Part shown: in pieces, positions 1-64,000 of the stretch
Layout: every line of letters starts with the position of its first letter
Numbering within the stretch: position 1 is the first letter of the stretch
Assembly: GCA_047602405.1 (NCBI GenBank)
Contig: JASGHJ010000001.1
Span: 320,001 to 384,000, forward strand
From: Anaeromyxobacteraceae bacterium
GTDB lineage: Bacteria > Myxococcota > Myxococcia > Myxococcales > Anaeromyxobacteraceae
Direction: 5' to 3'
Length of the DNA stretch: 64,000 nt
The notes under the pieces: generated by a model
Seen by the model: only the letters and a program-made list of their open reading frames with translations
Told to the model about the DNA's origin: nothing
The model's database searches: none
Translations under genes and position numbers: made by a program

Positions 1-2490
1 GACCAGAGCAGGTTCGGCAGCGCGCCCGCGTTGAGCGTGAAGTCGTACCCGCCGGCCACGTGGCAGATCTCGCAGTTGTTGAGGCGGCTCGGGAAGGTGA
101 TCTCCGCGTAGTCCTCGACGTTGTCGTAGCAGGGGTCGACGACCGTGCAGGTGCACGGCGCCGCGACGGTGCAGACGTTCTGGCCCTGCGTGCCCTTCGT
201 GGCCGTGCCCGTGTACTGGGGGACCGCGGCCGCGTGCCAGGTGAAGTCGACGACGCGCTTGCGGGCCGCGTGGATGTCGTGGAGGACGTCCTTGGTGTTC
301 GCCGACCAGCCCGAGGAGGCGCGGTTCGGGTTGTGGCACCAGGAGCAGGACGGGCCGTCGTTGCGCTGGCCGGCGTGGAACGTCGGGTTCGCGCCGAGGA
401 ACGAGTGGCAGGTGAGGCACTTCGCGTTGTCGACGACGACGCGGCGGCCGGTGTAGCCCGTCGCGACCTTCGTGAGGTTCTGGGCCGGCACGATGAGGCC
501 GCCCTGCTTCGTCGCCGGGACGTACGCGTACTTCGCGACGTCGGCCGCGCTCATGCCCGTGAGGTCGGTCTGGGTGAGCGGCTGCGTGGTCGAGAGGCCG
601 TAGGTGTAGCCGAGGCCGCCGGTCAGCATGACCGCGTTGTCACCGACGGTCGTGCCCGTCGCCGTGAGGGTGTAGTACCCGTTCGCGTCGGGGCCGGTGA
701 GCGTCGCCGAGGTGGCCGACTTGTTGTTGATGGCCTTCAGGTAGACGCTCGCCGACATGTTGAAGTCGGCCGGCTTCGCGATGCCGTCCTGCGGGATCGC
801 CCACACGAAGTAGGCGGAGGGCGAGCCGACGAACCCGTCGACGAGCTCCTGGGCGGGGGTCGAGGCGGCGGGCGGCGTCGTGAAGACGACGTCGGTCGTG
901 GTCGTGCCGACCGTCTTCTTGAGCTTGAACACCATCACCGGGTTCTTCGAGGCGTTCCGCGACACGCTCGAGATGTCGTAGGTGATCTTCGCCGCGCCGG
1001 AGGGGACCATGCCCGCGGCCGCGATGAAGGCGGCGTTCGTGTTGTTGTTGCCGGCGCCGAAGCAAGGCGCGGCGACCGTGCAGGTGCAGGGCGCGAACGC
1101 CGTGCAGTTGATGGCGCCGGCGCCGGAGCCCTGGGTGCCCGCGGTGGCGTAGCCGTCGGTCTGGCCGGCCGTGCCGGCCGCCGTCAGGAAGAGGTTCGAC
1201 GCGTCGGGCGGGGCGATGGCGACGTGGTAGCCGCGGACCTTCGCCTCACCGTGGCAGAGCGTGCAGCCGTCGTCGTTCGTCGCGGCGCCGCCGGTGTGGT
1301 TCGTGCCGGTCGTCCAGTCGATGCTGTCGTGGCAGGAGCCGCAGGCCGCGCGGGTCGGGCGGGTGAACGCCTGGGCGCCGAAGGTCGCGCCGCCGTGGCA
1401 CTCGTCGCAGTTCCGGATGTCCTGCGGGTAGGTCACCTCGCGGATGCCGTGGAACGCGTTCGGGACGCAGGGGTTCGTGACCGTGCAGGTGCAGGTGGCG
1501 GTCGCGGAGCAGGTCTTGTCCGCGCCGTTCGTGCCGGCGCCGATCTGGATGCCCTTCGTCTGCGTGCCGGTCGTGATGCGGCTGAGCTCCTCGGAGAAGT
1601 GGATCCGGTGGACGAAGACCATCGCGTCCGCGTCCGGGTTCGAGGTGCGGCCCGGGTTGTGGCAGACGTTGCAGTACGGGCCCTCGACGCGGCCGCCGCC
1701 GTGGAAGGCGTCGGAGAGGAATCTCGGGCTTGAAGTCGGCGTGGCACTTCGAGCAGGCGGCCGTCGTCACGAGCTCGCGCTTCGTGGTCGAGGCGGTGTT
1801 GGTCGCCGGCACGTAGTAGTAGGCCTGGTTCGCCGCGTAGAACGTGAGCACGTTCGAGGTGTTGTCGCGGTCGGTCTGGCGGGACGCCTGGATCCAGATG
1901 ACGTGCGTGTCGTTCAGCTTGGTGGCGTCGTAGGCGACGGCCTGCGCGCCGCCCGCCGTGTTCGCGGTCGGGAACGTGTACGTGTAGTCACCGTTGCCCG
2001 TGCCGTTCTCGACGATCGTACCCTGGCCCGCGGAGCCGGCCGTGAACGAGGTGGGCTGGGGGGTCGTGCCGCTCTTCGTGAGGACGGTCAGCGGCAGCTG
2101 CTTGCCGTTCGCGTCGACCGAGAGGCGGGAGAGGGAGAAGCGGACCGTGAAGGCGGTGTTGACGGAGTAGGCGCCCTTCACGTCCACCGGGTAGCCGGAG
2201 TCGTCCTTGAGCGTGAAGCGGACCGAGATGGCGCCGCTCGTCGAGTCGGTGGAGGTGCTCGCCACCGCAATCTTGAGGCCCTTCGTCACGCCGGGCGCGT
2301 TGGTGCCGCCCGCGGGGCCGGTCGGGCCGGTGGGACCCGTCGGCCCGGTGGGGCCGGTCGGGCCGGTGGGGCCGGGGGCGCCGGTCTGGCCGTCGAGGCC
2401 GTTCTTGCCGTCGGCACCGGCGCAGCCGGTGATCACGAGGGCGCTCGCGAACATCAGCGCGAGACCGCTCTTCCGCATCATTGGGGTCAT
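1..2490 (-). CDS. OmcA/MtrC-family multiheme c-type cytochrome lipoprotein (cytochrome 1); one frameshift at ~1720; 3' end beyond window
   Basis: ATG at 2490 with GGAGAA SD; lipobox VITGC; 13 GXY triplets. Removing one base at 1720/1721 gives a continuous frame with CSKCH, CNVCH, CDECH, CGSCH, CTLCH, then CLTCH, CSWCH, CEICH, plus family motifs VHRIH and TYPQDIRNC. Confidence 0.9.
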
Positions 2491-2556
2491 CGTTTTCTCC
2501 GAGCTTCGGGGACGCTCGAGCCCGCGCTGGGAGAGCGCGGACCACCTTTGGCGGGC

Positions 2557-2585
2557 ATGAACGCGCGGTCCATCAGGGTCGTCAA
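2557..2585 (-). promoter_or_regulatory. Putative promoter TTGACG-N17-GTTCAT of cytochrome 1
   Basis: Same motif, with 17-18 bp spacing, upstream of all four cytochrome genes. Confidence 0.6.
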
Positions 2586-2961
2586 CCAGGGGCCGGATCA
2601 AAACCTATTAGGCCTGGAACTTCGCTCACTTACGGCGCCCCGCAGCCTTTTCGTCGCACCCCTTTCCCCACAAAAGCCGAGTCATCCCAGGATGTTCCCG
2701 TGATCAGGCTCATTTTGCCGCACCTGCTGCGACGCGTCGTCTGGGTCCGGGCTTCCTGAGAGGGGGTCGCGCTAGAATTGCCGTGTCCGCGGGTCAGCGT
2801 CGAGCTCGAACGGCGGGTCCTCCGAGACGCGACAATCCGCCTTTTCCACGTCTTTACGGACCCATGGGGGATGGGTCGCCTGCGCACCCACAGGTAGGTC
2901 AGCAGGGGACCGGCCGACCCCGCAAAAAGAGCAGGGTCACGAAGGCCCCGGAAAGAGCGAA

Positions 2962-2989
2962 GGGCGGGGACGCTCGCGCGCCCCCGCCC
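2962..2989 (-). terminator. GC-rich hairpin downstream of cytochrome 2
   Basis: GGGCGGGG...CCCCGCCC stem followed on the minus strand by TTCGCTCTTT; homologous hairpins follow cytochromes 3 and 4. Confidence 0.55.
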
Positions 2990-3014
2990 CTCATGTTTCA
3001 CCGACCGTGATCGA

Positions 3015-5534
3015 CTACTTGAAGATCGCGGCGATCTTCGCGATCACGGCGTCGAACACGCCGGTGTTGGCGACGAGCAGCGTGCCGTTCGCGTGCTGGT
3101 GCTCGTAGAAGGACGCGAGCAGCGCGGCGTCGTCCTCCTTGATCATCTGCGTGCGGTGGCAGGAGCCGCAGGCGCGGGCGCCCGGGCCGGTCACGTAGGA
3201 CGCGACCGTGCCGATGTTGCGGTCCCAGCCGGCCTTCGGCTGCGACGACGCGGAGAGGACGCTCGCCATCGACCGCGACTGATCAGGGACGTTGTAGGTC
3301 CCGGCGTAGTGGCAGGACTCGCAGTTCTTGATCGAGAAGTTCGGGTAGACGGCGTCGTTCTTCTCCTCGTAGCGGAGCTTCGCGATCGGGTTCGTGAAGT
3401 CGACCGTCGAGAGGTCGAACGCCTGCATCGAGTGGATCGCGTGCACGTACGAGTCGATCGAGCGCGACTGCATCTCGAGGTGCGCGCCGCCGTTGCCGAC
3501 GACGTGGCAGAGGCGGCAGCCGACGACGCCGGCCGAGCCGTAGGACACGTTGTGGAACGTCGTGCCGAGCGCGTCGTGGCACTTGTTGCACTTGTCCGGG
3601 TTCACGATCTGCTTGCCGTAGGAGCCCGCGTCGGCGACGAGCGCCTTGCCCACGAGGTCGAACGTGCGGGTGATGCCCTTGGCCTGGACGTACGGGTTGT
3701 AGTTCGGGTTCGCGCTCGTCACGCTGTTCACGGTGACGGTCGGCGCGTTGTCCGGGGTCTTCGTCTGGTCGAGGCCGATGACCGGGAGGACGCCGATCTC
3801 CATCCGCTTGACCGAGCCGTCCGCGAGCTTCGAGGCCCACAGGGTGAGGTCGGCGACGGCGACCCACGCCTTGTTGCCCGCCGTGGCGGTGGCCGGGGTG
3901 ATGGCGAGGCGCGGGCTGTTGCCCGTCGCGCCCTCGGCCCACTCGAGGTTGCGCTTGCCGTCCGGAGCCGGCTGCGAGCCGTGGCCGCCCACGATGAAGT
4001 CCTTCGTGTCGTAGCCGTAGAGGCTCATCACGACCGTCGGCTTGACGATGGCCTGCGCGTTCAGGTCGGCGCCCGCCATCGAGAAGTTCACGGTGAGCTT
4101 GTTGGTCGTGGCGTCGAACGTCGCGGAGTCGACCGTGGTGGTGATGGCGTACGCGGTCGTCTCGGTCTTGTGGGCCGTCTTGTCGTAGCCGGGGTGAATC
4201 TCGGCGAGCGTCTTGCCCGAGCCGCCGGCCTTGTGGCAGGTCGAGCAGTCGAACGAGCCGTAGAGGTCCATCGTGTGGATGGCCGCGTAGGCCGCCGGGA
4301 TGGCGGTCTTGAGCGCCGGGGCGCGGCCCGGGGCGGTGCCGCCCGTGCCGGTGACCGGGTGGCAGCTCTTGCAGGTCGTCAGGGTGAAGTGCGAGTCCGC
4401 GAGGACGACGTTGAGCTTGCCCGCGTGGCAGGTCGAGCAGTTCGCCATCGACTGCGGATACTCGAACTCGAACGCGTGCGAGTTGTGCGTGTCGTTCATC
4501 ACGTTCGCGACGTAGGCGTACTTCGACTTCTGCGCGGCGGTGAGCACGCCGCCCTGCGTCTCGAAGGCCGCCGGGTCATCGGTGACGAGGTACCAGCCGC
4601 CGTCCGTGCCGCGGCGATCGTCCGTGTGGCAGGCCTTGCAGGCGACGAAGTCGTTCAGGCCGGCGACGGTGGCCTGGCGGTAGCCGTGCTTCGAGTACGG
4701 CGCGCCGTGGCACTTCTCGCAGCCCGTGACCGTGGCCGAGGAGGTGTAGTTGATCGCGCCCTTCACCACCTTCGCGAAGGAGACCATGTTGTCCATGAGC
4801 GCGTAGTGGCGGCCGCCCGGGTTGTCGTTGCCCTCGAGGGTCGGGATGACGGCGTCGCCGAAGTAGCCGTAGACGAACGCGTTCGTCGCGGAGGCCATCG
4901 GGTCGGCGGTGAGGTTGTCCTTCACGGCCGTCCAGGTGCCGGTGGCGGCGTCGGTCAGCGTCCAGCCGCCGAAGGTGAAGTTCTGGGGCGAGCCGGCCAC
5001 GCTGCCGCCGGTCTCACCGGTCGGGTCGGTCGCGGCGTCGTTCACGTACGGCGGCGTCACGAACTTCGTGCCGTCGAACGTCGTGAAGTAGACCGTCTTC
5101 TGCTTCAGCGCGGAGATCGCGTCCGTGTAGGGCTTCCCGCCCTTCTTCAGCGTGAAGGTGACGGTGGCCTTGAAGGTGTTGGCGTTCGTGCCGGGGGTGA
5201 CGTCGACCGTGCCGACGAAGGCGGCCGCGAACTTGGTGCTGCCCTGGTTGATGCCGTCCGCATAGTTGTTGTAGTCGGCCTGGTGCGCCGCGCCGGCCGC
5301 CGGGTGGCAGACCTCGCAGGACTCGGCCTTGGCCGTCTCGGTGAGGTCCTGGCCGGCGGGGCCGGTCGGGCCCGTGGGGCCGGTGGGGCCGGTCGGGCCG
5401 GTGGCGCCGTCCTGGCCGTCGATGCCGTCCGTGCCGTTGGCGCCGGCCTTGCCGTCGGCGCCGGAGCAGCCGCTGATCGCGAGCGTGCCGGCGGCGACCA
5501 CCGCGAGCAGGCTCTTCCAGTTCATCGTGTTCAT
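3015..5534 (-). CDS. OmcA/MtrC-family decaheme cytochrome lipoprotein (cytochrome 2)
   Basis: Start MNTMNWKSLL with GGAGAA SD; lipobox AISGC; 13 GXY; ten CXXCH (CEVCH, CEKCH, CKACH, CSTCH, CKSCH, CSTCH, CNKCH, CRLCH, CESCH, CGSCH). Confidence 0.92.
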   Translation of the reverse strand: MNTMNWKSLLAVVAAGTLAISGCSGADGKAGANGTDGIDGQDGATGPTGPTGPTGPTGPAGQDLTETAKAESCEVCHPAAGAAHQADYNNYADGINQGSTKFAAAFVGTVDVTPGTNANTFKATVTFTLKKGGKPYTDAISALKQKTVYFTTFDGTKFVTPPYVNDAATDPTGETGGSVAGSPQNFTFGGWTLTDAATGTWTAVKDNLTADPMASATNAFVYGYFGDAVIPTLEGNDNPGGRHYALMDNMVSFAKVVKGAINYTSSATVTGCEKCHGAPYSKHGYRQATVAGLNDFVACKACHTDDRRGTDGGWYLVTDDPAAFETQGGVLTAAQKSKYAYVANVMNDTHNSHAFEFEYPQSMANCSTCHAGKLNVVLADSHFTLTTCKSCHPVTGTGGTAPGRAPALKTAIPAAYAAIHTMDLYGSFDCSTCHKAGGSGKTLAEIHPGYDKTAHKTETTAYAITTTVDSATFDATTNKLTVNFSMAGADLNAQAIVKPTVVMSLYGYDTKDFIVGGHGSQPAPDGKRNLEWAEGATGNSPRLAITPATATAGNKAWVAVADLTLWASKLADGSVKRMEIGVLPVIGLDQTKTPDNAPTVTVNSVTSANPNYNPYVQAKGITRTFDLVGKALVADAGSYGKQIVNPDKCNKCHDALGTTFHNVSYGSAGVVGCRLCHVVGNGGAHLEMQSRSIDSYVHAIHSMQAFDLSTVDFTNPIAKLRYEEKNDAVYPNFSIKNCESCHYAGTYNVPDQSRSMASVLSASSQPKAGWDRNIGTVASYVTGPGARACGSCHRTQMIKEDDAALLASFYEHQHANGTLLVANTGVFDAVIAKIAAIFK

Positions 5535-5720
5535 CGCGTGTGTTTCTCCGAGCTGATGCGTCCGTGGACTGCTGCTGCGTGCTTCAGGAAGCTGCGGGGG
5601 TACTCGCACGGTGAAGCTGCGTGCGAGCTCGACTTCACGCGGCCATGAACGCCCCGGCCACGGAGCGGGTCAACAACTCGGCTCCACTTTGTTCAATCGG
5701 CGCGCAATCCCGGCCACTTG
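5535..5720. repeat. 5' leader/promoter region of cytochrome 2, homologous to 8890-9071
   Basis: Shared blocks GCGTGTGTTTCTCCGAGCTGATGCGTCCGTGGAC, GCTGCGGGGGT..CGCACGGTGAA, GGCCATGAACGCC, GGGTCAACA and GCGCAATCCCGSCCACTTGC. Confidence 0.85.
5645..5673 (-). promoter_or_regulatory. Putative promoter TTGACC-N17-GTTCAT of cytochrome 2
   Basis: Motif conserved across paralogs while the spacer sequence differs. Confidence 0.6.
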
Positions 5721-6100
5721 CAGTGCGCGCAATCTTGGCGCCGCTCGACCTTTCGTAAAATCCGCTGTCGGCGCCGTGTAAACGGCCGAGATCAGGTGGC
5801 TCCTCGACCGGGTAGTCACGCGGCCTCCCCTCGCGCACATCGGCCCCCGGCGAATCGCGCAATCATCGCGCCTGGGGGCACGCAATTCGTGGCGCGGCCC
5901 TGGGTGCGTCCGGCCTGCGTGAAATGACCCACGCGCCGGGCACGCGCCGGGAGCGCCCCGGAGTGCGACCATCACCGCGGGTCAACACCTCGCTTTCACC
6001 CCTGGGCCCGTGGGGTTGCGGCGCCACGCCCGGCGGCGCGGCGGCCGGGAGCGGTGCGACACGAGCCGTGATCGAGGGACGCGCGGAGGCGCCGCAGCGA

Positions 6101-6240
6101 GGGTCGCGAGCACCCGCGCGGTCGCGCCGCACTCGCGGCGATCCGCCGCGCGCGTGGGCGCGCATCACCGAAGGTGACGGAGCACGAAAGGCGAGGGGCG
6201 GAGGCGCTCGACGCGCCCCCGCCCCTCGATGTTCACCTAC
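6101..6240. repeat. ~140 bp 3' element with terminator-like hairpin (6192-6228), copy 1
   Basis: Colinear with 9451-9590; several short inverted repeats; ends ATGTTCACCTAC. Confidence 0.85.
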
Positions 6241-6249
6241 TGTGACTGG

Positions 6250-8889
6250 CTACGGCAGCTTCGCGGCGTCGATCAGCGCCTGACGGCCGCCGGTGACCGG
6301 CGCCGGCAGGATGCCGTTCGTGTACGCGTGGGTCCGGAGGATGAACTGCTCCACCGGGTCACGCGACTGGTGGCAGGTCATGCAGGAGGCCGCGCCGGGG
6401 CCGACGAGGACGTCGTCGGTGAGCCCCGGGAGATCACCCCAGGGCGCCGCGCCGGCGTCCTGCTCGGTGACCGCGACGGCCAGCGTCGGATCCGGCATCT
6501 CCTCGACCGCGCCGTCCACGTGGCAGGCGCTGCAGTCGGCGAGCGCACGCGGGTAGTGCACCTCGACGAAGTTGTGCGTCTTCGTCACGGCCGTGGTGTT
6601 GGCGGCGTCGCACTGCGTCCCGGTGGCCGTGGAGGGCGCGCCGGAGCCCGCGACGACCTTGCAGCCGGTGCCCGGCCACGCGGGCTGCGCGGCGAGGGCC
6701 TCCTTCGAGCCGAAGAAGTAGACGCCGTTCGTCCGGTAGAAGACGAGCGGCTCACCCGAGCCGGCCTCGCCCGCGGAGTGGATCGCGTGCACCATCGAGC
6801 GCAGGTCGTAGGTCTGGCCCACCTGGCCGTCGTACGCCTCCGCCGCCGTGACGCCCATGGCGACCCGGTTGTTCTTCTCGTTCGCCGCGGGGTTGTGGCA
6901 CATCACGCAGAGCTCGATCGAGTCCACGCGGTTGCCGCCGTGCTGGTACATCGAGCCGAGGTGGCAGGCCTCGCACTTCGCGAAGCTGACGATCTGCCGG
7001 CGCGGGACGGCCGGGGCGGCGCCCGTGCCGACGACGAACTCGCGCGAGGGCGAGGTCGAGCGGATCTGGATCACGGCGGAGGTCGTGCCCGCCGTCGGGG
7101 TGAACGCGATCTGCGGCTTGCCCTGGAGCGAGACGATGCCCTTCGTGGCGGTGGTCGTCTCGACCGGGATCGTCGTGGTGGCGACGTTCGCGGCGCAGGT
7201 CGTGTTCGTGGCGGTGACGTTCACGGCGGCGCCCGGCTGGCCGGGGCTCGTGCCCGGGCCACCGACCCAGTCGTTGCCGATCGCGTAGGCGCGGAGGACC
7301 GACAGGTTGCTCGCGACCTGACCCGTGGTGGCGTTCGCGGTCGCGCCGAAGAAGACCGGCGCGGTCGCCGAGACCGTCTGGTTGCAGGGGTTGACCGCGG
7401 TGCCGCCCTGCGTGGCGGTCCAGGTGATGACGAGGTTCGTGCCGGAGACCGACACGCCCGTGATGTTCATGAGCACCGAGTCACCGAGGACGACCGACTG
7501 ATCGGCGCCGTCCCAGATCAGGCCGCCGCGCTCCGTGCGCGCGCCGTTGTGGAACTCGGCCACGCGGTCGGGCATGGCGTCGGCGAGGGTGTTGTCGGTG
7601 TCCGGGGTGTGGCACGTGGCGGTGCAGGTGGTCAGCGTCGCCGTGGCGGCGGTGATGTTCCGGTGCAGCGCCGCGGCCGAGCCGCCCACGACCGTCTTCG
7701 AGAAGCCGTCCCAGTTCTGGTGGCAGGACATGCAGAGGCGCCAGCTCGGCGGCTGGTCCTGGACCCGGGCGAGGGTCGCCGGCGTGTTGTGGCAGACCGA
7801 GCAGTTGTTCATGTAGCTCGGGAAGCCGACCGAGAACGAGGAGCTGACCGTGGGGACCGGCGGGTTGTCGTTGTTCGGGTTCTTCGCGCCGCCGACGCTG
7901 CGGACGTAGGTGCCGGCCGGCGCGGGGGCGTCGTACCAGCCCTCGGCGAGCGGGCCGTTGTTGGCGTTCGAGACGCGGTCCGGATCCCAGCGGCGGGCGA
8001 CGTTGCCGCCCGGCATGTTGTGGGAGTTGTGGATGCCGTGGACGTAGCCCATCAGGCGCGAGCCGCCGCCCGTGGAGAGGTCGGCCGCCGTCGCGCCGGT
8101 GACGCCCAGGCCGGGGCCCGCGGAGTCCCAGCGGTTGTGGCACACGACGCACGCCTCGACGCCGCGCGGGTTCACGCCGTGGTGCTCGGCCGCCTCCGGG
8201 CCCTCGGGCTCGCGGAAGACCTTGTCGCCGTGGCAGTTGAAGCAGGAGACGTTCGAGACGACGAAGGCGTCGGCGCCGCCGAGGTGCACGACGACGGTCG
8301 CGGCGTCGGGGGCGTTGCCGTTGTCGATGCGGAGCATGAACGTCGTGCCGGCCGCGAAGTCGGGCTCGCGGACGTTCGGGCCGAAGCCGGCGATGGTGGC
8401 CTCGTAGTCGCCGTTCCACTTGTTGACGAGCGTGATCGGGTTCACGGCCGTGTCGATGCTGGTGCGGACGCCGTACTTCGAGGTGGCGTTCCGGACCCAC
8501 CAGTAGCCGCCCACGACGTGCGTGAAGTTGTTGGCGTTGACGCCGTCGACCTTCACGTTGAAGCGGATGACGAGGTTGTTGTCGGTGGCGACGGGGGCGA
8601 CCAGCGCCTCCTCGGCCACGGTGACGATGCCGCGCGCGGCGTGGCGCGTGGCGATCCCGCCGTGGCAGCCGTCGCACTTCTCGGTGAGGGAGACGGGGGC
8701 CGGCGAGCCGGGATCACCCTTGGGGCCGGTGGGCCCCGTCGGGCCGGTGGGGCCGGTCGGGCCCGTGGTGCCGGGCGAGCCGGTGGCGCCGTCGAGGCCG
8801 TTCTTGCCGTCGGCGCCGGAACAGCCGCTGATCGCGAGCGTGCCGGCGGCGACGACCGCGAGCAGGCCCTTCCAGTTCAAGGTGTTCAT
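6250..8889 (-). CDS. OmcA/MtrC-family decaheme cytochrome lipoprotein (cytochrome 3)
   Basis: Start MNTLNWKGLL; lipobox AISGC; 13 GXY; nine CXXCH plus one CXXXCH (CTATCH). Confidence 0.92.
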   Translation of the reverse strand: MNTLNWKGLLAVVAAGTLAISGCSGADGKNGLDGATGSPGTTGPTGPTGPTGPTGPKGDPGSPAPVSLTEKCDGCHGGIATRHAARGIVTVAEEALVAPVATDNNLVIRFNVKVDGVNANNFTHVVGGYWWVRNATSKYGVRTSIDTAVNPITLVNKWNGDYEATIAGFGPNVREPDFAAGTTFMLRIDNGNAPDAATVVVHLGGADAFVVSNVSCFNCHGDKVFREPEGPEAAEHHGVNPRGVEACVVCHNRWDSAGPGLGVTGATAADLSTGGGSRLMGYVHGIHNSHNMPGGNVARRWDPDRVSNANNGPLAEGWYDAPAPAGTYVRSVGGAKNPNNDNPPVPTVSSSFSVGFPSYMNNCSVCHNTPATLARVQDQPPSWRLCMSCHQNWDGFSKTVVGGSAAALHRNITAATATLTTCTATCHTPDTDNTLADAMPDRVAEFHNGARTERGGLIWDGADQSVVLGDSVLMNITGVSVSGTNLVITWTATQGGTAVNPCNQTVSATAPVFFGATANATTGQVASNLSVLRAYAIGNDWVGGPGTSPGQPGAAVNVTATNTTCAANVATTTIPVETTTATKGIVSLQGKPQIAFTPTAGTTSAVIQIRSTSPSREFVVGTGAAPAVPRRQIVSFAKCEACHLGSMYQHGGNRVDSIELCVMCHNPAANEKNNRVAMGVTAAEAYDGQVGQTYDLRSMVHAIHSAGEAGSGEPLVFYRTNGVYFFGSKEALAAQPAWPGTGCKVVAGSGAPSTATGTQCDAANTTAVTKTHNFVEVHYPRALADCSACHVDGAVEEMPDPTLAVAVTEQDAGAAPWGDLPGLTDDVLVGPGAASCMTCHQSRDPVEQFILRTHAYTNGILPAPVTGGRQALIDAAKLP

Positions 8890-8994
8890 TGCGTGTGTTT
8901 CTCCGAGCTGATGCGTCCGTGGACCGCTGACTTCGACAGGAGGCTGCGGGGGTGCGCGCACGGTGAACTCCTCCGCGCGCGCGATTGCGTGGCC

Positions 8995-9023
8995 ATGAAC
9001 GCCGGTCTCGCGCGGGGGGTCAA
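8995..9023 (-). promoter_or_regulatory. Putative promoter TTGACC-N17-GTTCAT of cytochrome 3
   Basis: Conserved motif and spacing. Confidence 0.6.
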
Positions 9024-9450
9024 CATCTCGACCTTGCATCGTGCAATGGCGGCGCAATCCCGCCCACTTGCGGATCGCGCAGGATTCGCGCGGCGGCGCC
9101 GCCCCCGATCACCTCCGGGCGCATCGCCCAACCCACGGTGATCTCGATGCTCCTTGCCCGCGTGGGCGAACACCCCTCGTCGCCCCACATCACCCGGCGC
9201 CAGATCGCGCATTCCTTGCGACCTCGAGGCGCAGATCGGTGCGCGCGCCTGGGTGCCGGTGGACTGCGTGAAATCACCCATACGTTCCGTGAAAATCCGC
9301 GCCGCCCCGGATCTCCGTCTCCACCCTCCGTGAACCACGGAGGTTGGTCTGCGATCCCGTGCGGTTGAGGCACGGCGGGGACGGGCGGGGGTGCCGCGAT
9401 CGGGGCGGCACGTCCCGTGCGCCGGGGACGCCGACGAGGACGCGAGGTAC

Positions 9451-9590
9451 GGGTCGCGCGCACCCGCGCGGCCAGGCCGCACCCGCGGCGTCCTGCCGCG
9501 CGCGCCGGGGCGCATCACGGAGGGTGACCGTGCACGAAGCGCGGGGGGCGGAGGCGCCGTCCGCGCCCCCGCCCCCCGATGTTCACCTAC
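9451..9590. repeat. ~140 bp 3' element with terminator-like hairpin (9542-9578), copy 2
   Basis: Colinear with 6101-6240. Confidence 0.85.
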
Positions 9591-9645
9591 CGTCACCACC
9601 TCCCGTGCGCCGGGCGCTCCGGCACCCGGGGAGCGGGCCGCCGCG

Positions 9646-12207
9646 CTACTTCGCGGCGTCGATCAGCGTCTGCCGCCCGTTCGCGAACACGCCCGGCGTG
9701 AAGCCGTTCACGGAGGCGTGGTTGCGGAGCGCCCGCTGCATGGCCGGGTCGCTCGACTGGTGGCAGGTCATGCAGGACTGCGCGGACGGGCCGATGAGCA
9801 CGTCGTCGGTCAGGACGTTCCACGGGGCGGCGCCCGGGTCGAGCGTGACGGCCATGGCGGCCAGCGGGTCGGGCAGCCGGTCCACCGCGCCGTCGACGTG
9901 GCACGCGTTGCAGTCGTTGAGGGCGCGCGGGTAGTGGATCCCGCGGACCCGGTGCGGACGCCAGGTGCCCGCGGTGCTGTTGACGAGGCCGGTGTCCTTG
10001 CAGGTGCCGTCGGCGTTGGCGACGGGCACCGTCCCGGTCGCGCTCGAGCCGAAGACCTTGCAGAAGGTGAGCGGACCGTCCTCGGCGTCGACGCAGGAGA
10101 CGCAGTCGGCCGCGGCCGGCCAGTTCTGGACGCCGACGGGCTTGCCGGTGGCGTCGAGCGCGCCGAAGAAGAAGATGCCGTTCGTGCGGTAGTACATGAG
10201 CGGCACCTGCGTCTCGGCGGCGGCGTGGATGGCGTGGACCATCGTGCGCAGGTCGTACGACTCACCCGGCTTGCCGTCGTAGGCCTCGGCCGCGGTGACC
10301 TCGATGTCCACCCGGCGGTTCTTCTCGTTGCCGGCCGGGTTGTGGCACATCACGCACAGCTCGATGCTGTCCACGCGGCTGCCGCCGTGCTGGTACAGCG
10401 TCCCGACGTGGCAGGCGTTGCACTTCTCCACCTCCACGACCTGGCGGCGCGCGGCCGCGGGCAGTGCGCCGTCCGCGACGAGGAACTCGCGGGTCGGGGT
10501 CTTCGCGCGGACCCACACGACGTTGCCGTTGCCGGCGAACTTCACCTGCGGCTTGCCCTGGAGGGCGACGATCCCGCGGGTGGCCGCGGTGGTCTGGACC
10601 GGCACCACGGTCTTCGCGACCTTGTTCGCGTCGCAGGTGGTGTTGGTCGAGGCGAGCGTCGTCGAGCCGGCCGGCTGGCCGGGCACCGTGGCGCCGGTGA
10701 GGGCGTCGTTCACCCAGTCGTCACCGAGCGCGTAGGCGCGGAGGATGCTCATCGTGCTGCCGCAGCCCGCGGTGGTGTTGGTGCAGCCCTCGGTGGCGCC
10801 CGTCTTGCCGAAGAAGACCGGGCCCACCGCGTAGTCGGCGTTGCACGGGTCGTACTTCGCGTTCGCGTTCGTCGGATTGGAGGCGGTCCAGGTGATCTCG
10901 AGGTTCGTGCCGACCTTCGCGACGCCGGTGATGGCGAGCGCGAACTTCTTCGCGAGCACCATCGACTGGTCGGCGCCGTCCCAGATGAGGCCCGCGCGTT
11001 CGGTGACGAGGCCGTTGTGGAACTCGCCGAGGGTCTTCCTCACGCTGCCGGTGTGGCAGGTCGTGCAGTCGGTGGCCGACGTGACGCTGCCGTGGACGGT
11101 GAGCATCGCCGCGGACATCCCGAAGCCGTCGATGCCGTCGTGGCAGGAGATGCAGAGCGCGTACGAGATCGGCGCGTTCCGCACGGCGTCGAGGCGCGCC
11201 GGCGTGTCGTGGCACGTCGCGCAGTTCGGCATGTTGCCGGGGAAGCCGACCGCGAAGTCGAACTTGTTCCCGTTGGTCCAGGTGAACGTGTACTTCCCGT
11301 CGGGCATGTTGAGGGAGTTGTGCACGCCGTGCACGATGCCCATCAGGCCGGTGCCGGCCCCGGGGAGCCGCGGGTCGGCGCTGCCGGTGCGGTTGTGGCA
11401 CACGACGCACGGGCCGACGCCCTGCGGATTCGTCACGTCGTGGGCCGCGCCGCGCCAGACGTGGTTGCCGTGGCAGTCGATGCAGACCTGATCGCCGACC
11501 ACGTCGTTCGGGCGGTCGCCGTAGCTCGCCACCACGGTCGCCGTCATCTCGTTCGGGCCCATCGCGCTGAGCATGAACGTCGTCCCGGCGGCGGGCACGG
11601 CGGTGAAGCCGGTGACGGTCGCGGTGTAGTTGCCGTTGCCGTTCGGCGCGATGGTCCAGGCGTAGCCGCCCTGGAGCTTGGTCCGGACGCCCGCGTGCTG
11701 CGCGGCGTCCCACACCCAGAACGCGTCCTCGTTGTGGGCGCGCAGGTCGGACGCCTTCGACAGGAAGTCGATGCGGGGCACGCCGCCGACCCGGACGTTG
11801 TACCGGACGGTGACGGCGAAGGTCGTCGGGTTCACCTCGACCGCGGGGAGCTGGATCGAGGGCGTGCCCGCGTTGCCGTCGTGGTCGACCAGCGCGGGGG
11901 CGCCGGCCGCGGTCCAGTGCTGGGGCTTCGTCGCGACCGCGTCGTTGCCCTGCACCGCGTGCCTGGAGCCCGCGCCGTCGTGGCAGCCGGCGCAGTTCTC
12001 GGTCATCGAGACCGGGGCCGGCGTGCCCGGGTCACCCTTGGGCCCGGTGGGGCCGGTCGGCCCGGTGGGACCGGTCGGGCCCGTGGCGCCCGGGGCGCCG
12101 TTCTGGCCGGTGAGGCCGTCCTTGCCGTCGGCGCCGGAACAGCCGGCGATCACGAGCGCGCCCGCGGCCAGCATCGCGAGCGCGCGCTTCGAGCTCATCT
12201 TGGTCAT
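9646..12207 (-). CDS. OmcA/MtrC-family decaheme cytochrome lipoprotein (cytochrome 4)
   Basis: Start MTKMSSKRAL with GGAGAA SD; lipobox VIAGC; 13 GXY; ten CXXCH; C-terminal half clearly paralogous to cytochrome 3 (YQHGGxRVDSIELCVMCHNPA). Confidence 0.92.
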   Translation of the reverse strand: MTKMSSKRALAMLAAGALVIAGCSGADGKDGLTGQNGAPGATGPTGPTGPTGPTGPKGDPGTPAPVSMTENCAGCHDGAGSRHAVQGNDAVATKPQHWTAAGAPALVDHDGNAGTPSIQLPAVEVNPTTFAVTVRYNVRVGGVPRIDFLSKASDLRAHNEDAFWVWDAAQHAGVRTKLQGGYAWTIAPNGNGNYTATVTGFTAVPAAGTTFMLSAMGPNEMTATVVASYGDRPNDVVGDQVCIDCHGNHVWRGAAHDVTNPQGVGPCVVCHNRTGSADPRLPGAGTGLMGIVHGVHNSLNMPDGKYTFTWTNGNKFDFAVGFPGNMPNCATCHDTPARLDAVRNAPISYALCISCHDGIDGFGMSAAMLTVHGSVTSATDCTTCHTGSVRKTLGEFHNGLVTERAGLIWDGADQSMVLAKKFALAITGVAKVGTNLEITWTASNPTNANAKYDPCNADYAVGPVFFGKTGATEGCTNTTAGCGSTMSILRAYALGDDWVNDALTGATVPGQPAGSTTLASTNTTCDANKVAKTVVPVQTTAATRGIVALQGKPQVKFAGNGNVVWVRAKTPTREFLVADGALPAAARRQVVEVEKCNACHVGTLYQHGGSRVDSIELCVMCHNPAGNEKNRRVDIEVTAAEAYDGKPGESYDLRTMVHAIHAAAETQVPLMYYRTNGIFFFGALDATGKPVGVQNWPAAADCVSCVDAEDGPLTFCKVFGSSATGTVPVANADGTCKDTGLVNSTAGTWRPHRVRGIHYPRALNDCNACHVDGAVDRLPDPLAAMAVTLDPGAAPWNVLTDDVLIGPSAQSCMTCHQSSDPAMQRALRNHASVNGFTPGVFANGRQTLIDAAK

Positions 12208-12277
12208 CGAGCATTCTCCGAGCAATAGGGGAGGCTACTTCACTGATCGTCCGTGGAACCCCCGGTACAACCCGGGC

Positions 12278-12307
12278 ATGAGGCGCCTCCTGCACCCGGA
12301 TGGTCAA
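12278..12307 (-). promoter_or_regulatory. Putative promoter TTGACC-N18-CCTCAT of cytochrome 4
   Basis: Variant of the motif upstream of the other three paralogs. Confidence 0.5.
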
Positions 12308-12436
12308 CGCACACGAGGTCGCGCGCGGCGACGCGCACTCACCGTGAGGCTGTGCCTTCGCGACGACCTACGTTTTCTGAAAGTGAACTATGCGTGCACG
12401 GCGGAACGCCGCGCCCGCGCGGGTGATCGAAATGCG

Positions 12437-12463
12437 CGCGGCCGCCCGGATGGGGCGGCCGCG
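12437..12463 (-). terminator. Hairpin downstream of fadJ
   Basis: Perfect 11-bp stem CGCGGCCGCCC/GGGCGGCCGCG, 30 bp after the fadJ stop; weak U tract. Confidence 0.45.
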
Positions 12464-12492
12464 GGTGCGACGCGATGCTGCCGGCGAACCGC

Positions 12493-14669
12493 TCAGCCGT
12501 GGAACGGCTTCGCGGCCCTGCCCTTCTCGACCAGGAGCGGCGCCGGGGCGAACCGCTCGCCGTGCTTCGCGCGCAGCCGCTCCATGCGCTCGAGGAGCGC
12601 ACCCGTGCCGACCGAGTCCGCCCACCGGAACGGCCCGCCCAGGAACGGCGGGAAGCCGAGGCCGAACACCGCGCCGATGTCGCCGTCGCGGGCGCTGCGG
12701 AGGATGCCCTCACCCAGGCAGAGGATCGCCTCGTTGACCATCTGGAGCGCGACGCGCTCGCGGATCTCCTCGTGAGGGATCTCTTGCGGGTGCGACCGCC
12801 CGGCAACAGGTCGTACACGGTCTCGTCGACGCGCTTCTCCTTGTCGTCGTACGTGTAGAAGCCCTTCCTGTTCTTCCGGCCCAGGCGCCCTGCCGCGACG
12901 ACGTCGTGCAGCGCCTCGGGCGGCGTCATGCGCGCGCCGAAGGCGCCGTGCAGGATCTTGCCGACCTTGTCGCCGACGTCGATGCCGACCTCGTCGAGGA
13001 GCGTGATCGGGCCGACCGGGAAGCCGAACTCGACGAGCGCGCGGTCGAGGTCCTCGATCGCGGCGCCCTCCACGAGGAGCTGCGCGGCCTCGTTCATGTA
13101 CGGCCCGAGGATGCGGCTCGTGTAGAAGCCCGGGCCGTCCCGCACCACGATGACGGTCTTCCCCTGCTTCTTGCCCACCGCCACCGCGGTCGCCGTCGCC
13201 TCCGGGGAGGTCCGGTCGGTGACGATGATCTCGAGGAGCGGCATCTTGTTGACCGGCGAGAAGTAGTGCATCCCGAGCACGGTCTCGGGGTGCCTCGACG
13301 CCTTCGCGATGTCGCCGATCGGGATCGACGAGGTGTTCGACGCGAAGATGCCGGTCGGGTTCACCTCCTCGAACGCCTTCACCATCGCCTGCTTGAGCGC
13401 GAGGTCCTCGAAGACCGCCTCGATCAGCACCTCGGTGGCCGCGAAGCCGGACCAGTCGGTGGTGGTGGTGAGGAGCCGCATGGTGGCGGCGCGGTCGAGC
13501 TTGTCCATCGACTTGCGCTTCACGCGCTCGTCGAGGATCTGCTTCACCGAGGCGAGCGCCTTCGCGCCGGCCGCGTCGTCCCGCTCGCGCAGGCGCACCG
13601 GGATCCCGGCGCCGACGGTGACGTAGGCGATGCCGGAGCCCATGAGCCCGCCGCCGAGCACGCCCACCGCGTTCACCTTGCGCGGCTTCACCGAGGCGTC
13701 GTCGACGCCGGAGTCCTTCTTGAGCGCGGTGGTCGCGAAGAAGATCTCGATCAGCCGCTTCGCGACCGGGGTGACCGCGAGCTTCCCGAAGGCCCTCGCC
13801 TCGGCGAGGAGCCCCTTCTCCATCCCGCCCGCGTAGCCCTCCTCGACCACGTCGATCGCGGCGAGCGGCGCGGGGTAGTGGCCGCGGGTCTTCTTGAGGA
13901 CCTGCTTGCGCGCCTGGGAGAAGAGCAGCTGGCGGCCGAGGAAGTTCTCCTCGAGGGCCAGCTGCGTCGCCCGCTCCATGGCGCCCTTCTTCGGCGGCGG
14001 CGGGCGGCGGAACTTGCCCTCGCCGATGGCGCGGGCGCGCTCGCGCGCCACCTGGACGAGGAGCGCGGGCGGGACGACCTCGTCCACGAGCCCGAGCCGG
14101 AGCGCCTTCTTCGCCTTCACGCTCTTGCCGGCGAGGATGATGTCGAGCGCGGCGGCGATGCCGATGAGGCGGGGCAGCCGCTGGGTGCCGCCCGCGCCGG
14201 GGATGAGGCCGAGCTGGGTCTCGGGGAGGCCGAGCTGCGTCTTCGGATCGGACGAGGCGATGCGGTACTGGCACGCGAGCGCCCACTCGAGGCCGCCGCC
14301 CAGCGCCGCGCCGTGGATCGCGGCGATCACCGGCTTCTTCGAGGCGGCGAGGCGGTCGAAGCCGAGCTGGCCCTCGCGCGAGAGCTGCTCGGCCTCCTCG
14401 GCGGTCTCGACCGCCTGGAGCATGTCGATCTTCGCGCCGGCGATGAAGCCTTCCTTCTTGCCGCTCGTGAAGACGATGCCCTTCACCGCGGCGTCGCCCT
14501 GGAGCTGCTCGAGGATCGCCGCGAACTCGGCGCCCACGCCCGGCTCGACCACGTTCAGGGTCTCGCCGGGCTCGTCGAGCCAGAGGGTGGCGACGCCGTC
14601 CGCCACCTCCACCTTGAAGTTCTTCCAGCCGCCCGCCGCCTGCTTCGCCTGCGCCGTCGCCGTCGTCAT
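12493..14669 (-). CDS. fadJ: Fatty acid oxidation complex subunit alpha (enoyl-CoA hydratase/3-hydroxyacyl-CoA dehydrogenase); frameshift at ~12783
   Basis: ALGGGLEWAL, LPETQLGLIPGAGGTQRLPRL, GGGLMGSG, MHYFSPV. The C-terminus (EIRERVALQMVNEA...GFPPFLGGPF) continues in another frame after one missing base. Confidence 0.93.
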
Positions 14670-14684
14670 GGTCGGGTCTCCCTG

Positions 14685-15989
14685 CTAGTCGCGCTCGAGG
14701 ACGAGGACCGCGCCGAGGGCGCCCGCGGCGCAGACCGTCAGCATCGCGGTGTGGCCGTCGCGCCGCTCGAGCTCGCGGAGCGTCTGGGTGATCATGCGCG
14801 CGCCGGTCGCCGCGAAGGGGTGGCCGATCGCGATCGAGCCGCCGTTCACGTTGAGCTTCGCGGGGTCGACCTCGCCGAGGGGCTCCTTGCGGCCGAGCTC
14901 CTTCTCCGCGAAGTCCTTCGAGGCGAACGCCTTCAGGTTCGAGAGCACCTGGGCGGCGAAGGCCTCGTGCATGTCCACGAGGTCGAGATCCTGGAGCTTC
15001 AGGCCCGCGCGCTCGAGCGCGATGGGCGCCGCGTAGGCCGGACCCTGCAGGAGCTGGTCCTTCGGGTCGAGCGCGGCGTAGGCCCAGCTCCTGATGTAGC
15101 CGAGGGGCTTCAACCCCAGCGCCTTCGCCTTCTCCTCGGCCATCACGATCACCGCCGCGGCGCCGTCGGTGAGCGGCGAGGCGTTGCCGGCGGTGATGGA
15201 GCCGTAGCGCTTGTCGAAGACGGGCCTGAGCTGCGAGAGCGCCTCGACGGTGGTGTCCTTGCGGACGATGTTGTCCTTCGCGGCGACCCGCTCGTACCTC
15301 GGCGGCACCGCGACGTGCATCACCTCGGCGTCGAACTTGCCCGCCTCCCAGGCGGCGGCCGCGCGCCGGTGGCTCTCGTAGGCGAGCCGGTCCTGGCTCT
15401 CGCGGGAGATGCCGTTCTTCTGCGCCATCTGCTCGGCGCTCTCGCCCATGGTGAGGCCGGTGGTGGGCTCCTTCAGCGCCGGGGGTACCGGGGTGAAGTC
15501 CTTCGGGCGGAGCGTGGAGAGGATCTTGAGGCGGTCGGGGACCGTCTTCGCCCTCGAGAGCTCGACGAGCGTCTGGGCGAGGGTGCGGGTCGCGAAGATG
15601 GGCGCATCCGAGATCGACTCGGCGCCGCCGGCGATGGCGACGTCGGAGTTGCCGAGCGCGATCTGCGAGGCGGCGTCGGTGGCGGCCTGGATCGAGGTGG
15701 CGCACGCCCGGGCGACGGTGTTCGCCTGCACCGAGCGCGGGAGCTGGCTGCGCAGCACCATCTCGCGCCCGATCAGCGTCACGTTCACGGACGGCACGAC
15801 CTGCCCGAAGATCACCGAGTCGAACTCCTTCGGCGCGATCCCGCTGCGCACCACGAGCTCGTTCACGACCGCGGCGCCGAGGTCGACGGCCGACAGGTCC
15901 TTGAACTCGGTGCCCGCCTTCACGAAGGGCGTCCTGAGGCCCATGACGACCGCGGCCCGCCGGCCCGCGGGGATTCGGTTCTGGCCCAT
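14685..15989 (-). CDS. fadI: 3-ketoacyl-CoA thiolase
   Basis: RTPFVK, RACATS, MHEAFAAQ, GGSIAIGHPFAATG, VCAAG; adjacent to fadJ. Confidence 0.93.
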   Translation of the reverse strand: MGQNRIPAGRRAAVVMGLRTPFVKAGTEFKDLSAVDLGAAVVNELVVRSGIAPKEFDSVIFGQVVPSVNVTLIGREMVLRSQLPRSVQANTVARACATSIQAATDAASQIALGNSDVAIAGGAESISDAPIFATRTLAQTLVELSRAKTVPDRLKILSTLRPKDFTPVPPALKEPTTGLTMGESAEQMAQKNGISRESQDRLAYESHRRAAAAWEAGKFDAEVMHVAVPPRYERVAAKDNIVRKDTTVEALSQLRPVFDKRYGSITAGNASPLTDGAAAVIVMAEEKAKALGLKPLGYIRSWAYAALDPKDQLLQGPAYAAPIALERAGLKLQDLDLVDMHEAFAAQVLSNLKAFASKDFAEKELGRKEPLGEVDPAKLNVNGGSIAIGHPFAATGARMITQTLRELERRDGHTAMLTVCAAGALGAVLVLERD

Positions 15990-16032
15990 GGTCAGCTCCG
16001 CTGATTCTGGAATCGGTTGGACTGCGACATTC

Positions 16033-16062
16033 TTACTAGGGGCCTTAGCGCACCGTGTCAAC
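16033..16062 (-). promoter_or_regulatory. Putative sigma70 promoter of fadIJ
   Basis: TTGACA-N18-TAGTAA on the minus strand in an AT-richer patch. Confidence 0.45.
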
Positions 16063-16144
16063 GACGGCGGCAGGCAGGCCCCTGCCGGGTCTCCTGCGGG
16101 GGTCCGGGGTTGCGCCGGCCCTTCCTCGCGGCCAAGGGAATGGG

Positions 16145-16594
16145 ATGAAGCGCTCCCGAGCCCTCCGGCCGCTCTCGTCCGAGCACCACCAGGCATTGCT
16201 CGTCGCGTTCAAGGTCCGGAAGGCCCTCGCCGGGCACGCCGAGGCCGCCGGCGCGCCCCGCGACCTGCCCGGGCTCGTGCAGCTCGTCCGGCGCTTCGAC
16301 GAGCAGCTCCTGACGCCGCACACGAAGGCCGAGGAGGAGCTCCTCGGCGCGTACCTGACCGAGGGCGACATGGCCCGGCTGCGCGAGGAGCACCTCGAGC
16401 TGCGCCGGCTCGCGGCGGCTGCACGGACCGCCCAGGGGGACGACGCCCGTCACCACCTCTCTGCCTTCGCGGACCTGCTCGAGCGCCACGTGCGCTGGGA
16501 GGAGCGCGACCTCTTCCCGTATGCGGAGGATCACGTCGACCCCGCCACGCTCGAGGGGATCGGCGGGGAGATCGAGAAGCGGCTGGTGCGTTAG
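16145..16594 (+). CDS. Hemerythrin (HHE) domain protein
   Basis: LSSEHHQAL, HTKAEEE, EEH, HVRWEERDLFP. Confidence 0.8.
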   Translation: MKRSRALRPLSSEHHQALLVAFKVRKALAGHAEAAGAPRDLPGLVQLVRRFDEQLLTPHTKAEEELLGAYLTEGDMARLREEHLELRRLAAAARTAQGDDARHHLSAFADLLERHVRWEERDLFPYAEDHVDPATLEGIGGEIEKRLVR

Positions 16595-16657
16595 GGCGTC
16601 CCTCGTCTCCGGGCCCGCTGCGCGGGCCCTACGGCCGGGACGGACGGATGCTGGACC

Positions 16658-17635
16658 TCAATCGCTGGATTCGGAGGGCCCGCCGCTCTTCGCGACGTCC
16701 TCGGCCTTGATCTTCCCGGGGTCCATGCCCGAGGCGCGCTTCGTCATCGTCTCCAGGAGCTCGTCGAAGGGCGGCACGCTGCCCTTCATGAACCGGAGCG
16801 GGTTGATGCGCGCGACCACGAAGGCCTTCAGGTAGGGCGAGTCGAAGCCCTTCGCCTTGAGCCGCTCGACCGCGCCCGCGACCGCGTCGTCGAGCCCGAG
16901 CACGAGCTTCGCCCGGCGCTCGCGCTCCTCGAGCGCCTTCGAGCACTTCTGGTCGAGGAAGCCGTCGATCTTCTTCAGCACCGGCGAGTACGCGCCGCCG
17001 GAGAGCCGGCCGCGCTGCTCGTAGCAGAACCCGAGCGTCACGAGCGAGGGCTCCTCGAACTCGAGGGCCATCTCGGACTCCTTCGGGTCGAGGGAGCCGG
17101 CGAGGTCGCGGTACATCCGCACGACCTCGAGCGCCTTCTCGCGGAGGTTGTGCGCCTTCTCGATGTTGAGCGCGAGGATCTGGTAGGCGACGACCTTCTC
17201 CGGCACGACGAGCGCCAGCACCGCCTTCGCGCCGAGCTCCTTGAGCGCGGTGAGGCGGTGGCCGCCGTTCGGCGAGAGGTACCGGTCGCCCTCGCGGATG
17301 CAGATGATGGGGTCGAGGTACCGCTTCGTCTTGTCCATCGCGAGCGTCAGCTTGCGCACGTGGGCGTCGGAGACGTCGCGCTGGAAGACGGTGCGGTCGA
17401 CCTTCTCGATGGGGAGCGACGCGAAGAGGAGCGGGTTCCCGCCGAGCGGCTCCCGGTACGCGGCGAGCACCGCCCCGCCGTCCGCCTCGATCGCCTCGGC
17501 GAGCGCCGCGACCTCGGACGGCCGCTCGGCGAGCACGAGCTCCTTCGGGCCGAGCTCGGTCGGCTTCAGCTTCACGCCCTTGCGGGCGCGGGGGCGCCCG
17601 CTCTTCGTCACCGGCCGCTTCTTCGTCGTCGCCAT
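16658..17635 (-). CDS. ParB/Srx N-terminal domain protein (orphan)
   Basis: FQRD...YLDPII...YLSPNGGHRLTAL...ALN; basic N-terminus. Confidence 0.75.
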   Translation of the reverse strand: MATTKKRPVTKSGRPRARKGVKLKPTELGPKELVLAERPSEVAALAEAIEADGGAVLAAYREPLGGNPLLFASLPIEKVDRTVFQRDVSDAHVRKLTLAMDKTKRYLDPIICIREGDRYLSPNGGHRLTALKELGAKAVLALVVPEKVVAYQILALNIEKAHNLREKALEVVRMYRDLAGSLDPKESEMALEFEEPSLVTLGFCYEQRGRLSGGAYSPVLKKIDGFLDQKCSKALEERERRAKLVLGLDDAVAGAVERLKAKGFDSPYLKAFVVARINPLRFMKGSVPPFDELLETMTKRASGMDPGKIKAEDVAKSGGPSESSD

Positions 17636-17648
17636 GCCCTCGATTCTA

Positions 17649-18842
17649 AACGACCGTTCGTGATTCGCGATCAGCGGCAAGGCCGCGGACCGCAGGGAGA
17701 AAGTTGAAAGGGAAGGTCAACCCATCGATCGTTGCGGTTGCGAGACCAGCAGCGAACTCGGAGGAGACCTTCCCGTGCACAACATACCGCGGCTCGATCG
17801 TGCCGTGCGACGCAGACTGATCCGCCGCGCCAAGAAGACCAAGGACCCGCACACCGCCCTCCGCTTCCTCATGATCGCCAAGCTCGGACAAGGACTCTCT
17901 CGACAGCAGGTCGCCCGCGACCTCGCCTGCGTCCCGTCCACCGTGGTGAAGGCGGCGCAGCGGTTCGCCGACGCTGGGGAGGAGGGCCTGCTCGACCAGC
18001 GCGCCTTCAACGGCGTCCGCAAGGTGGACCTCCGGTTCAAGGAAGAGCTCGAGCGGGTTCTGCACTCGGTCCCGACCGAGTTCGGCTGGCAGCGCACGAC
18101 CTGGACCCGCGAGCTGCTCGGCTGCGAGTTGGAGCGGCGCCAGCTCCCGCGAGTGGCTCCGTGCACGATGGGCCGGGCGCTCTCCGCGATCGGGGCGCGG
18201 CTCAGGATGCCGAAGCCGACGGTCGCCTGCCCCTGGGAAACAGGTCGCAGGAAGCGCGTGCTGGCGAGGTTGCGTCGCGTCGCCAAGAACGCCACGCCGG
18301 AGGAGCCGGTCTTCTACGAGGACGAGATGGACGTCCATCTCAACCCGAAGATCGGTCGCGACTGGATGCCGAGAGGGCTCCGGCGCTACGTGCTCACGCC
18401 CGGCCAGAACAGGAAGCGGTTCGTCGCCGGTGCGCTCAACGCCACGACCCGCAGGATGACCTGGGTGGAGGCGCCGACCAAGGCGAGCGAGCTCTTCCAC
18501 AAGCTCGTGTGGAAGCTCCTTGGCGAGTACCGCGCCGCGCGGCGCATCCACCTCATCCTCGACAACTACATCATCCACTCGAGCAAGAAGACGAAGCGCT
18601 TCCTCGCCCAGTTCGGCGACCGCGTCGTGCTGCACTTCCTGCCCCCGTACTGCCCCGACGACAACCGCATTGAGCGCGTGTGGCTCGACCTGCACGCCAA
18701 CGTGACGCGCAATCACCGCTGCAAGACGATCGAGGAACTGATGGTCCAAGTCATCGCCTTCCTGCGCGCCTACAACCAGCGGAAGAAGCTCAACCCTTCA
18801 CTCAAGCTCGCGGCCGGTGTTTCCGGATCGCGATCGGTCGTT
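17649..18842 (+). mobile_element. IS630-family insertion sequence (~1.19 kb) flanked by duplicated TA
   Basis: Imperfect terminal IRs AACGACCGTTCGTGATTCG and AACGACCGATCGCGATCCG (reverse complement); TA at 17647-48 and 18843-44; reconstructed target CTAG. Confidence 0.92.
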
Positions 18843-18845
18843 TAG
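17775..18845 (+). CDS. IS630-family DDE transposase
   Basis: GTG start with GGAGGAG SD; HTH N-terminus; FYEDE, LILDN, LPPYCPDDNRIERVW. Confidence 0.93.
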   Translation: MHNIPRLDRAVRRRLIRRAKKTKDPHTALRFLMIAKLGQGLSRQQVARDLACVPSTVVKAAQRFADAGEEGLLDQRAFNGVRKVDLRFKEELERVLHSVPTEFGWQRTTWTRELLGCELERRQLPRVAPCTMGRALSAIGARLRMPKPTVACPWETGRRKRVLARLRRVAKNATPEEPVFYEDEMDVHLNPKIGRDWMPRGLRRYVLTPGQNRKRFVAGALNATTRRMTWVEAPTKASELFHKLVWKLLGEYRAARRIHLILDNYIIHSSKKTKRFLAQFGDRVVLHFLPPYCPDDNRIERVWLDLHANVTRNHRCKTIEELMVQVIAFLRAYNQRKKLNPSLKLAAGVSGSRSVV

Positions 18846-18886
18846 CGGTAGCGGGCGCGCCGGCGGGGCGCTAGAAGGGGCATTCC

Positions 18887-19882
18887 GTGATCGACGTCCG
18901 CGGCCTCAAGAAGCACTACCAGGTGCACCGGCGGGAGCCCGGCCTCGGCGCCGCGCTGCGGTCCCTCTTCCGGCGGACGTACGACACCGTGAAGGCGGTG
19001 GACGGCATCGACTTCCAGGTGGCGGAGGGCGAGCGGGTGGGCTTCCTCGGCCCGAACGGCGCGGGCAAGACCACCACCCTCAAGATGCTCTCCGGGCTCC
19101 TCCACCCCACCGAGGGGGAGGTCACCGTCCGTGGATTCGTGCCGCGGCGCCGCGAGGTCGAGTTCCTGAAGTCGATCACGCTCGTGATGGGCCAGAAGCA
19201 GCAGCTCATCTGGGACCTGCCGCCCGCCGAGACGTTCGCGATGAACCGCGCGATCTACGACGTGCCGCGCGCCCAGTTCGAGGAGACGGTGAAGGAGCTC
19301 GTGGCGCTGCTCGAGCTCGACGACCTCGTGAAGAAGCCCACCCGGCAGCTCTCGCTGGGCGAGCGGATGAAGTGCGAGCTCGCCGCGGCGCTGCTGCACC
19401 GCCCGAAGGTGCTGTTCCTCGACGAGCCCACCATCGGCCTCGACGTCTCCATGCAGGCGACGGTGCGGGGCTTCGTGCGCTCGTACAACGAGCGGTTCGG
19501 CGCGACGGTGCTCCTCACGAGCCACTACATGGAGGACGTCGTGCAGCTCTGCCCGCGGGTGGTGGTCATCGACCGCGGGCACCTCATCTACGACGGGGAC
19601 CTCAAGGCGCTCGTGCAGAAGGTCCGCCCGGACAAGCGGATCTCGGTGCGCCTCGACGGCTCGCGCCCCGCGCCGTCGCAGGCCGACCTCGCCCGCTTCG
19701 GCACGGTGGTCTCGCAGGGGGCGGGGCAGGCGACGCTGCAGGTCGCCTCCGACGACGTCTCCGGCGCGGTGGGCCGGCTGCTCGCGGGCCTGCCCGTCGT
19801 CGACCTGACCGTCGAGGATCCGCCGCTCGAGGAGGTGCTCTCCGAGCTCTTCCGGTCGGCGCGACGCGCCGCGGCGTCGTGA
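18887..19882 (+). CDS. ABC transporter ATP-binding protein (ABC-2/DUF990 partner type)
   Basis: GPNGAGKTT, LVMGQKQQLIWDLP, LSLGERMKCE, FLDEPTIGLD, TSHYM. Confidence 0.92.
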   Translation: MIDVRGLKKHYQVHRREPGLGAALRSLFRRTYDTVKAVDGIDFQVAEGERVGFLGPNGAGKTTTLKMLSGLLHPTEGEVTVRGFVPRRREVEFLKSITLVMGQKQQLIWDLPPAETFAMNRAIYDVPRAQFEETVKELVALLELDDLVKKPTRQLSLGERMKCELAAALLHRPKVLFLDEPTIGLDVSMQATVRGFVRSYNERFGATVLLTSHYMEDVVQLCPRVVVIDRGHLIYDGDLKALVQKVRPDKRISVRLDGSRPAPSQADLARFGTVVSQGAGQATLQVASDDVSGAVGRLLAGLPVVDLTVEDPPLEEVLSELFRSARRAAAS

Positions 19883-20010
19883 CCCTTCCCCCCGCGCCCG
19901 CGCCCGGGAGGTAGTCATTCCGGCGGCGGCTTCGCCGCCCCGACCGCGGCGATGGGTCGCTCCCTGGACGGGACCCTCGCTGCGCGTTCGAGGCGTTAGC
20001 ATCCGGGGCC

Positions 20011-21924
<1,914 letters not shown>

Positions 21925-21957
21925 CCGCGGCGCGGCAGCCCGAGGCGGCCCGCGGGC

Positions 21958-22719
21958 TCAGCGGTTGAACGGACAGCCCGCCCCGACGCAGGTCGGGTTC
22001 CGGCCCGCGTTCTCGCAGGCGAACCCGCGCGCGGACAGCTCGGCGCCGAGGCCGTCCTTCGCGAAGCGGGCGGCGGCGAGCACGGCGACGAGCGCGTTGC
22101 GGCGCATGCAGGCGGCGTCGTCGCCCGAGCCGATGATCGCCTGGGCGCGGGCGATCATCCGGTCCACGAGCGCGGCGTCGGGGCCGCCGCGCGACGCCTC
22201 GGCGGCGAGCGAGACGAAGGCGCCCGCCCCCGCGGCGGCGCCGCGGCCGTCGGGCCGGCCCAGCTTCACGGTCGGCGCGGCCCTCGCGCGGGCGCGCGCC
22301 TCGGAAACGCGGGCGGCGCGCTTGCCGGGCTCGTTGCGGGTGGTCGACCACGCGGCGACGAGCACCGACGGGACGAGCTGGTCGTGGTCGGCGGGTCCGA
22401 GGCGCAGGCGCGGGTGGCGGAGCAGGCGCAGCGCGAGCGCGACCGGATCCCGCTCGTCGGACGCGGCGCAGGTGCGCTCGACGACGTCGGCGGCCGGGCC
22501 GTCGAGGCAGGCGTCGCACACGGCGTGGCCGCGGCCGCAGCGCTCGGGGTGGGCGCCGGTGCGGCCGCAGAGCGTGCAGCCGGCCTCGCCCGCGCCCAGG
22601 AGCGCGTCGCCACAGACGAGGCACGCCGCGACGGCGGCCGGCGACGGCGCGCCCGGGGCCTTCACCCCTGGCGCGGGGGCCGGCCCGGTGCCGGTGGGCT
22701 TCTTCGACCAGAACGCCAC
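21958..22719 (-). CDS. Cys-rich DUF5714-like protein
   Basis: CLVCG..CTLCG..CGRGHAVCDAC; HDQLVPSVLVAA; C-terminal CENAGRNPTCVGAGCPF. Confidence 0.65.
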   Translation of the reverse strand: MAFWSKKPTGTGPAPAPGVKAPGAPSPAAVAACLVCGDALLGAGEAGCTLCGRTGAHPERCGRGHAVCDACLDGPAADVVERTCAASDERDPVALALRLLRHPRLRLGPADHDQLVPSVLVAAWSTTRNEPGKRAARVSEARARARAAPTVKLGRPDGRGAAAGAGAFVSLAAEASRGGPDAALVDRMIARAQAIIGSGDDAACMRRNALVAVLAAARFAKDGLGAELSARGFACENAGRNPTCVGAGCPFNR

Positions 22720-22747
22720 GGCGGCAACTTAACCGACGCGCCCGGGG

Positions 22748-24010
22748 TCAGGGCAAGCCGCCGCCGGGCAGCGCCGCGCCGGCCGCGGCGATCACCTCGA
22801 CCGACGAGCGCTCGCCGAGCGCGAGGCCGTCGCCGCGGGCCTCCGCCTCCCCGAGCGCGACCACGTCCCCGCGCAGGAGCCCCTCGAAGCGGCGGTTCGC
22901 GTCGGTCACGTGGCGCTCCTGGAGCGCGAGCCCCATGCGCCCCTCGGGGCCGCAGCCCATGTAGCGCAGGCGCCCCTTCGACGGCAGCGGCTCGGAGACG
23001 ATCCGGAACACGCGGCCCGGCGGCGGCGGCGCCCAGGCCTCGCCCGGCGCGGCGACCGCGAGGTAGCTCATCTTCACGGCCTCGCGGCGCAGGCCCGCGG
23101 CCTTCGCGATCTGGGCGACGACCGGCGGCGGCTCCACCGGCCGCTCGGCGTGGCACCAGTCGGTCTCCTTCAGGAGCGCCGGGCACGCCCCGCGGAACAG
23201 GCAGGGCGCCCGCACCGCGAACCCCTTCGCGACGAGGAGGTCCCGCACGCGCAGGAGCGCGCGCGAGGTGTCCCGGAGCGCCGGCTCGACCACGAGCACG
23301 GTCCCGCCGGGCGCGACGAGCGCGAGCGCCTCCTCGACGAGCGCCGCGCGGCGCCGGTCCGCCTCCGCGGGCGGGAGCTCCTGGAAGAGCTCGTTGAGGA
23401 GGTGGCCCATCGTGACGACGTCCACGCGGCGGCCCTGCGCGAGCGCCGCGAGCGGCTGGCCGGGGGTCCAGACGCGGGTGGCGACGGGCTCCCCCGCGGC
23501 GACCGCGAGCGCGCGCGCGGCGTCGAGCGCCTTCGCGGAGCGATCGGCGAGGAGGACCTCGGCGGCGCCCGCGTCGAGCGCCGCGAGGCCGACGGGGCCG
23601 GGGCCGCTGCCGAGGTCGAGCACCGAGCGCGGCTTCGTGGGCAGCTCCGAGAGGACCCCGCGGGCCTGGAGGTAGGAGACCGGCCAGTAGAAGAGGAGGT
23701 ACGCGCCGAGGAGGCGCGCGTCGTCCATGTAGCGCGCGCCGGCGAGCTGGCGCTCGCGGGTGAGTCCCCTCGAGAGCTTCTCCACCGCGGCGGCGACCTG
23801 CCGGAGCTCGTCGGGGAGCAGCGTGTCGGCGGGCGGGCGGAGCGAGGACGGTGGCCGCGTGCCGAAGCGGCCCTGCGGCTCGGGGCGGCGGTTCCGCCGG
23901 TCGCGGCGATCCCGGCCCGGGTCCTGCCTGGCGGGCGCGCCCGAGGCCGCCCGCCAGGCGGCGAGCAGCCGGGGGATCCAGCGGGCGAGATCGGCGTCAG
24001 GGGCGGGCAT
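22748..24010 (-). CDS. Rsm22/METTL17-family SAM methyltransferase-like protein
   Basis: AYLLFYWP, VLDLGSGPG, LNEL, VVEPA, APCLFRGACP, DWCH. Confidence 0.8.
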   Translation of the reverse strand: MPAPDADLARWIPRLLAAWRAASGAPARQDPGRDRRDRRNRRPEPQGRFGTRPPSSLRPPADTLLPDELRQVAAAVEKLSRGLTRERQLAGARYMDDARLLGAYLLFYWPVSYLQARGVLSELPTKPRSVLDLGSGPGPVGLAALDAGAAEVLLADRSAKALDAARALAVAAGEPVATRVWTPGQPLAALAQGRRVDVVTMGHLLNELFQELPPAEADRRRAALVEEALALVAPGGTVLVVEPALRDTSRALLRVRDLLVAKGFAVRAPCLFRGACPALLKETDWCHAERPVEPPPVVAQIAKAAGLRREAVKMSYLAVAAPGEAWAPPPPGRVFRIVSEPLPSKGRLRYMGCGPEGRMGLALQERHVTDANRRFEGLLRGDVVALGEAEARGDGLALGERSSVEVIAAAGAALPGGGLP

Positions 24011-24047
24011 CGCGGGGGTTCTACCGCGACGCCCGCCGCGCGTCGAT

Positions 24048-24752
24048 TCAGGCGAGGTCGAACAGCAGCACCTCGGCCGGCCCGGCGCCGCTCCCCCTGA
24101 GCGCGACCGCGTCCTCGGCCGAGAGCGCCGCGCCGTCGCCGGCGGCGAGCGCGGTGCCGTTCACGGTCACCGCGCCGCGGGCGACCTGGACCCACGCGTG
24201 CCGGCCGGGCGCGAGCGGGTGCCGCACCTCCTCGCCCTCCCCGAGCAGGGTGGCGTACACGCGCGCGTCGGCGTGGATCGCGAGCGACCCGTCGGCCTGC
24301 TCGGGCGAGGCGAGCAGGCGCAGCTTGCCCCGCCGCTGGTCCTCGCCGAAGAACTTCTGGTCGTACGAGGGGCGGAGCCCGGGCTTCGCGGGCAGGAGCC
24401 AGATCTGGAGGAAGTGCACCGGCGCGTCCTTCGAGCCGTTGAACTCCGAGTGCATGACCCCGGTGCCGGCGCTCATGCGCTGCACGTCCCCGGGCCGGAG
24501 CACCCCCCCGCCGCCGGTCGAGTCCTCGTGCGCGAGCGCGCCCTCGAGCACGTAGGAGACGATCTCCATGTCGCGGTGGCCGTGGCGGCCGAAGCCCTGC
24601 CCCGCCTGCACCACGTCCTCGTTGATGACGCGCAGGTTGCGGAAGCCCATGAAGTCGTCGTCGTGGTACGCGGCGAACGAGAAGGTGTGGCGGGTGTCGA
24701 GCCAGCCGTGGTCGAAGTGGCCGCGCGCGTCGGCCTTGCGGACGGTGATCAT
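24048..24752 (-). CDS. Pirin family protein (YhhW-like)
   Basis: HGWLDTRHTFSF, LRVINED, HGHRDMEI, MSAGTGVMHSE, FLQIW. Confidence 0.93.
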   Translation of the reverse strand: MITVRKADARGHFDHGWLDTRHTFSFAAYHDDDFMGFRNLRVINEDVVQAGQGFGRHGHRDMEIVSYVLEGALAHEDSTGGGGVLRPGDVQRMSAGTGVMHSEFNGSKDAPVHFLQIWLLPAKPGLRPSYDQKFFGEDQRRGKLRLLASPEQADGSLAIHADARVYATLLGEGEEVRHPLAPGRHAWVQVARGAVTVNGTALAAGDGAALSAEDAVALRGSGAGPAEVLLFDLA

Positions 24753-24815
24753 GCCCCTTCAGGTAACGCACGCGGGGGCCGCGTCGAGGCCACGCATGTG
24801 GCCTGAGGCCCGGGC

Positions 24816-25733
24816 CTACTCCGGCAGCGCGAGCTCGAGCGTCAGCCCGTCGGAGGCGACCTCGATCGGGCCCCCGAACTCCTCCCGGGCCTGCTCGAGC
24901 AGGGGCTGCCACTCGCGATCGTAGCGGGTGGAGAGGTGCGTGAGGACGAGCTTCGCCGCGCCCGCCTCGCGCGCCACCCGCGCCGCCTCCCGGGCGGTCG
25001 AGTGGAAGGTCTCGACGGCGCGGGGCGCCTCGGCGTCGCCGAAGGTGGTGTCGTGGACGAGGACGTCGGCGCCGCGCGCCGCCTCGACCGTGCCCGCGCA
25101 GGGGCGCGTGTCGCCGGAGAGCACGAGGCGCCGGCCGCGGCGGGGCGGGTCCACCACGGCGGTCGCCTCGACCACCCGGCCGTCCGGCAGCGTCACCGCC
25201 CGGCCGCGCTGGAGCTCGCCGTACGCGGGCCCCGCGGGGACGCCCAGCGCGGCGGCCTGCTCGGGGTGGAACCGCCCGGGCCGGTCGTCCTCCACGAGCG
25301 CCCACCCGAGCGACGGGGTGCGGTGGTCGGTCTGGAAGGCGCGCAGCTCGCAGCCGTCGCGCCGGATCGGCTGGCCCGCCTCGACCTCGTGGATGCGGAC
25401 CTCGAAGGCGAGCCGCTCGGTGCCGGTGAAGAGCATGACGTCGAGGAGCCGGCGCGCGGGGCGCGGCCCGTACAGGTCGAGGGGCTCGGTGCGCCCGCCC
25501 ATCGAGAGCGTGCGCAGGAAGCCGATGGCGCCGAGGTAGTGGTCGGCGTGGAAGTGGGTGAAGAAGATCGCCGCGACGTCGAACCCGGTGCCGTACCGGA
25601 TCATCTGGCGCTGGGTCCCCTCCCCGCAGTCCACGAGGAAGAGCTCGCGCTCCCGGCGCACGGCGTGGCCGGTGAGGTTCCGGTGGATGGTCGGCTGCGC
25701 GGCCGAGGTGCCGAGGAAGGTGAGGCGGAGCAT
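24816..25733 (-). CDS. rnz: Ribonuclease Z
   Basis: FLGTSAAQPT, DCGEGTQRQ, THFHADH, exosite GVPAGP, SGDT, HST, THLSTRY. Confidence 0.93.
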   Translation of the reverse strand: MLRLTFLGTSAAQPTIHRNLTGHAVRRERELFLVDCGEGTQRQMIRYGTGFDVAAIFFTHFHADHYLGAIGFLRTLSMGGRTEPLDLYGPRPARRLLDVMLFTGTERLAFEVRIHEVEAGQPIRRDGCELRAFQTDHRTPSLGWALVEDDRPGRFHPEQAAALGVPAGPAYGELQRGRAVTLPDGRVVEATAVVDPPRRGRRLVLSGDTRPCAGTVEAARGADVLVHDTTFGDAEAPRAVETFHSTAREAARVAREAGAAKLVLTHLSTRYDREWQPLLEQAREEFGGPIEVASDGLTLELALPE

Positions 25734-25773
25734 CGTCGGTCCCGAGGATACCGCGGCTTCGTGAAAACGGCCC

Positions 25774-26562
25774 TCAGCCCGCCGCCGAGGTGTACCGGCC
25801 GATGGAGCGCAGCCAGATGGCGCGCGCCAGCGCCGTGAACACGGCGGCCCCGCCGAGCGCGAGGAGCCCCTGCGCCGGCGCGAGCCGCCCGAGGAGCGCG
25901 CGGGCCGGGAAGGTGGTCATGAGCGCGAGCGGGATCACGACGGTGAAGAGCACCTTGAGCCCGCCCTTGAAGACGTCGGCCGGCCAGCGGGCGGCGTCGT
26001 AGATCGAGAGGAAGAGGAAGGAGAGGTTGTCGATCTTCACCACGTAGAAGGCGGCGGAGATGACGACGATCCAGAGCGCGTAGAGGATGGCCGTCGCGGC
26101 CACCAGCAACACGAGCGCGCCCGCGATCTCGGCCGGCCCCGGCGCGCGGCCCAGGCGGTGGAACGCGAAAGCCATGATCGCCACGCCGGAGAGCACGTCC
26201 ATGATCCGCCAGGGCGCGAACTTCGCGGTCGAGACGAGGAACTGCGCGTCGGCGGGCTTCATGAGCACGAAGTCGAGGGTGCCCTTCCGGATGTGCTCGA
26301 CCACCGAGGCGAGCGACGGGTTCACCGCGCCCTCCAGGATGCCCTTCATGAGCACGAACCAGCCCATGACCACGAGCGCCTCGTCGAAGCTCCACCCCGC
26401 GACCGCGTCGCGCTGCCCGTACACGACGAGGAGCGGCACCACCGCCTGCCCCGCCCAGAAGACCGACATCGCGCCCTGCACGAGGAAGTCGACGCGGTAG
26501 GCGAGGCCCACCGTGAGGGAGGCCCGGACCTGGATGCCGAGGAGCCTGAGGTAGCGGAGCAT
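25774..26562 (-). CDS. ABC-2 family (DUF990-like) permease
   Basis: AYRVDF, GWSFDE, IRKGTLDFVLMKP, C-terminal YTSAAG; multiple TM segments. Confidence 0.88.
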   Translation of the reverse strand: MLRYLRLLGIQVRASLTVGLAYRVDFLVQGAMSVFWAGQAVVPLLVVYGQRDAVAGWSFDEALVVMGWFVLMKGILEGAVNPSLASVVEHIRKGTLDFVLMKPADAQFLVSTAKFAPWRIMDVLSGVAIMAFAFHRLGRAPGPAEIAGALVLLVAATAILYALWIVVISAAFYVVKIDNLSFLFLSIYDAARWPADVFKGGLKVLFTVVIPLALMTTFPARALLGRLAPAQGLLALGGAAVFTALARAIWLRSIGRYTSAAG

Positions 26563-26568
26563 CTCTCG

Positions 26569-27366
26569 CTAGCCTCCGAAGGCGCCGAAGCGCCGGACCC
26601 CGGCGCGCCAGGAGAGCGCCGCCGCGACCCCCAGCCCGGCGATCCACGCGGCCTGCAGCCCGAGCAGCCGGAGCGCGTCGGCGCGGGTCAACAGGCCCAC
26701 CGCGAGCTCCACGGGGAACGCGAGCATGTACCGGAACGGCAGCCAGGAGGCCGCGCCGGCGAGCCAGCCGGGGAAGAACTCGAGCGGCAGGAGGTAGCCC
26801 GAGAGCAGCATGTAGAGCCCGAGCCAGATCTCGAAGAGCGCGGTCGAGTTGTCGATGCGGAACGCGAAGGAGCCGATCACCGCCATCGCGAGGAAGGTGA
26901 TGGCCCAGCCGCCCATCACCGCGACCGGGAACAGCGCGAGGAGGAGCGGGTCGTGGGTGAAGTGCTCGGGCCCGGCGGCGAGCACGGCGCCCGCCACGAT
27001 CGGCAGGGTGATGAGCCACCGCATGGGCATCGTGCCGACGTTCGAGGCGGCCCACCCGACGAGCGGGTGGATGGGCCGGACCAGCCGGTAAGACAGGGTG
27101 CCCTGCCGGATCTCGAAGTTGATCTCCCAGATCACCCAGGCGCCGGCGGCGAGCCGCACGACCAGCGCGGCGAGGTAGTAGGCCGCGAACTCCGCCTGCC
27201 CGAACCGGCCCACCGGGGCCTCGCGCGCGATCGCCGACATGAGCGCGAGCATCACGAGCGGCATCGTGGTGGAGAGCAGCCAGACGATCATCTCCGCCCG
27301 GTACGCGATGGACTCGGCGAGGCCGACGCGCAGGAGCGTGGGGAGGGCGCGGAGGGTGCGGTGCAC
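26569..27366 (-). CDS. ABC-2 family (DUF990-like) permease
   Basis: AYRAE, EIRQGTLSYRLVRPIHP, LSGYLLPL, C-terminal RRFGAFGG; start uncertain (GTG 27366 preferred). Confidence 0.88.
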   Translation of the reverse strand: MHRTLRALPTLLRVGLAESIAYRAEMIVWLLSTTMPLVMLALMSAIAREAPVGRFGQAEFAAYYLAALVVRLAAGAWVIWEINFEIRQGTLSYRLVRPIHPLVGWAASNVGTMPMRWLITLPIVAGAVLAAGPEHFTHDPLLLALFPVAVMGGWAITFLAMAVIGSFAFRIDNSTALFEIWLGLYMLLSGYLLPLEFFPGWLAGAASWLPFRYMLAFPVELAVGLLTRADALRLLGLQAAWIAGLGVAAALSWRAGVRRFGAFGG

Positions 27367-27425
27367 GGCGGGCCGTAAGTTAACGCGGGGCGTCGCCGCG
27401 CGCACCCTGGTATCCTGCGCCGCAC

Positions 27426-28244
27426 ATGGCCAAGGCCGAGACGAACGCGATCGTGACGCAGCGTATCGACGCCGCCCCGGGGCTGATGATCCTGCGGGTG
27501 GCGCCCGACGGGTGGAAGCTCCCCGACTTCGCGCCCGGCCAGTTCGCGGTGCTGGGCCTGCCCGGGAAGGCGCCGCGCGTCCAGCTCTCCGATCCGGAGG
27601 AGAAGCCCGCCGAGCCGGACAAGATGATCCGGCGCGCCTACTCCATCGCGTCGTCGTCGCTGTCGCGCGACCACCTCGAGTTCTTCGTGACGCTCGTGCG
27701 CTCGGGCGAGCTCACCCCGCGGATCTTCGCGCTGGGGGCGGGCGACCGCATCTGGCTCGGCCCGAAGATCACCGGCACGTTCACGCTCAAGGACGTGCCG
27801 GAGGGCAAGGACGTCGTGATGGTCGCGACCGGCACCGGGCTCGCGCCGTACATGTCGATGCTCCGCACCGAGCTCTCGAGCGGGAAGCCGCGGCGCTGGG
27901 CGGTGCTCGCCGGCGCGCGGCACTCGTGGGACCTCGCCTACCAGGCCGAGCTCATCACGATGGCGCGGCTCATGCCCCGCTTCTCCTACCTGCCCTGCGT
28001 CTCCCGGCCGAAGGAGGAGCCCGCCCCGTGGAGCGGCGCCGCCGGCTACGTGCAGTCGCTCTGGACCGGCGGTGCGCTCGAGCAGGCCCTCGGGCGCAGG
28101 CCCACCCCGGCCGACACGCACGTCCTCCTGTGCGGTAACCCCGGGATGATCGACGACATGTGCAAGGTCCTGACCGCGGACGGCTTCGTGGAGCACGACC
28201 CGAAGGGGCAGCCCGGCCAGATCCACGTCGAGCGGTACTGGTGA
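27426..28244 (+). CDS. fpr: Ferredoxin/flavodoxin-NADP+ reductase
   Basis: RRAYSIAS, GELTP, ATGTGLAPY, LCGNPGM, C-terminal ERYW. Confidence 0.9.
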   Translation: MAKAETNAIVTQRIDAAPGLMILRVAPDGWKLPDFAPGQFAVLGLPGKAPRVQLSDPEEKPAEPDKMIRRAYSIASSSLSRDHLEFFVTLVRSGELTPRIFALGAGDRIWLGPKITGTFTLKDVPEGKDVVMVATGTGLAPYMSMLRTELSSGKPRRWAVLAGARHSWDLAYQAELITMARLMPRFSYLPCVSRPKEEPAPWSGAAGYVQSLWTGGALEQALGRRPTPADTHVLLCGNPGMIDDMCKVLTADGFVEHDPKGQPGQIHVERYW

Positions 28245-28306
28245 CCCCTTGCCCCACGTTCGTGGGCGACGACGGGCCACGCGTCTCGCATAGACTCGCC
28301 GGTCGC

Positions 28307-28741
28307 ATGTCCGCCTGGACGCCCGCGCTCCTCATCGGCCATCCGCTCATCGACGACCAGCACCGCGAGATCTTCGCCCGCGTGGAGCGGCTGCGCGAGG
28401 CGATGGAGCGCGGCGACGCGACCGAGGTGACGCGGATGCTCGACTTCCTCGGCCGCTACGTGGTGGAGCACTTCTCCGCCGAGGAGGCGGTGATGGCCTC
28501 CTCGCGCTTCCCGCGGCACGACGCGCACCGCGCGCAGCACGCGAACTTCGTCCGCGAGTGGGTGGCGCTCAAGCAGGCCGTGGCGCCGCGCGGCCCGAAC
28601 CCGGGGCTCGCCGCCGAGCTGCACGCGTGGCTGGTCTCGTGGCTCACCCGGCACATCGCGGGCTCGGACGTCCAGCTCGCGCAGCACCTCGCCGCCGAGG
28701 CGGGGCGCGCACCGCCGGTCACAACCCCAGGAGCTTCATGA
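28307..28741 (+). CDS. Bacteriohemerythrin
   Basis: WTPALLIGHPLIDDQH, HFSAEE, HRAQH, WLTRHIAGSD. Confidence 0.9.
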   Translation: MSAWTPALLIGHPLIDDQHREIFARVERLREAMERGDATEVTRMLDFLGRYVVEHFSAEEAVMASSRFPRHDAHRAQHANFVREWVALKQAVAPRGPNPGLAAELHAWLVSWLTRHIAGSDVQLAQHLAAEAGRAPPVTTPGAS

Positions 28742-30224
28742 GCCGCGCCTGCATGGCGCGCTTGCGCTTCTCGTCCGGGCAGGTCTCCATCGCACGGGCC
28801 CACGCCTCGCGCGCCGAGCTCTGGAACCCGAGCGCCTCGTAGGTCTGCGCGAGCATGACGTGCGCGGCGTCGACGTCGGGCCTCAGCTCGGCGGAGCGGG
28901 CGAGCTCGGCGGTGGCCTCGAAGAGGAGCCCCATCTTCGAGAGCGCGGCGCCCAGGAAGAAGTGCGCCTCGGCCGAGAGGTCGTCGCGCGCGACCGCCTG
29001 CCGGAGCAGCGCGACCGCCTCCTCGAGCCGGCCCGCCCTCACGAGCGCCGCGCCCTGCTTCCAGGAGTGCGCCGCGGCGGCCCGCGCCGCGGGATCCCCC
29101 GCCTCGTCCACCGCGCCGATGAGGAGGAGCTTCGCGCTCCGGAGCACCTCCTCCGGCCGGTAGGGCTTCTCGAGGAAGGCGTCGGCCCCGAAGGCGACCT
29201 TCGCGTCGGCGGCGACCGTGCCGCGGTGGACGCCGGAGGTGAGCACCACCCGGGTCGGGCGGAGCAGCGGGTCGCCCTTCACCGCGCGGCACACCTCGAA
29301 GCCGGCCATCATCGGCATCATGGCCTCGAGCGCCACGAGGTCGGGCCGCGCCTCGCGCACGATGTCGAGGGCGGCGCGCCCGTTCGCGGCCTGCAGCACC
29401 GTGCAGCCGAGCTTGCCGAGGAGCGACACCAGCTCCTCGCGGGTCTCGGTGGTCGGGTCGGCCACGAGCGCGAGGCGCCCGGCGCCGACGCCCTGCAGCC
29501 GGACGGTGGTGGAGCCGGTGAGGGGCGGCGGCGGGGGCGGCGCGTGGGCCGCCGGCCGCTCGCGGCGGGCGGGCGTGGGCGCCGAGAAGGGCGTCTCCTC
29601 GATGGGCTCGAGGAGCCCCTCGACGACCTGCTGCTGCTCGCCGATGGCGATGAGCTCGAGGGTGTCTCCCGGGAGGAGCTCGGGGAGCTCGATCGCGCTC
29701 GTCCGCTCCTCGCGCTTGCGCGTCCCGTGCACGACGCCGACCCACGCCGCGGTGGGGTCGGGGAGCGCGGGCGCGGCGGCGCCGCGGACGGCGAGGCCGC
29801 CGCGGGCCTTCTCGCGCAGGAGCGCGTCGAGCACCCGCTCCATCGCGGCCGGCACCGCCGCGTAGCGCAGCACCTTGCGGTTCGTGACGAAGCGGAGCTC
29901 GTCGGCGAGGACGTGGTCCTCCGGGTCCGCCATCGCGAGCACCATCTCGGCCTTGCCGACCGAGACCGGCAGGACCCGGCGCTGCCGGCAGTAGCCGGGC
30001 GCCACGACGGTGAGGTTCGCGACGGGCACGACCGACTTCGAGAAGTCGACCGCCGGGCAGCCGAAGTAGTCGGCGAGCGCGCGGGCCAGCGCGCCCTCCT
30101 CGGCGAGGCCGAGGCGCAGCGCCGCGGACGGCATGTCGCCGTCGCTCGCCGCCGCCAGCGCGCGCGCGAGCGTGTCGCGCGAGAGCGCGCCGTGCTTCAC
30201 GAGCAGGGCCGGCAAGTCGTTCAT
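28719..30224 (-). CDS. MshEN/GspE-N-like + receiver + TPR protein
   Basis: N-terminal T2SSE_N-like region (LARALADYFG..VLPV..LAMADP..LRFVT), REC-like region (PDLVALEAMMP..FLEKP), C-terminal TPRs. Confidence 0.8.
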   Translation of the reverse strand: MNDLPALLVKHGALSRDTLARALAAASDGDMPSAALRLGLAEEGALARALADYFGCPAVDFSKSVVPVANLTVVAPGYCRQRRVLPVSVGKAEMVLAMADPEDHVLADELRFVTNRKVLRYAAVPAAMERVLDALLREKARGGLAVRGAAAPALPDPTAAWVGVVHGTRKREERTSAIELPELLPGDTLELIAIGEQQQVVEGLLEPIEETPFSAPTPARRERPAAHAPPPPPPLTGSTTVRLQGVGAGRLALVADPTTETREELVSLLGKLGCTVLQAANGRAALDIVREARPDLVALEAMMPMMAGFEVCRAVKGDPLLRPTRVVLTSGVHRGTVAADAKVAFGADAFLEKPYRPEEVLRSAKLLLIGAVDEAGDPAARAAAAHSWKQGAALVRAGRLEEAVALLRQAVARDDLSAEAHFFLGAALSKMGLLFEATAELARSAELRPDVDAAHVMLAQTYEALGFQSSAREAWARAMETCPDEKRKRAMQARLMKLLGL

Positions 30225-30361
30225 CCGCGCCGATGCTAGCCCGGCTCGGTCGTGGGGGGAAACCTACGGCCGGCCCCTCGTCTCCGGCGCCGCGAGGCGC
30301 GGCGCCTACGCTCGGGGCGTACGGGCGGGCGTCCCCACGGCTGCTCGGCCGGCGGTCCGGA

Positions 30362-31360
30362 TCACATCTCCGGCTTCGTCTCCCGCATCATGAGCTGGGT
30401 CACCGCCTCGCGCGGCGGGACGCGCTCGTAGAGCACCCGGTGGACCATGTCGGTGATCGGCATGTCGACCTCGAGCCGCTTCGCGAGCTCGAGGGCGCTC
30501 TTCGCGTTGCGCACGCCCTCGGCGACCTGGCCGAGCTCGGCCTGGATCTGCTCGGCGGTCTTGCCCGCGGCGAGGCCGCGGCCGACGGTCCGGTTGCGGG
30601 ACAGGTCGGAGGAGCAGGTGAGGACGAGGTCGCCGAGGCCGGCGAGCCCGGAGAGGGTGAGCGGGTTCGCGCCCTTGCGGACCGCGAGGCGGGTGATCTC
30701 GGCGAGGCCGCGGGTGATGAGCGCGGCGAGCGCGTTCGCGCCGAAGCCGAAGCCGTCGGAGATGCCGGCGGCGATGGCCACCACGTTCTTCACGCACCCG
30801 CCGATCTCGCACCCGACCACGTCGCCGGAGGTGTAGGGGCGGAAGTACTTCGAGTGGAAGGCGTCCTGCACCTGCTTCGCGACGCGCTCCCAGCGGGCGG
30901 CCACGGTCACCGCGGTGGGCAGCCCCTTCGCGACCTCCTTCGCGAACGAGGGGCCGGAGAGCACGGCGAGGTACGGGTGGAGCGGGACGGGCAGCACGTC
31001 CTCGAGCACCTCGCTCATCGTCATGAGCGTCTCGAGCTCGATGCCCTTCGCGACGCAGACGATCGGCACGCCCGCGTGGACGTGCCGCTTCGCCTCGATG
31101 GCGACCGGCCGGATCGCGTGGGAGGGGACCGCGAGCACCACGAGCTCGGCGCCCTCGAGCGCCTTCGCGACGTCGCCGCTCGCGTGGAGCGTGGGCGGCA
31201 GGGTGGCGCCGGGCAGGTACCGCTCGTTGCGGTGATGCTTCGCGATGTCCTCGAGCACGGCCTGGTCCTTGTCCCAGGCGGTGACGGTGTAGCCCTTCCC
31301 GGCGAGGTTCGAAGCGAGCGCGGTCCCCCAGGACCCGGCGCCGAGCACGGTGCAACGCAT
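30362..31360 (-). CDS. gpsA: NAD(P)H-dependent glycerol-3-phosphate dehydrogenase
   Basis: [45 protein letters not shown]. Confidence 0.95.
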
Positions 31361-31571
31361 CACGTCCTCCTCGTTGCTGCGGACTGCGAGGCTCGCCGAC
31401 TGCGGAGTCGCTGACTTCCACGTCAAAGGCTCGTTGACCGCATCCTAAGCCCGGTGCCCGTCCGGCGAGCAGCGGAAAGGTGAGACCCGGAGGACCGGCC
31501 GTCCGGGCGAGCGCCCGCCTTCCTCGCGCTGCGTCAAAGGGTGTGCCCTGACCCCCGGGCAGGTGTCCCGG

Positions 31572-31614
31572 CATCACGGTGCGTGATGGATGCGCCGTTC
31601 GTGACACGTATCAC
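31572..31614. promoter_or_regulatory. Two palindromic candidate operator sites upstream of the giant lipoprotein
   Basis: CATCACG-GTG-CGTGATG (31572-31588) and CRP/FNR-like GTGA-N6-TCAC (31601-31614). Confidence 0.35.
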
Positions 31615-31676
31615 CGACCCGGCCGGCCCGAGGACCCGATGCTCCCCCGGTCGTCCGCCTCCGGAGGTCTCGCCCC

Positions 31677-34600
31677 ATGCGCCGTGCCGCTGGTCTCGCC
31701 GTCGCCCTGGCCGTGCTCTCGTCGTCGTGCTCGACCAAGGTCGATCCCACGAACCCGTGGGACGCCGACACCCCCGGCCCGCAGCAGCAGAAGGCCCGCA
31801 TCGAAGGCGTCGTGCGGCTCGGCGGGGCGCCCACGGCGTTCGTGCAGGTGCGCCTGAGGCAGAACGGCGCGCCGGTCGACCAGGCGGTCACGCTCGCCGA
31901 CGGCACCTTCGTGTTCGGCAACCTCCAGCCCGGCACCTACGTCGTCGAGACCGAGCGCACCGGGTACCAGAAGTACGTGTACCCGGTGGCGCTCGCCGCG
32001 GGGCAGTCGGCCTCGCTCGACGCCGACCTCGTGGCGCTCGCGGGCGTGGCGGGCGGGACGCTCGCCGGCAAGGCGCTCCTCCAGGACCAGTCCACCCACG
32101 GCGGCATCCTCGTCGAGGTCCGCGCGCACGGCGGGACGACCGCCACGTACACCGGCATCACCTCCAGCGAGGGCGACTACCAGATCCCGGTGGCGGAGGG
32201 CGCCTACGACCTGAGGTACGTGCGCGAGGACTTCCAGAGCTCGAACCAGGAGAACGTGACGGTGGCCGCGGGGCAGCTCTCGGCGGTCCCGCAGGTGCTG
32301 CTCGCGGTCAACCCGGCGAGCCTGAACGGCACCGTCGTCGGCGAGACGCTCGCCGGCACGCTCGCGCCGCTCGACCTCGCCGACATCACCCTCGAGAACG
32401 CCTTCTCCATCAAGTCGTCGAACGGCAGCTGGGGCTTCAACAACATCGTCCCGGGCAGCTACCTCGTGCGCGCGACCAAGGCCGGCTACGAGGAGGCCTC
32501 GGTCCCGGTCATCGACCTCAAGGGCGGCACGAGCCGCACCCTCGCCGACCCGTTCGTGCTCCGGCTCTCGCGCGGCGGGATCACCGGCACCGTCCAGCTC
32601 GCCGACAGCGCCGACGCCTCGGGCGCGGTGGTCGAGGCGACCGGCACCGGCGTCGCGACCGTCACCGGCGCGTCCGGCGCCTTCACCCTCGCCGGCCTCG
32701 TCGAGGGCACGTACGAGGTCTCGGTCCGCAAGGACGGGTACGCCCCCGCGGTGCGGGCCGGCGTCACGGTCGCCGCGGGCGCCTCCACGAGCGTCGGCAC
32801 GGTGACCCTCGCCCGCCAGGGCGGGGCCATCGACCTCGTGCAGGGCGCGGTCACGAAGGACCGCCTCATCACCGTCCGGCTCAACGCCTCGAGCGCCACC
32901 GGCTACCGCATCAGCCAGGACCCGACCTTCACGGCCGCCGGCCTGGGCGACACCCTCACCTCGCCCGCGAGCCCGCGCCCCTATGGCGGCCCGGGCACGA
33001 CCCACGACTTCACCCTCGACGACCTCGACGGCCGCCACGAGGTGTACGTCGTCTTCTACGACGGCACGACCGCCTCCTCTCCGGCGAGCGCGTCGATCGT
33101 GCTCGACCGCACCGCGCCCCAGGCCCCCTCGGTCGTGATCGAGAGCGGCTCCGGCTACACCCGCAGCACGGTCGTCGGCCTCGCGCTCTCCGCCCAGGAC
33201 CTCCCGCCCGCCCAGAACATCGAGGTCTCCGGCCTCGCCGGCGCGGAGCTCGCCGACAACCCGGCGTTCTCGGGCTCGACCTCGATCTCCTTCGCGACCT
33301 CGACCACCTGGCCCATCGGCACGGGCGACGGCGCGAAGCAGGTCTGGGTGCGCTTCACCGACAAGGCCGGCAACGTCTCCGACCCGGCGAGCGCCAGCAT
33401 CGTGCTCGACACGGTCCCCCCGGGCGCGATCGCGATCGCCCTCTCCGGCGGCGCCACGGCGCCGGCCGGCTACGCCGGCTCCCCGCTCGTCTCCGCCGAC
33501 CTCGACGCGACCGACGCGAACGCCGGCCCGAACGGCCAGAACCTCCAGGTCCGCATCTCGAACAGCTCGGGGCTCGGCGGCGCGACGCTGCAGCCGTTCG
33601 CCTCGTCGGTGCCGTGGTTCGTGACCGCGGGCGACGGCCCGAAGACCGTCTACGTGCAGGTGGTCGACCCGGCGGGCAACGCGAGCGTGGTCGCGAACGG
33701 CACCATCACCCTCGCCGCGACGCCGCCGTCGGGCGGGACCCTCGTCGTGGAGGGCGGCGCGGCCGCCACCTCGCAGGCCACCGTGGGCGTCGCGGTCTCG
33801 GCGACCGGCGCGGCGGAGATGCGCTTCCTCGTCAACGGCGTCGTCGCCGCCGACTGGATGCCCTACGCCGCGACCGCCACCGTCCCGCTCGGCGCGGTCG
33901 CCGACGGCTCGACGATCGCCGTCGCGGTCGCGTTCCGGAACGTGGCCCGGGTCGAGGGCGGCGGCGCCTCCGCCAACCTCCTCGTGGACCGCACCGCCCC
34001 GACCGCGCCGGCGCTGGCCGTGAACGGCGGCGCGGACCACACCCGCTCGACCGCGGTGACGCTGACCCTCTCGGCGGTCGACGCCGGCGCGGGCGCGTCG
34101 GGCCTCTCGAAGGTGCAGCTCTCGAACGACGGCTTCGCGACCTCGACCACCGTGGGCTACGCGACGTCCCTCCCCTGGACGCTCGCCGCTGGCGCCGACG
34201 GCGCGCGCACCGTGTCGGCCCGCTTCCTCGACGGGGCGGGCAACGTCACCGGGACGGTCACCGACGGCATCGTGCTCGACACCACCGCGCCCGCGTCGCC
34301 CGAGCTCACGCTCACCGGCAACCCGGAGGCGCCCCTCGGCTTCACCGGCACGCCGGTGGTCACCGCGGCGCTCTCGGCCACCGACGCGAACGGCGGCGCG
34401 GGCGGCGCCGCCCTCGAGGTGCGCCTGTCGAACGACCTCGGCTTCGCCGCCTCCACCTGGCAGCCCTTCGCGGCGACGACCGCGTGGGTCCTCGCGCCGG
34501 GCGACGGCGCGAAGACCGTGTACGCCCAGTTCCGCGACCCGGCGGGGAACGTGTCCGCCACCGCCTCGGCCGCGATCACCCTCTCCTCCACGGCCCCCTC

Positions 34601-37600
34601 GGCGGGCTCGATCGTCGTGGAGGCCGGCGCGGCCTCCACGAACAAGAGCGCGACGCCGCTCGCCGTCGCGGTCGCGGCCGCGAACGCGAGCCTGATGCGC
34701 TTCTCGGTCAACGGGGTCCCCGTCGCGGCGGGCTGGATCCCCTACGCGACGAGCACCACCCTCGCCGCGTCCTCGCTCCCGGACGAGGCGACGGCGGTCA
34801 TCTCGGTCTCGTTCAGGAACGCGGGCGGCCTCGAGGGCGGCGGCGCCTCGACCTCGATCCTGGTGGACCGCCGGGCTCCCACCTCGCCGGCGGTCGCGGT
34901 GAGCGGCGGCGCGGCCTACGCCGCCGGCACCGCGGTCACCGTGTCGGTCTCCGCGCTCGACGTGCCCGCGGCGGCGGGCGGGGTCGCCTCCGGCCTCGCG
35001 AGCGTGCAACTCTCGAACGACAACTTCGCGACCTCGACCACCTTCCCCATCGCCGACGCGATCGCCTGGACGCTCGCGTCCGGCGCCGACGGCGCCCGCA
35101 CGGTGTACGCCCGGTTCCTCGACCTGGCGGGCAACGTGTCGGCCACGGTCAGCGACGCCATCACCCTCGACACCGCCGCCCCCGCGGCGGGCTCGATCAC
35201 GCTCGCCGGCAACCCCGAGGCGACGGCCGGCAACACCGGCACGCCGGTCGTGACCGCGACGCTCACGACGAGCGACGCGAACGGCGGCGCGGGCAACGCG
35301 AGCCTCGAGGTCCAGCTCTCGAACTCCTCCGGCTTCGCGGGGGCGACCTGGCAGGCCTTCACCTCGCCGATGGCGTGGGTGCTCCTCCCCGGTGACGGCG
35401 CGAAGACCGTCTACGCGCGGTTCCGCGATCCGGCCGGCAACGTGTCGACCTTCGTGCAGGCGGCCATCACCCTCGCCGCGACCGCGCCCACGAGCGGCTC
35501 GATCGTGGTCGAGGGCGGCGCCGCCGCCACGAACAAGAGCGCCACCGCGCTCAACGTGACCGTCGGCGCGACCGGCGCCACCCAGATGCGCCTCTCCGTG
35601 AACGGGACGGCCGGCAGCTGGATCCCCTACGCGGCCTCCACCACCGTCGCCGCCTCCGGCCTCCCCGACGAGACCCCCGCGGCGATCTCGGTCCTCTTCC
35701 GGAACGCCGGCGGCGTCGAGGGCGGCGCGGCGAGCACGAGCATCCTCGTCGACCGCCGGGCGCCGACCTCCGGGACGGTCGTCGTCAACGCGGGCGCGTC
35801 CTACGCCTCCTCCACGGCCGTCACGCTCACGGTCTCGGCGGTCGACGCGCCGCTCGGGACCGGCACCGCCTCCGGCCTCGCGAGCGTGCAGGTCTCGAAC
35901 GACGGGTTCACGACCTCCCAGACCTTCGGGATGGCGAGCACCGTGCCCTGGACGCTCGCGGCGGGCGCCGACGGCGCGCGCACGGTCTCGGTGCGGTTCC
36001 TCGACAAGGCGGGCAACGCGTCGGCGATCGTCGCCGACAGCATCACGCTCGACACCGCCGCGCCCGCCCCGGGCACCATGAGCCTCTCCGGCAACCCCGA
36101 GGCCACGGGGGGCAACACCGGCACGCCCATCGTCTCGGTCGCCTTCTCCGGCCCCACCGACGCGAACGCCGGCGCCGGCGGCACGAACCTCGAGGTCCAG
36201 CTCTCGAACTCGGTCGGCTTCTCCGGCGCGACCTGGCAGCCGTACGCGACCCCGCTCGCGTGGGTGCTCACCCCGGGCGACGGCGCGAAGACCGTCTACG
36301 CCCGCTTCCGCGACCAGGCCGGCCTCCAGTCGACGACCATCCAGGCGAGCATCAACCTCGCCGCGACGCCGCCGTCCTCCGGCACGATCATCCTCGCGGC
36401 CGGCGCCGCCGCGACCTCGGTGGCGACGGTCTCCGCCGCGGTCACCGCCACGAGCGCCACCCAGATGCAGTTCTTCGTGAACGGCGTCCCCGACGGCCGG
36501 GGCTGGATCCCGTACGCCACGTCCACCACCGTCGCGCTCGGCAGCGCGCCCAACGAGGCGACCCGGGTCGTCTCGGTGAGCTTCCGGAACGTCGGCGGCA
36601 TCGAGGGCGGCGGCGCGAGCGCGGCGATCCGGTACGACACCCTCGCCCCGAGCCCGGGCTCCCTCGCCATCACCGGCACGCTCGGCAACGGCTCGACCTC
36701 GGCGCTGCTCACCGCCACCCCGGCGGTGGTGCTCTCCACCGTCCCGTTCAGCGCCAGCACCGACGTCGCCCAGATGGCGGTCGTGCAGGCCTCCACCTCC
36801 GCGACCGCGTGCTCGACGATGTACGCGAGCCCGCAGTGGCAGTCGGCCGCGCTCTCGCTCACGTTCGTGCTCACCGGCACCGACGGCGCGAAGCGCGTGT
36901 GCCTCCTGTTCCGCGACGGCGCCGGGAACTTCGACGTGAACAACGCGGTCGCGGCGAACATCACGCTCGACACGACGCCGCCCACGAACCCCACCTTCGT
37001 GAACGTCAGCTCCACGACGACGAACTCGGCGGTCGCGCCGAAGACCGGCGTCCCCACCATCACCGCCGCCACCGACGCGAACGCCGTCACCTACCAGTGC
37101 ACCGGCGGCGTCTCGCCGAGCTACGGCGCGCAGTGGGCGGACTGCGGCGCGGGCACCACCCTGCCCCGCGCCTGGACGCTGATCGCGAACGCGGAGAACA
37201 CCCTCGGCGTGCGCGCCCGCGACGCGGCCTTCAACTACAGCCCGGGCTCCTTCGCGCGCGTCGTGCACGACGACGTCGCCCCCACCCCGCCGTTCATCGT
37301 GGAGCTCCGCTCCTCGCGCGACTCGGTGACGGTGATCTGGGACGCGACCGCCGACGCCGACGTCGTGAGCTACGTCGTCTACTACGGCAACGCCCCCGGC
37401 GACCTCGGCGGCAGCGGCGCGGCCCAGGGCCCGTCGCCCATCACGGTCGCCGCCGCCGCGGGCCAGGCCTCCGGCAGCTTCACCCTCACCGGCCTCACCC
37501 AGGGCATCCCGTACTACGTCGCGGTCGAGGCGGTGGACGCCGCCGGCAACCGCTCCGGCCCGTCCGGCGAGCGCTCCGCGGTGCCCAACAAGGCGAACCC

Positions 37601-40600
37601 GCGCCTCCTCACCACGGTGGGCGCGACCCCGCGCACCACGGGCTTCCGCGCGACGGCCACGAAGACCTTCGCCTACGTCGGGACCAACCAGGGCATCACG
37701 CAGGTGGACATCACCGACGACGTCTTCCCGGCGGTGGTCGGGCGCGCCTTCCTGCCCGACATGGTGCCGGTCGAGCGCGCGCCGCTCGCCGTGTTCGACT
37801 GCACGAAGGGCGCGGTCGTGGGCCACTGCGTGGTCCCCTCCGGCACCACGCTCGAGGGCGACTACCGCGGCGACCAGGACTTCTACCGCGCGGCGGCGCC
37901 GATCGTGTTCTTCCCGCTGACCGGCACCGCGACCGCGCCGGCGGTGGGCCTCATCGAGTCGATCCTCCCCACCCGCCCGACCCACGTCGTCCCCTACCAG
38001 GCGAACGGGGTCACCTACCTCCTCGCCATCGATCTCAAGGGCGTGCGCGCGTTCACCGTCGACCCGACGAACCCGTCCCTGGTCCGCCAGGTGGGCAGCG
38101 CCACCCACGCCGCGCCGGTCGTGGAGGTGCTCACCGCGGGCCTGAACGGGAGCGAGCTCTACGTGGTCGCCCGGGTGAACCCGCAGTACTTCGGCGGCCC
38201 CACCGACGTGCCCGTCGTGCTCGGGTACGAGTGCGCGGACCTGCCGAGCGACTTCTACCAGCTGTTCAGCCCGCTCTCCCTCGGCTTCGGCGACCGCGTC
38301 GCGGGCAACCCCGAGCCCACCTTCATGGTGGACGGCGGCCTGTTCGCGAACTACGTGGCCGGCGGGCAGAGCCGCCTGTCCTCGTTCGCACCCGGCTCGA
38401 TCAACGGCGCCACGCCGGTGTCCACGCTCGTGCTCTCGACGGCGGGCTCCGACGGCGGCAACCCGGCCGCCGCCGCGGCGGGGTTCAACCAGCTGTACGT
38501 GTGGACCGAGGGCGGCCTCGCCTCGCCCACGCTCTACCAGGTGAACCGCACCGGGCTCACCCTCGCGCTGGGCGGCTCCCGCTCGGTCGGCAACGAGCCG
38601 TACACGGCGCAGGTCGCCCGCACCCACGCGAACGCGACCCGCCTCTTCACGATCGACCCGTACACCTCCGACCCGGCCGTGCGCGCGGTGCAGCGCTGGC
38701 CGGTGAGCGGGGCCACCATCTCGAACGGCGCCACGCTGTTCAACCAGATCCGGCCGGAGTGGTTCGCCTGGGCCGATCACGTGATGTACGTGTCGCAGGC
38801 GGGCTTCATCAACACGGTGGACGTCTCGAACCCCTACCTGCCCAGGATCGGCAACGCCTTCACCCCCGGCCCGGCCATCGGCGGGAGCTTCGGCCGGCTC
38901 GTCACCCACGGCCGCTACCTCTTCGCCGCGTTCTCGCCCACCATCCTCCCGGGCTCCGGCGGCGTCGCGATCTTCCGGATGACCGGCACCGGCGGGCTGC
39001 AGACGAACGGGAACCTCCTCAACCCCTCGCCGATGCGGACGCTGTCCTTCCCGGTCGGCGTGAACGGCAACGACCTCGCCGTGGTCGGCCGGTGGCTCTT
39101 CGCCACCGGGACGGACGGCGACCTCCGCGTCTACAACCTCGCGCCGACCACCACCCTCAACAACCCCACCAACGCCGTCCCGACCCTCGCCACCACGCTC
39201 GTGGGCTCCTACGGCGAGATCGAGGCCCGCCGCGACACGTCGGGCGTGACGAACTACGAGGCGGTGGTCTACGCCACCGTCGGCGACACCGTGGTCACCC
39301 TCGGGTGGGACGGCGCGGCGTTCACGACGCTCAACGCCGGCGTGACCTTCGCCTCCTCGCAGGCCGCGACGTCCCTGTCGCTCGCCGGCAACTACCTCAC
39401 GGTCGGGACGCCCTCGGGGTCGTACCTCATGAGCGTCTCGACCCCGGCGTCGCCCTTCGTGACCGGGGCGGGCGTCTACCCGCTCGCGGGGCCGACCCGG
39501 CTGCAGGCCGGCTACCTCGTCGGCCTCGCGCCCTCCGGCGACCCGAGCGGCCCGAACTTCGCGATCCGCTCGAGCGGCATCGTGGACGGCTCGATCCGCT
39601 TCTCGACGTGCACCGGCGGCGGCGCGCAGTCCATCGCGCACGACAACGGGCTCTACGCCGCGAGCTGCGGGCGGAACGGCATCGCGCTGTTCACGACCGG
39701 CGCGCTCGAGGGCATGCGGCTCTCGAAGACCTACGACATCTCGCCCTCCTGGAGCGCCGGGGCCTCCTTCGCGACCGACGGGATGATCGGGTGGTTCAGC
39801 GGGCCGCAGGTCTGGACCGGCTCCGCGACCGACTACTCGCGCCTGTACCAGGCGAACGAGGAGAACGCCGCGGAGGGCACCGTCTCGACGCCGGTCAACT
39901 TCATGAGCGTCAACGCCGACACGCTGCGCTACGGCTCCTTCATGGCGCAGGGCGACGGCGTGCTCTACGTCGCCACGAACCGCCTGCTCGCGTCGCCCAC
40001 CCTCGACGCGTACGAGTCGACCACCCCGTACACCTTCATCAACCGGGTGACGCTGGCCGGCCTCGACCCGATCTCGGCGATGGTCTCCGACGGCGAGTAC
40101 CTCTACATCGCCCGCAACGGCAACGCCCAGACCCAGGTCTCGGCCGTCGACGTCCGCAACCCGAACGCCATGACGACCCGCGCCACCGCCACCGCGGTCG
40201 CGAACCGGGCGATCTCCATGCTCGCGCTGTCGCGCGACCGGCTCTACGCGCCGCTCTACCAGGGCGCGGCCGCGGTGAACGACATCCTCGTCTACGACGT
40301 CTCGACGGTGCAGTCGGCGGGGACGATCACCGCCGCGACCACCGTCACCCCCGGCTCGGAGGGCAGCATCACCGGGGTGGACGTGGTGGGGAACACCCTC
40401 GTCTACACGATGATGGACGAGATCTACGCCGCCCCCGGCTACTACCTGGGCGTCGGCACCCTGGGCACGAACCGCGACGGCGCCGGCTTCGTCACGAAGC
40501 CGATCCTCACGGTCAACGAGCCGCTCCAGACCCCGGTCATCTCCGGCGACAACCTGTACCTCGCGTCCAACCTCGGGCTGCAGGCCTACGACCTGCGGGG

Positions 40601-40748
40601 CTTCTTCAACTCCGGCGCCAACCTCACCGCGGGCGGCGGGGTCAGCCTCGCGGATCCGCTGCGGGTGAACCAGCCGGTGAAGCTCCACGTCGAGGGGCCG
40701 TTCGCCTACCTCACCGGCGGCACCTACCGCGTCTTCGACCTCCGCTAG
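31677..40748 (+). CDS. Giant (3023 aa) surface lipoprotein: carboxypeptidase-regulatory-like domains, Ig-like repeats, FN3 and LVIVD-like beta-propeller region
   Basis: GGAGG SD; signal ending LSSSC; repeated GxYxVxxxKxGY domains; ~100-aa units ending (L/V)DxxAP; FN3 (VTVIWD..YYVAVEAVDAAGN); C-terminal DVSNP/YLY repeats; strong GC3 bias in this frame. Confidence 0.88.
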   Translation: MRRAAGLAVALAVLSSSCSTKVDPTNPWDADTPGPQQQKARIEGVVRLGGAPTAFVQVRLRQNGAPVDQAVTLADGTFVFGNLQPGTYVVETERTGYQKYVYPVALAAGQSASLDADLVALAGVAGGTLAGKALLQDQSTHGGILVEVRAHGGTTATYTGITSSEGDYQIPVAEGAYDLRYVREDFQSSNQENVTVAAGQLSAVPQVLLAVNPASLNGTVVGETLAGTLAPLDLADITLENAFSIKSSNGSWGFNNIVPGSYLVRATKAGYEEASVPVIDLKGGTSRTLADPFVLRLSRGGITGTVQLADSADASGAVVEATGTGVATVTGASGAFTLAGLVEGTYEVSVRKDGYAPAVRAGVTVAAGASTSVGTVTLARQGGAIDLVQGAVTKDRLITVRLNASSATGYRISQDPTFTAAGLGDTLTSPASPRPYGGPGTTHDFTLDDLDGRHEVYVVFYDGTTASSPASASIVLDRTAPQAPSVVIESGSGYTRSTVVGLALSAQDLPPAQNIEVSGLAGAELADNPAFSGSTSISFATSTTWPIGTGDGAKQVWVRFTDKAGNVSDPASASIVLDTVPPGAIAIALSGGATAPAGYAGSPLVSADLDATDANAGPNGQNLQVRISNSSGLGGATLQPFASSVPWFVTAGDGPKTVYVQVVDPAGNASVVANGTITLAATPPSGGTLVVEGGAAATSQATVGVAVSATGAAEMRFLVNGVVAADWMPYAATATVPLGAVADGSTIAVAVAFRNVARVEGGGASANLLVDRTAPTAPALAVNGGADHTRSTAVTLTLSAVDAGAGASGLSKVQLSNDGFATSTTVGYATSLPWTLAAGADGARTVSARFLDGAGNVTGTVTDGIVLDTTAPASPELTLTGNPEAPLGFTGTPVVTAALSATDANGGAGGAALEVRLSNDLGFAASTWQPFAATTAWVLAPGDGAKTVYAQFRDPAGNVSATASAAITLSSTAPSAGSIVVEAGAASTNKSATPLAVAVAAANASLMRFSVNGVPVAAGWIPYATSTTLAASSLPDEATAVISVSFRNAGGLEGGGASTSILVDRRAPTSPAVAVSGGAAYAAGTAVTVSVSALDVPAAAGGVASGLASVQLSNDNFATSTTFPIADAIAWTLASGADGARTVYARFLDLAGNVSATVSDAITLDTAAPAAGSITLAGNPEATAGNTGTPVVTATLTTSDANGGAGNASLEVQLSNSSGFAGATWQAFTSPMAWVLLPGDGAKTVYARFRDPAGNVSTFVQAAITLAATAPTSGSIVVEGGAAATNKSATALNVTVGATGATQMRLSVNGTAGSWIPYAASTTVAASGLPDETPAAISVLFRNAGGVEGGAASTSILVDRRAPTSGTVVVNAGASYASSTAVTLTVSAVDAPLGTGTASGLASVQVSNDGFTTSQTFGMASTVPWTLAAGADGARTVSVRFLDKAGNASAIVADSITLDTAAPAPGTMSLSGNPEATGGNTGTPIVSVAFSGPTDANAGAGGTNLEVQLSNSVGFSGATWQPYATPLAWVLTPGDGAKTVYARFRDQAGLQSTTIQASINLAATPPSSGTIILAAGAAATSVATVSAAVTATSATQMQFFVNGVPDGRGWIPYATSTTVALGSAPNEATRVVSVSFRNVGGIEGGGASAAIRYDTLAPSPGSLAITGTLGNGSTSALLTATPAVVLSTVPFSASTDVAQMAVVQASTSATACSTMYASPQWQSAALSLTFVLTGTDGAKRVCLLFRDGAGNFDVNNAVAANITLDTTPPTNPTFVNVSSTTTNSAVAPKTGVPTITAATDANAVTYQCTGGVSPSYGAQWADCGAGTTLPRAWTLIANAENTLGVRARDAAFNYSPGSFARVVHDDVAPTPPFIVELRSSRDSVTVIWDATADADVVSYVVYYGNAPGDLGGSGAAQGPSPITVAAAAGQASGSFTLTGLTQGIPYYVAVEAVDAAGNRSGPSGERSAVPNKANPRLLTTVGATPRTTGFRATATKTFAYVGTNQGITQVDITDDVFPAVVGRAFLPDMVPVERAPLAVFDCTKGAVVGHCVVPSGTTLEGDYRGDQDFYRAAAPIVFFPLTGTATAPAVGLIESILPTRPTHVVPYQANGVTYLLAIDLKGVRAFTVDPTNPSLVRQVGSATHAAPVVEVLTAGLNGSELYVVARVNPQYFGGPTDVPVVLGYECADLPSDFYQLFSPLSLGFGDRVAGNPEPTFMVDGGLFANYVAGGQSRLSSFAPGSINGATPVSTLVLSTAGSDGGNPAAAAAGFNQLYVWTEGGLASPTLYQVNRTGLTLALGGSRSVGNEPYTAQVARTHANATRLFTIDPYTSDPAVRAVQRWPVSGATISNGATLFNQIRPEWFAWADHVMYVSQAGFINTVDVSNPYLPRIGNAFTPGPAIGGSFGRLVTHGRYLFAAFSPTILPGSGGVAIFRMTGTGGLQTNGNLLNPSPMRTLSFPVGVNGNDLAVVGRWLFATGTDGDLRVYNLAPTTTLNNPTNAVPTLATTLVGSYGEIEARRDTSGVTNYEAVVYATVGDTVVTLGWDGAAFTTLNAGVTFASSQAATSLSLAGNYLTVGTPSGSYLMSVSTPASPFVTGAGVYPLAGPTRLQAGYLVGLAPSGDPSGPNFAIRSSGIVDGSIRFSTCTGGGAQSIAHDNGLYAASCGRNGIALFTTGALEGMRLSKTYDISPSWSAGASFATDGMIGWFSGPQVWTGSATDYSRLYQANEENAAEGTVSTPVNFMSVNADTLRYGSFMAQGDGVLYVATNRLLASPTLDAYESTTPYTFINRVTLAGLDPISAMVSDGEYLYIARNGNAQTQVSAVDVRNPNAMTTRATATAVANRAISMLALSRDRLYAPLYQGAAAVNDILVYDVSTVQSAGTITAATTVTPGSEGSITGVDVVGNTLVYTMMDEIYAAPGYYLGVGTLGTNRDGAGFVTKPILTVNEPLQTPVISGDNLYLASNLGLQAYDLRGFFNSGANLTAGGGVSLADPLRVNQPVKLHVEGPFAYLTGGTYRVFDLR
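33119..36650 (+). repeat. Four tandem ~0.88 kb super-repeats, each of three Ig-like units
   Basis: Recurring order: DGA(R/K)xV..F.D.AGN unit, GDG(A/P)KTVY..DPAGN unit, FRN...EGGG unit. Confidence 0.8.
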
Positions 40749-40764
40749 GACCGGGACCTCCACC

Positions 40765-42273
40765 ATGACCACGCTCCGAGCCCCGACCCCGCTCTCACGG
40801 ACCCTGCTCCCCCCGAGGTTCATCGCCGCGCTCGCCGCGGCGCTGATCGCGGCGACGCCCGCCGCGGCGGCCGCCGCCGACGCCGCCGGCGAGGCCCAGC
40901 GCATCGCGGCGTCGCTCGCGAACCAGCTCACCGTCCGCCCGCCGCGCACCCCGGTGCAGCGCGTGACCGTCGCGCCGCTCCGCGAGGTCGGCGCCGCCGC
41001 CGCCGGCCGTGGCAAGGCCTTCTCCGAGGCGCTCGAGGCCGCGCTCGCGCGCGGCGGCAAGCTCGAGGTCCGCGCCTGGGGCGCGCTCGACCAGGCCCTG
41101 CGCGAGAAGGCGCTCTCCGGCGCGCAGGAGGGCGTGCCGGGCGTGGCGCCCATCCCGAACGTGCAGGGGCTCGTCATGGGCGAGGCGGTCGCCCCTGCCG
41201 ACGGCGGCCCGGTGCGGCTCACCGTGCGGCTCGTGCTCGTGCCCTCCGGCGCGGTGGCCGCGAGCGAATCCGGGCGGCTCGACGCCTCGGCGGCCCCGTC
41301 CGCGGCGTCGCCCACGCCCTCGCTCCAGGCGACCGCCGTCCCGCCCCCGCCGCCGCCCGCCGGGCCGTCGCCCGAGGCCCGCCAGCGCGCGGTCGCGGAG
41401 TCGGCGTCGGTCGACGTCGCCATCCGGCGCATGGCCGACCAGCTCGCCGCGGGCTTCGCGCGGCTGCCCGGGAACGCGCGCTACCGGCGCCTCGCCGTGC
41501 TGCAGTTCACCGACGCGGGCCCCGAGGCGAAGAAGCGCGAGCTCGGCACGGTGGTGTCCGCGGAGCTCGCGACCGACCTCAGGCGCGACCACGGCCTGCT
41601 GCTGGTGGAGCGCGAGAAGATGGGCGCGGTCCTCGCCGAGGCGAAGCTCGGCGCGATGGGGCTCACCGACGCGCGCGACGCCTCGAAGGTCGGCGCGCTC
41701 GCCGACGCGCAGGCGCTCGTCGTCGGCCAGGTCTCCGACGCGGGCGGGAAGTTCCTGCTCTCGGCGCGGATCCTCTCCGCCGACACGGGCGAGACGCTCG
41801 CCGCGGCCTCCGAGTCGGTGGCCGCCGCGACCCTCGTCGCGCTGTCCTCGGACTCGGTGGTGCTGCGGTCGAAGAAGGACGCGCTCTTCCGCTCGATGGT
41901 GCTGCCGGGCTTCGGCCAGCTCTACAACCGCCAGCCCGTGAAGGCCGCGGTCTTCATCGGCGCCGAGGCGGCGCTCCTCGGCGGCGCGGCGTTCCTGCAC
42001 CTCGCCGGCGCCTCGAAGGAGGACGCGTACAAGAAGTACACGCCCGCGGACGGGACCGACCCCACCACCGCCGCGGCCGAGGCCCGCAGCCTGCGCGACG
42101 CCGCCGAGGCCCGCTACGGCCAGCGCAACTGGGCCATCGCCGGCGCCGCCGCGGTGTGGCTCGTGAACGCCGCCGACGCGTACTTCTCGGGCGTGGACGG
42201 CGAGAAGCTCACGGTCGCACCCACCGGCACCCCCGCCGGCGGCTTCGGCCTCGCGCTCGCCGGGAGGTTCTGA
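40765..42273 (+). CDS. Secreted CsgG/FlgO-like domain protein with DUF5683-like C-terminus
   Basis: Signal peptide; RLAVLQF..LVERE..ADAQALVVGQV..LSARILSADTGE; RSMVLPGFGQLYN; ends GLALAGRF. Confidence 0.7.
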   Translation: MTTLRAPTPLSRTLLPPRFIAALAAALIAATPAAAAAADAAGEAQRIAASLANQLTVRPPRTPVQRVTVAPLREVGAAAAGRGKAFSEALEAALARGGKLEVRAWGALDQALREKALSGAQEGVPGVAPIPNVQGLVMGEAVAPADGGPVRLTVRLVLVPSGAVAASESGRLDASAAPSAASPTPSLQATAVPPPPPPAGPSPEARQRAVAESASVDVAIRRMADQLAAGFARLPGNARYRRLAVLQFTDAGPEAKKRELGTVVSAELATDLRRDHGLLLVEREKMGAVLAEAKLGAMGLTDARDASKVGALADAQALVVGQVSDAGGKFLLSARILSADTGETLAAASESVAAATLVALSSDSVVLRSKKDALFRSMVLPGFGQLYNRQPVKAAVFIGAEAALLGGAAFLHLAGASKEDAYKKYTPADGTDPTTAAAEARSLRDAAEARYGQRNWAIAGAAAVWLVNAADAYFSGVDGEKLTVAPTGTPAGGFGLALAGRF

Positions 42274-42281
42274 GCCGGGCG

Positions 42282-42725
42282 CTACCTCACGAGCTCCTTG
42301 ACGAGGTGCACGCCGAGCGCGCGCAGCCCCTCGTCGAGGATCGCCCGGCCGCGCGGCGTGTCGAGCGTGGCGCGCATCTGCTCCGGCGCGACGCCGATCT
42401 CGAGCTCGAGCCGCACGAGCACGGCGGCGAGCGCGGGCGTGTCGGGCGCGGGCTTCACCTTGCCGCGGCGGGCCGCGAGCCCCTTCGAGAGCCGATCGAC
42501 GAGCGCGTCGTCGGTCGTGCGCGGCCCCTGCTTCGCCTCGAGCCCCGCGGAGAGCGCGCCGTACAGGAGCTCGAGCACGCCCGGGGCCGCGACCGCGCGG
42601 GAGAGCCGGTCGGCCGCCTCCTCGTCGTCGACGTCGCGCATGGCGCCGTAGGTCGGGACGAGCAGCGCCACGACGTCCTGGCGGGTGACCACGTGCGGCA
42701 GGCGCCGCGAGAAGAGGGCCGTCAT
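42282..42725 (-). CDS. Hypothetical protein
   Basis: MTALFSRRLPH..., 147 aa, good codon bias, fills the gap between convergent/divergent genes. Confidence 0.7.
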   Translation of the reverse strand: MTALFSRRLPHVVTRQDVVALLVPTYGAMRDVDDEEAADRLSRAVAAPGVLELLYGALSAGLEAKQGPRTTDDALVDRLSKGLAARRGKVKPAPDTPALAAVLVRLELEIGVAPEQMRATLDTPRGRAILDEGLRALGVHLVKELVR

Positions 42726-42764
42726 GGGGAGGGGTGTACCGCGGGGCTTGACCGGGAGCCTTAT

Positions 42765-42780
42765 GTTAGCTATGGCTAAC
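42765..42780. promoter_or_regulatory. Probable ArsR autoregulatory operator
   Basis: Palindrome GTTAGC-TATG-GCTAAC 8 bp before the ArsR ATG; TTGACC at 42748-42753. Confidence 0.6.
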
Positions 42781-42788
42781 GGTAAGTC

Positions 42789-43127
42789 ATGACGAACGCT
42801 CACCCGCACGCCCGCATGCTCGACGCCCTCGGCGACCCCACCCGGCGGGCCGTCTTCGAGCGGCTCGCGGGAGGGCCGCTGCCGGTCGGCGCGCTCGCCG
42901 CCGGGCTGCCGGTCTCGCGCCCCGCGGTCTCCCAGCACCTGCGCGTCCTCAAGGACGCGGGGCTGGTGATCGACCGCGCGGAGGGCACGCGGCGGCTCTA
43001 CCAGGCCAACCCCCAGGGGCTCGAGGTGCTCCGCGCGTACCTCGACCGGTTCTGGGATCGCGCGCTCCAGGCCTTCGCGGCCGAGGCGGAGCGCGTCGCG
43101 CGCGTCGAGAGGAAGGGACGGTCATGA
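42789..43127 (+). CDS. ArsR/SmtB family transcriptional regulator
   Basis: ALGDPTRR, SRPAVSQHLRVLKDAGLV, GTRRLY. Confidence 0.92.
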   Translation: MTNAHPHARMLDALGDPTRRAVFERLAGGPLPVGALAAGLPVSRPAVSQHLRVLKDAGLVIDRAEGTRRLYQANPQGLEVLRAYLDRFWDRALQAFAAEAERVARVERKGRS

Positions 43128-43627
43128 GCGCAGCGGTGTCGCAGGCGGGCGTCGCGCCCGTGCGGAAGACGATCGTGGTCGCGGCGCCGCGCGAGACGGC
43201 GTTCCGGGTGTTCACGCAGGGCTTCGCCCGCTGGTGGCCGCTCGCGACCCACAAGATCGGGGCCGCGGCCGCGGTGGAGGCGGTGATCGAGCCGCGGGTG
43301 GGCGGGCGGTGGTACGAGCGCGGGACGGACGGCGTCGAGACGCCCTGGGGCGAGGTCCTCGCGTGGGAACCGCCGTCGCGCCTCGTGCTGGTCTGGCGCA
43401 TCGGCGCCGACTGGCAGTGCCACCCCGAGCTCCACACCGAGGTCGAGGTGCGCTTCATCGCCGAGGACCCGGGCCGGACCCGGGTCGAGCTCGAGCACCG
43501 GCGCCTCGACGCCTTCGGTGAGAAGGCCGGCGAGATGCGCGGGGTGTTCGACTCGGAGGGCGGCTGGACCGGCCTCCTCGCGGCCTACGGCAAGGCGGTG
43601 GCGGGGGAGGCCGCGAGGGCCGGCTGA
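43124..43627 (+). CDS. SRPBCC/AHSA1-like protein
   Basis: AFRVFT..WWP, EPRVGGRWYE, WEPPSRLVLVW, TEVEVRF, GW; ATGA overlap with arsR. Confidence 0.9.
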   Translation: MSAAVSQAGVAPVRKTIVVAAPRETAFRVFTQGFARWWPLATHKIGAAAAVEAVIEPRVGGRWYERGTDGVETPWGEVLAWEPPSRLVLVWRIGADWQCHPELHTEVEVRFIAEDPGRTRVELEHRRLDAFGEKAGEMRGVFDSEGGWTGLLAAYGKAVAGEAARAG

Positions 43628-43738
43628 GCGCCGGAACGCCCCTTCAGCAGCGCGGCGTCGGCACGAGGCGCGACCGGGGCACGCGGCCCCGCCCGGGCGG
43701 GGGTGTCACGCGCGAGGCCGAGGGACGTTCCAGCCCTC

Positions 43739-44503
43739 ATGGCTCCCTCCCCACCCCGGCCGCTCCGCGCCGCCGCGCTGCTCCTCGTCGCCGCCCTCTC
43801 CGGCTGCGCCTTCGCGCTCGGCGGCACCTCCGCCCACCCGCGGGCGGTCTACGAGGACGACTTCACGGCCCAGAAGTGGAAGCCCATCGGCGGCGGCTGG
43901 TACCGGTACGACGGCGTCGTCTCCATCGCCGCGGTCGGCAACCTCGGCCTGGGCGTGAGCGCCGGCCAGAAGTACCTGCGGCTCGACGGCGGCCTCTCCG
44001 ACCGGAAGGCGACGCCCGGCGCCGGCGCCGAGCGCCACGTCGATCTCAACCTCGCGGTCTGGCGCCTCGGCGTGAGCTGCTCGTTCGGCATCTTCGACCA
44101 GTGGGTCGACTACGCGGGCGGCTACCGGATGGCGTGGACCGGGAAGCTCCTCGCCCCGCGGGTCTCGTTCGCGCCGGTCTCGTGGGCGAGCGTCTACGCC
44201 GGCTACGGGTTCCTCTCGGGCCGCGACCTCACCGTGGGCCCCTTCGACCCGGACACGAAGTGGTGGGGCACCGCCTTCCAGAAGAACGGCCGCGACGGGA
44301 TCGCGAAGTACACGACCGGCAAGGGGACCCAGAAGTTCGCGGGCGTCGACGTGACGGCGATGCGGGTCGGGCGCGGGAAGCTCGGCGTGAAGATCGAGTA
44401 CCAGGAGACGGCGTCCGAGCCGCTCGGGCTCCCCGGGATGTCGGCCGACGCCCGGTTCAGGTCGAAGGGGCTCGGGATCGAGGCGTACCTCGGCTCGTTC
44501 TGA
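43739..44503 (+). CDS. Hypothetical lipoprotein, possibly an outer-membrane beta-barrel
   Basis: Lipobox LSGC; amphipathic beta-strands; C-terminal GIEAYLGSF. Confidence 0.65.
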   Translation: MAPSPPRPLRAAALLLVAALSGCAFALGGTSAHPRAVYEDDFTAQKWKPIGGGWYRYDGVVSIAAVGNLGLGVSAGQKYLRLDGGLSDRKATPGAGAERHVDLNLAVWRLGVSCSFGIFDQWVDYAGGYRMAWTGKLLAPRVSFAPVSWASVYAGYGFLSGRDLTVGPFDPDTKWWGTAFQKNGRDGIAKYTTGKGTQKFAGVDVTAMRVGRGKLGVKIEYQETASEPLGLPGMSADARFRSKGLGIEAYLGSF

Positions 44504-44532
44504 CCTCGAGCCCTCTCGGACGGAGACACGCC

Positions 44533-45315
44533 ATGCACGCCAGGACCTTCACGCTCGCCCTCGGCCTCGGCCTCGCCGCCTGCAAGCAGGGCGACCCGCA
44601 GCCCCTCGAACCGCTCCCCGTGGGCGAGCACTGCGCCGTCGACGGCTCCGGCGGCGTCGGCCTCGTGATCACGGCCGCGCAGATCGGCCTCACGGTGAAC
44701 GGCACGTTCCAGCCGTACGCGAACGGCGCCCACGTCGAGGTGATGCCGTACTCCTTCGAGTCGTACCTGAACGTGCCGCACTTCGTGACGGCGGCGACCC
44801 TGCGCGCGACCCCGCCCGCGAACGTCACCGAGGCGACCCTCTGCGGCGCGGTCGGGACGGGGAGCGGCAGCGACGAGTTCAACTACGTCTTCCACCGGCA
44901 GGGGGCGTACCTCGTGGCGGAGAACGTGCTCGTCGACGTCGCCGACTCCCCCGGCGCGCTCCAGGACAACCTCTCGACGGGGGTGCTGTTCACGCTCGGC
45001 AACCGGACCTTCCGCGCCGACACGCCGGTGCTGCTCGTCACGCTCGTCGACGAGGAGGGGTTGCCGCTCTTCCCTGAGCGGCTCGAAGGGCGGCGCTGCT
45101 TCAGGGCTGCGGGCCACCCGCCGCGCCGCCTGCGCCGCGGACCACCCGCGCCCGCACGCCCGGCCCGGGCGCGCCGAGCACCGTCACCTCGCCGTCCGCC
45201 ACCTCGACGTCGAGCCGCGCGTCCGGCGCGAAGCCGCGCGCGTCGAGCGTCACCCGGCCGCGCCCGAGCCGCAGGCGGAAGGGCTTCGGGGTCGAGGACG
45301 GGACGACCAGCCTGA
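44533..45315 (+). CDS. Hypothetical lipoprotein (true end probably ~45077)
   Basis: GGAG SD, lipobox LAAC. Coding-like to ~45075, then an Arg/Pro-rich tail overlapping the convergent gene by 215 bp. Confidence 0.6.
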   Translation: MHARTFTLALGLGLAACKQGDPQPLEPLPVGEHCAVDGSGGVGLVITAAQIGLTVNGTFQPYANGAHVEVMPYSFESYLNVPHFVTAATLRATPPANVTEATLCGAVGTGSGSDEFNYVFHRQGAYLVAENVLVDVADSPGALQDNLSTGVLFTLGNRTFRADTPVLLVTLVDEEGLPLFPERLEGRRCFRAAGHPPRRLRRGPPAPARPARARRAPSPRRPPPRRRAARPARSRARRASPGRARAAGGRASGSRTGRPA

Positions 45316-46405
45316 GGTCGGTCCGCCGCTCGGTGAACCAGCCCAGGCGGTCGATGCCGAGCACCGCCGCCTCGGGCTCCTCGCGGAAGGCGAAGACCAC
45401 CTTGCTCGTGGGGAAGCCGAAGGCGCGCACGTCGTAGGCGGCGCGGAAGTCCTGCCCGGCCTCGATGGTCACGTCGGCGCGATCGAGCGCGACCTCGAAC
45501 GCGGCGGAGCGGCTCGCGGCGACCTCGCCGGCGCTCCGCGCGAAGGCCTTCGAGGAGACGTAGGGCGTCGCGACGAGCGCGGCGCCGGTGAGGAGCGCGA
45601 GCGCGCCGCCGCCCACGAGGGTCGCCACCCGGGCCTGCCGCCGCTCGGCGACGGAGTCGAGCGCGGCGTCGGCGCCGGCCGGCGCGGGGGCGTCCTCGCG
45701 ATCGAGGTCCATCGCGTGGTGGACGAGCAGCGCGACGAGCCACACGAGCCCCCCCGACCAGAGCACGTCGGAGAGGAAGTGCCCGCCCGCCATCATGCGG
45801 GCCGCGCCGAGGAGCCCGCCCGCGGCGAGGCCCGCCGCGAGGAAGGCGCGGCCGAGCGCGGGACGCCGGCGCCGGAGCGCGAGCCAGGGCACCGCGAGGT
45901 AGAAGCCCATGGAGCAATGGCCGCAGGGGAACGACTTCCCCTCGACGCCGCCGGGGCTGCCGAGCCGCGGCCAGCCCACCGGCAGGAACGCGTCGCGCCC
46001 GCCGAGCTCGACCACGTCGCGCGGCCGCGGCCGGCCGTAGTGGTCCTTGAGCGTCGCGTTCACGACGAGCCCCGGCCCGAGCGCGACGACGAGCACGAGG
46101 AAGAGCGCCGGCCGCCGCCAGGCGCCAAGCCGCCGCGGGTACCAGTAGGTCGCGGTGAGGAGGACGAGCGCGCCCGCCGCGAGCAGCACGCCCGCGAAGA
46201 CGCCGTACCGGTAGACGAAGCGCCAGGGCTCGCGGTCGGCGAGGGGGAAGGTGCAGCAGGCGGGGAGGCGGGCCGGATCGGCGCTCGCGACCGCCCGCGC
46301 CGCCGCGAGGTCGAGCGGGAACGCCCAGAAGAGCGCGGTCAGCCCCGCGAGCGCGGCGAGCGTCGCGAGGAGCTGGGTGCGGACGTGGCCGGTGGGCCAG
46401 CGCAT
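45101..46405 (-). CDS. PAP2-family membrane phosphatase with C-terminal soluble extension
   Basis: KDHYGRPRP, SFPCGH, RMMAGGHFLSDV. Confidence 0.85.
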   Translation of the reverse strand: MRWPTGHVRTQLLATLAALAGLTALFWAFPLDLAAARAVASADPARLPACCTFPLADREPWRFVYRYGVFAGVLLAAGALVLLTATYWYPRRLGAWRRPALFLVLVVALGPGLVVNATLKDHYGRPRPRDVVELGGRDAFLPVGWPRLGSPGGVEGKSFPCGHCSMGFYLAVPWLALRRRRPALGRAFLAAGLAAGGLLGAARMMAGGHFLSDVLWSGGLVWLVALLVHHAMDLDREDAPAPAGADAALDSVAERRQARVATLVGGGALALLTGAALVATPYVSSKAFARSAGEVAASRSAAFEVALDRADVTIEAGQDFRAAYDVRAFGFPTSKVVFAFREEPEAAVLGIDRLGWFTERRTDLRLVVPSSTPKPFRLRLGRGRVTLDARGFAPDARLDVEVADGEVTVLGAPGPGVRARVVRGAGGAAGGPQP

Positions 46406-46420
46406 TCGACGCCCCGAATA

Positions 46421-48256
46421 TCATCTCCGGTCCCGGGCTGTCTCCTCGGCGCCGGGTGGGTCCTCGCGTCCGGTTGCGTCGCTGGCTTCGGCGTCGTGCT
46501 CGCCTTCGGTCGCGGCCTGGCTCACCTCCGCCTCCTGCACGACCTTCCACGGCAAGCCTTCCTTCGCCGCGGCGACCTCCCGCCAGCCGAGGATCCAGGT
46601 CAGCCTGTCGGGCGCGGAGCCGGACACGGAGATGTTCCCGGCGTGGAGGCCGCGCAGGTGGTGCGGCTTGCACATGCCGGTCTGGTTCTCCTCCGAGTCG
46701 TCGCCGCCCTGCGAGCGGAACACGATGTGGTGGACGTCGTCGCCGACGCGTGAGCAGCCCGCCACCGTGCACTCGCCGCCGTCGCGCACCATCACCGGGT
46801 GCGCGTTCTTCAGCTTCTCGTGCACGATCGGCGCCCAGACCTCCACGCAGTGCCGCGCGATGGCCTCGATCGCGTCCGGGAGGGGTATCCAGTGCCCCGC
46901 GGCCTTCCGGGCGGCCTGGACGGCCTCCGCGAGGAGGCCGTCGATCTCCTCGGTGACGAAGACGTCGAGGTAGTCCCTGTTCCACATCTGGCTGTGAAGC
47001 TCCGCCATCGTCTCCCGCTGGAGCGTGATGCAGGTCTTCCCGGCGGCCTCCTCGATCTTCGCGGCGACGTCCTCCGCCGTGGCGAGCTTCGACACCAACC
47101 GCGCCTGCTCGTAGGAGAGCTTCCCGGACCGCATCGCCTCGCGGAGCTCCGGGAGCTCCTGGCACTTCTGCTCGAGCGCGATGCGGTTCTTCACCGTGGA
47201 CACCGCGAGCCCGAGCCGCTCGTCGCAGTAATGCTGGAAGGTGGCGAACCCGAGCGCGCGCCAGGCGCGGGTCGTCTTCACCTCCAGGCAGACCTTGCCG
47301 AGCTTCTCGTCCCGGTCGTTCCGCTGGCGGACGAGCTCGATGAGCTCGTCCTTTAGGGCGTAGGAGTCGGGCGGCCAGGTCTTCTCGAGCGCGGGTGCCG
47401 GGACAGGCTCGGCCTGCACGAGCTCCGCCCAGGCGTTCGACCTGGCCTCGTACCCGGCGCGGAGCTCCGGGTTCGGCTCGACCGGCCGGCCGAGCCCGGT
47501 GCACTTCGGGCCGCGGAGCTCGCCGTCGAGCGGTGCGGGGTGGGAGGAGAGGTACTCCATCGCCATGAAGCGCAGGCACTCCGCGATCGTGCGCGGCGCC
47601 TCGTCGAGGTAGCCCGCGAGGTCGACCGCGGCGCGGACGCAGCCGAGCGCCTTCACCCCGAGGAACTTCTTGATGTGGAGCCAGACCGGCTCCTTGTCCT
47701 CGTCCTCGTCGAACGCGGCGGCGCTGACCTTGCCCTCGCTCGCCGTGCCGTCGCACGAAGCGACGTCCCTCGCCGACCCCTCGCTCGCACCGGCCTCGTC
47801 CGCCGTGCGCTCCTTCTCCACCGACTCCTCCACCGACTCCTTCACCGCCGCCTCGAGCTGCCGCACCGTCGAGACCTTCGCGGCCTCGACCCAGCGCGCC
47901 TCCTCGTCGCCGATGGCGACCTTCAATATCTCCTCGGCCTTCCTCCGGGAGATCTCCCCCGCGAACACTGCGGCCTTGAGGAGCGGGCGCTTGCGGAGCC
48001 TCTGCTCGAAGCGCACGAGCCGGCGCACGAAGGCAGCCTTGAGGCCCAGCTTCTCGCGCGCGAAGTCGGTGATCTGCGAGTAGCCGAGCTCGAGCTCGCC
48101 GGAGACGTCCATGAGCTCGCCGAGCTTCTGGCCGATCGCGAGGTCGAGCGCGCCGCGATCGCGGGCGACGCGCACCGCGAGGGCGTCGAGCGCGACGAAG
48201 CCGCCGCCAGGCAGCGTTTCGGAGCCGACCTCAGGGGTGGCGGAGCCCTCGACCAT
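46421..48256 (-). CDS. HNH endonuclease with duplicated DUF222/13E12-like domain
   Basis: C-terminal RDGGECTVAGC..DVHHIVFRSQGG...NQTGMCKPHH; two LG(Y/F)....(F/Y)..E(K/R)LGL repeats. Confidence 0.85.
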   Translation of the reverse strand: MVEGSATPEVGSETLPGGGFVALDALAVRVARDRGALDLAIGQKLGELMDVSGELELGYSQITDFAREKLGLKAAFVRRLVRFEQRLRKRPLLKAAVFAGEISRRKAEEILKVAIGDEEARWVEAAKVSTVRQLEAAVKESVEESVEKERTADEAGASEGSARDVASCDGTASEGKVSAAAFDEDEDKEPVWLHIKKFLGVKALGCVRAAVDLAGYLDEAPRTIAECLRFMAMEYLSSHPAPLDGELRGPKCTGLGRPVEPNPELRAGYEARSNAWAELVQAEPVPAPALEKTWPPDSYALKDELIELVRQRNDRDEKLGKVCLEVKTTRAWRALGFATFQHYCDERLGLAVSTVKNRIALEQKCQELPELREAMRSGKLSYEQARLVSKLATAEDVAAKIEEAAGKTCITLQRETMAELHSQMWNRDYLDVFVTEEIDGLLAEAVQAARKAAGHWIPLPDAIEAIARHCVEVWAPIVHEKLKNAHPVMVRDGGECTVAGCSRVGDDVHHIVFRSQGGDDSEENQTGMCKPHHLRGLHAGNISVSGSAPDRLTWILGWREVAAAKEGLPWKVVQEAEVSQAATEGEHDAEASDATGREDPPGAEETARDRR

Positions 48257-48258
48257 GA

Positions 48259-48274
48259 CTGTACCAGTGTGCAG
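48259..48274. promoter_or_regulatory. Putative LexA/SOS box
   Basis: CTGTACCAGTGTGCAG (CTG-N10-CAG, flanked ACTG/CAGT) 2 bp from the HNH start codon. Confidence 0.55.
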
Positions 48275-48444
48275 TATGGGTCTGACATTTTCGTTGGGGC
48301 GCAGCGAGATCCCCCATCTGGGACGCTGGCTGGGAGTACAGCGGAGGTCGAGTCAAAGACCGGGGGCGGCCCCCTCACCCGCCGGGTGACGCATTCACTT
48401 CGAGTCCCTCTTCCCCGGTAGGGATCACCGAAGAGTCCGGTTCT

Positions 48445-48510
48445 CTCTCCGTCTCCGTCTCCGGCTCCGTCTCCGTCTCCGTCTCCGGCTCCCTCTCCGA
48501 CTCCGCCTCC
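48445..48510. repeat. Intergenic hexamer tandem repeat (NNCTCC)x11
   Basis: ctctcc gtctcc gtctcc ggctcc gtctcc gtctcc gtctcc ggctcc ctctcc gactcc gcctcc. Confidence 0.9.
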
Positions 48511-48563
48511 CGCCTCCCTTCCTTCGCTCGCCCCGAGGGCCCGGGCTCGTCTACGCTGCCCCC

Positions 48564-50978
48564 ATGCCGACCCGCCGCCGCCCCGTCTTCCTCTCGCTGG
48601 CCCTCGCCCTCGCCGCCTCCTGCGGGTCGCACACGAAGAAGGCGGCGGACGGCCCGGTGACCGTGGAAGGCAACGTGGTCACCATCCCGACCACCGAGGG
48701 GCGCGTCCGCGTGTCGGCCCCGCTCCCGGGCGCGCTCCGCGTGCAGGTCTCGCCGCCGGGGCAGCCGGCCCCCGCCGTCACCTCCTTCGCGGTCGACCCG
48801 GCCACGGTCGCGACGCCGGGCGCGGTCACGGTCGAGGAGGCGAACGGGTTCGTCACGGTGAAGGCGGGCGACGCGGCCGTCCGCGTGCGGCGCTCGCCGC
48901 TCCGGGTCGCGCTGCTCGACGCCGCGGGCGCGGTCGTCGCGGAGCAGCCGGCAGGCTCGACGTTCTCGCCGCCGCTCTCCACGTCCTGGTCGCTCCGCCC
49001 CGGCACGCAGGTCTTCGGCCTCGGCGACAAGGCGGGCACCTACGACCGCCGCGGCTTCGGGTACGACAACTGGAACAGCGACCACTACGGCTGGGACGCG
49101 GCGCGGCTCGACCCGCTCTACAAGACCATCCCGTTCCTGGTGTTCCTCGACGGCGGCAGCGCGCACGGGTTCTTCCTCGACAACCCCTCGCGCTCGTACT
49201 TCGACGTCGGGTTCAGCGACCTCGGGCGCGTGAAGATCGACGTGGCCCGCGCGCCGGTCTGGGACCTCTACCTCTTCCCCGGCCCGGACCCGAAGGCCGT
49301 GCTCTCGGCCTACACCGCGCTCACCGGCCGCACGCCGCTGCCGCCGCGCTGGGCGCTCGGCTACCACCAGAGCCGCTACAGCTACCTCACCTCGACCGAG
49401 GTCCGGGACGTCGCCGCGCGGCTGCGCGCCGACGCGATCCCGGCCGACGCGGTCTGGCTCGACATCGACTTCCAGCGGGGCAACCGCCCCTTCACCGTGG
49501 ACCCCACCGCCTTCCCGGACTTCCCGGCGATGGTGACCGACCTCTCCGCCGCGGGGCTGCGCACCGTCGTCATCACCGATCCGCACCCGAAGCAGGAGGT
49601 CGGCTACGCGCCGTACGACAGCGGGCTCGCGGCCGACGTGTTCGTGAAGAAGAGCGACGGCCAGCTCTTCGTGGGCAACGTGTGGCCCGGGGCGAGCGTG
49701 TTCCCGGACTTCGGCCTGCAGGCGGTGCGCACCTGGTGGGGCGGGCTCTACGGGCCCTTCGTCGGGCAGGGCGTCGCGGGCTTCTGGAACGACATGAACG
49801 AGCCGGCCATCTTCGCCTCCTCGATGCCCGACGACACGCCGCACCGGCTCGACGGCGGCACCACGGTCGACCACCTCACCTTCCACAACGCCTACGGCCT
49901 CATGAACGCGCGCGCCACGCACGAGGGCGTGCTCGCGCTCCGGCCCGGGGCGCGGCCCTTCGTGCTCACCCGGGCCGCCTACGCGGGCGCGCAGCGCTGG
50001 GCGGCGAGCTGGACCGGCGACAACAAGGCCACCCGCGAGCACCTCGCGATCACCATCCCGCAGCTCGTCAACCTCGGCGTCTCCGGCTACGCATTCATGG
50101 GCGCCGACGTGGGCGGCTTCGTCGGCTGCCCGGACGACGACCTCCTCGTGGAGTGGACCGAGCTCGGCGCGCTGCAGCCGTTCTTCCGCAACCACTCGGA
50201 GAAGGGCAGCTGCCGCCGCGAGCCGTGGGCGCGGGGGGCAGCCGTCGAGGCCCGCATCCGCGCCGCCATCGAGCGCCGCTACCGCCTGCTCCCGTACCTC
50301 TACACCGCGTTCGAGGAGACCGCGCGCACCGGGCTGCCGGTGCTGCGCCCGCTCTGGCTCGCATGGCCGGCCGACGCCGCGGCGCGGGCGAACGCGCGGG
50401 CGTACCTCCTCGGCCCCGATCTCGTCGTCGCGCCGAAGCTCGACGCGGGCGTCTCGAGCTGGCAGGTGACGCTCCCCGCGGCGGACTTCTTCGACACCGC
50501 CACCGGCGCGCTCGTCGCGGGCGGCGGCGCGGTCACCGTGACGCCCGTCGCGGGCGAGGGCGTGCGCCTGTTCGCGCGCGCGGGAGCGATCGTGCCCTCG
50601 CAGCCGGTGACCGCGACGGCGGCGGAGACGCCCACCGGAGCGCTCACCGTCGACGTGTGGCCGGGCGCGGCGTGCGCGGGGGCGCTCTACCTCGACGCGG
50701 GCGACGGCTTCGGGCAGGTCGCCGCCGACTCGCGGCGCGTCGCGTACGCGTGCACGCCGGCGACCTCGGGCGTCACCGTCACCTCGCAGACCGCCGCGGG
50801 CACCTACCCGACCTGGTGGAGCGAGACCCGCCTCGTCGTGCACGGCGTCCCGTCCTCGCCGACCACCGTGAAGAAGGGCGACGCGGCGGTGCCGTTCACC
50901 TACGACGCGGCCGCCAGGGCCGCGACGGTGACGCTCGCCGGCGGCGGCGCGGACTGGGCCGTGCAGCTCGCGTGGTGA
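48564..50978 (+). CDS. GH31 alpha-glucosidase-family lipoprotein
   Basis: Lipobox AASC; LYKTIPF, PRWALGYHQSR, WLDID, WNDMNEP, WTGDN, GADVGGF, FFRNH. Confidence 0.93.
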   Translation: MPTRRRPVFLSLALALAASCGSHTKKAADGPVTVEGNVVTIPTTEGRVRVSAPLPGALRVQVSPPGQPAPAVTSFAVDPATVATPGAVTVEEANGFVTVKAGDAAVRVRRSPLRVALLDAAGAVVAEQPAGSTFSPPLSTSWSLRPGTQVFGLGDKAGTYDRRGFGYDNWNSDHYGWDAARLDPLYKTIPFLVFLDGGSAHGFFLDNPSRSYFDVGFSDLGRVKIDVARAPVWDLYLFPGPDPKAVLSAYTALTGRTPLPPRWALGYHQSRYSYLTSTEVRDVAARLRADAIPADAVWLDIDFQRGNRPFTVDPTAFPDFPAMVTDLSAAGLRTVVITDPHPKQEVGYAPYDSGLAADVFVKKSDGQLFVGNVWPGASVFPDFGLQAVRTWWGGLYGPFVGQGVAGFWNDMNEPAIFASSMPDDTPHRLDGGTTVDHLTFHNAYGLMNARATHEGVLALRPGARPFVLTRAAYAGAQRWAASWTGDNKATREHLAITIPQLVNLGVSGYAFMGADVGGFVGCPDDDLLVEWTELGALQPFFRNHSEKGSCRREPWARGAAVEARIRAAIERRYRLLPYLYTAFEETARTGLPVLRPLWLAWPADAAARANARAYLLGPDLVVAPKLDAGVSSWQVTLPAADFFDTATGALVAGGGAVTVTPVAGEGVRLFARAGAIVPSQPVTATAAETPTGALTVDVWPGAACAGALYLDAGDGFGQVAADSRRVAYACTPATSGVTVTSQTAAGTYPTWWSETRLVVHGVPSSPTTVKKGDAAVPFTYDAAARAATVTLAGGGADWAVQLAW

Positions 50979-51072
50979 GGTGGCGGGAGGCGCACCTCCC
51001 CACCGGACCTCGCCGGCGCCGCCGGCCCGCCGCCTGCCTGGTTATCAGGCACCGGAAACCCCAGGCCCCACG

Positions 51073-51086
51073 GGCACGTGGACTGC
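51073..51086 (+). promoter_or_regulatory. Possible sigma54 -24/-12 promoter of gdh
   Basis: GGCACGTGGACTGC matches GGCACG-N4-TTGC with one mismatch, 63 bp upstream of the ATG. Confidence 0.45.
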
Positions 51087-51149
51087 TTTTGACCCGGAAG
51101 CTTGCACGCTTTCCGGGCAATGGCATTCTCCCGACCGCCCGGAGGCTCC

Positions 51150-54100
51150 ATGCACGATCTCGACGCCGCGAAGCTCCCGCAGCCCTCGGCAGCACCGCTC
51201 GATCAGGAGGTCGACCGCGCCCTCGCGGCGCGCGTGGACGAGGCGCGACAGCTGTCGCACTGGCTCACCGCCTCCGCCCCGGACCTGTTCCAGAGCACGC
51301 TGCGCGAGGACGCGCCGCTCCTCGCCGCGCTCGCGGCCTCGCTGCCGCGCCTCCGGAGCGACGCGAAGGTCGTGCTGGTCGACCGCCCGGACGAGCTGCT
51401 CCTCGCGCGCCTCGACCGGCCCGGCTCGGTGTTCGAGACGCTGCAGGGCATCGAGCACCGCGAGATCTCGGCCTCCGAGATCCTCCACTCCGAGTCGCCG
51501 GTCCCCGGCGCCGACCAGCCGCTCGAGATCCACCGCTACGCCTTCGCGCACGGCGCGATTGAGGCCGCGCCCGAGCTGCCGCCCGTCTCGCCCGAGCTCG
51601 ACGCCGCGCTCGCGGCGCTCGCGGACGGCGCGCCCGTCACCCGCGAGGCGCTCGACGAGGCGCTCGCGCTCGTCCGCGTCGAGAACGAGCGGCAGGTCCG
51701 CCGCGCGCCGCCCGCCGAGATCGCCCGGCTCACCGCGGCCCTCGTCCGCTGCCGCGCGCAGGGCGGCTTCCTCCTCGACGTGATCCCGCCGGAGGGCAAG
51801 GGCGAGTACCCGAGCGTGCTGTTCGCCGTCGCGAACCCGCCGCCGCGCGGCTACCTCATGCAGGTCACCGAGGTGATGAACGCGCTCGACCTCGGCATCC
51901 GCCGCTCGCTCGCGTTCTCGGCGACGGTGGACGGGCAGCGCCACTTCCTCGCGGTGTTCCGCGTGGAGGACCGCAAGGGCGGCCCGCTCCCCGCCGACGG
52001 CGCCACCTTCAAGCAGCTCCGCCGCGAGATCTTCGCCACCGCGCTCGTGCCGGCGGACGGCCAGACCTACAAGGACTTCGTGCTCCCGCGGGTGATGCGG
52101 ATCGAGGACGCCAGCCTGGTGCGGGCGATCATCGGCTTCTCGCACACGACCTGCTCGCACAACCAGGGCGACCGCTACACGCACGAGGACGTCGTCCGGG
52201 CGTTCCACTTCCACCCCGAGATGACGCTGCGCCTCGTGCAGCTCTTCAAGACGCGCTTCGACCCCGCGCTCTCGAACCGGGAGTCGCGCTGGAAGAAGGA
52301 GCTGAAGGAGGTCGAGCACGAGGTCGCCGCCCACAACACCGGCCACCGCCTCCTCGACGAGTTCCGCCGCTCGCTCTTCCGCACCGCGGTGCTGTTCGTG
52401 AAGCACTGCCTCAAGACGAACTTCTTCGTCGACGAGAAGCAGGCGCTCGCGTTCCGGCTCGACCCGAGGTACCTCGACGAGCTCGGCCCCGACTTCACCG
52501 GCGACCTCCCGCCCGAGCGGCCGTTCCGGGTCACCTTCTTCTCCGGCCGGCACGGCCTCGGCTACCACATCGGCTTCGCCGACATCGCGCGCGGCGGCTG
52601 GCGCACCATCATCGCGAGCGACCGCGACGACTACGTCACGGTGGCGAACCGGGTCTTCCGCGAGAACTACGTCCTCGCCCACACCCAGCACCTCAAGAAC
52701 AAGGACATCTACGAGGGCGGCTCGAAGCTCGTGGCCATCCTGCACCTCCCCGCGCGCTCCGACGCGCCGGGCGGCCGCGCCCTCCTCCTCGCGCAGCTGC
52801 AGCGCGCGTTCATGAACGCGTTCCTCGACGTGTTCGTGACGAAGGGCGGCAAGGCCGCCGACCCGCGCGTCGTCGACTACTACCGCCAGGACGAGCCCAT
52901 CGAGCTCGGCCCGGACGAGAACATGCCGGACACGATGATCGAGGAGGTGGCGGCCCTCTCCGAGCGGCGCGGCTACATCCTCGGGCGCGGCGTGATGTCG
53001 TCGAAGAAGGTCGGCATCAACCACAAGGAGTTCGGCGTCACCTCGACCGGCGTGCTCGCGATGGCGGAGATCGCGATGCGCGAGGCGCTCCGGATCGACA
53101 TGCGCAAGGACGCCTTCAGCGTGAAGCTGACCGGCGGCCCGAACGGCGACGTCGCCGGCAACGCGATGCGCCTCCTCCTCGAGCGCTGCCCCGGCGTCGC
53201 GATCAAGCTCATCATCGACGGCACCGGCGTCATCTTCGATCCGCAGGGACTCGACCACGCCACGCTCTCGAAGATCGTGCTGAAGGAGGACGCCGAGGGC
53301 TACGACCCCGAGGGCCTCCACCCCGGCGGCTTCGTCCTCTACCGCAACCAGCGGAAGGCCGACGGCCTGCGCCAGCTGCACCGGCGCATGGACATGACCG
53401 ACGCCGGCCCGAAGGAGAGCTGGGTCACCCTCGACGAGTTCCACGAGGCGTTCGACAACCTCGTCTTCACCGTCCCCGCCGACCTCTTCATCCCCGCCGG
53501 CGGCCGGCCCGAGACCATCGACGCCGGCAACGCCGAGAAGTTCCTGCTCCCGGACGGCAAGCCCTCCTCGCCGGTCATCGTCGAGGGCGCCAACTCCTTC
53601 ATCACGCCCGACGGGCGCAAGCGCCTCCAGGCCGCGGGCGCGGTGCTGCTCCGCGACGCCTCGGCGAACAAGTGCGGCGTCATCTCGTCGTCCTACGAGA
53701 ATCATCGGCAACCTGCTCTTCGACGAGAAGGAGTTCCTCGCGAACAAGCCGGAGTACGTGCGCGACGTGCTCGAGATCCTCGAGCGGCGCGCCGTGGACG
53801 AGGCGACGGTGATCTTCCGCCGGCACCGCGAGGCGGCCGGGAAGAAGCTCTACACCGAGATCTCCGAGGCCCTGTCGGTCGAGATCAACCGGCACAAGGC
53901 GCGGCTCTTCACGCACTTCGAGGAGAACCCGCGCCGCCACCTCGAGAGCCCGTGGCGCGAGGTGCTGCTCGCGCACCTGCCCAGGATGGTGAAGGAGAAG
54001 GCCTCCTTCCGGAGCCGGCTCTCGCGCCTGCCGTCGAAGTACCGCTCGGCGATCCTCGCCGCGGAGCTCGCGACGTCGCAGGTGTACCGGAAGTCGCTCG

Positions 54101-54363
54101 AGCCGGACTTCGACGCGGCGCTGACGGCGTACGCGACGGCGATGTTCCCGTCGGAGGCGGAGCAGATCGCGGCCGCGACGGCGCCGGCCGCCCCGGCGGC
54201 GAAGGCGCCGGTCGCCGCGAAGGCGGCGAACGAGCCGCAGCGGCGGCCGCCCGCCGCGAAGGCGCCGGCGAAGGCGGCCCGCAAGCCGGCCCCCGCGAAG
54301 AGGGCGAAGGCGCCGAAGGCCACGAAGGCGCCGGCGAAGAAGGCGGCGAAGAAGCGCCGCTAG
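51150..54363 (+). CDS. gdhB: Large NAD-specific glutamate dehydrogenase; frameshift at ~53700
   Basis: FADIARGGWR, KNKDIYEGGSK, LGPDE, GINHKEFGVTS, TGGPNGDVAGN, VEGAN, ANKCGVISSSYE(I). The frame resumes after one extra A. Confidence 0.88.
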
Positions 54364-54409
54364 CCGACGGTCGGGCGCGGCAGCGCCAGCGTGCCGCGCC
54401 CGAGCCCCG

Positions 54410-54970
54410 CTACTTCGCGGCCGGCTGGTCCGGCGCGCCGTCCATCGGCATGTCGCCCCAGCCCCCCTCGATCATCCCCTTCGCCTTCCACTCGCCGCCC
54501 TTGCGGACGAGGACGAGGCCGCTCGTGCCGGACACGGCCTTCGGGCCCATCTTCATGGTCCAGCCCGAGCCGACGATCGCGAGCGAGTCGGAGATGAGCA
54601 CGATGGTCCGCTTGCCGGGCTTCATCGCGTCGGGCGGCGAGGGCTGCGCGTAGAAGGGCTTCATCACCTTCGTCCACTGCTCGCGGCTCCAGACGTCGCC
54701 GCCGCCCTCGCCCTTCGAGTCGTCGGTGACCATCAGGACCGGGAAGTCGACGAGCGCGGCGGCCCCCTCGAGGTCGGCCTTCTGGCTCGCGGTCTCCATC
54801 TTCTTCAGCATCGCCTCGATCTCCTGGCGATCCTTCTTCTCGTTCTTCACGACGGGCGGCTTCCAGCCGGCCATCGGGTCGGCGCCGCCGGCGGCGGGCT
54901 TGTCCTCGGCGAGGGCGGGGAAGGCGAGCACGAGCGAGAGGGCGAGGGTGAGGCGGAGGGGCGTGATCAT
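54410..54970 (-). CDS. Secreted NTF2/DUF4440-like protein
   Basis: Signal peptide (ALA-EDK); VDFPVLMVTD; LVRKGGEWK. Confidence 0.7.
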   Translation of the reverse strand: MITPLRLTLALSLVLAFPALAEDKPAAGGADPMAGWKPPVVKNEKKDRQEIEAMLKKMETASQKADLEGAAALVDFPVLMVTDDSKGEGGGDVWSREQWTKVMKPFYAQPSPPDAMKPGKRTIVLISDSLAIVGSGWTMKMGPKAVSGTSGLVLVRKGGEWKAKGMIEGGWGDMPMDGAPDQPAAK

Positions 54971-55101
54971 GGGGGCTCCCGGGGAGGCGGTGGATTCGGT
55001 GCGCAGCGATCCTCGGCGCCCGCCGCGCCGCGCGCGCCGACCGGGTGGGGCGTCCCCCGCGCGGGCCCGCCCCCTCGCCTCCGGGGCCGCCGGACGGCCC
55101 C

Positions 55102-56100
55102 CTACGCCCGGGGGTGCTCCGCCCACCGCCGCGCCAGCACCGCGCAGACCATCAGCTGGATCTGGTGGAAGAGCATGAGGGGCAGCACCATCGGCCCCAC
55201 CACGGCGGGCGGGAAGAGGACGTTCGCCATGGGCACGCCGGTCGCGAGGCTCTTCTTCGAGCCGCAGAACACGATCGCGATCTCGTCCGGCCAGGAGAAG
55301 CGCAGCCGGCGCGCCGCCTCGCGGGTCGTGAAGATCATGACCGCGAGGAGCACGCAGGACACCGCCGCCATCGCGAGGAGCCCGCCCGGCGTGAGGCGGC
55401 TCCAGAGCCCCTGGTTCACCGCCTCGCTGAACGCGCCGTAGACGACCATCAGGATCGTGCCGCGGTCGGTGTACGCGTTGAGCTGCTTGTGGCGCTCGAC
55501 CCAGCGCGCGGTGAGCGGCCGCGAGAGGTGCCCGGCGAGGAACGGCGCGAGGAGCTGGAGCGCGATGGAGCGGATCGAGTCGAACGACACACCGCCGCCG
55601 GAGGCGCCCATCAGCACGCCCACCAGCACCGGCGTGAGGACGACGCCCGCGAGGCTCGACATCGTCGCCGAGCAGATGGCGGCCGGCACGTTGCCGCCCG
55701 CGATGGACGTGAACGCGATCGACGACTGCACCGTGGACGGCAGGCACGCCAGGTAGAGGACCCCGAGCGCGAGCGGCCGGGGCAGGATCGACTCGGGCAG
55801 CTGCATCGCGAGGACGCCGAGCAGCGGGAAGAGCACCCAGGTCGCCGCCGACACCACGAGGTGCAGCCGCCAGTGCACGAGGCCGGCGATGACCGCCGCC
55901 GTCGAGAGCCGCGCGCCGTACAGGAAGAAGAGGAGCGCGATGGCCGCGACGGTGGCCTGGTGGAACCCGTGCGCGAACGCGCCGCTCGCCGGGAGGAAGG
56001 ACGCGAGCGCGACGACCGCGACGAGGAGCAGCGTGAAGCTGTCGGGGCGCAGGCGCGACCAGGTCGCCGAGGCTGCCGCAGGGCTCGCCGAGGGGGGCAC
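55102..56100 (-). CDS. Bile acid:sodium symporter-family (YfeH-like) transporter
   Basis: LFFLYGARLS, LPSTVQSSIAFTSIAGGN, FCGSKKSLATG, FHQIQL. Confidence 0.92.
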   Translation of the reverse strand: MPPSASPAAASATWSRLRPDSFTLLLVAVVALASFLPASGAFAHGFHQATVAAIALLFFLYGARLSTAAVIAGLVHWRLHLVVSAATWVLFPLLGVLAMQLPESILPRPLALGVLYLACLPSTVQSSIAFTSIAGGNVPAAICSATMSSLAGVVLTPVLVGVLMGASGGGVSFDSIRSIALQLLAPFLAGHLSRPLTARWVERHKQLNAYTDRGTILMVVYGAFSEAVNQGLWSRLTPGGLLAMAAVSCVLLAVMIFTTREAARRLRFSWPDEIAIVFCGSKKSLATGVPMANVLFPPAVVGPMVLPLMLFHQIQLMVCAVLARRWAEHPRA

Positions 56101-56129
56101 GGCGCGAGCTTAGCGCAGGACGGCCGGGC

Positions 56130-57128
56130 TCAGGGCCCCAGCCACTCCGGGTTCTGGGTGGTCCCGTCGTACTCCTCGGTGGTCTTGTACCGCTCGCTCG
56201 CGCCGGACTCCGCCGCCGGCGCGGTCCGGGCGAGGAGCGCGTTCACCTCGTCCTCGCTCATGGGCGTGAAGCCGCGCGCGGCGCGGAGCGCCTGGTCCAC
56301 CCGGTCGAGCGCGTCGCAGCCGGTGAGCGTGAGGCCCACCGGGAGGCTCATCGCGTAGCGCAGGCACTCCTCGGCGCTCGCGATGCCCTCGTAGACGATC
56401 CGGCCGTCGGCCATGGGCTTCATGCCGATGACGCCGATGCCCTCCGAGACGAGCCGCGGCAGCACCCGCTTCTCGAACGAGTCGTGGTGCGCGTCGAGCA
56501 CGTTGAGCGGCATCTGCACGGTGTCCCACCGGAAGCCGGCCTGGGCGGAGGCGTCGAGCATCGCGAGGTGCCAGCGCGGCGACTTGTGGCCGGTGAAGCC
56601 GAGGAAGCGGACCTTTCCGACGTCGCGCGCGGCGAGGAGCGCCTCGAGCGCGCCGCCCGGCGCGAGGATGCGGCCGGGGTCGGACTCGCGGATGACCTCG
56701 TGCATCTGGAGGAGATCGAGGTGATCGGTGCCGAGGCGCTGGAGCGACTCGTCGAGCTGGCGGGCCGCGGTGTCGCGGTCGCGGCCGTCGACCTTGCTCA
56801 TGAGGAAGACCCGGTCGCGGTACCCGTCGCGGAGCGCCCGCCCCATGCGCCGCTCGCTCTCGCCATCGTTGTAGTCCCAGCAGTTGTCGAGGAAGTCGAT
56901 GCCGCCGTCGATGGCGGTGCGGACGATGCGGACCGACGCGTCGGCGCTCGCCTGCAGGCCCATGTGGTAGCCGCCGAGGCCCACGATCGACACGCTGGCG
57001 CCCGTGCGGCCGAGCTTGCGGTGCGGGAGCAAGTCGCCCTCCCCTCTCCCGCCGCCCTTGCCGCCGTCCCCGCACGCCGTGGTGACCGTCATGGCAGCCG
57101 CGAGGCGGAAGAAGTCGCGCCGGGTCAT
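56130..57128 (-). CDS. Aldo/keto reductase with Tat (lipo)signal
   Basis: MTRRDFF..TTACG; LGRTG, DNCWDY, MSK, DLLQMH, GFTGH, GMK. Confidence 0.88.
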   Translation of the reverse strand: MTRRDFFRLAAAMTVTTACGDGGKGGGRGEGDLLPHRKLGRTGASVSIVGLGGYHMGLQASADASVRIVRTAIDGGIDFLDNCWDYNDGESERRMGRALRDGYRDRVFLMSKVDGRDRDTAARQLDESLQRLGTDHLDLLQMHEVIRESDPGRILAPGGALEALLAARDVGKVRFLGFTGHKSPRWHLAMLDASAQAGFRWDTVQMPLNVLDAHHDSFEKRVLPRLVSEGIGVIGMKPMADGRIVYEGIASAEECLRYAMSLPVGLTLTGCDALDRVDQALRAARGFTPMSEDEVNALLARTAPAAESGASERYKTTEEYDGTTQNPEWLGP

Positions 57129-57212
57129 GCCCGGGAAGGTGGGCACGGACCGTGAGGGCGGCTGCGCCGGACTCCCGCCAACGCTGCGCTCGACGTCCCG
57201 GTGGAGCTGGCC

Positions 57213-58307
57213 CTACCCCACCGCCGCCGCGACGAGCCGCTCGAACGGCGCGGGCGCCGAGGCGGCGAGCCCGAGCACGCGGCGGCGCAGCCCCGGCCGG
57301 CGCAGCAGCCCCAGCATCGCGCGCGTGTAGGCCCAGTACGGCAGGAACCGGCAGCGCCAGGCGACCTCGTACCCGCGCAGCGCGTCCCGGGTCGCGCCCG
57401 CGGCGAGCACGCCGGGCAGCATCCCCGCGAGATCGACCGCGCAGCCGAGCGCGAGCGAGATGCCCTCTCCGGTCGCCGCGTCGAGGTAGCCCGCGGCGTC
57501 GCCGAGGAGGACGAGGCGGTCCGCCGTGCGGGCGGTGGCCGCGCGCGCGAGGGGCCCGGCGCCGCGAGACATCGAGTCGAGCTGGGCCCCCGAGAGCGCG
57601 GCCTCGAGCGCGGGGAAGCGCGCGAGCAGCGTGTCGAAGGAGACCACCCCGGTGCGGGCCGGCTCGAAGAGGAACGCGACGCCCACGCGCCGCGCGCCCG
57701 CGGGCGTGACGTACGCCTCGACCCCGTCTCCGAGGTGGACCTCGACCGCCTCCGACCACGGCGGCAGGGCGAAGTGGCGGCGCAGCCCGAAGCGCTGCGG
57801 GGTCCCGGGCAGCGGCCGGTCGAGCCGGGCGCGCCTGCGGGTCGGCGAGCCGAGGCCGTCGGCCGCCACGAGCAGCCGGCCCGCGTACACACGCCTCCCC
57901 GTCTCGACGACCATCCGGTCGGGCTCGCGGCGGTGCGAGACGACGGCCTCGTCGTCGACCACCTCGACGCCGGCCCGGCGGGCCTGCTCGGCGAGCGCCG
58001 CCGAGAGCGCCAGCCTTCGCACGCCCAGCCCACCGGGCGCCGGGAGCGCGACGCGCGCGACGGTCCCGTCACCGTCGATCCAGCGGAGCTCCCGGATCGG
58101 GGCGGCGTCCACCGGGTCGAGGAGCACGCCCAGCTCCCGGAGCACCCGGACGCCGCCCGGGAGCACGCCCTCCCCGCACGCCTTGTCCACCGGGAGGGTC
58201 CGTCGCTCCAGCACGGTGACGGCGTGGCCCCGCCGCGCCGCCGCGAGCGCGAAGGCGAGCCCCGCGGGGCCGCCGCCCACCACGACGGCGTCGCGGACGG
58301 CGTTCAT
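57213..58307 (-). CDS. FAD-dependent oxidoreductase/monooxygenase (SrsC-like)
   Basis: VVGGGPAG, DKACGEG, AADG, LLGDAAGYLDAATGEGI. Confidence 0.88.
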   Translation of the reverse strand: MNAVRDAVVVGGGPAGLAFALAAARRGHAVTVLERRTLPVDKACGEGVLPGGVRVLRELGVLLDPVDAAPIRELRWIDGDGTVARVALPAPGGLGVRRLALSAALAEQARRAGVEVVDDEAVVSHRREPDRMVVETGRRVYAGRLLVAADGLGSPTRRRARLDRPLPGTPQRFGLRRHFALPPWSEAVEVHLGDGVEAYVTPAGARRVGVAFLFEPARTGVVSFDTLLARFPALEAALSGAQLDSMSRGAGPLARAATARTADRLVLLGDAAGYLDAATGEGISLALGCAVDLAGMLPGVLAAGATRDALRGYEVAWRCRFLPYWAYTRAMLGLLRRPGLRRRVLGLAASAPAPFERLVAAAVG

Positions 58308-58329
58308 GGCCGCCTCCGGCGAACGGGGC

Positions 58330-60087
58330 TCACGGCGCCCTCCACCGGGCGACCGCCGAGCGGGCCATCGCGCCGAGGAGCGCGAGCGCCCCGCCCCGGC
58401 CCGGCGGCGCGAGCCCGCCGGCGACCATCCGCCGGAGCGCCTCCTGGCGGCGGAGCTTCCCGGAGGACGTGCGCGGCAGCGTGCCGGGCGCGAGCACGCG
58501 GATCTCGCGGGGCGCGATGCCGGTGCGCTCGGTGACGGCGTGCCGGATGGCGTCGGCGAGGGCGGCGTCCGGGGCGCGCGCCTCGCGGGCGCGCTCGGCG
58601 AGCACCACCAGCCCCTCGCCCTGCCCGTCGTCGTGGCCGAGCGCGACCGCGCAGCCGGGGCGCAGGCCATCGACGCCGTCCAGCGCGGCCTCGAACTCGT
58701 CGGGCGCGTGGTTCGCGCCGCGCACGATGACGACGTCCTTCGCACGGCCGTGGACGTGGAGCGCGCCGTCCGCGACGAAGCCGAGGTCGCCGGTGTCGAG
58801 CCAGCCGCCGGCGAGCGCGCGGGAGGTGCCCTCCGGATCGCCGAGGTAGCCCGCGAGGAGCGAGGGCCCGCGCACGAAGATCCGCCCGAGCCGCCCCTCG
58901 CCCGCCAGGCCCGCCGTGCCCCGCCCGTCCTGCGCCTGGACGCGCACCTCCACCTCGACGCCGGGCACCGGCGTGCCGACCGGGACGATCTCGCGGCTGC
59001 CCGGCGCGAGCACGCCGTCGCGCGCGAGGCGCACCGCGTCCACGCGGCGCCCCTCCAGCGGCCGGCCGCGGCGGGAGAAGGTGACGGCGAGCGTCGCCTC
59101 GGAGAGCCCGTACACCGGGACGAGCGAGGCGGGGTCGAGGCCGTGCGGCGCGAAGCGCGCGGCGAAGCGGCGGAGCGCGTCGCCGGAGACCGGCTCGGCG
59201 CCGTCGAGCGCGAAGCGCCAGGACGCGAGCGAGCACCCCTCGAGGTCGGCGTCGCGCACGCGGTCGGCGCAGTAGGCGAAGGCGAAGCTCGGCGCGGGCG
59301 AGAGCGTGCCGCGGTGCCGGGCCACCGCGCGCAGCCAGAGCGCCGGCCGCGCGAGGAAGTGCTCCGGCGCGACGAGCGCGAGCGGACCCGGCCAGGAGAC
59401 CGCGCCCAGCAGGGCGCCCACGAGCCCCATGTCGTGGTAGAGCGGCAGCCAGGAGACCATCGCGTCGCGATCCGAGGGATCGACCTCGTGCTGCAGCGCG
59501 GTGATCTGCGCGGTGAGCGCCGCGTGTCTCAGCGCGACCGGCTTCGGGTCGACCGTCGAGCCGCTCGAGAACTGCACGAGCGCGAGGTCGCCGGGCGCGG
59601 CCTCCGGGATCGCCGGGGCCGGCCCCGCGAGGTCGGCCACGTCGGCGTCGCCGAGCGCGGGCGCGGCGCGGGCGATCGCCTCCCCGAGCACGCGGCGGAG
59701 CGCGCCGGAGGAGACCGCGAGCCGCGCGCCCGAGACGTGGAGCATCCGGGCGGTCGAGGTGGTGTATTCGTCGAGCCGGCCGAGGCGCACCGGCGGGTAG
59801 AGCGGCACCGGCACCGCCCCCGCGAGCCAGGCGCCGAAGAAGGCGTCCAGGAAGGCCGGCTCGGTCCGGAGCACGATCGCGACCCGATCGCCCGGCGCGA
59901 CGCCGCGCGCGGCGAGGCCGCCCGCGACCCCCTCCGCGCGCGCGAGCACCTCGCCCCACGGCAGGAAGGTCTCGCGCTCGTCCCGGCCGACGAAGGTCAC
60001 GCCGCTCGCGTGCGGCGCGGCCGCCCGGAGCGCGTGGACGAGCGTCGCGTGGCGCGGCGGCGGGAGCGGCGGGCCGGTGAGCCTCAC
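58330..60087 (-). CDS. Fatty acyl-AMP ligase
   Basis: [48 protein letters not shown]. Confidence 0.92.
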
Positions 60088-60389
60088 GGGGCGGGCTTCC
60101 CGGCCGCCGCGGCCGCGAGCGGGAGCAAGGTCGCGTCGGCGCGCAGCACGACGAGGCGGGCGAGGTCGGCGAGCGTCCGGGTGCCGGCGGCGTCCTCCTC
60201 GGAGAGCACGATCCGGAAGCGGTCCTCGACCGCGACGACGAGCGAGAGGCGCTGCAGCGAGTCGAGCGCGGACGCGAGCGCCTCGCCGCGCTCGGCCGCG
60301 GCGAGCAGCGCGCCCTCGTCCTCGAAGGCGAGCGCCTCCTTGCCGATGCGGACGATCTCCAGGGCGACGGCGGTCTCGAGGGCGGTCAT
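60084..60389 (-). CDS. Acyl carrier protein
   Basis: [13 protein letters not shown]; start overlaps the PKS stop (TGATG). Confidence 0.85.
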
Positions 60390-61456
60390 CACCACCTCAG
60401 GAGGACGAGCTCGGACGCGAAGCCCGGGCCCATCGCGGCGAGGACGCCCCAGTCGCCGGGGCGGGCCTCGGCGGCGTCGAGCGTGTCGCGGAGCACGAAG
60501 AGCACCGAGGCGGAGGAGAGGTTGCCGATCTCGCGCAGCGAGTCCCACGAGCGGCGCAGCGCCTCCGGCGGCAGCGCGAGCGCGGCCTGGAAGGCCTCGA
60601 GCACCTTCGGGCCGCCGGTGTGGGCGATCCAGTGGCGCACGTCCCGGCGCGCGAGGCCGTGCTCCGCGAGGAACGCGTCCACGTCCCGGCCGATGTTCGC
60701 GGCGACGACCTCCGGCACCTTCGCCGAGAGCACCACGCGGAAGCCGGTGTCGACGACGTCCCAGCCCATGACCCGCTCGGTGTCCGGGTAGAAGACCGAG
60801 CGGGTCGCGACGATGCGGGGCAGCTCCGGACGGCGCCCCCGCGCCCCGCCCTCGAGCACCACCGCCGCCGCGCCGTCGCCGAAGAGGCCGCTCGCGATGA
60901 CGTTCGTCATGGAGGCGTCGTCGCGCTGGAGCGTGAGCGAGCAGAGCTCCACCGAGAGCAGCACCGCGACCTCGCCCGGGTAGGCCCGCAGCCAGTCGGC
61001 GGCGCGGGAGAGCCCGGCCGCGCCCGCCATGCAGCCGAGGCCGAAGATGGGCGTGCGGCGGACCGAGGGCGCGAGGCGCAGCCGGTTCACGAGCCGCGCG
61101 TCGAGCGAGGGTGTCGAGACGCCGGTGACGGTGACGAAGAAGAGGTGGCCGACGTCGGCGGGGGCGAGGCCGGCTCGCGCGAGCGCCTCGGTGACCGCCG
61201 CCTCGCCGAGATCGGTGCCGACGCGGATGAAGGCGTCGTTGCACTTCTTGAACGTGTCGGTCGCCGGGTACTCCTGGAGCGGCAGCGCGAGGTGCCGGCC
61301 CTTCACCTGCGTCGCGCGGAACACGTCGGCGAGCCGCTCGACGTTGAAGTGCCGCTCGCCCCAGTAGGCGCGGAAGGCGGCGACGAGCGTCTCCTGGTCG
61401 ACGAAGTTCGGCGGAAGGGCGCGGCCGACGGAGCGGATGCTGGGGTGCTGGTCCAG
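60389..61456 (-). CDS. Type III polyketide synthase (chalcone synthase-like); apparent CTG start
   Basis: Catalytic triad [33 protein letters not shown]. Confidence 0.92.
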
Positions 61457-61565
61457 GGTGGGCTCCAGGCGCGAAGCAGGGTGTCCTTGAACCTTCCCAA
61501 CCGGGGGCCTGCGACGCAAGGTCCGGCGGGGGATGGCGGTGGATCCCGGCCATTTTCGGGCGGGT

Positions 61566-61581
61566 TGCACCTCGCTTGCCA
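61566..61581 (-). promoter_or_regulatory. Possible sigma54 promoter of the PKS operon, overlapping the clpB -35 (TTGCCA-N16-TACGTT on +)
   Basis: Minus strand TGGCAAGCGAGGTGCA with correct GG/GC spacing. Confidence 0.35.
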
Positions 61582-61609
61582 AGCCCCCTTCCGGTCTTAC
61601 GTTCCGCGC

Positions 61610-64000
61610 ATGCGACCGGAAAAGCTCACCGTGAAGGCCCAGGAGGCGCTCTCGGGTGCCCAGTCGGAGGCGCGGCGGCGCGACCACCAGGCGGTGGACG
61701 TGGAGCACCTCGTCCTCGCGCTCCTCGCGCAGCCCGAGGGCACCACCGGGCCCATCCTCGAGAAGATCGGCGCCCAGCCGTCGCTCGTGGCCTCGCGCCT
61801 CGAGGACGAGCTGCGCGGCGTGCCGAAGGTCCACGGCGCGGAGCCGTACCTCTCGAACCGCCTCGCGAAGCTGCTCGACCGCGCCGAGGACGAGGCGAAG
61901 AAGCTCAAGGACGAGTACGTCTCGACCGAGCACCTCCTCCTCGCCGCCGCCGCCGAGAAGGCCGGCGCGGGCGAGGCCCTGCGCGCCTCCGGCGCCACCG
62001 CCGACCGCGTCCGCGGCGCGCTGAAGGACGTCCGCGGCGGCGCGCGCGTCACCTCCCCGGAGGCGGAGAGCCAGTACCGCGCGCTCGAGAAGTACGCGAA
62101 GGACCTCACCGAGCTCGCGAAGGCCGGGAAGCTCGACCCGGTGGTGGGGCGTGACGACGAGATCCGGCGCGTGGTGCAGATCCTCTCCCGCCGCACGAAG
62201 AACAACCCGGTGCTCGTCGGCGACCCCGGCGTCGGCAAGACCGCCATCGTCGAGGGGCTCGCCCGCCGCATCGTCGACGGCGACGTGCCCGAGGGGCTCA
62301 AGGGGAAGCGCCTGCTCGCGCTCGACCTCGCCGCGATGGTGGCGGGCGCGAAGTACCGCGGGGAGTTCGAGGAGCGCCTGAAGGGCGTGCTCAAGGAGGT
62401 CGTCGCCTCCGAGGGGCAGATCATCCTCTTCATCGACGAGATGCACACCATCGTCGGCGCCGGCGCGGCCGAGGGCGCGATGGACGCGGGCAACATGCTG
62501 AAGCCCGCCCTCGCCCGCGGCGAGCTGCACGCCATCGGCGCGACCACCGTCGACGAGTACAGAAAGCACGTCGAGAAGGACCCCGCGCTCGAGCGCCGCT
62601 TCCAGCCGGTGTTCGTCGGCGAGCCGTCGCTCCCCGACACCATCTCGATCCTGCGCGGCCTCAAGGACCGCTACGAGCTCCACCACAAGGTGCGCATCCA
62701 GGACGCCGCGCTCGTGGACGCGGCGCGGCTCTCGCACCGCTACATCGCCGACCGGTTCCTCCCCGACAAGGCCATCGACCTCGTCGACGAGGCCGCCTCC
62801 CGCCTGCGCATCGAGATCGACTCGATGCCCACCGAGGTGGACGAGGTGCGCCGCCGCATCGCGCAGCTCGAGATCGAGCGCCAGGGCCTCAGGAAGGAGT
62901 CCGACGAGGCCTCCCGCGCCCGGCTCGCCGAGGCCGAGAAGGAGCTCGCCGCGCGGAACGAGGAGTTCACCCGGCTCGAGGCGCGCTGGAAGAGCGAGAA
63001 GGCCGCCATCCAGGAGCTCGCCGCCGCGAAGGCCGAGATCGACCAGCTCAAGCAGGAGGAGGCGCAGGCCGAGCGCGAGGCGAACTTCCAGAAGGCCGCC
63101 GAGATCAAGTTCGGCCGGATGCCCGACGTGCACAGGCGCGTCGCGGTCCTCCAGACGAAGCTCGCCGAGGTCCAGGCCGCCGGCGCCATGCTGAAGGAGG
63201 AGGTCACCCCGGAGGAGATCGCCGAGGTGGTCTCGAAGTGGACCGGCATCCCGGTCTCGCGCCTCATGGAGGGCGAGGTCGAGAAGCTCCTCTCGATGGA
63301 GGCGCGGCTCCAGGAGCGCGTCGTCGGCCAGGACGAGGCGGTGCAGGCCGTCTCGGCCGCGGTCCGCCGCGCCCGCTCGGGCCTGCAGGACCCGAACCGC
63401 CCCATCGGCTCGTTCATCTTCCTCGGCCCCACCGGCGTGGGGAAGACCGAGACCGCCCGCGCGCTCGCCGGGTTCCTGTTCGACGACGAGCAGGCGATGG
63501 TCCGCCTCGACATGTCCGAGTACATGGAGAAGCACGCCGTCTCCCGGCTCATCGGCGCGCCCCCCGGGTACGTCGGCTACGAGGAGGGCGGCCAGCTCAC
63601 CGAGGCGGTCCGCCGCCGGCCCTACGCGGTGATCCTCTTCGACGAGATCGAGAAGGCGCACCACGACGTCTTCAACGTGCTGCTCCAGAATCCTCGACGA
63701 CGGCCGGCTCACCGACGGCCAGGGCCGCACGGTCGACTTCCGGAACGCGGTCGTGATCATGACCTCCAACATCGGCTCCGCCGAGATCCAGCGCCTCGCC
63801 GGCCGCCCCGGCGCCGACGTCACCCAGATCCGCGAGGCCGCGCTCGAGCACCTCCGCGGCGAGTTCCGCCCGGAGTTCCTGAACCGCGTGGACGAGATCG
63901 TCGTGTTCCGCCCGCTCACCCGCGAGCACGTCGGCCGGATCGTCGAGATCCAGCTCGGCCGGCTGCGCAAGCTCCTCGAGGAGCGGCAGATCACGATCGA
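61610..64000 (+). CDS. clpB: ATP-dependent chaperone ClpB; frameshift at ~63690; truncated by window end
   Basis: Translated directly: [49 protein letters not shown], coiled-coil M domain, [21 protein letters not shown](I)LDDGRLTD. Confidence 0.95.

Follow-up and report, generated by a model that had tools for sequence, protein, structure and literature searches.

Between their lipid anchor and their first folded domain, MtrC-family cytochromes have a segment that is regarded as a passive anchor. The locus described here raises the question of why four multihaem lipoproteins encoded side by side, with strongly diverged heads, carry in that position a collagen-like Gly-X-Y tether of one and the same length. 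The window, a stretch of 64,000 nucleotides from an Anaeromyxobacteraceae genome (contig JASGHJ010000001.1, positions 320,001 to 384,000), begins with four tandem minus-strand genes whose ATG codons lie at 12207, 8889, 5534, and 2490 (genes 1-4, respectively). An earlier note on this DNA proposed that the tether length is under selection, with trimeric heads kept in register at a fixed height of 11 nm above the outer membrane. The runs on which it relied are present as described: in each gene, 117 nt on the minus strand encode 13 uninterrupted Gly-X-Y triplets that start two residues past the lipobox Cys. They occupy 12019..12135 in gene 1 (Cys codon 12139-12141), 8701..8817 in gene 2 (8821-8823), 5346..5462 in gene 3 (5466-5468), and 2302..2418 in gene 4 (2422-2424). 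Their composition differs, as the note had stated (4, 4, 4, and 6 GPT triplets), and residue +2 after the lipobox Cys is Ser or Ala in all four.

Ten-haem lipoproteins of the array

Gene 1 (9646..12207) encodes 853 amino acids and is followed on the same strand by gene 2 (6250..8889), gene 3 (3015..5534), and gene 4 (1..2490), which extends 531 bases beyond the window's left edge. A signal peptide with a lipobox Cys was recognized by sequence pattern in all four, and lipidation is predicted. Profile searches gave PF22113 scores of 140, 135, 95, and 66 bits for genes 1-4 (cut-off 30), and the haem motifs number 10 in gene 1, nine CxxCH plus one CxxxCH in gene 2, 10 in gene 3, and one plus nine across a frameshift in gene 4. 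As judged from these sequences, the four genes are MtrC/OmcA-type ten-haem lipoproteins in the broad PF22113 sense. Under the strict OmcA/MtrC model TIGR03507 (cut-off 209.3 bits) genes 1-3 score 181, 143, and 142 bits, all below, and gene 4 alone passes because its downstream frame reaches 217.7 bits. In genes 1-3 one haem motif directly past the tether is followed by groups of five and four (1+5+4), unlike the 5+5 split over domains II and IV. In a sister genome (G010, ~87% identical at the DNA level to the array-bearing genome, G000), the gene 4 orthologue has the usual 5+5 haems, and gene 4 takes its haem pattern from it.

The frame of gene 4 is split near 1719, where one base is present in excess of the intact G010 orthologue. 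We consider an assembly error the likelier cause because the neighboring fadJ-type fatty-acid oxidation gene (12339..14669, minus strand) also has a one-base slip, near 12782. No sequencing run covers more than 0.13 of the words from 1200-5600. Rfam gave no match in 1-20000, and promoter and terminator scans gave hits at chance level only.

A structural model of gene 1, built from 76 sequences (pLDDT 87.3, the tether part below 50), predicts the four-domain beta-barrel/haem fold. In structure it is most similar to OmcA, MtrC, UndA, and MtrF (Foldseek E 1e-15 to 1e-12), and structural comparison gives VIA Z of 15-17 and an rmsd of ~6 A over ~500 aligned residues, with the alignment to MtrC limited to MtrC residues 45-632. 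A single-sequence search of the PDB gave no match; a profile search found MtrF, OmcA, and S. baltica MtrC, which have 5-6 Gly-X-Y triplets at the same post-Cys position. The PF22113 matches in all four, the lipobox, and the fold of the gene 1 model agree with the earlier description of surface-type multihaem lipoproteins, and from family membership the proteins would be expected to sit on the outer surface and to reduce extracellular acceptors.

The divergence of the cytochrome bodies was also correctly noted. By BLAST, the head of gene 1 is ~44% identical to that of gene 2 and ~25% identical to that of gene 3, and at a threshold of 1e-3 gene 1 does not match the gene 4 orthologue that is intact in G010. 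A tree of 102 heads (FastTree, with local supports alone and with two long branches grouped together) places genes 1 and 2 in one clade (A), gene 3 in a second (B), and the G010 orthologue, which stands in for the frameshifted gene 4, in a third (C). Matches with source names point to Anaeromyxobacteraceae as the nearest group. The counterpart in G010 is 63% identical to gene 1 and 60% identical to gene 2, and gene 2 was either gained in G000 or lost in G010.

Tether length and head exchange

Thirteen triplets are not the rule among relatives. Within G000 a fifth paralogue (G000:C1:420867-423660) has 18 triplets and two further family members have none, and the cluster in G010 comprises three genes with 13, 14, and 13, the 14 belonging to the orthologue of gene 3. 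Triplet counts in homologues, set beforehand as the test of a fixed length, vary freely: the six nearest relatives of gene 1 have 46, 13, 10, 9, 10, and 27, and this span of 9-46 contradicts the proposed selection for an exact length. From 120 database proteins retrieved, the 81 with a called lipobox have runs of 1-50 triplets, 13 in six of them; the remaining 39, many of them fragments, were dropped from the count for want of a called lipobox. A second set, drawn from 84 genomes, comprises 183 family lipoproteins, 124 of them stalked and 59 stalkless, many of the latter with poly-Gly or Ser/Pro linkers in place of the stalk. Outside G000, 5 of 119 stalks have 13 triplets (range 4-46, median 11). 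These stalk counts leave out ORFs without a called lipobox, poly-Gly linkers, runs of fewer than four triplets, and the frameshifted middle gene of G022, and lipoboxes were called by a simple pattern that misses some true signals.

The proposal that exactly 13 triplets are selected, with obligate mix-and-match heterotrimers in register 11 nm above the membrane, can draw on the four equal lengths in the array and on tandem neighbors in general, which lie within two triplets of each other in 12 of 18 combined Myxococcota pairs and in 26 of 36 mostly gammaproteobacterial pairs. Exact equality is the exception in the same pairs (2/18 and 10/36), and many genomes have a single gene at the chromosomal slot described below. 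With the fifth paralogue, the G010 cluster, and the relatives' stalks also against it, we regard this proposal as very improbable. The exact number is already refuted as a family rule, the precise 13-triplet ruler does not stand, and tether length likely evolves freely.

The match of 13/13/13/13 needs a cause because four lengths drawn independently from the distribution in relatives would all be equal with a probability of only ~0.0025; the paralogues are, as claimed, alike beyond chance. The four lengths are not independent, because the tether DNA of genes 1, 2, and 4 is identical at 93-98 of 117 nt, though heads 1 and 4 have no BLAST match. Recent whole-gene duplication was rejected as the cause of the equal tethers, as the heads fall in three deep clades. 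The structure of gene 2 points elsewhere. Its leader (8818..8925, minus strand; 5' UTR, signal peptide, and lipobox) is nearly the same DNA as the leader of gene 3 (5463..5570, minus strand; 101/108 nt identical), yet its tether is closer to that of gene 1 (98/117) than to that of gene 3 (77/117), so that a gene-3-type leader is joined to a gene-1-type stalk and head. In addition, an old tandem duplication block of 1.2 kb extends over the two intergenic regions; one copy (5358..6558, no strand assigned), consisting of the end of a clade A head, the intergenic region, and a leader, is 69% identical to 8722-9936. The mosaic and the duplicated block together are what an unequal crossover at the common lipobox would leave.

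The same sharing of leader and tether is seen in other genomes. Tandem neighbors of different clades share 0.73 of their signal DNA and 0.75 of the DNA of the first four triplets; both values are lower (0.59 and 0.57) for same-clade genes in different genomes. Neighbors with ~30%-identical heads hold leader and stalk DNA in common, and in locus L301 the leader (51/51 nt) and first triplets (36/36 nt) are identical on heads that are 31% identical; a similar case occurs in G022. The array lies in a slot with fadI/fadJ on one side, the fadJ-type gene being its conserved upstream flank, and a sensor kinase on the other. Both flanks are present in 26 of 180 fetched loci (26 genomes), where they enclose one to three heads each; these represent at least six clades, their order varies, and every slot head with a called lipobox is stalked. 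Shared leaders and tethers on unrelated heads, and one slot with changing heads, bear out the modular system suggested in the earlier note. These sequence patterns suggest that the equal 13-triplet lengths likely arose by recombination and gene conversion of leader-plus-tether DNA between neighbors.

Beyond the array, stalk length is matched within genomes or tandem arrays in three sets, a result that survives with p-values that overstate because kin are not independent. In the genus set, same-genome pairs of different head clades differ by 0.27 log units against 0.47 when shuffled (p=0.001, computed without G000 and two near-duplicate genomes; p=0.03 on further removal of two long-stalk genomes). 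The matching recurs in an independent set drawn from other genera and families (0.345 against 0.581 for 24 pairs, p=0.003) and in the 36 mostly gammaproteobacterial tandem pairs (p=0.0007). Conversion is not the full account, because unlinked same-genome genes are also matched (p=0.0009 combined; 32/34 triplets in G283 and 21/17 in G247), as are same-genome pairs with little shared triplet composition (0.36 against 0.59; 17/15 in G021 and 9/8 in G008). This leaves room for genome-level selection or slippage bias. Per-genome selection might fit the tether to the thickness of a surface layer (LPS, S-layer, or slime), with unrelated paralogues converging on one length, as the matching across head clades, in unlinked genes, and in pairs of dissimilar composition would allow. 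Set against it are genomes of mixed length (25/15/7/9 in G022, 20/4 in G190, and 13 versus 18 in G000) and the weak p=0.03, and kinship, genome-wide slippage bias, or old conversion predict the same pattern; we find such selection distinctly unlikely.

A putative triple helix or a leash

To evaluate the Gly frame, 69 tethers were bounded by their Cys and their first haem, without reference to Gly. Gly stands at every third position, perfectly so in 62 of them, and five of the other seven merely start in another frame; across the 124 stalked members just two runs are interrupted, and 109 start at Cys+2. The Gly-X-Y frame itself looks to be under selection. The tethers use 101 triplet types with 53% of X/Y positions deviating from the modal residue, runs reach 50 triplets, and Gly codons vary synonymously. 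Pro occupies 44% of X and Thr 28% of Y positions; Pro at X and Thr at Y are also described for bacterial collagens (PMC8968730). The collagen profile PF01391 lies above cut-off in genes 1-3 and slightly under it in gene 4. A collagen-type triple helix is plausible because the Gly periodicity is nearly perfect, although 9-bp slippage could renew part of that periodicity.

The same periodicity bears on a rather different explanation, that of a monomeric, extended leash (polyproline-II-like or disordered) that aids sorting and head reach, its periodicity being produced by 9-bp turnover and its equal lengths by gene conversion. A flexible linker should allow Gly loss and phase breaks, yet these are nearly absent over so many triplet types and such long runs. 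The leash gains from the 59 stalkless family members and from non-cytochrome lipoproteins that bear the same tether. It would also have a precedent in E. coli, where about half of the outer-membrane lipoproteins are reported to have a disordered N-terminal linker needed in sorting (bioRxiv 10.1101/2021.01.05.425367). Shewanella MtrC has five triplets, and its soluble form is described as a monomer that stands 1:1 on MtrAB (PMC8415449), which also counts against a helix. We hold the leash to be a realistic possibility, although a tentative one.

Helix formation by the 13-triplet tethers in particular has about even odds. Pro occurs in just 5-8 of the 26 X/Y positions of the array tethers, and a free 13-mer may be unstable, because even (Gly-Pro-Pro)10 is reported to melt at ~27 C (PMC7824840). 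Tethers of 4-7 triplets, common among relatives, are probably too short to fold. Scl proteins are described as relying on a nucleating domain (PMC8968730). Profile searches of the array proteins found no match to a trimerisation-domain family. We know of no trimerisation domain in the MtrC/OmcA-type family. The earlier note had further argued that equal length keeps heterotrimers in register; the common start at Cys+2 would set the register instead.

Geometry is a second consideration. A rigid upright rod would be unfavorable because it keeps the head off the conduit, where haem 5 of MtrC lies 8 A from haem 10 of MtrA (PMC7198977). A pivoting rod or a leash would escape this distance problem. 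Mixed trimers have also to be weighed, in which a membrane-nucleated collagen helix would join different heads, conversion would keep their tethers compatible, and height would be tuned by lineage. The 1:2 complex of purified MtrC and OmcA reported in a review (PMC3279761), itself a point in favor of the helix, would then be the short-tether case in Shewanella; no stable complex of MtrCAB with OmcA has, in the account of PMC12304082, been seen. We think mixed trimers unlikely.

Electron supply and comparison with known systems

As the earlier note stated, no mtrA/mtrB-like gene occurs among the ORFs of the window. It had suggested that porin or periplasmic cytochrome genes be sought to the left; none was recognized directly left of the window, where the translated ORFs are instead sensor kinase, selA-like, and NADH-dehydrogenase-like, and the adjoining 25 kb have no mtrA/mtrB-like ORF. 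In G000 (98% complete, in a frameshifted assembly) TIGR03509 and PF11854 gave no match, and TIGR03508 gave none above cut-off; these MtrA/MtrB models had no match in control genomes, but a separate scan with them matched loci L238, L285, and L307. At G000:C2:238638-236269, unlinked to the array, a porin-like gene occurs together with a gene for a 345-aa 12-haem protein. Homologues of the 12-haem protein were found in 15 of the 180 loci fetched around MtrC-family genes, in nine of them with the porin too, and in G020 the pair lies inside the same slot as the stalked genes. This neighborhood in other genomes suggests that the pair may be the partner of the stalked cytochromes. Two other barrel candidates, at G000:C1:445068 and C2:2082956, were set aside, with no family match above cut-off.

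The earlier note had contrasted the stalked system with MtrC on MtrAB, and this contrast is weak. Shewanella MtrC, MtrF, and OmcA are themselves stalked, as noted above, and in Gammaproteobacteria stalked genes precede mtrA-mtrB. An array of stalked genes stands directly before an mtrA above cut-off in 5 of 79 loci (10, 8, 5, 10, and 8 triplets in the last gene); an MtrB-like ORF follows mtrA in all five, confirmed by Pfam in the three scanned. This arrangement also favors the leash.

Taken together, a reading that we place slightly short of an even chance is that of MtrC/OmcA-type ten-haem lipoproteins on a freely evolving triple-helix tether, with equal lengths produced by recombination and gene conversion. 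After export, the proteins would be held on the outer surface through the lipidated Cys, where crowding in the membrane may nucleate a short helix of ~11 nm (0.86 nm per triplet). The helix would pivot at its two-residue base and, at its upper end, at a linker of some ten residues. The heads could receive electrons from the porin and 12-haem conduit encoded elsewhere and from one another, and hand them to minerals or other outside acceptors. For Shewanella surface cytochromes, lateral diffusion has been measured and exchange by collision proposed (PMC9171617). At the DNA level, leader and tether, being constant, would act as the homology arms by which heads are duplicated, swapped, and lost.

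What remains, as far as the genomes themselves indicate, is a widespread, strictly periodic, within-genome-matched tether beneath swappable MtrC-type heads. A strictly periodic collagen-type segment stands in this position across Myxococcota, Desulfobacterota, and Gammaproteobacteria, matched by genome and exchanged between unrelated heads. If the tether trimerises, a new picture of surface-cytochrome organization would follow, with a bearing on the 1:2 ratio of MtrC to OmcA in Shewanella. Even without trimers, the locus remains a clear example of heads swapped at a fixed slot, and tether length would offer a natural handle on electrode or mineral contact. In the literature covered, mostly open-access main texts without supplements, we found no account of a collagen-type tether on MtrC-family cytochromes, and the word "collagen" is absent from the main text of PMC8805035.

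The candidate conduit of G000 resembles the two-gene Pcc clusters of Anaeromyxobacter, described as encoding a cytochrome of 338-344 aa with 12-14 haems and no outer-membrane cytochrome gene (PMC4245776). In G000 too, a porin-like gene is followed by the 12-haem gene, a likeness of size, haem count, and gene order. The G000 pair is unlinked to the stalked array, its putative partner. Geobacter PgcA is, like the array proteins, an extracellular cytochrome lipoprotein with Pro/Thr-rich tandem repeats; it differs in having three haems and PTx repeats without a Gly frame, placed between haems, and its secondary structure is reported from CD as not unusual (PMC5732950).

The tethers themselves are most comparable to Streptococcus Scl1/Scl2 and Bacillus BclA (PF01391), with which they share uninterrupted Gly-X-Y triplets, Pro at X and Thr at Y, variable repeats, and a rod-plus-globule plan. 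Unlike Scl1/Scl2, the array tethers have 13 rather than 50-79 triplets, an N-terminal lipid anchor, and an 85-kDa redox head; and unlike bacterial collagens the array proteins have no recognized trimerisation domain, the helix here being putative. The heads are closest to the Shewanella decahaems MtrC, MtrF, and OmcA and the undecahaem UndA (PDB 4lm8, 6r2q, 6qyc, 3pmq, 4lmh, and 3ucp; PF22113, TIGR03507). The array proteins resemble the decahaems in their lipoprotein signal, ten haems, two beta-barrel and two haem domains (predicted here for gene 1), and post-Cys Gly-X-Y run. They differ in the longer tether (13 versus 5-6 triplets), in the 1+5+4 haems and sub-threshold TIGR03507 scores of genes 1-3, and in that no mtrAB was found in G000, where the genes instead make up an array, variable in content, at a single chromosomal slot.

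Haem arrangement and tethers of the decahaem lipoproteins

Genes 1 to 3 on the minus strand of the window (9646-12207, 6250-8889 and 3015-5534) span two deep clades and share a 1+5+4 haem pattern. A single haem motif directly follows the tether and the last haem segment of MtrC is left unaligned, which together suggest that the tenth haem has been shifted to the N-terminus. Among relatives, the tether is just three to four triplets long at six loci (L186, L213, L214, L217, L220 and L222) and is followed by a Cys-containing repeat segment, perhaps an alternative spacer. Separate tandem arrays at two further loci (L097 and L037) encode MtrC-family lipoproteins with 9-12 haems and without Gly-X-Y tethers; there, too, the signal peptides of neighbours resemble each other.

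Outside the window, the same genome (G000) encodes a fifth stalked decahaem lipoprotein, from a different head clade and with 18 triplets (G000:C1:420867-423660). A non-cytochrome lipoprotein (L228; G000:C2:2935082-2935945), for which no further family was matched, carries 13 unbroken Gly-X-Y triplets beginning at Cys+17. That this length equals that of the window tethers is possibly due to chance.

Other window genes and assembly frameshifts

Other window genes include a DDE transposase (PF13358; 17775-18845) that carries a helix-turn-helix at its N-terminus and probably represents an IS630-type element, and an ORF whose 3' end encodes a type III polyketide synthase with chalcone/stilbene synthase domains (60389-63994). 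The putative coding frame at 31611-41432 (minus strand, 3273 codons) is overlapped by long ORFs in other frames and had no Pfam match at 1e-5. One-base frameshifts interrupt otherwise conserved genes at window positions 1719 and 12782 and within G000:C2:1890191-1892688, suggesting indel errors in the assembly.

Cytochrome clusters with predicted barrels elsewhere in the genome

Two paralogous pairs each combine a predicted beta-barrel with a 6-haem cytochrome. The first (G000:C1:445068-447099) had no family match above the cut-off; the second (G000:C2:507111-509198) lies upstream of ferredoxin-like and oxidoreductase-like ORFs, assigned from reading their translations. A larger cluster (G000:C2:2076061-2089149) encodes cytochromes with 16, 26 and 6 haems together with an NHL-like protein, and also contains a barrel-like ORF. 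At G000:C2:238638-236269, a porin-like gene, frameshifted in the assembly, is paired with a 12-haem gene (345 aa), making this pair a candidate for the two-gene porin-cytochrome (Pcc) conduit as in Anaeromyxobacter.
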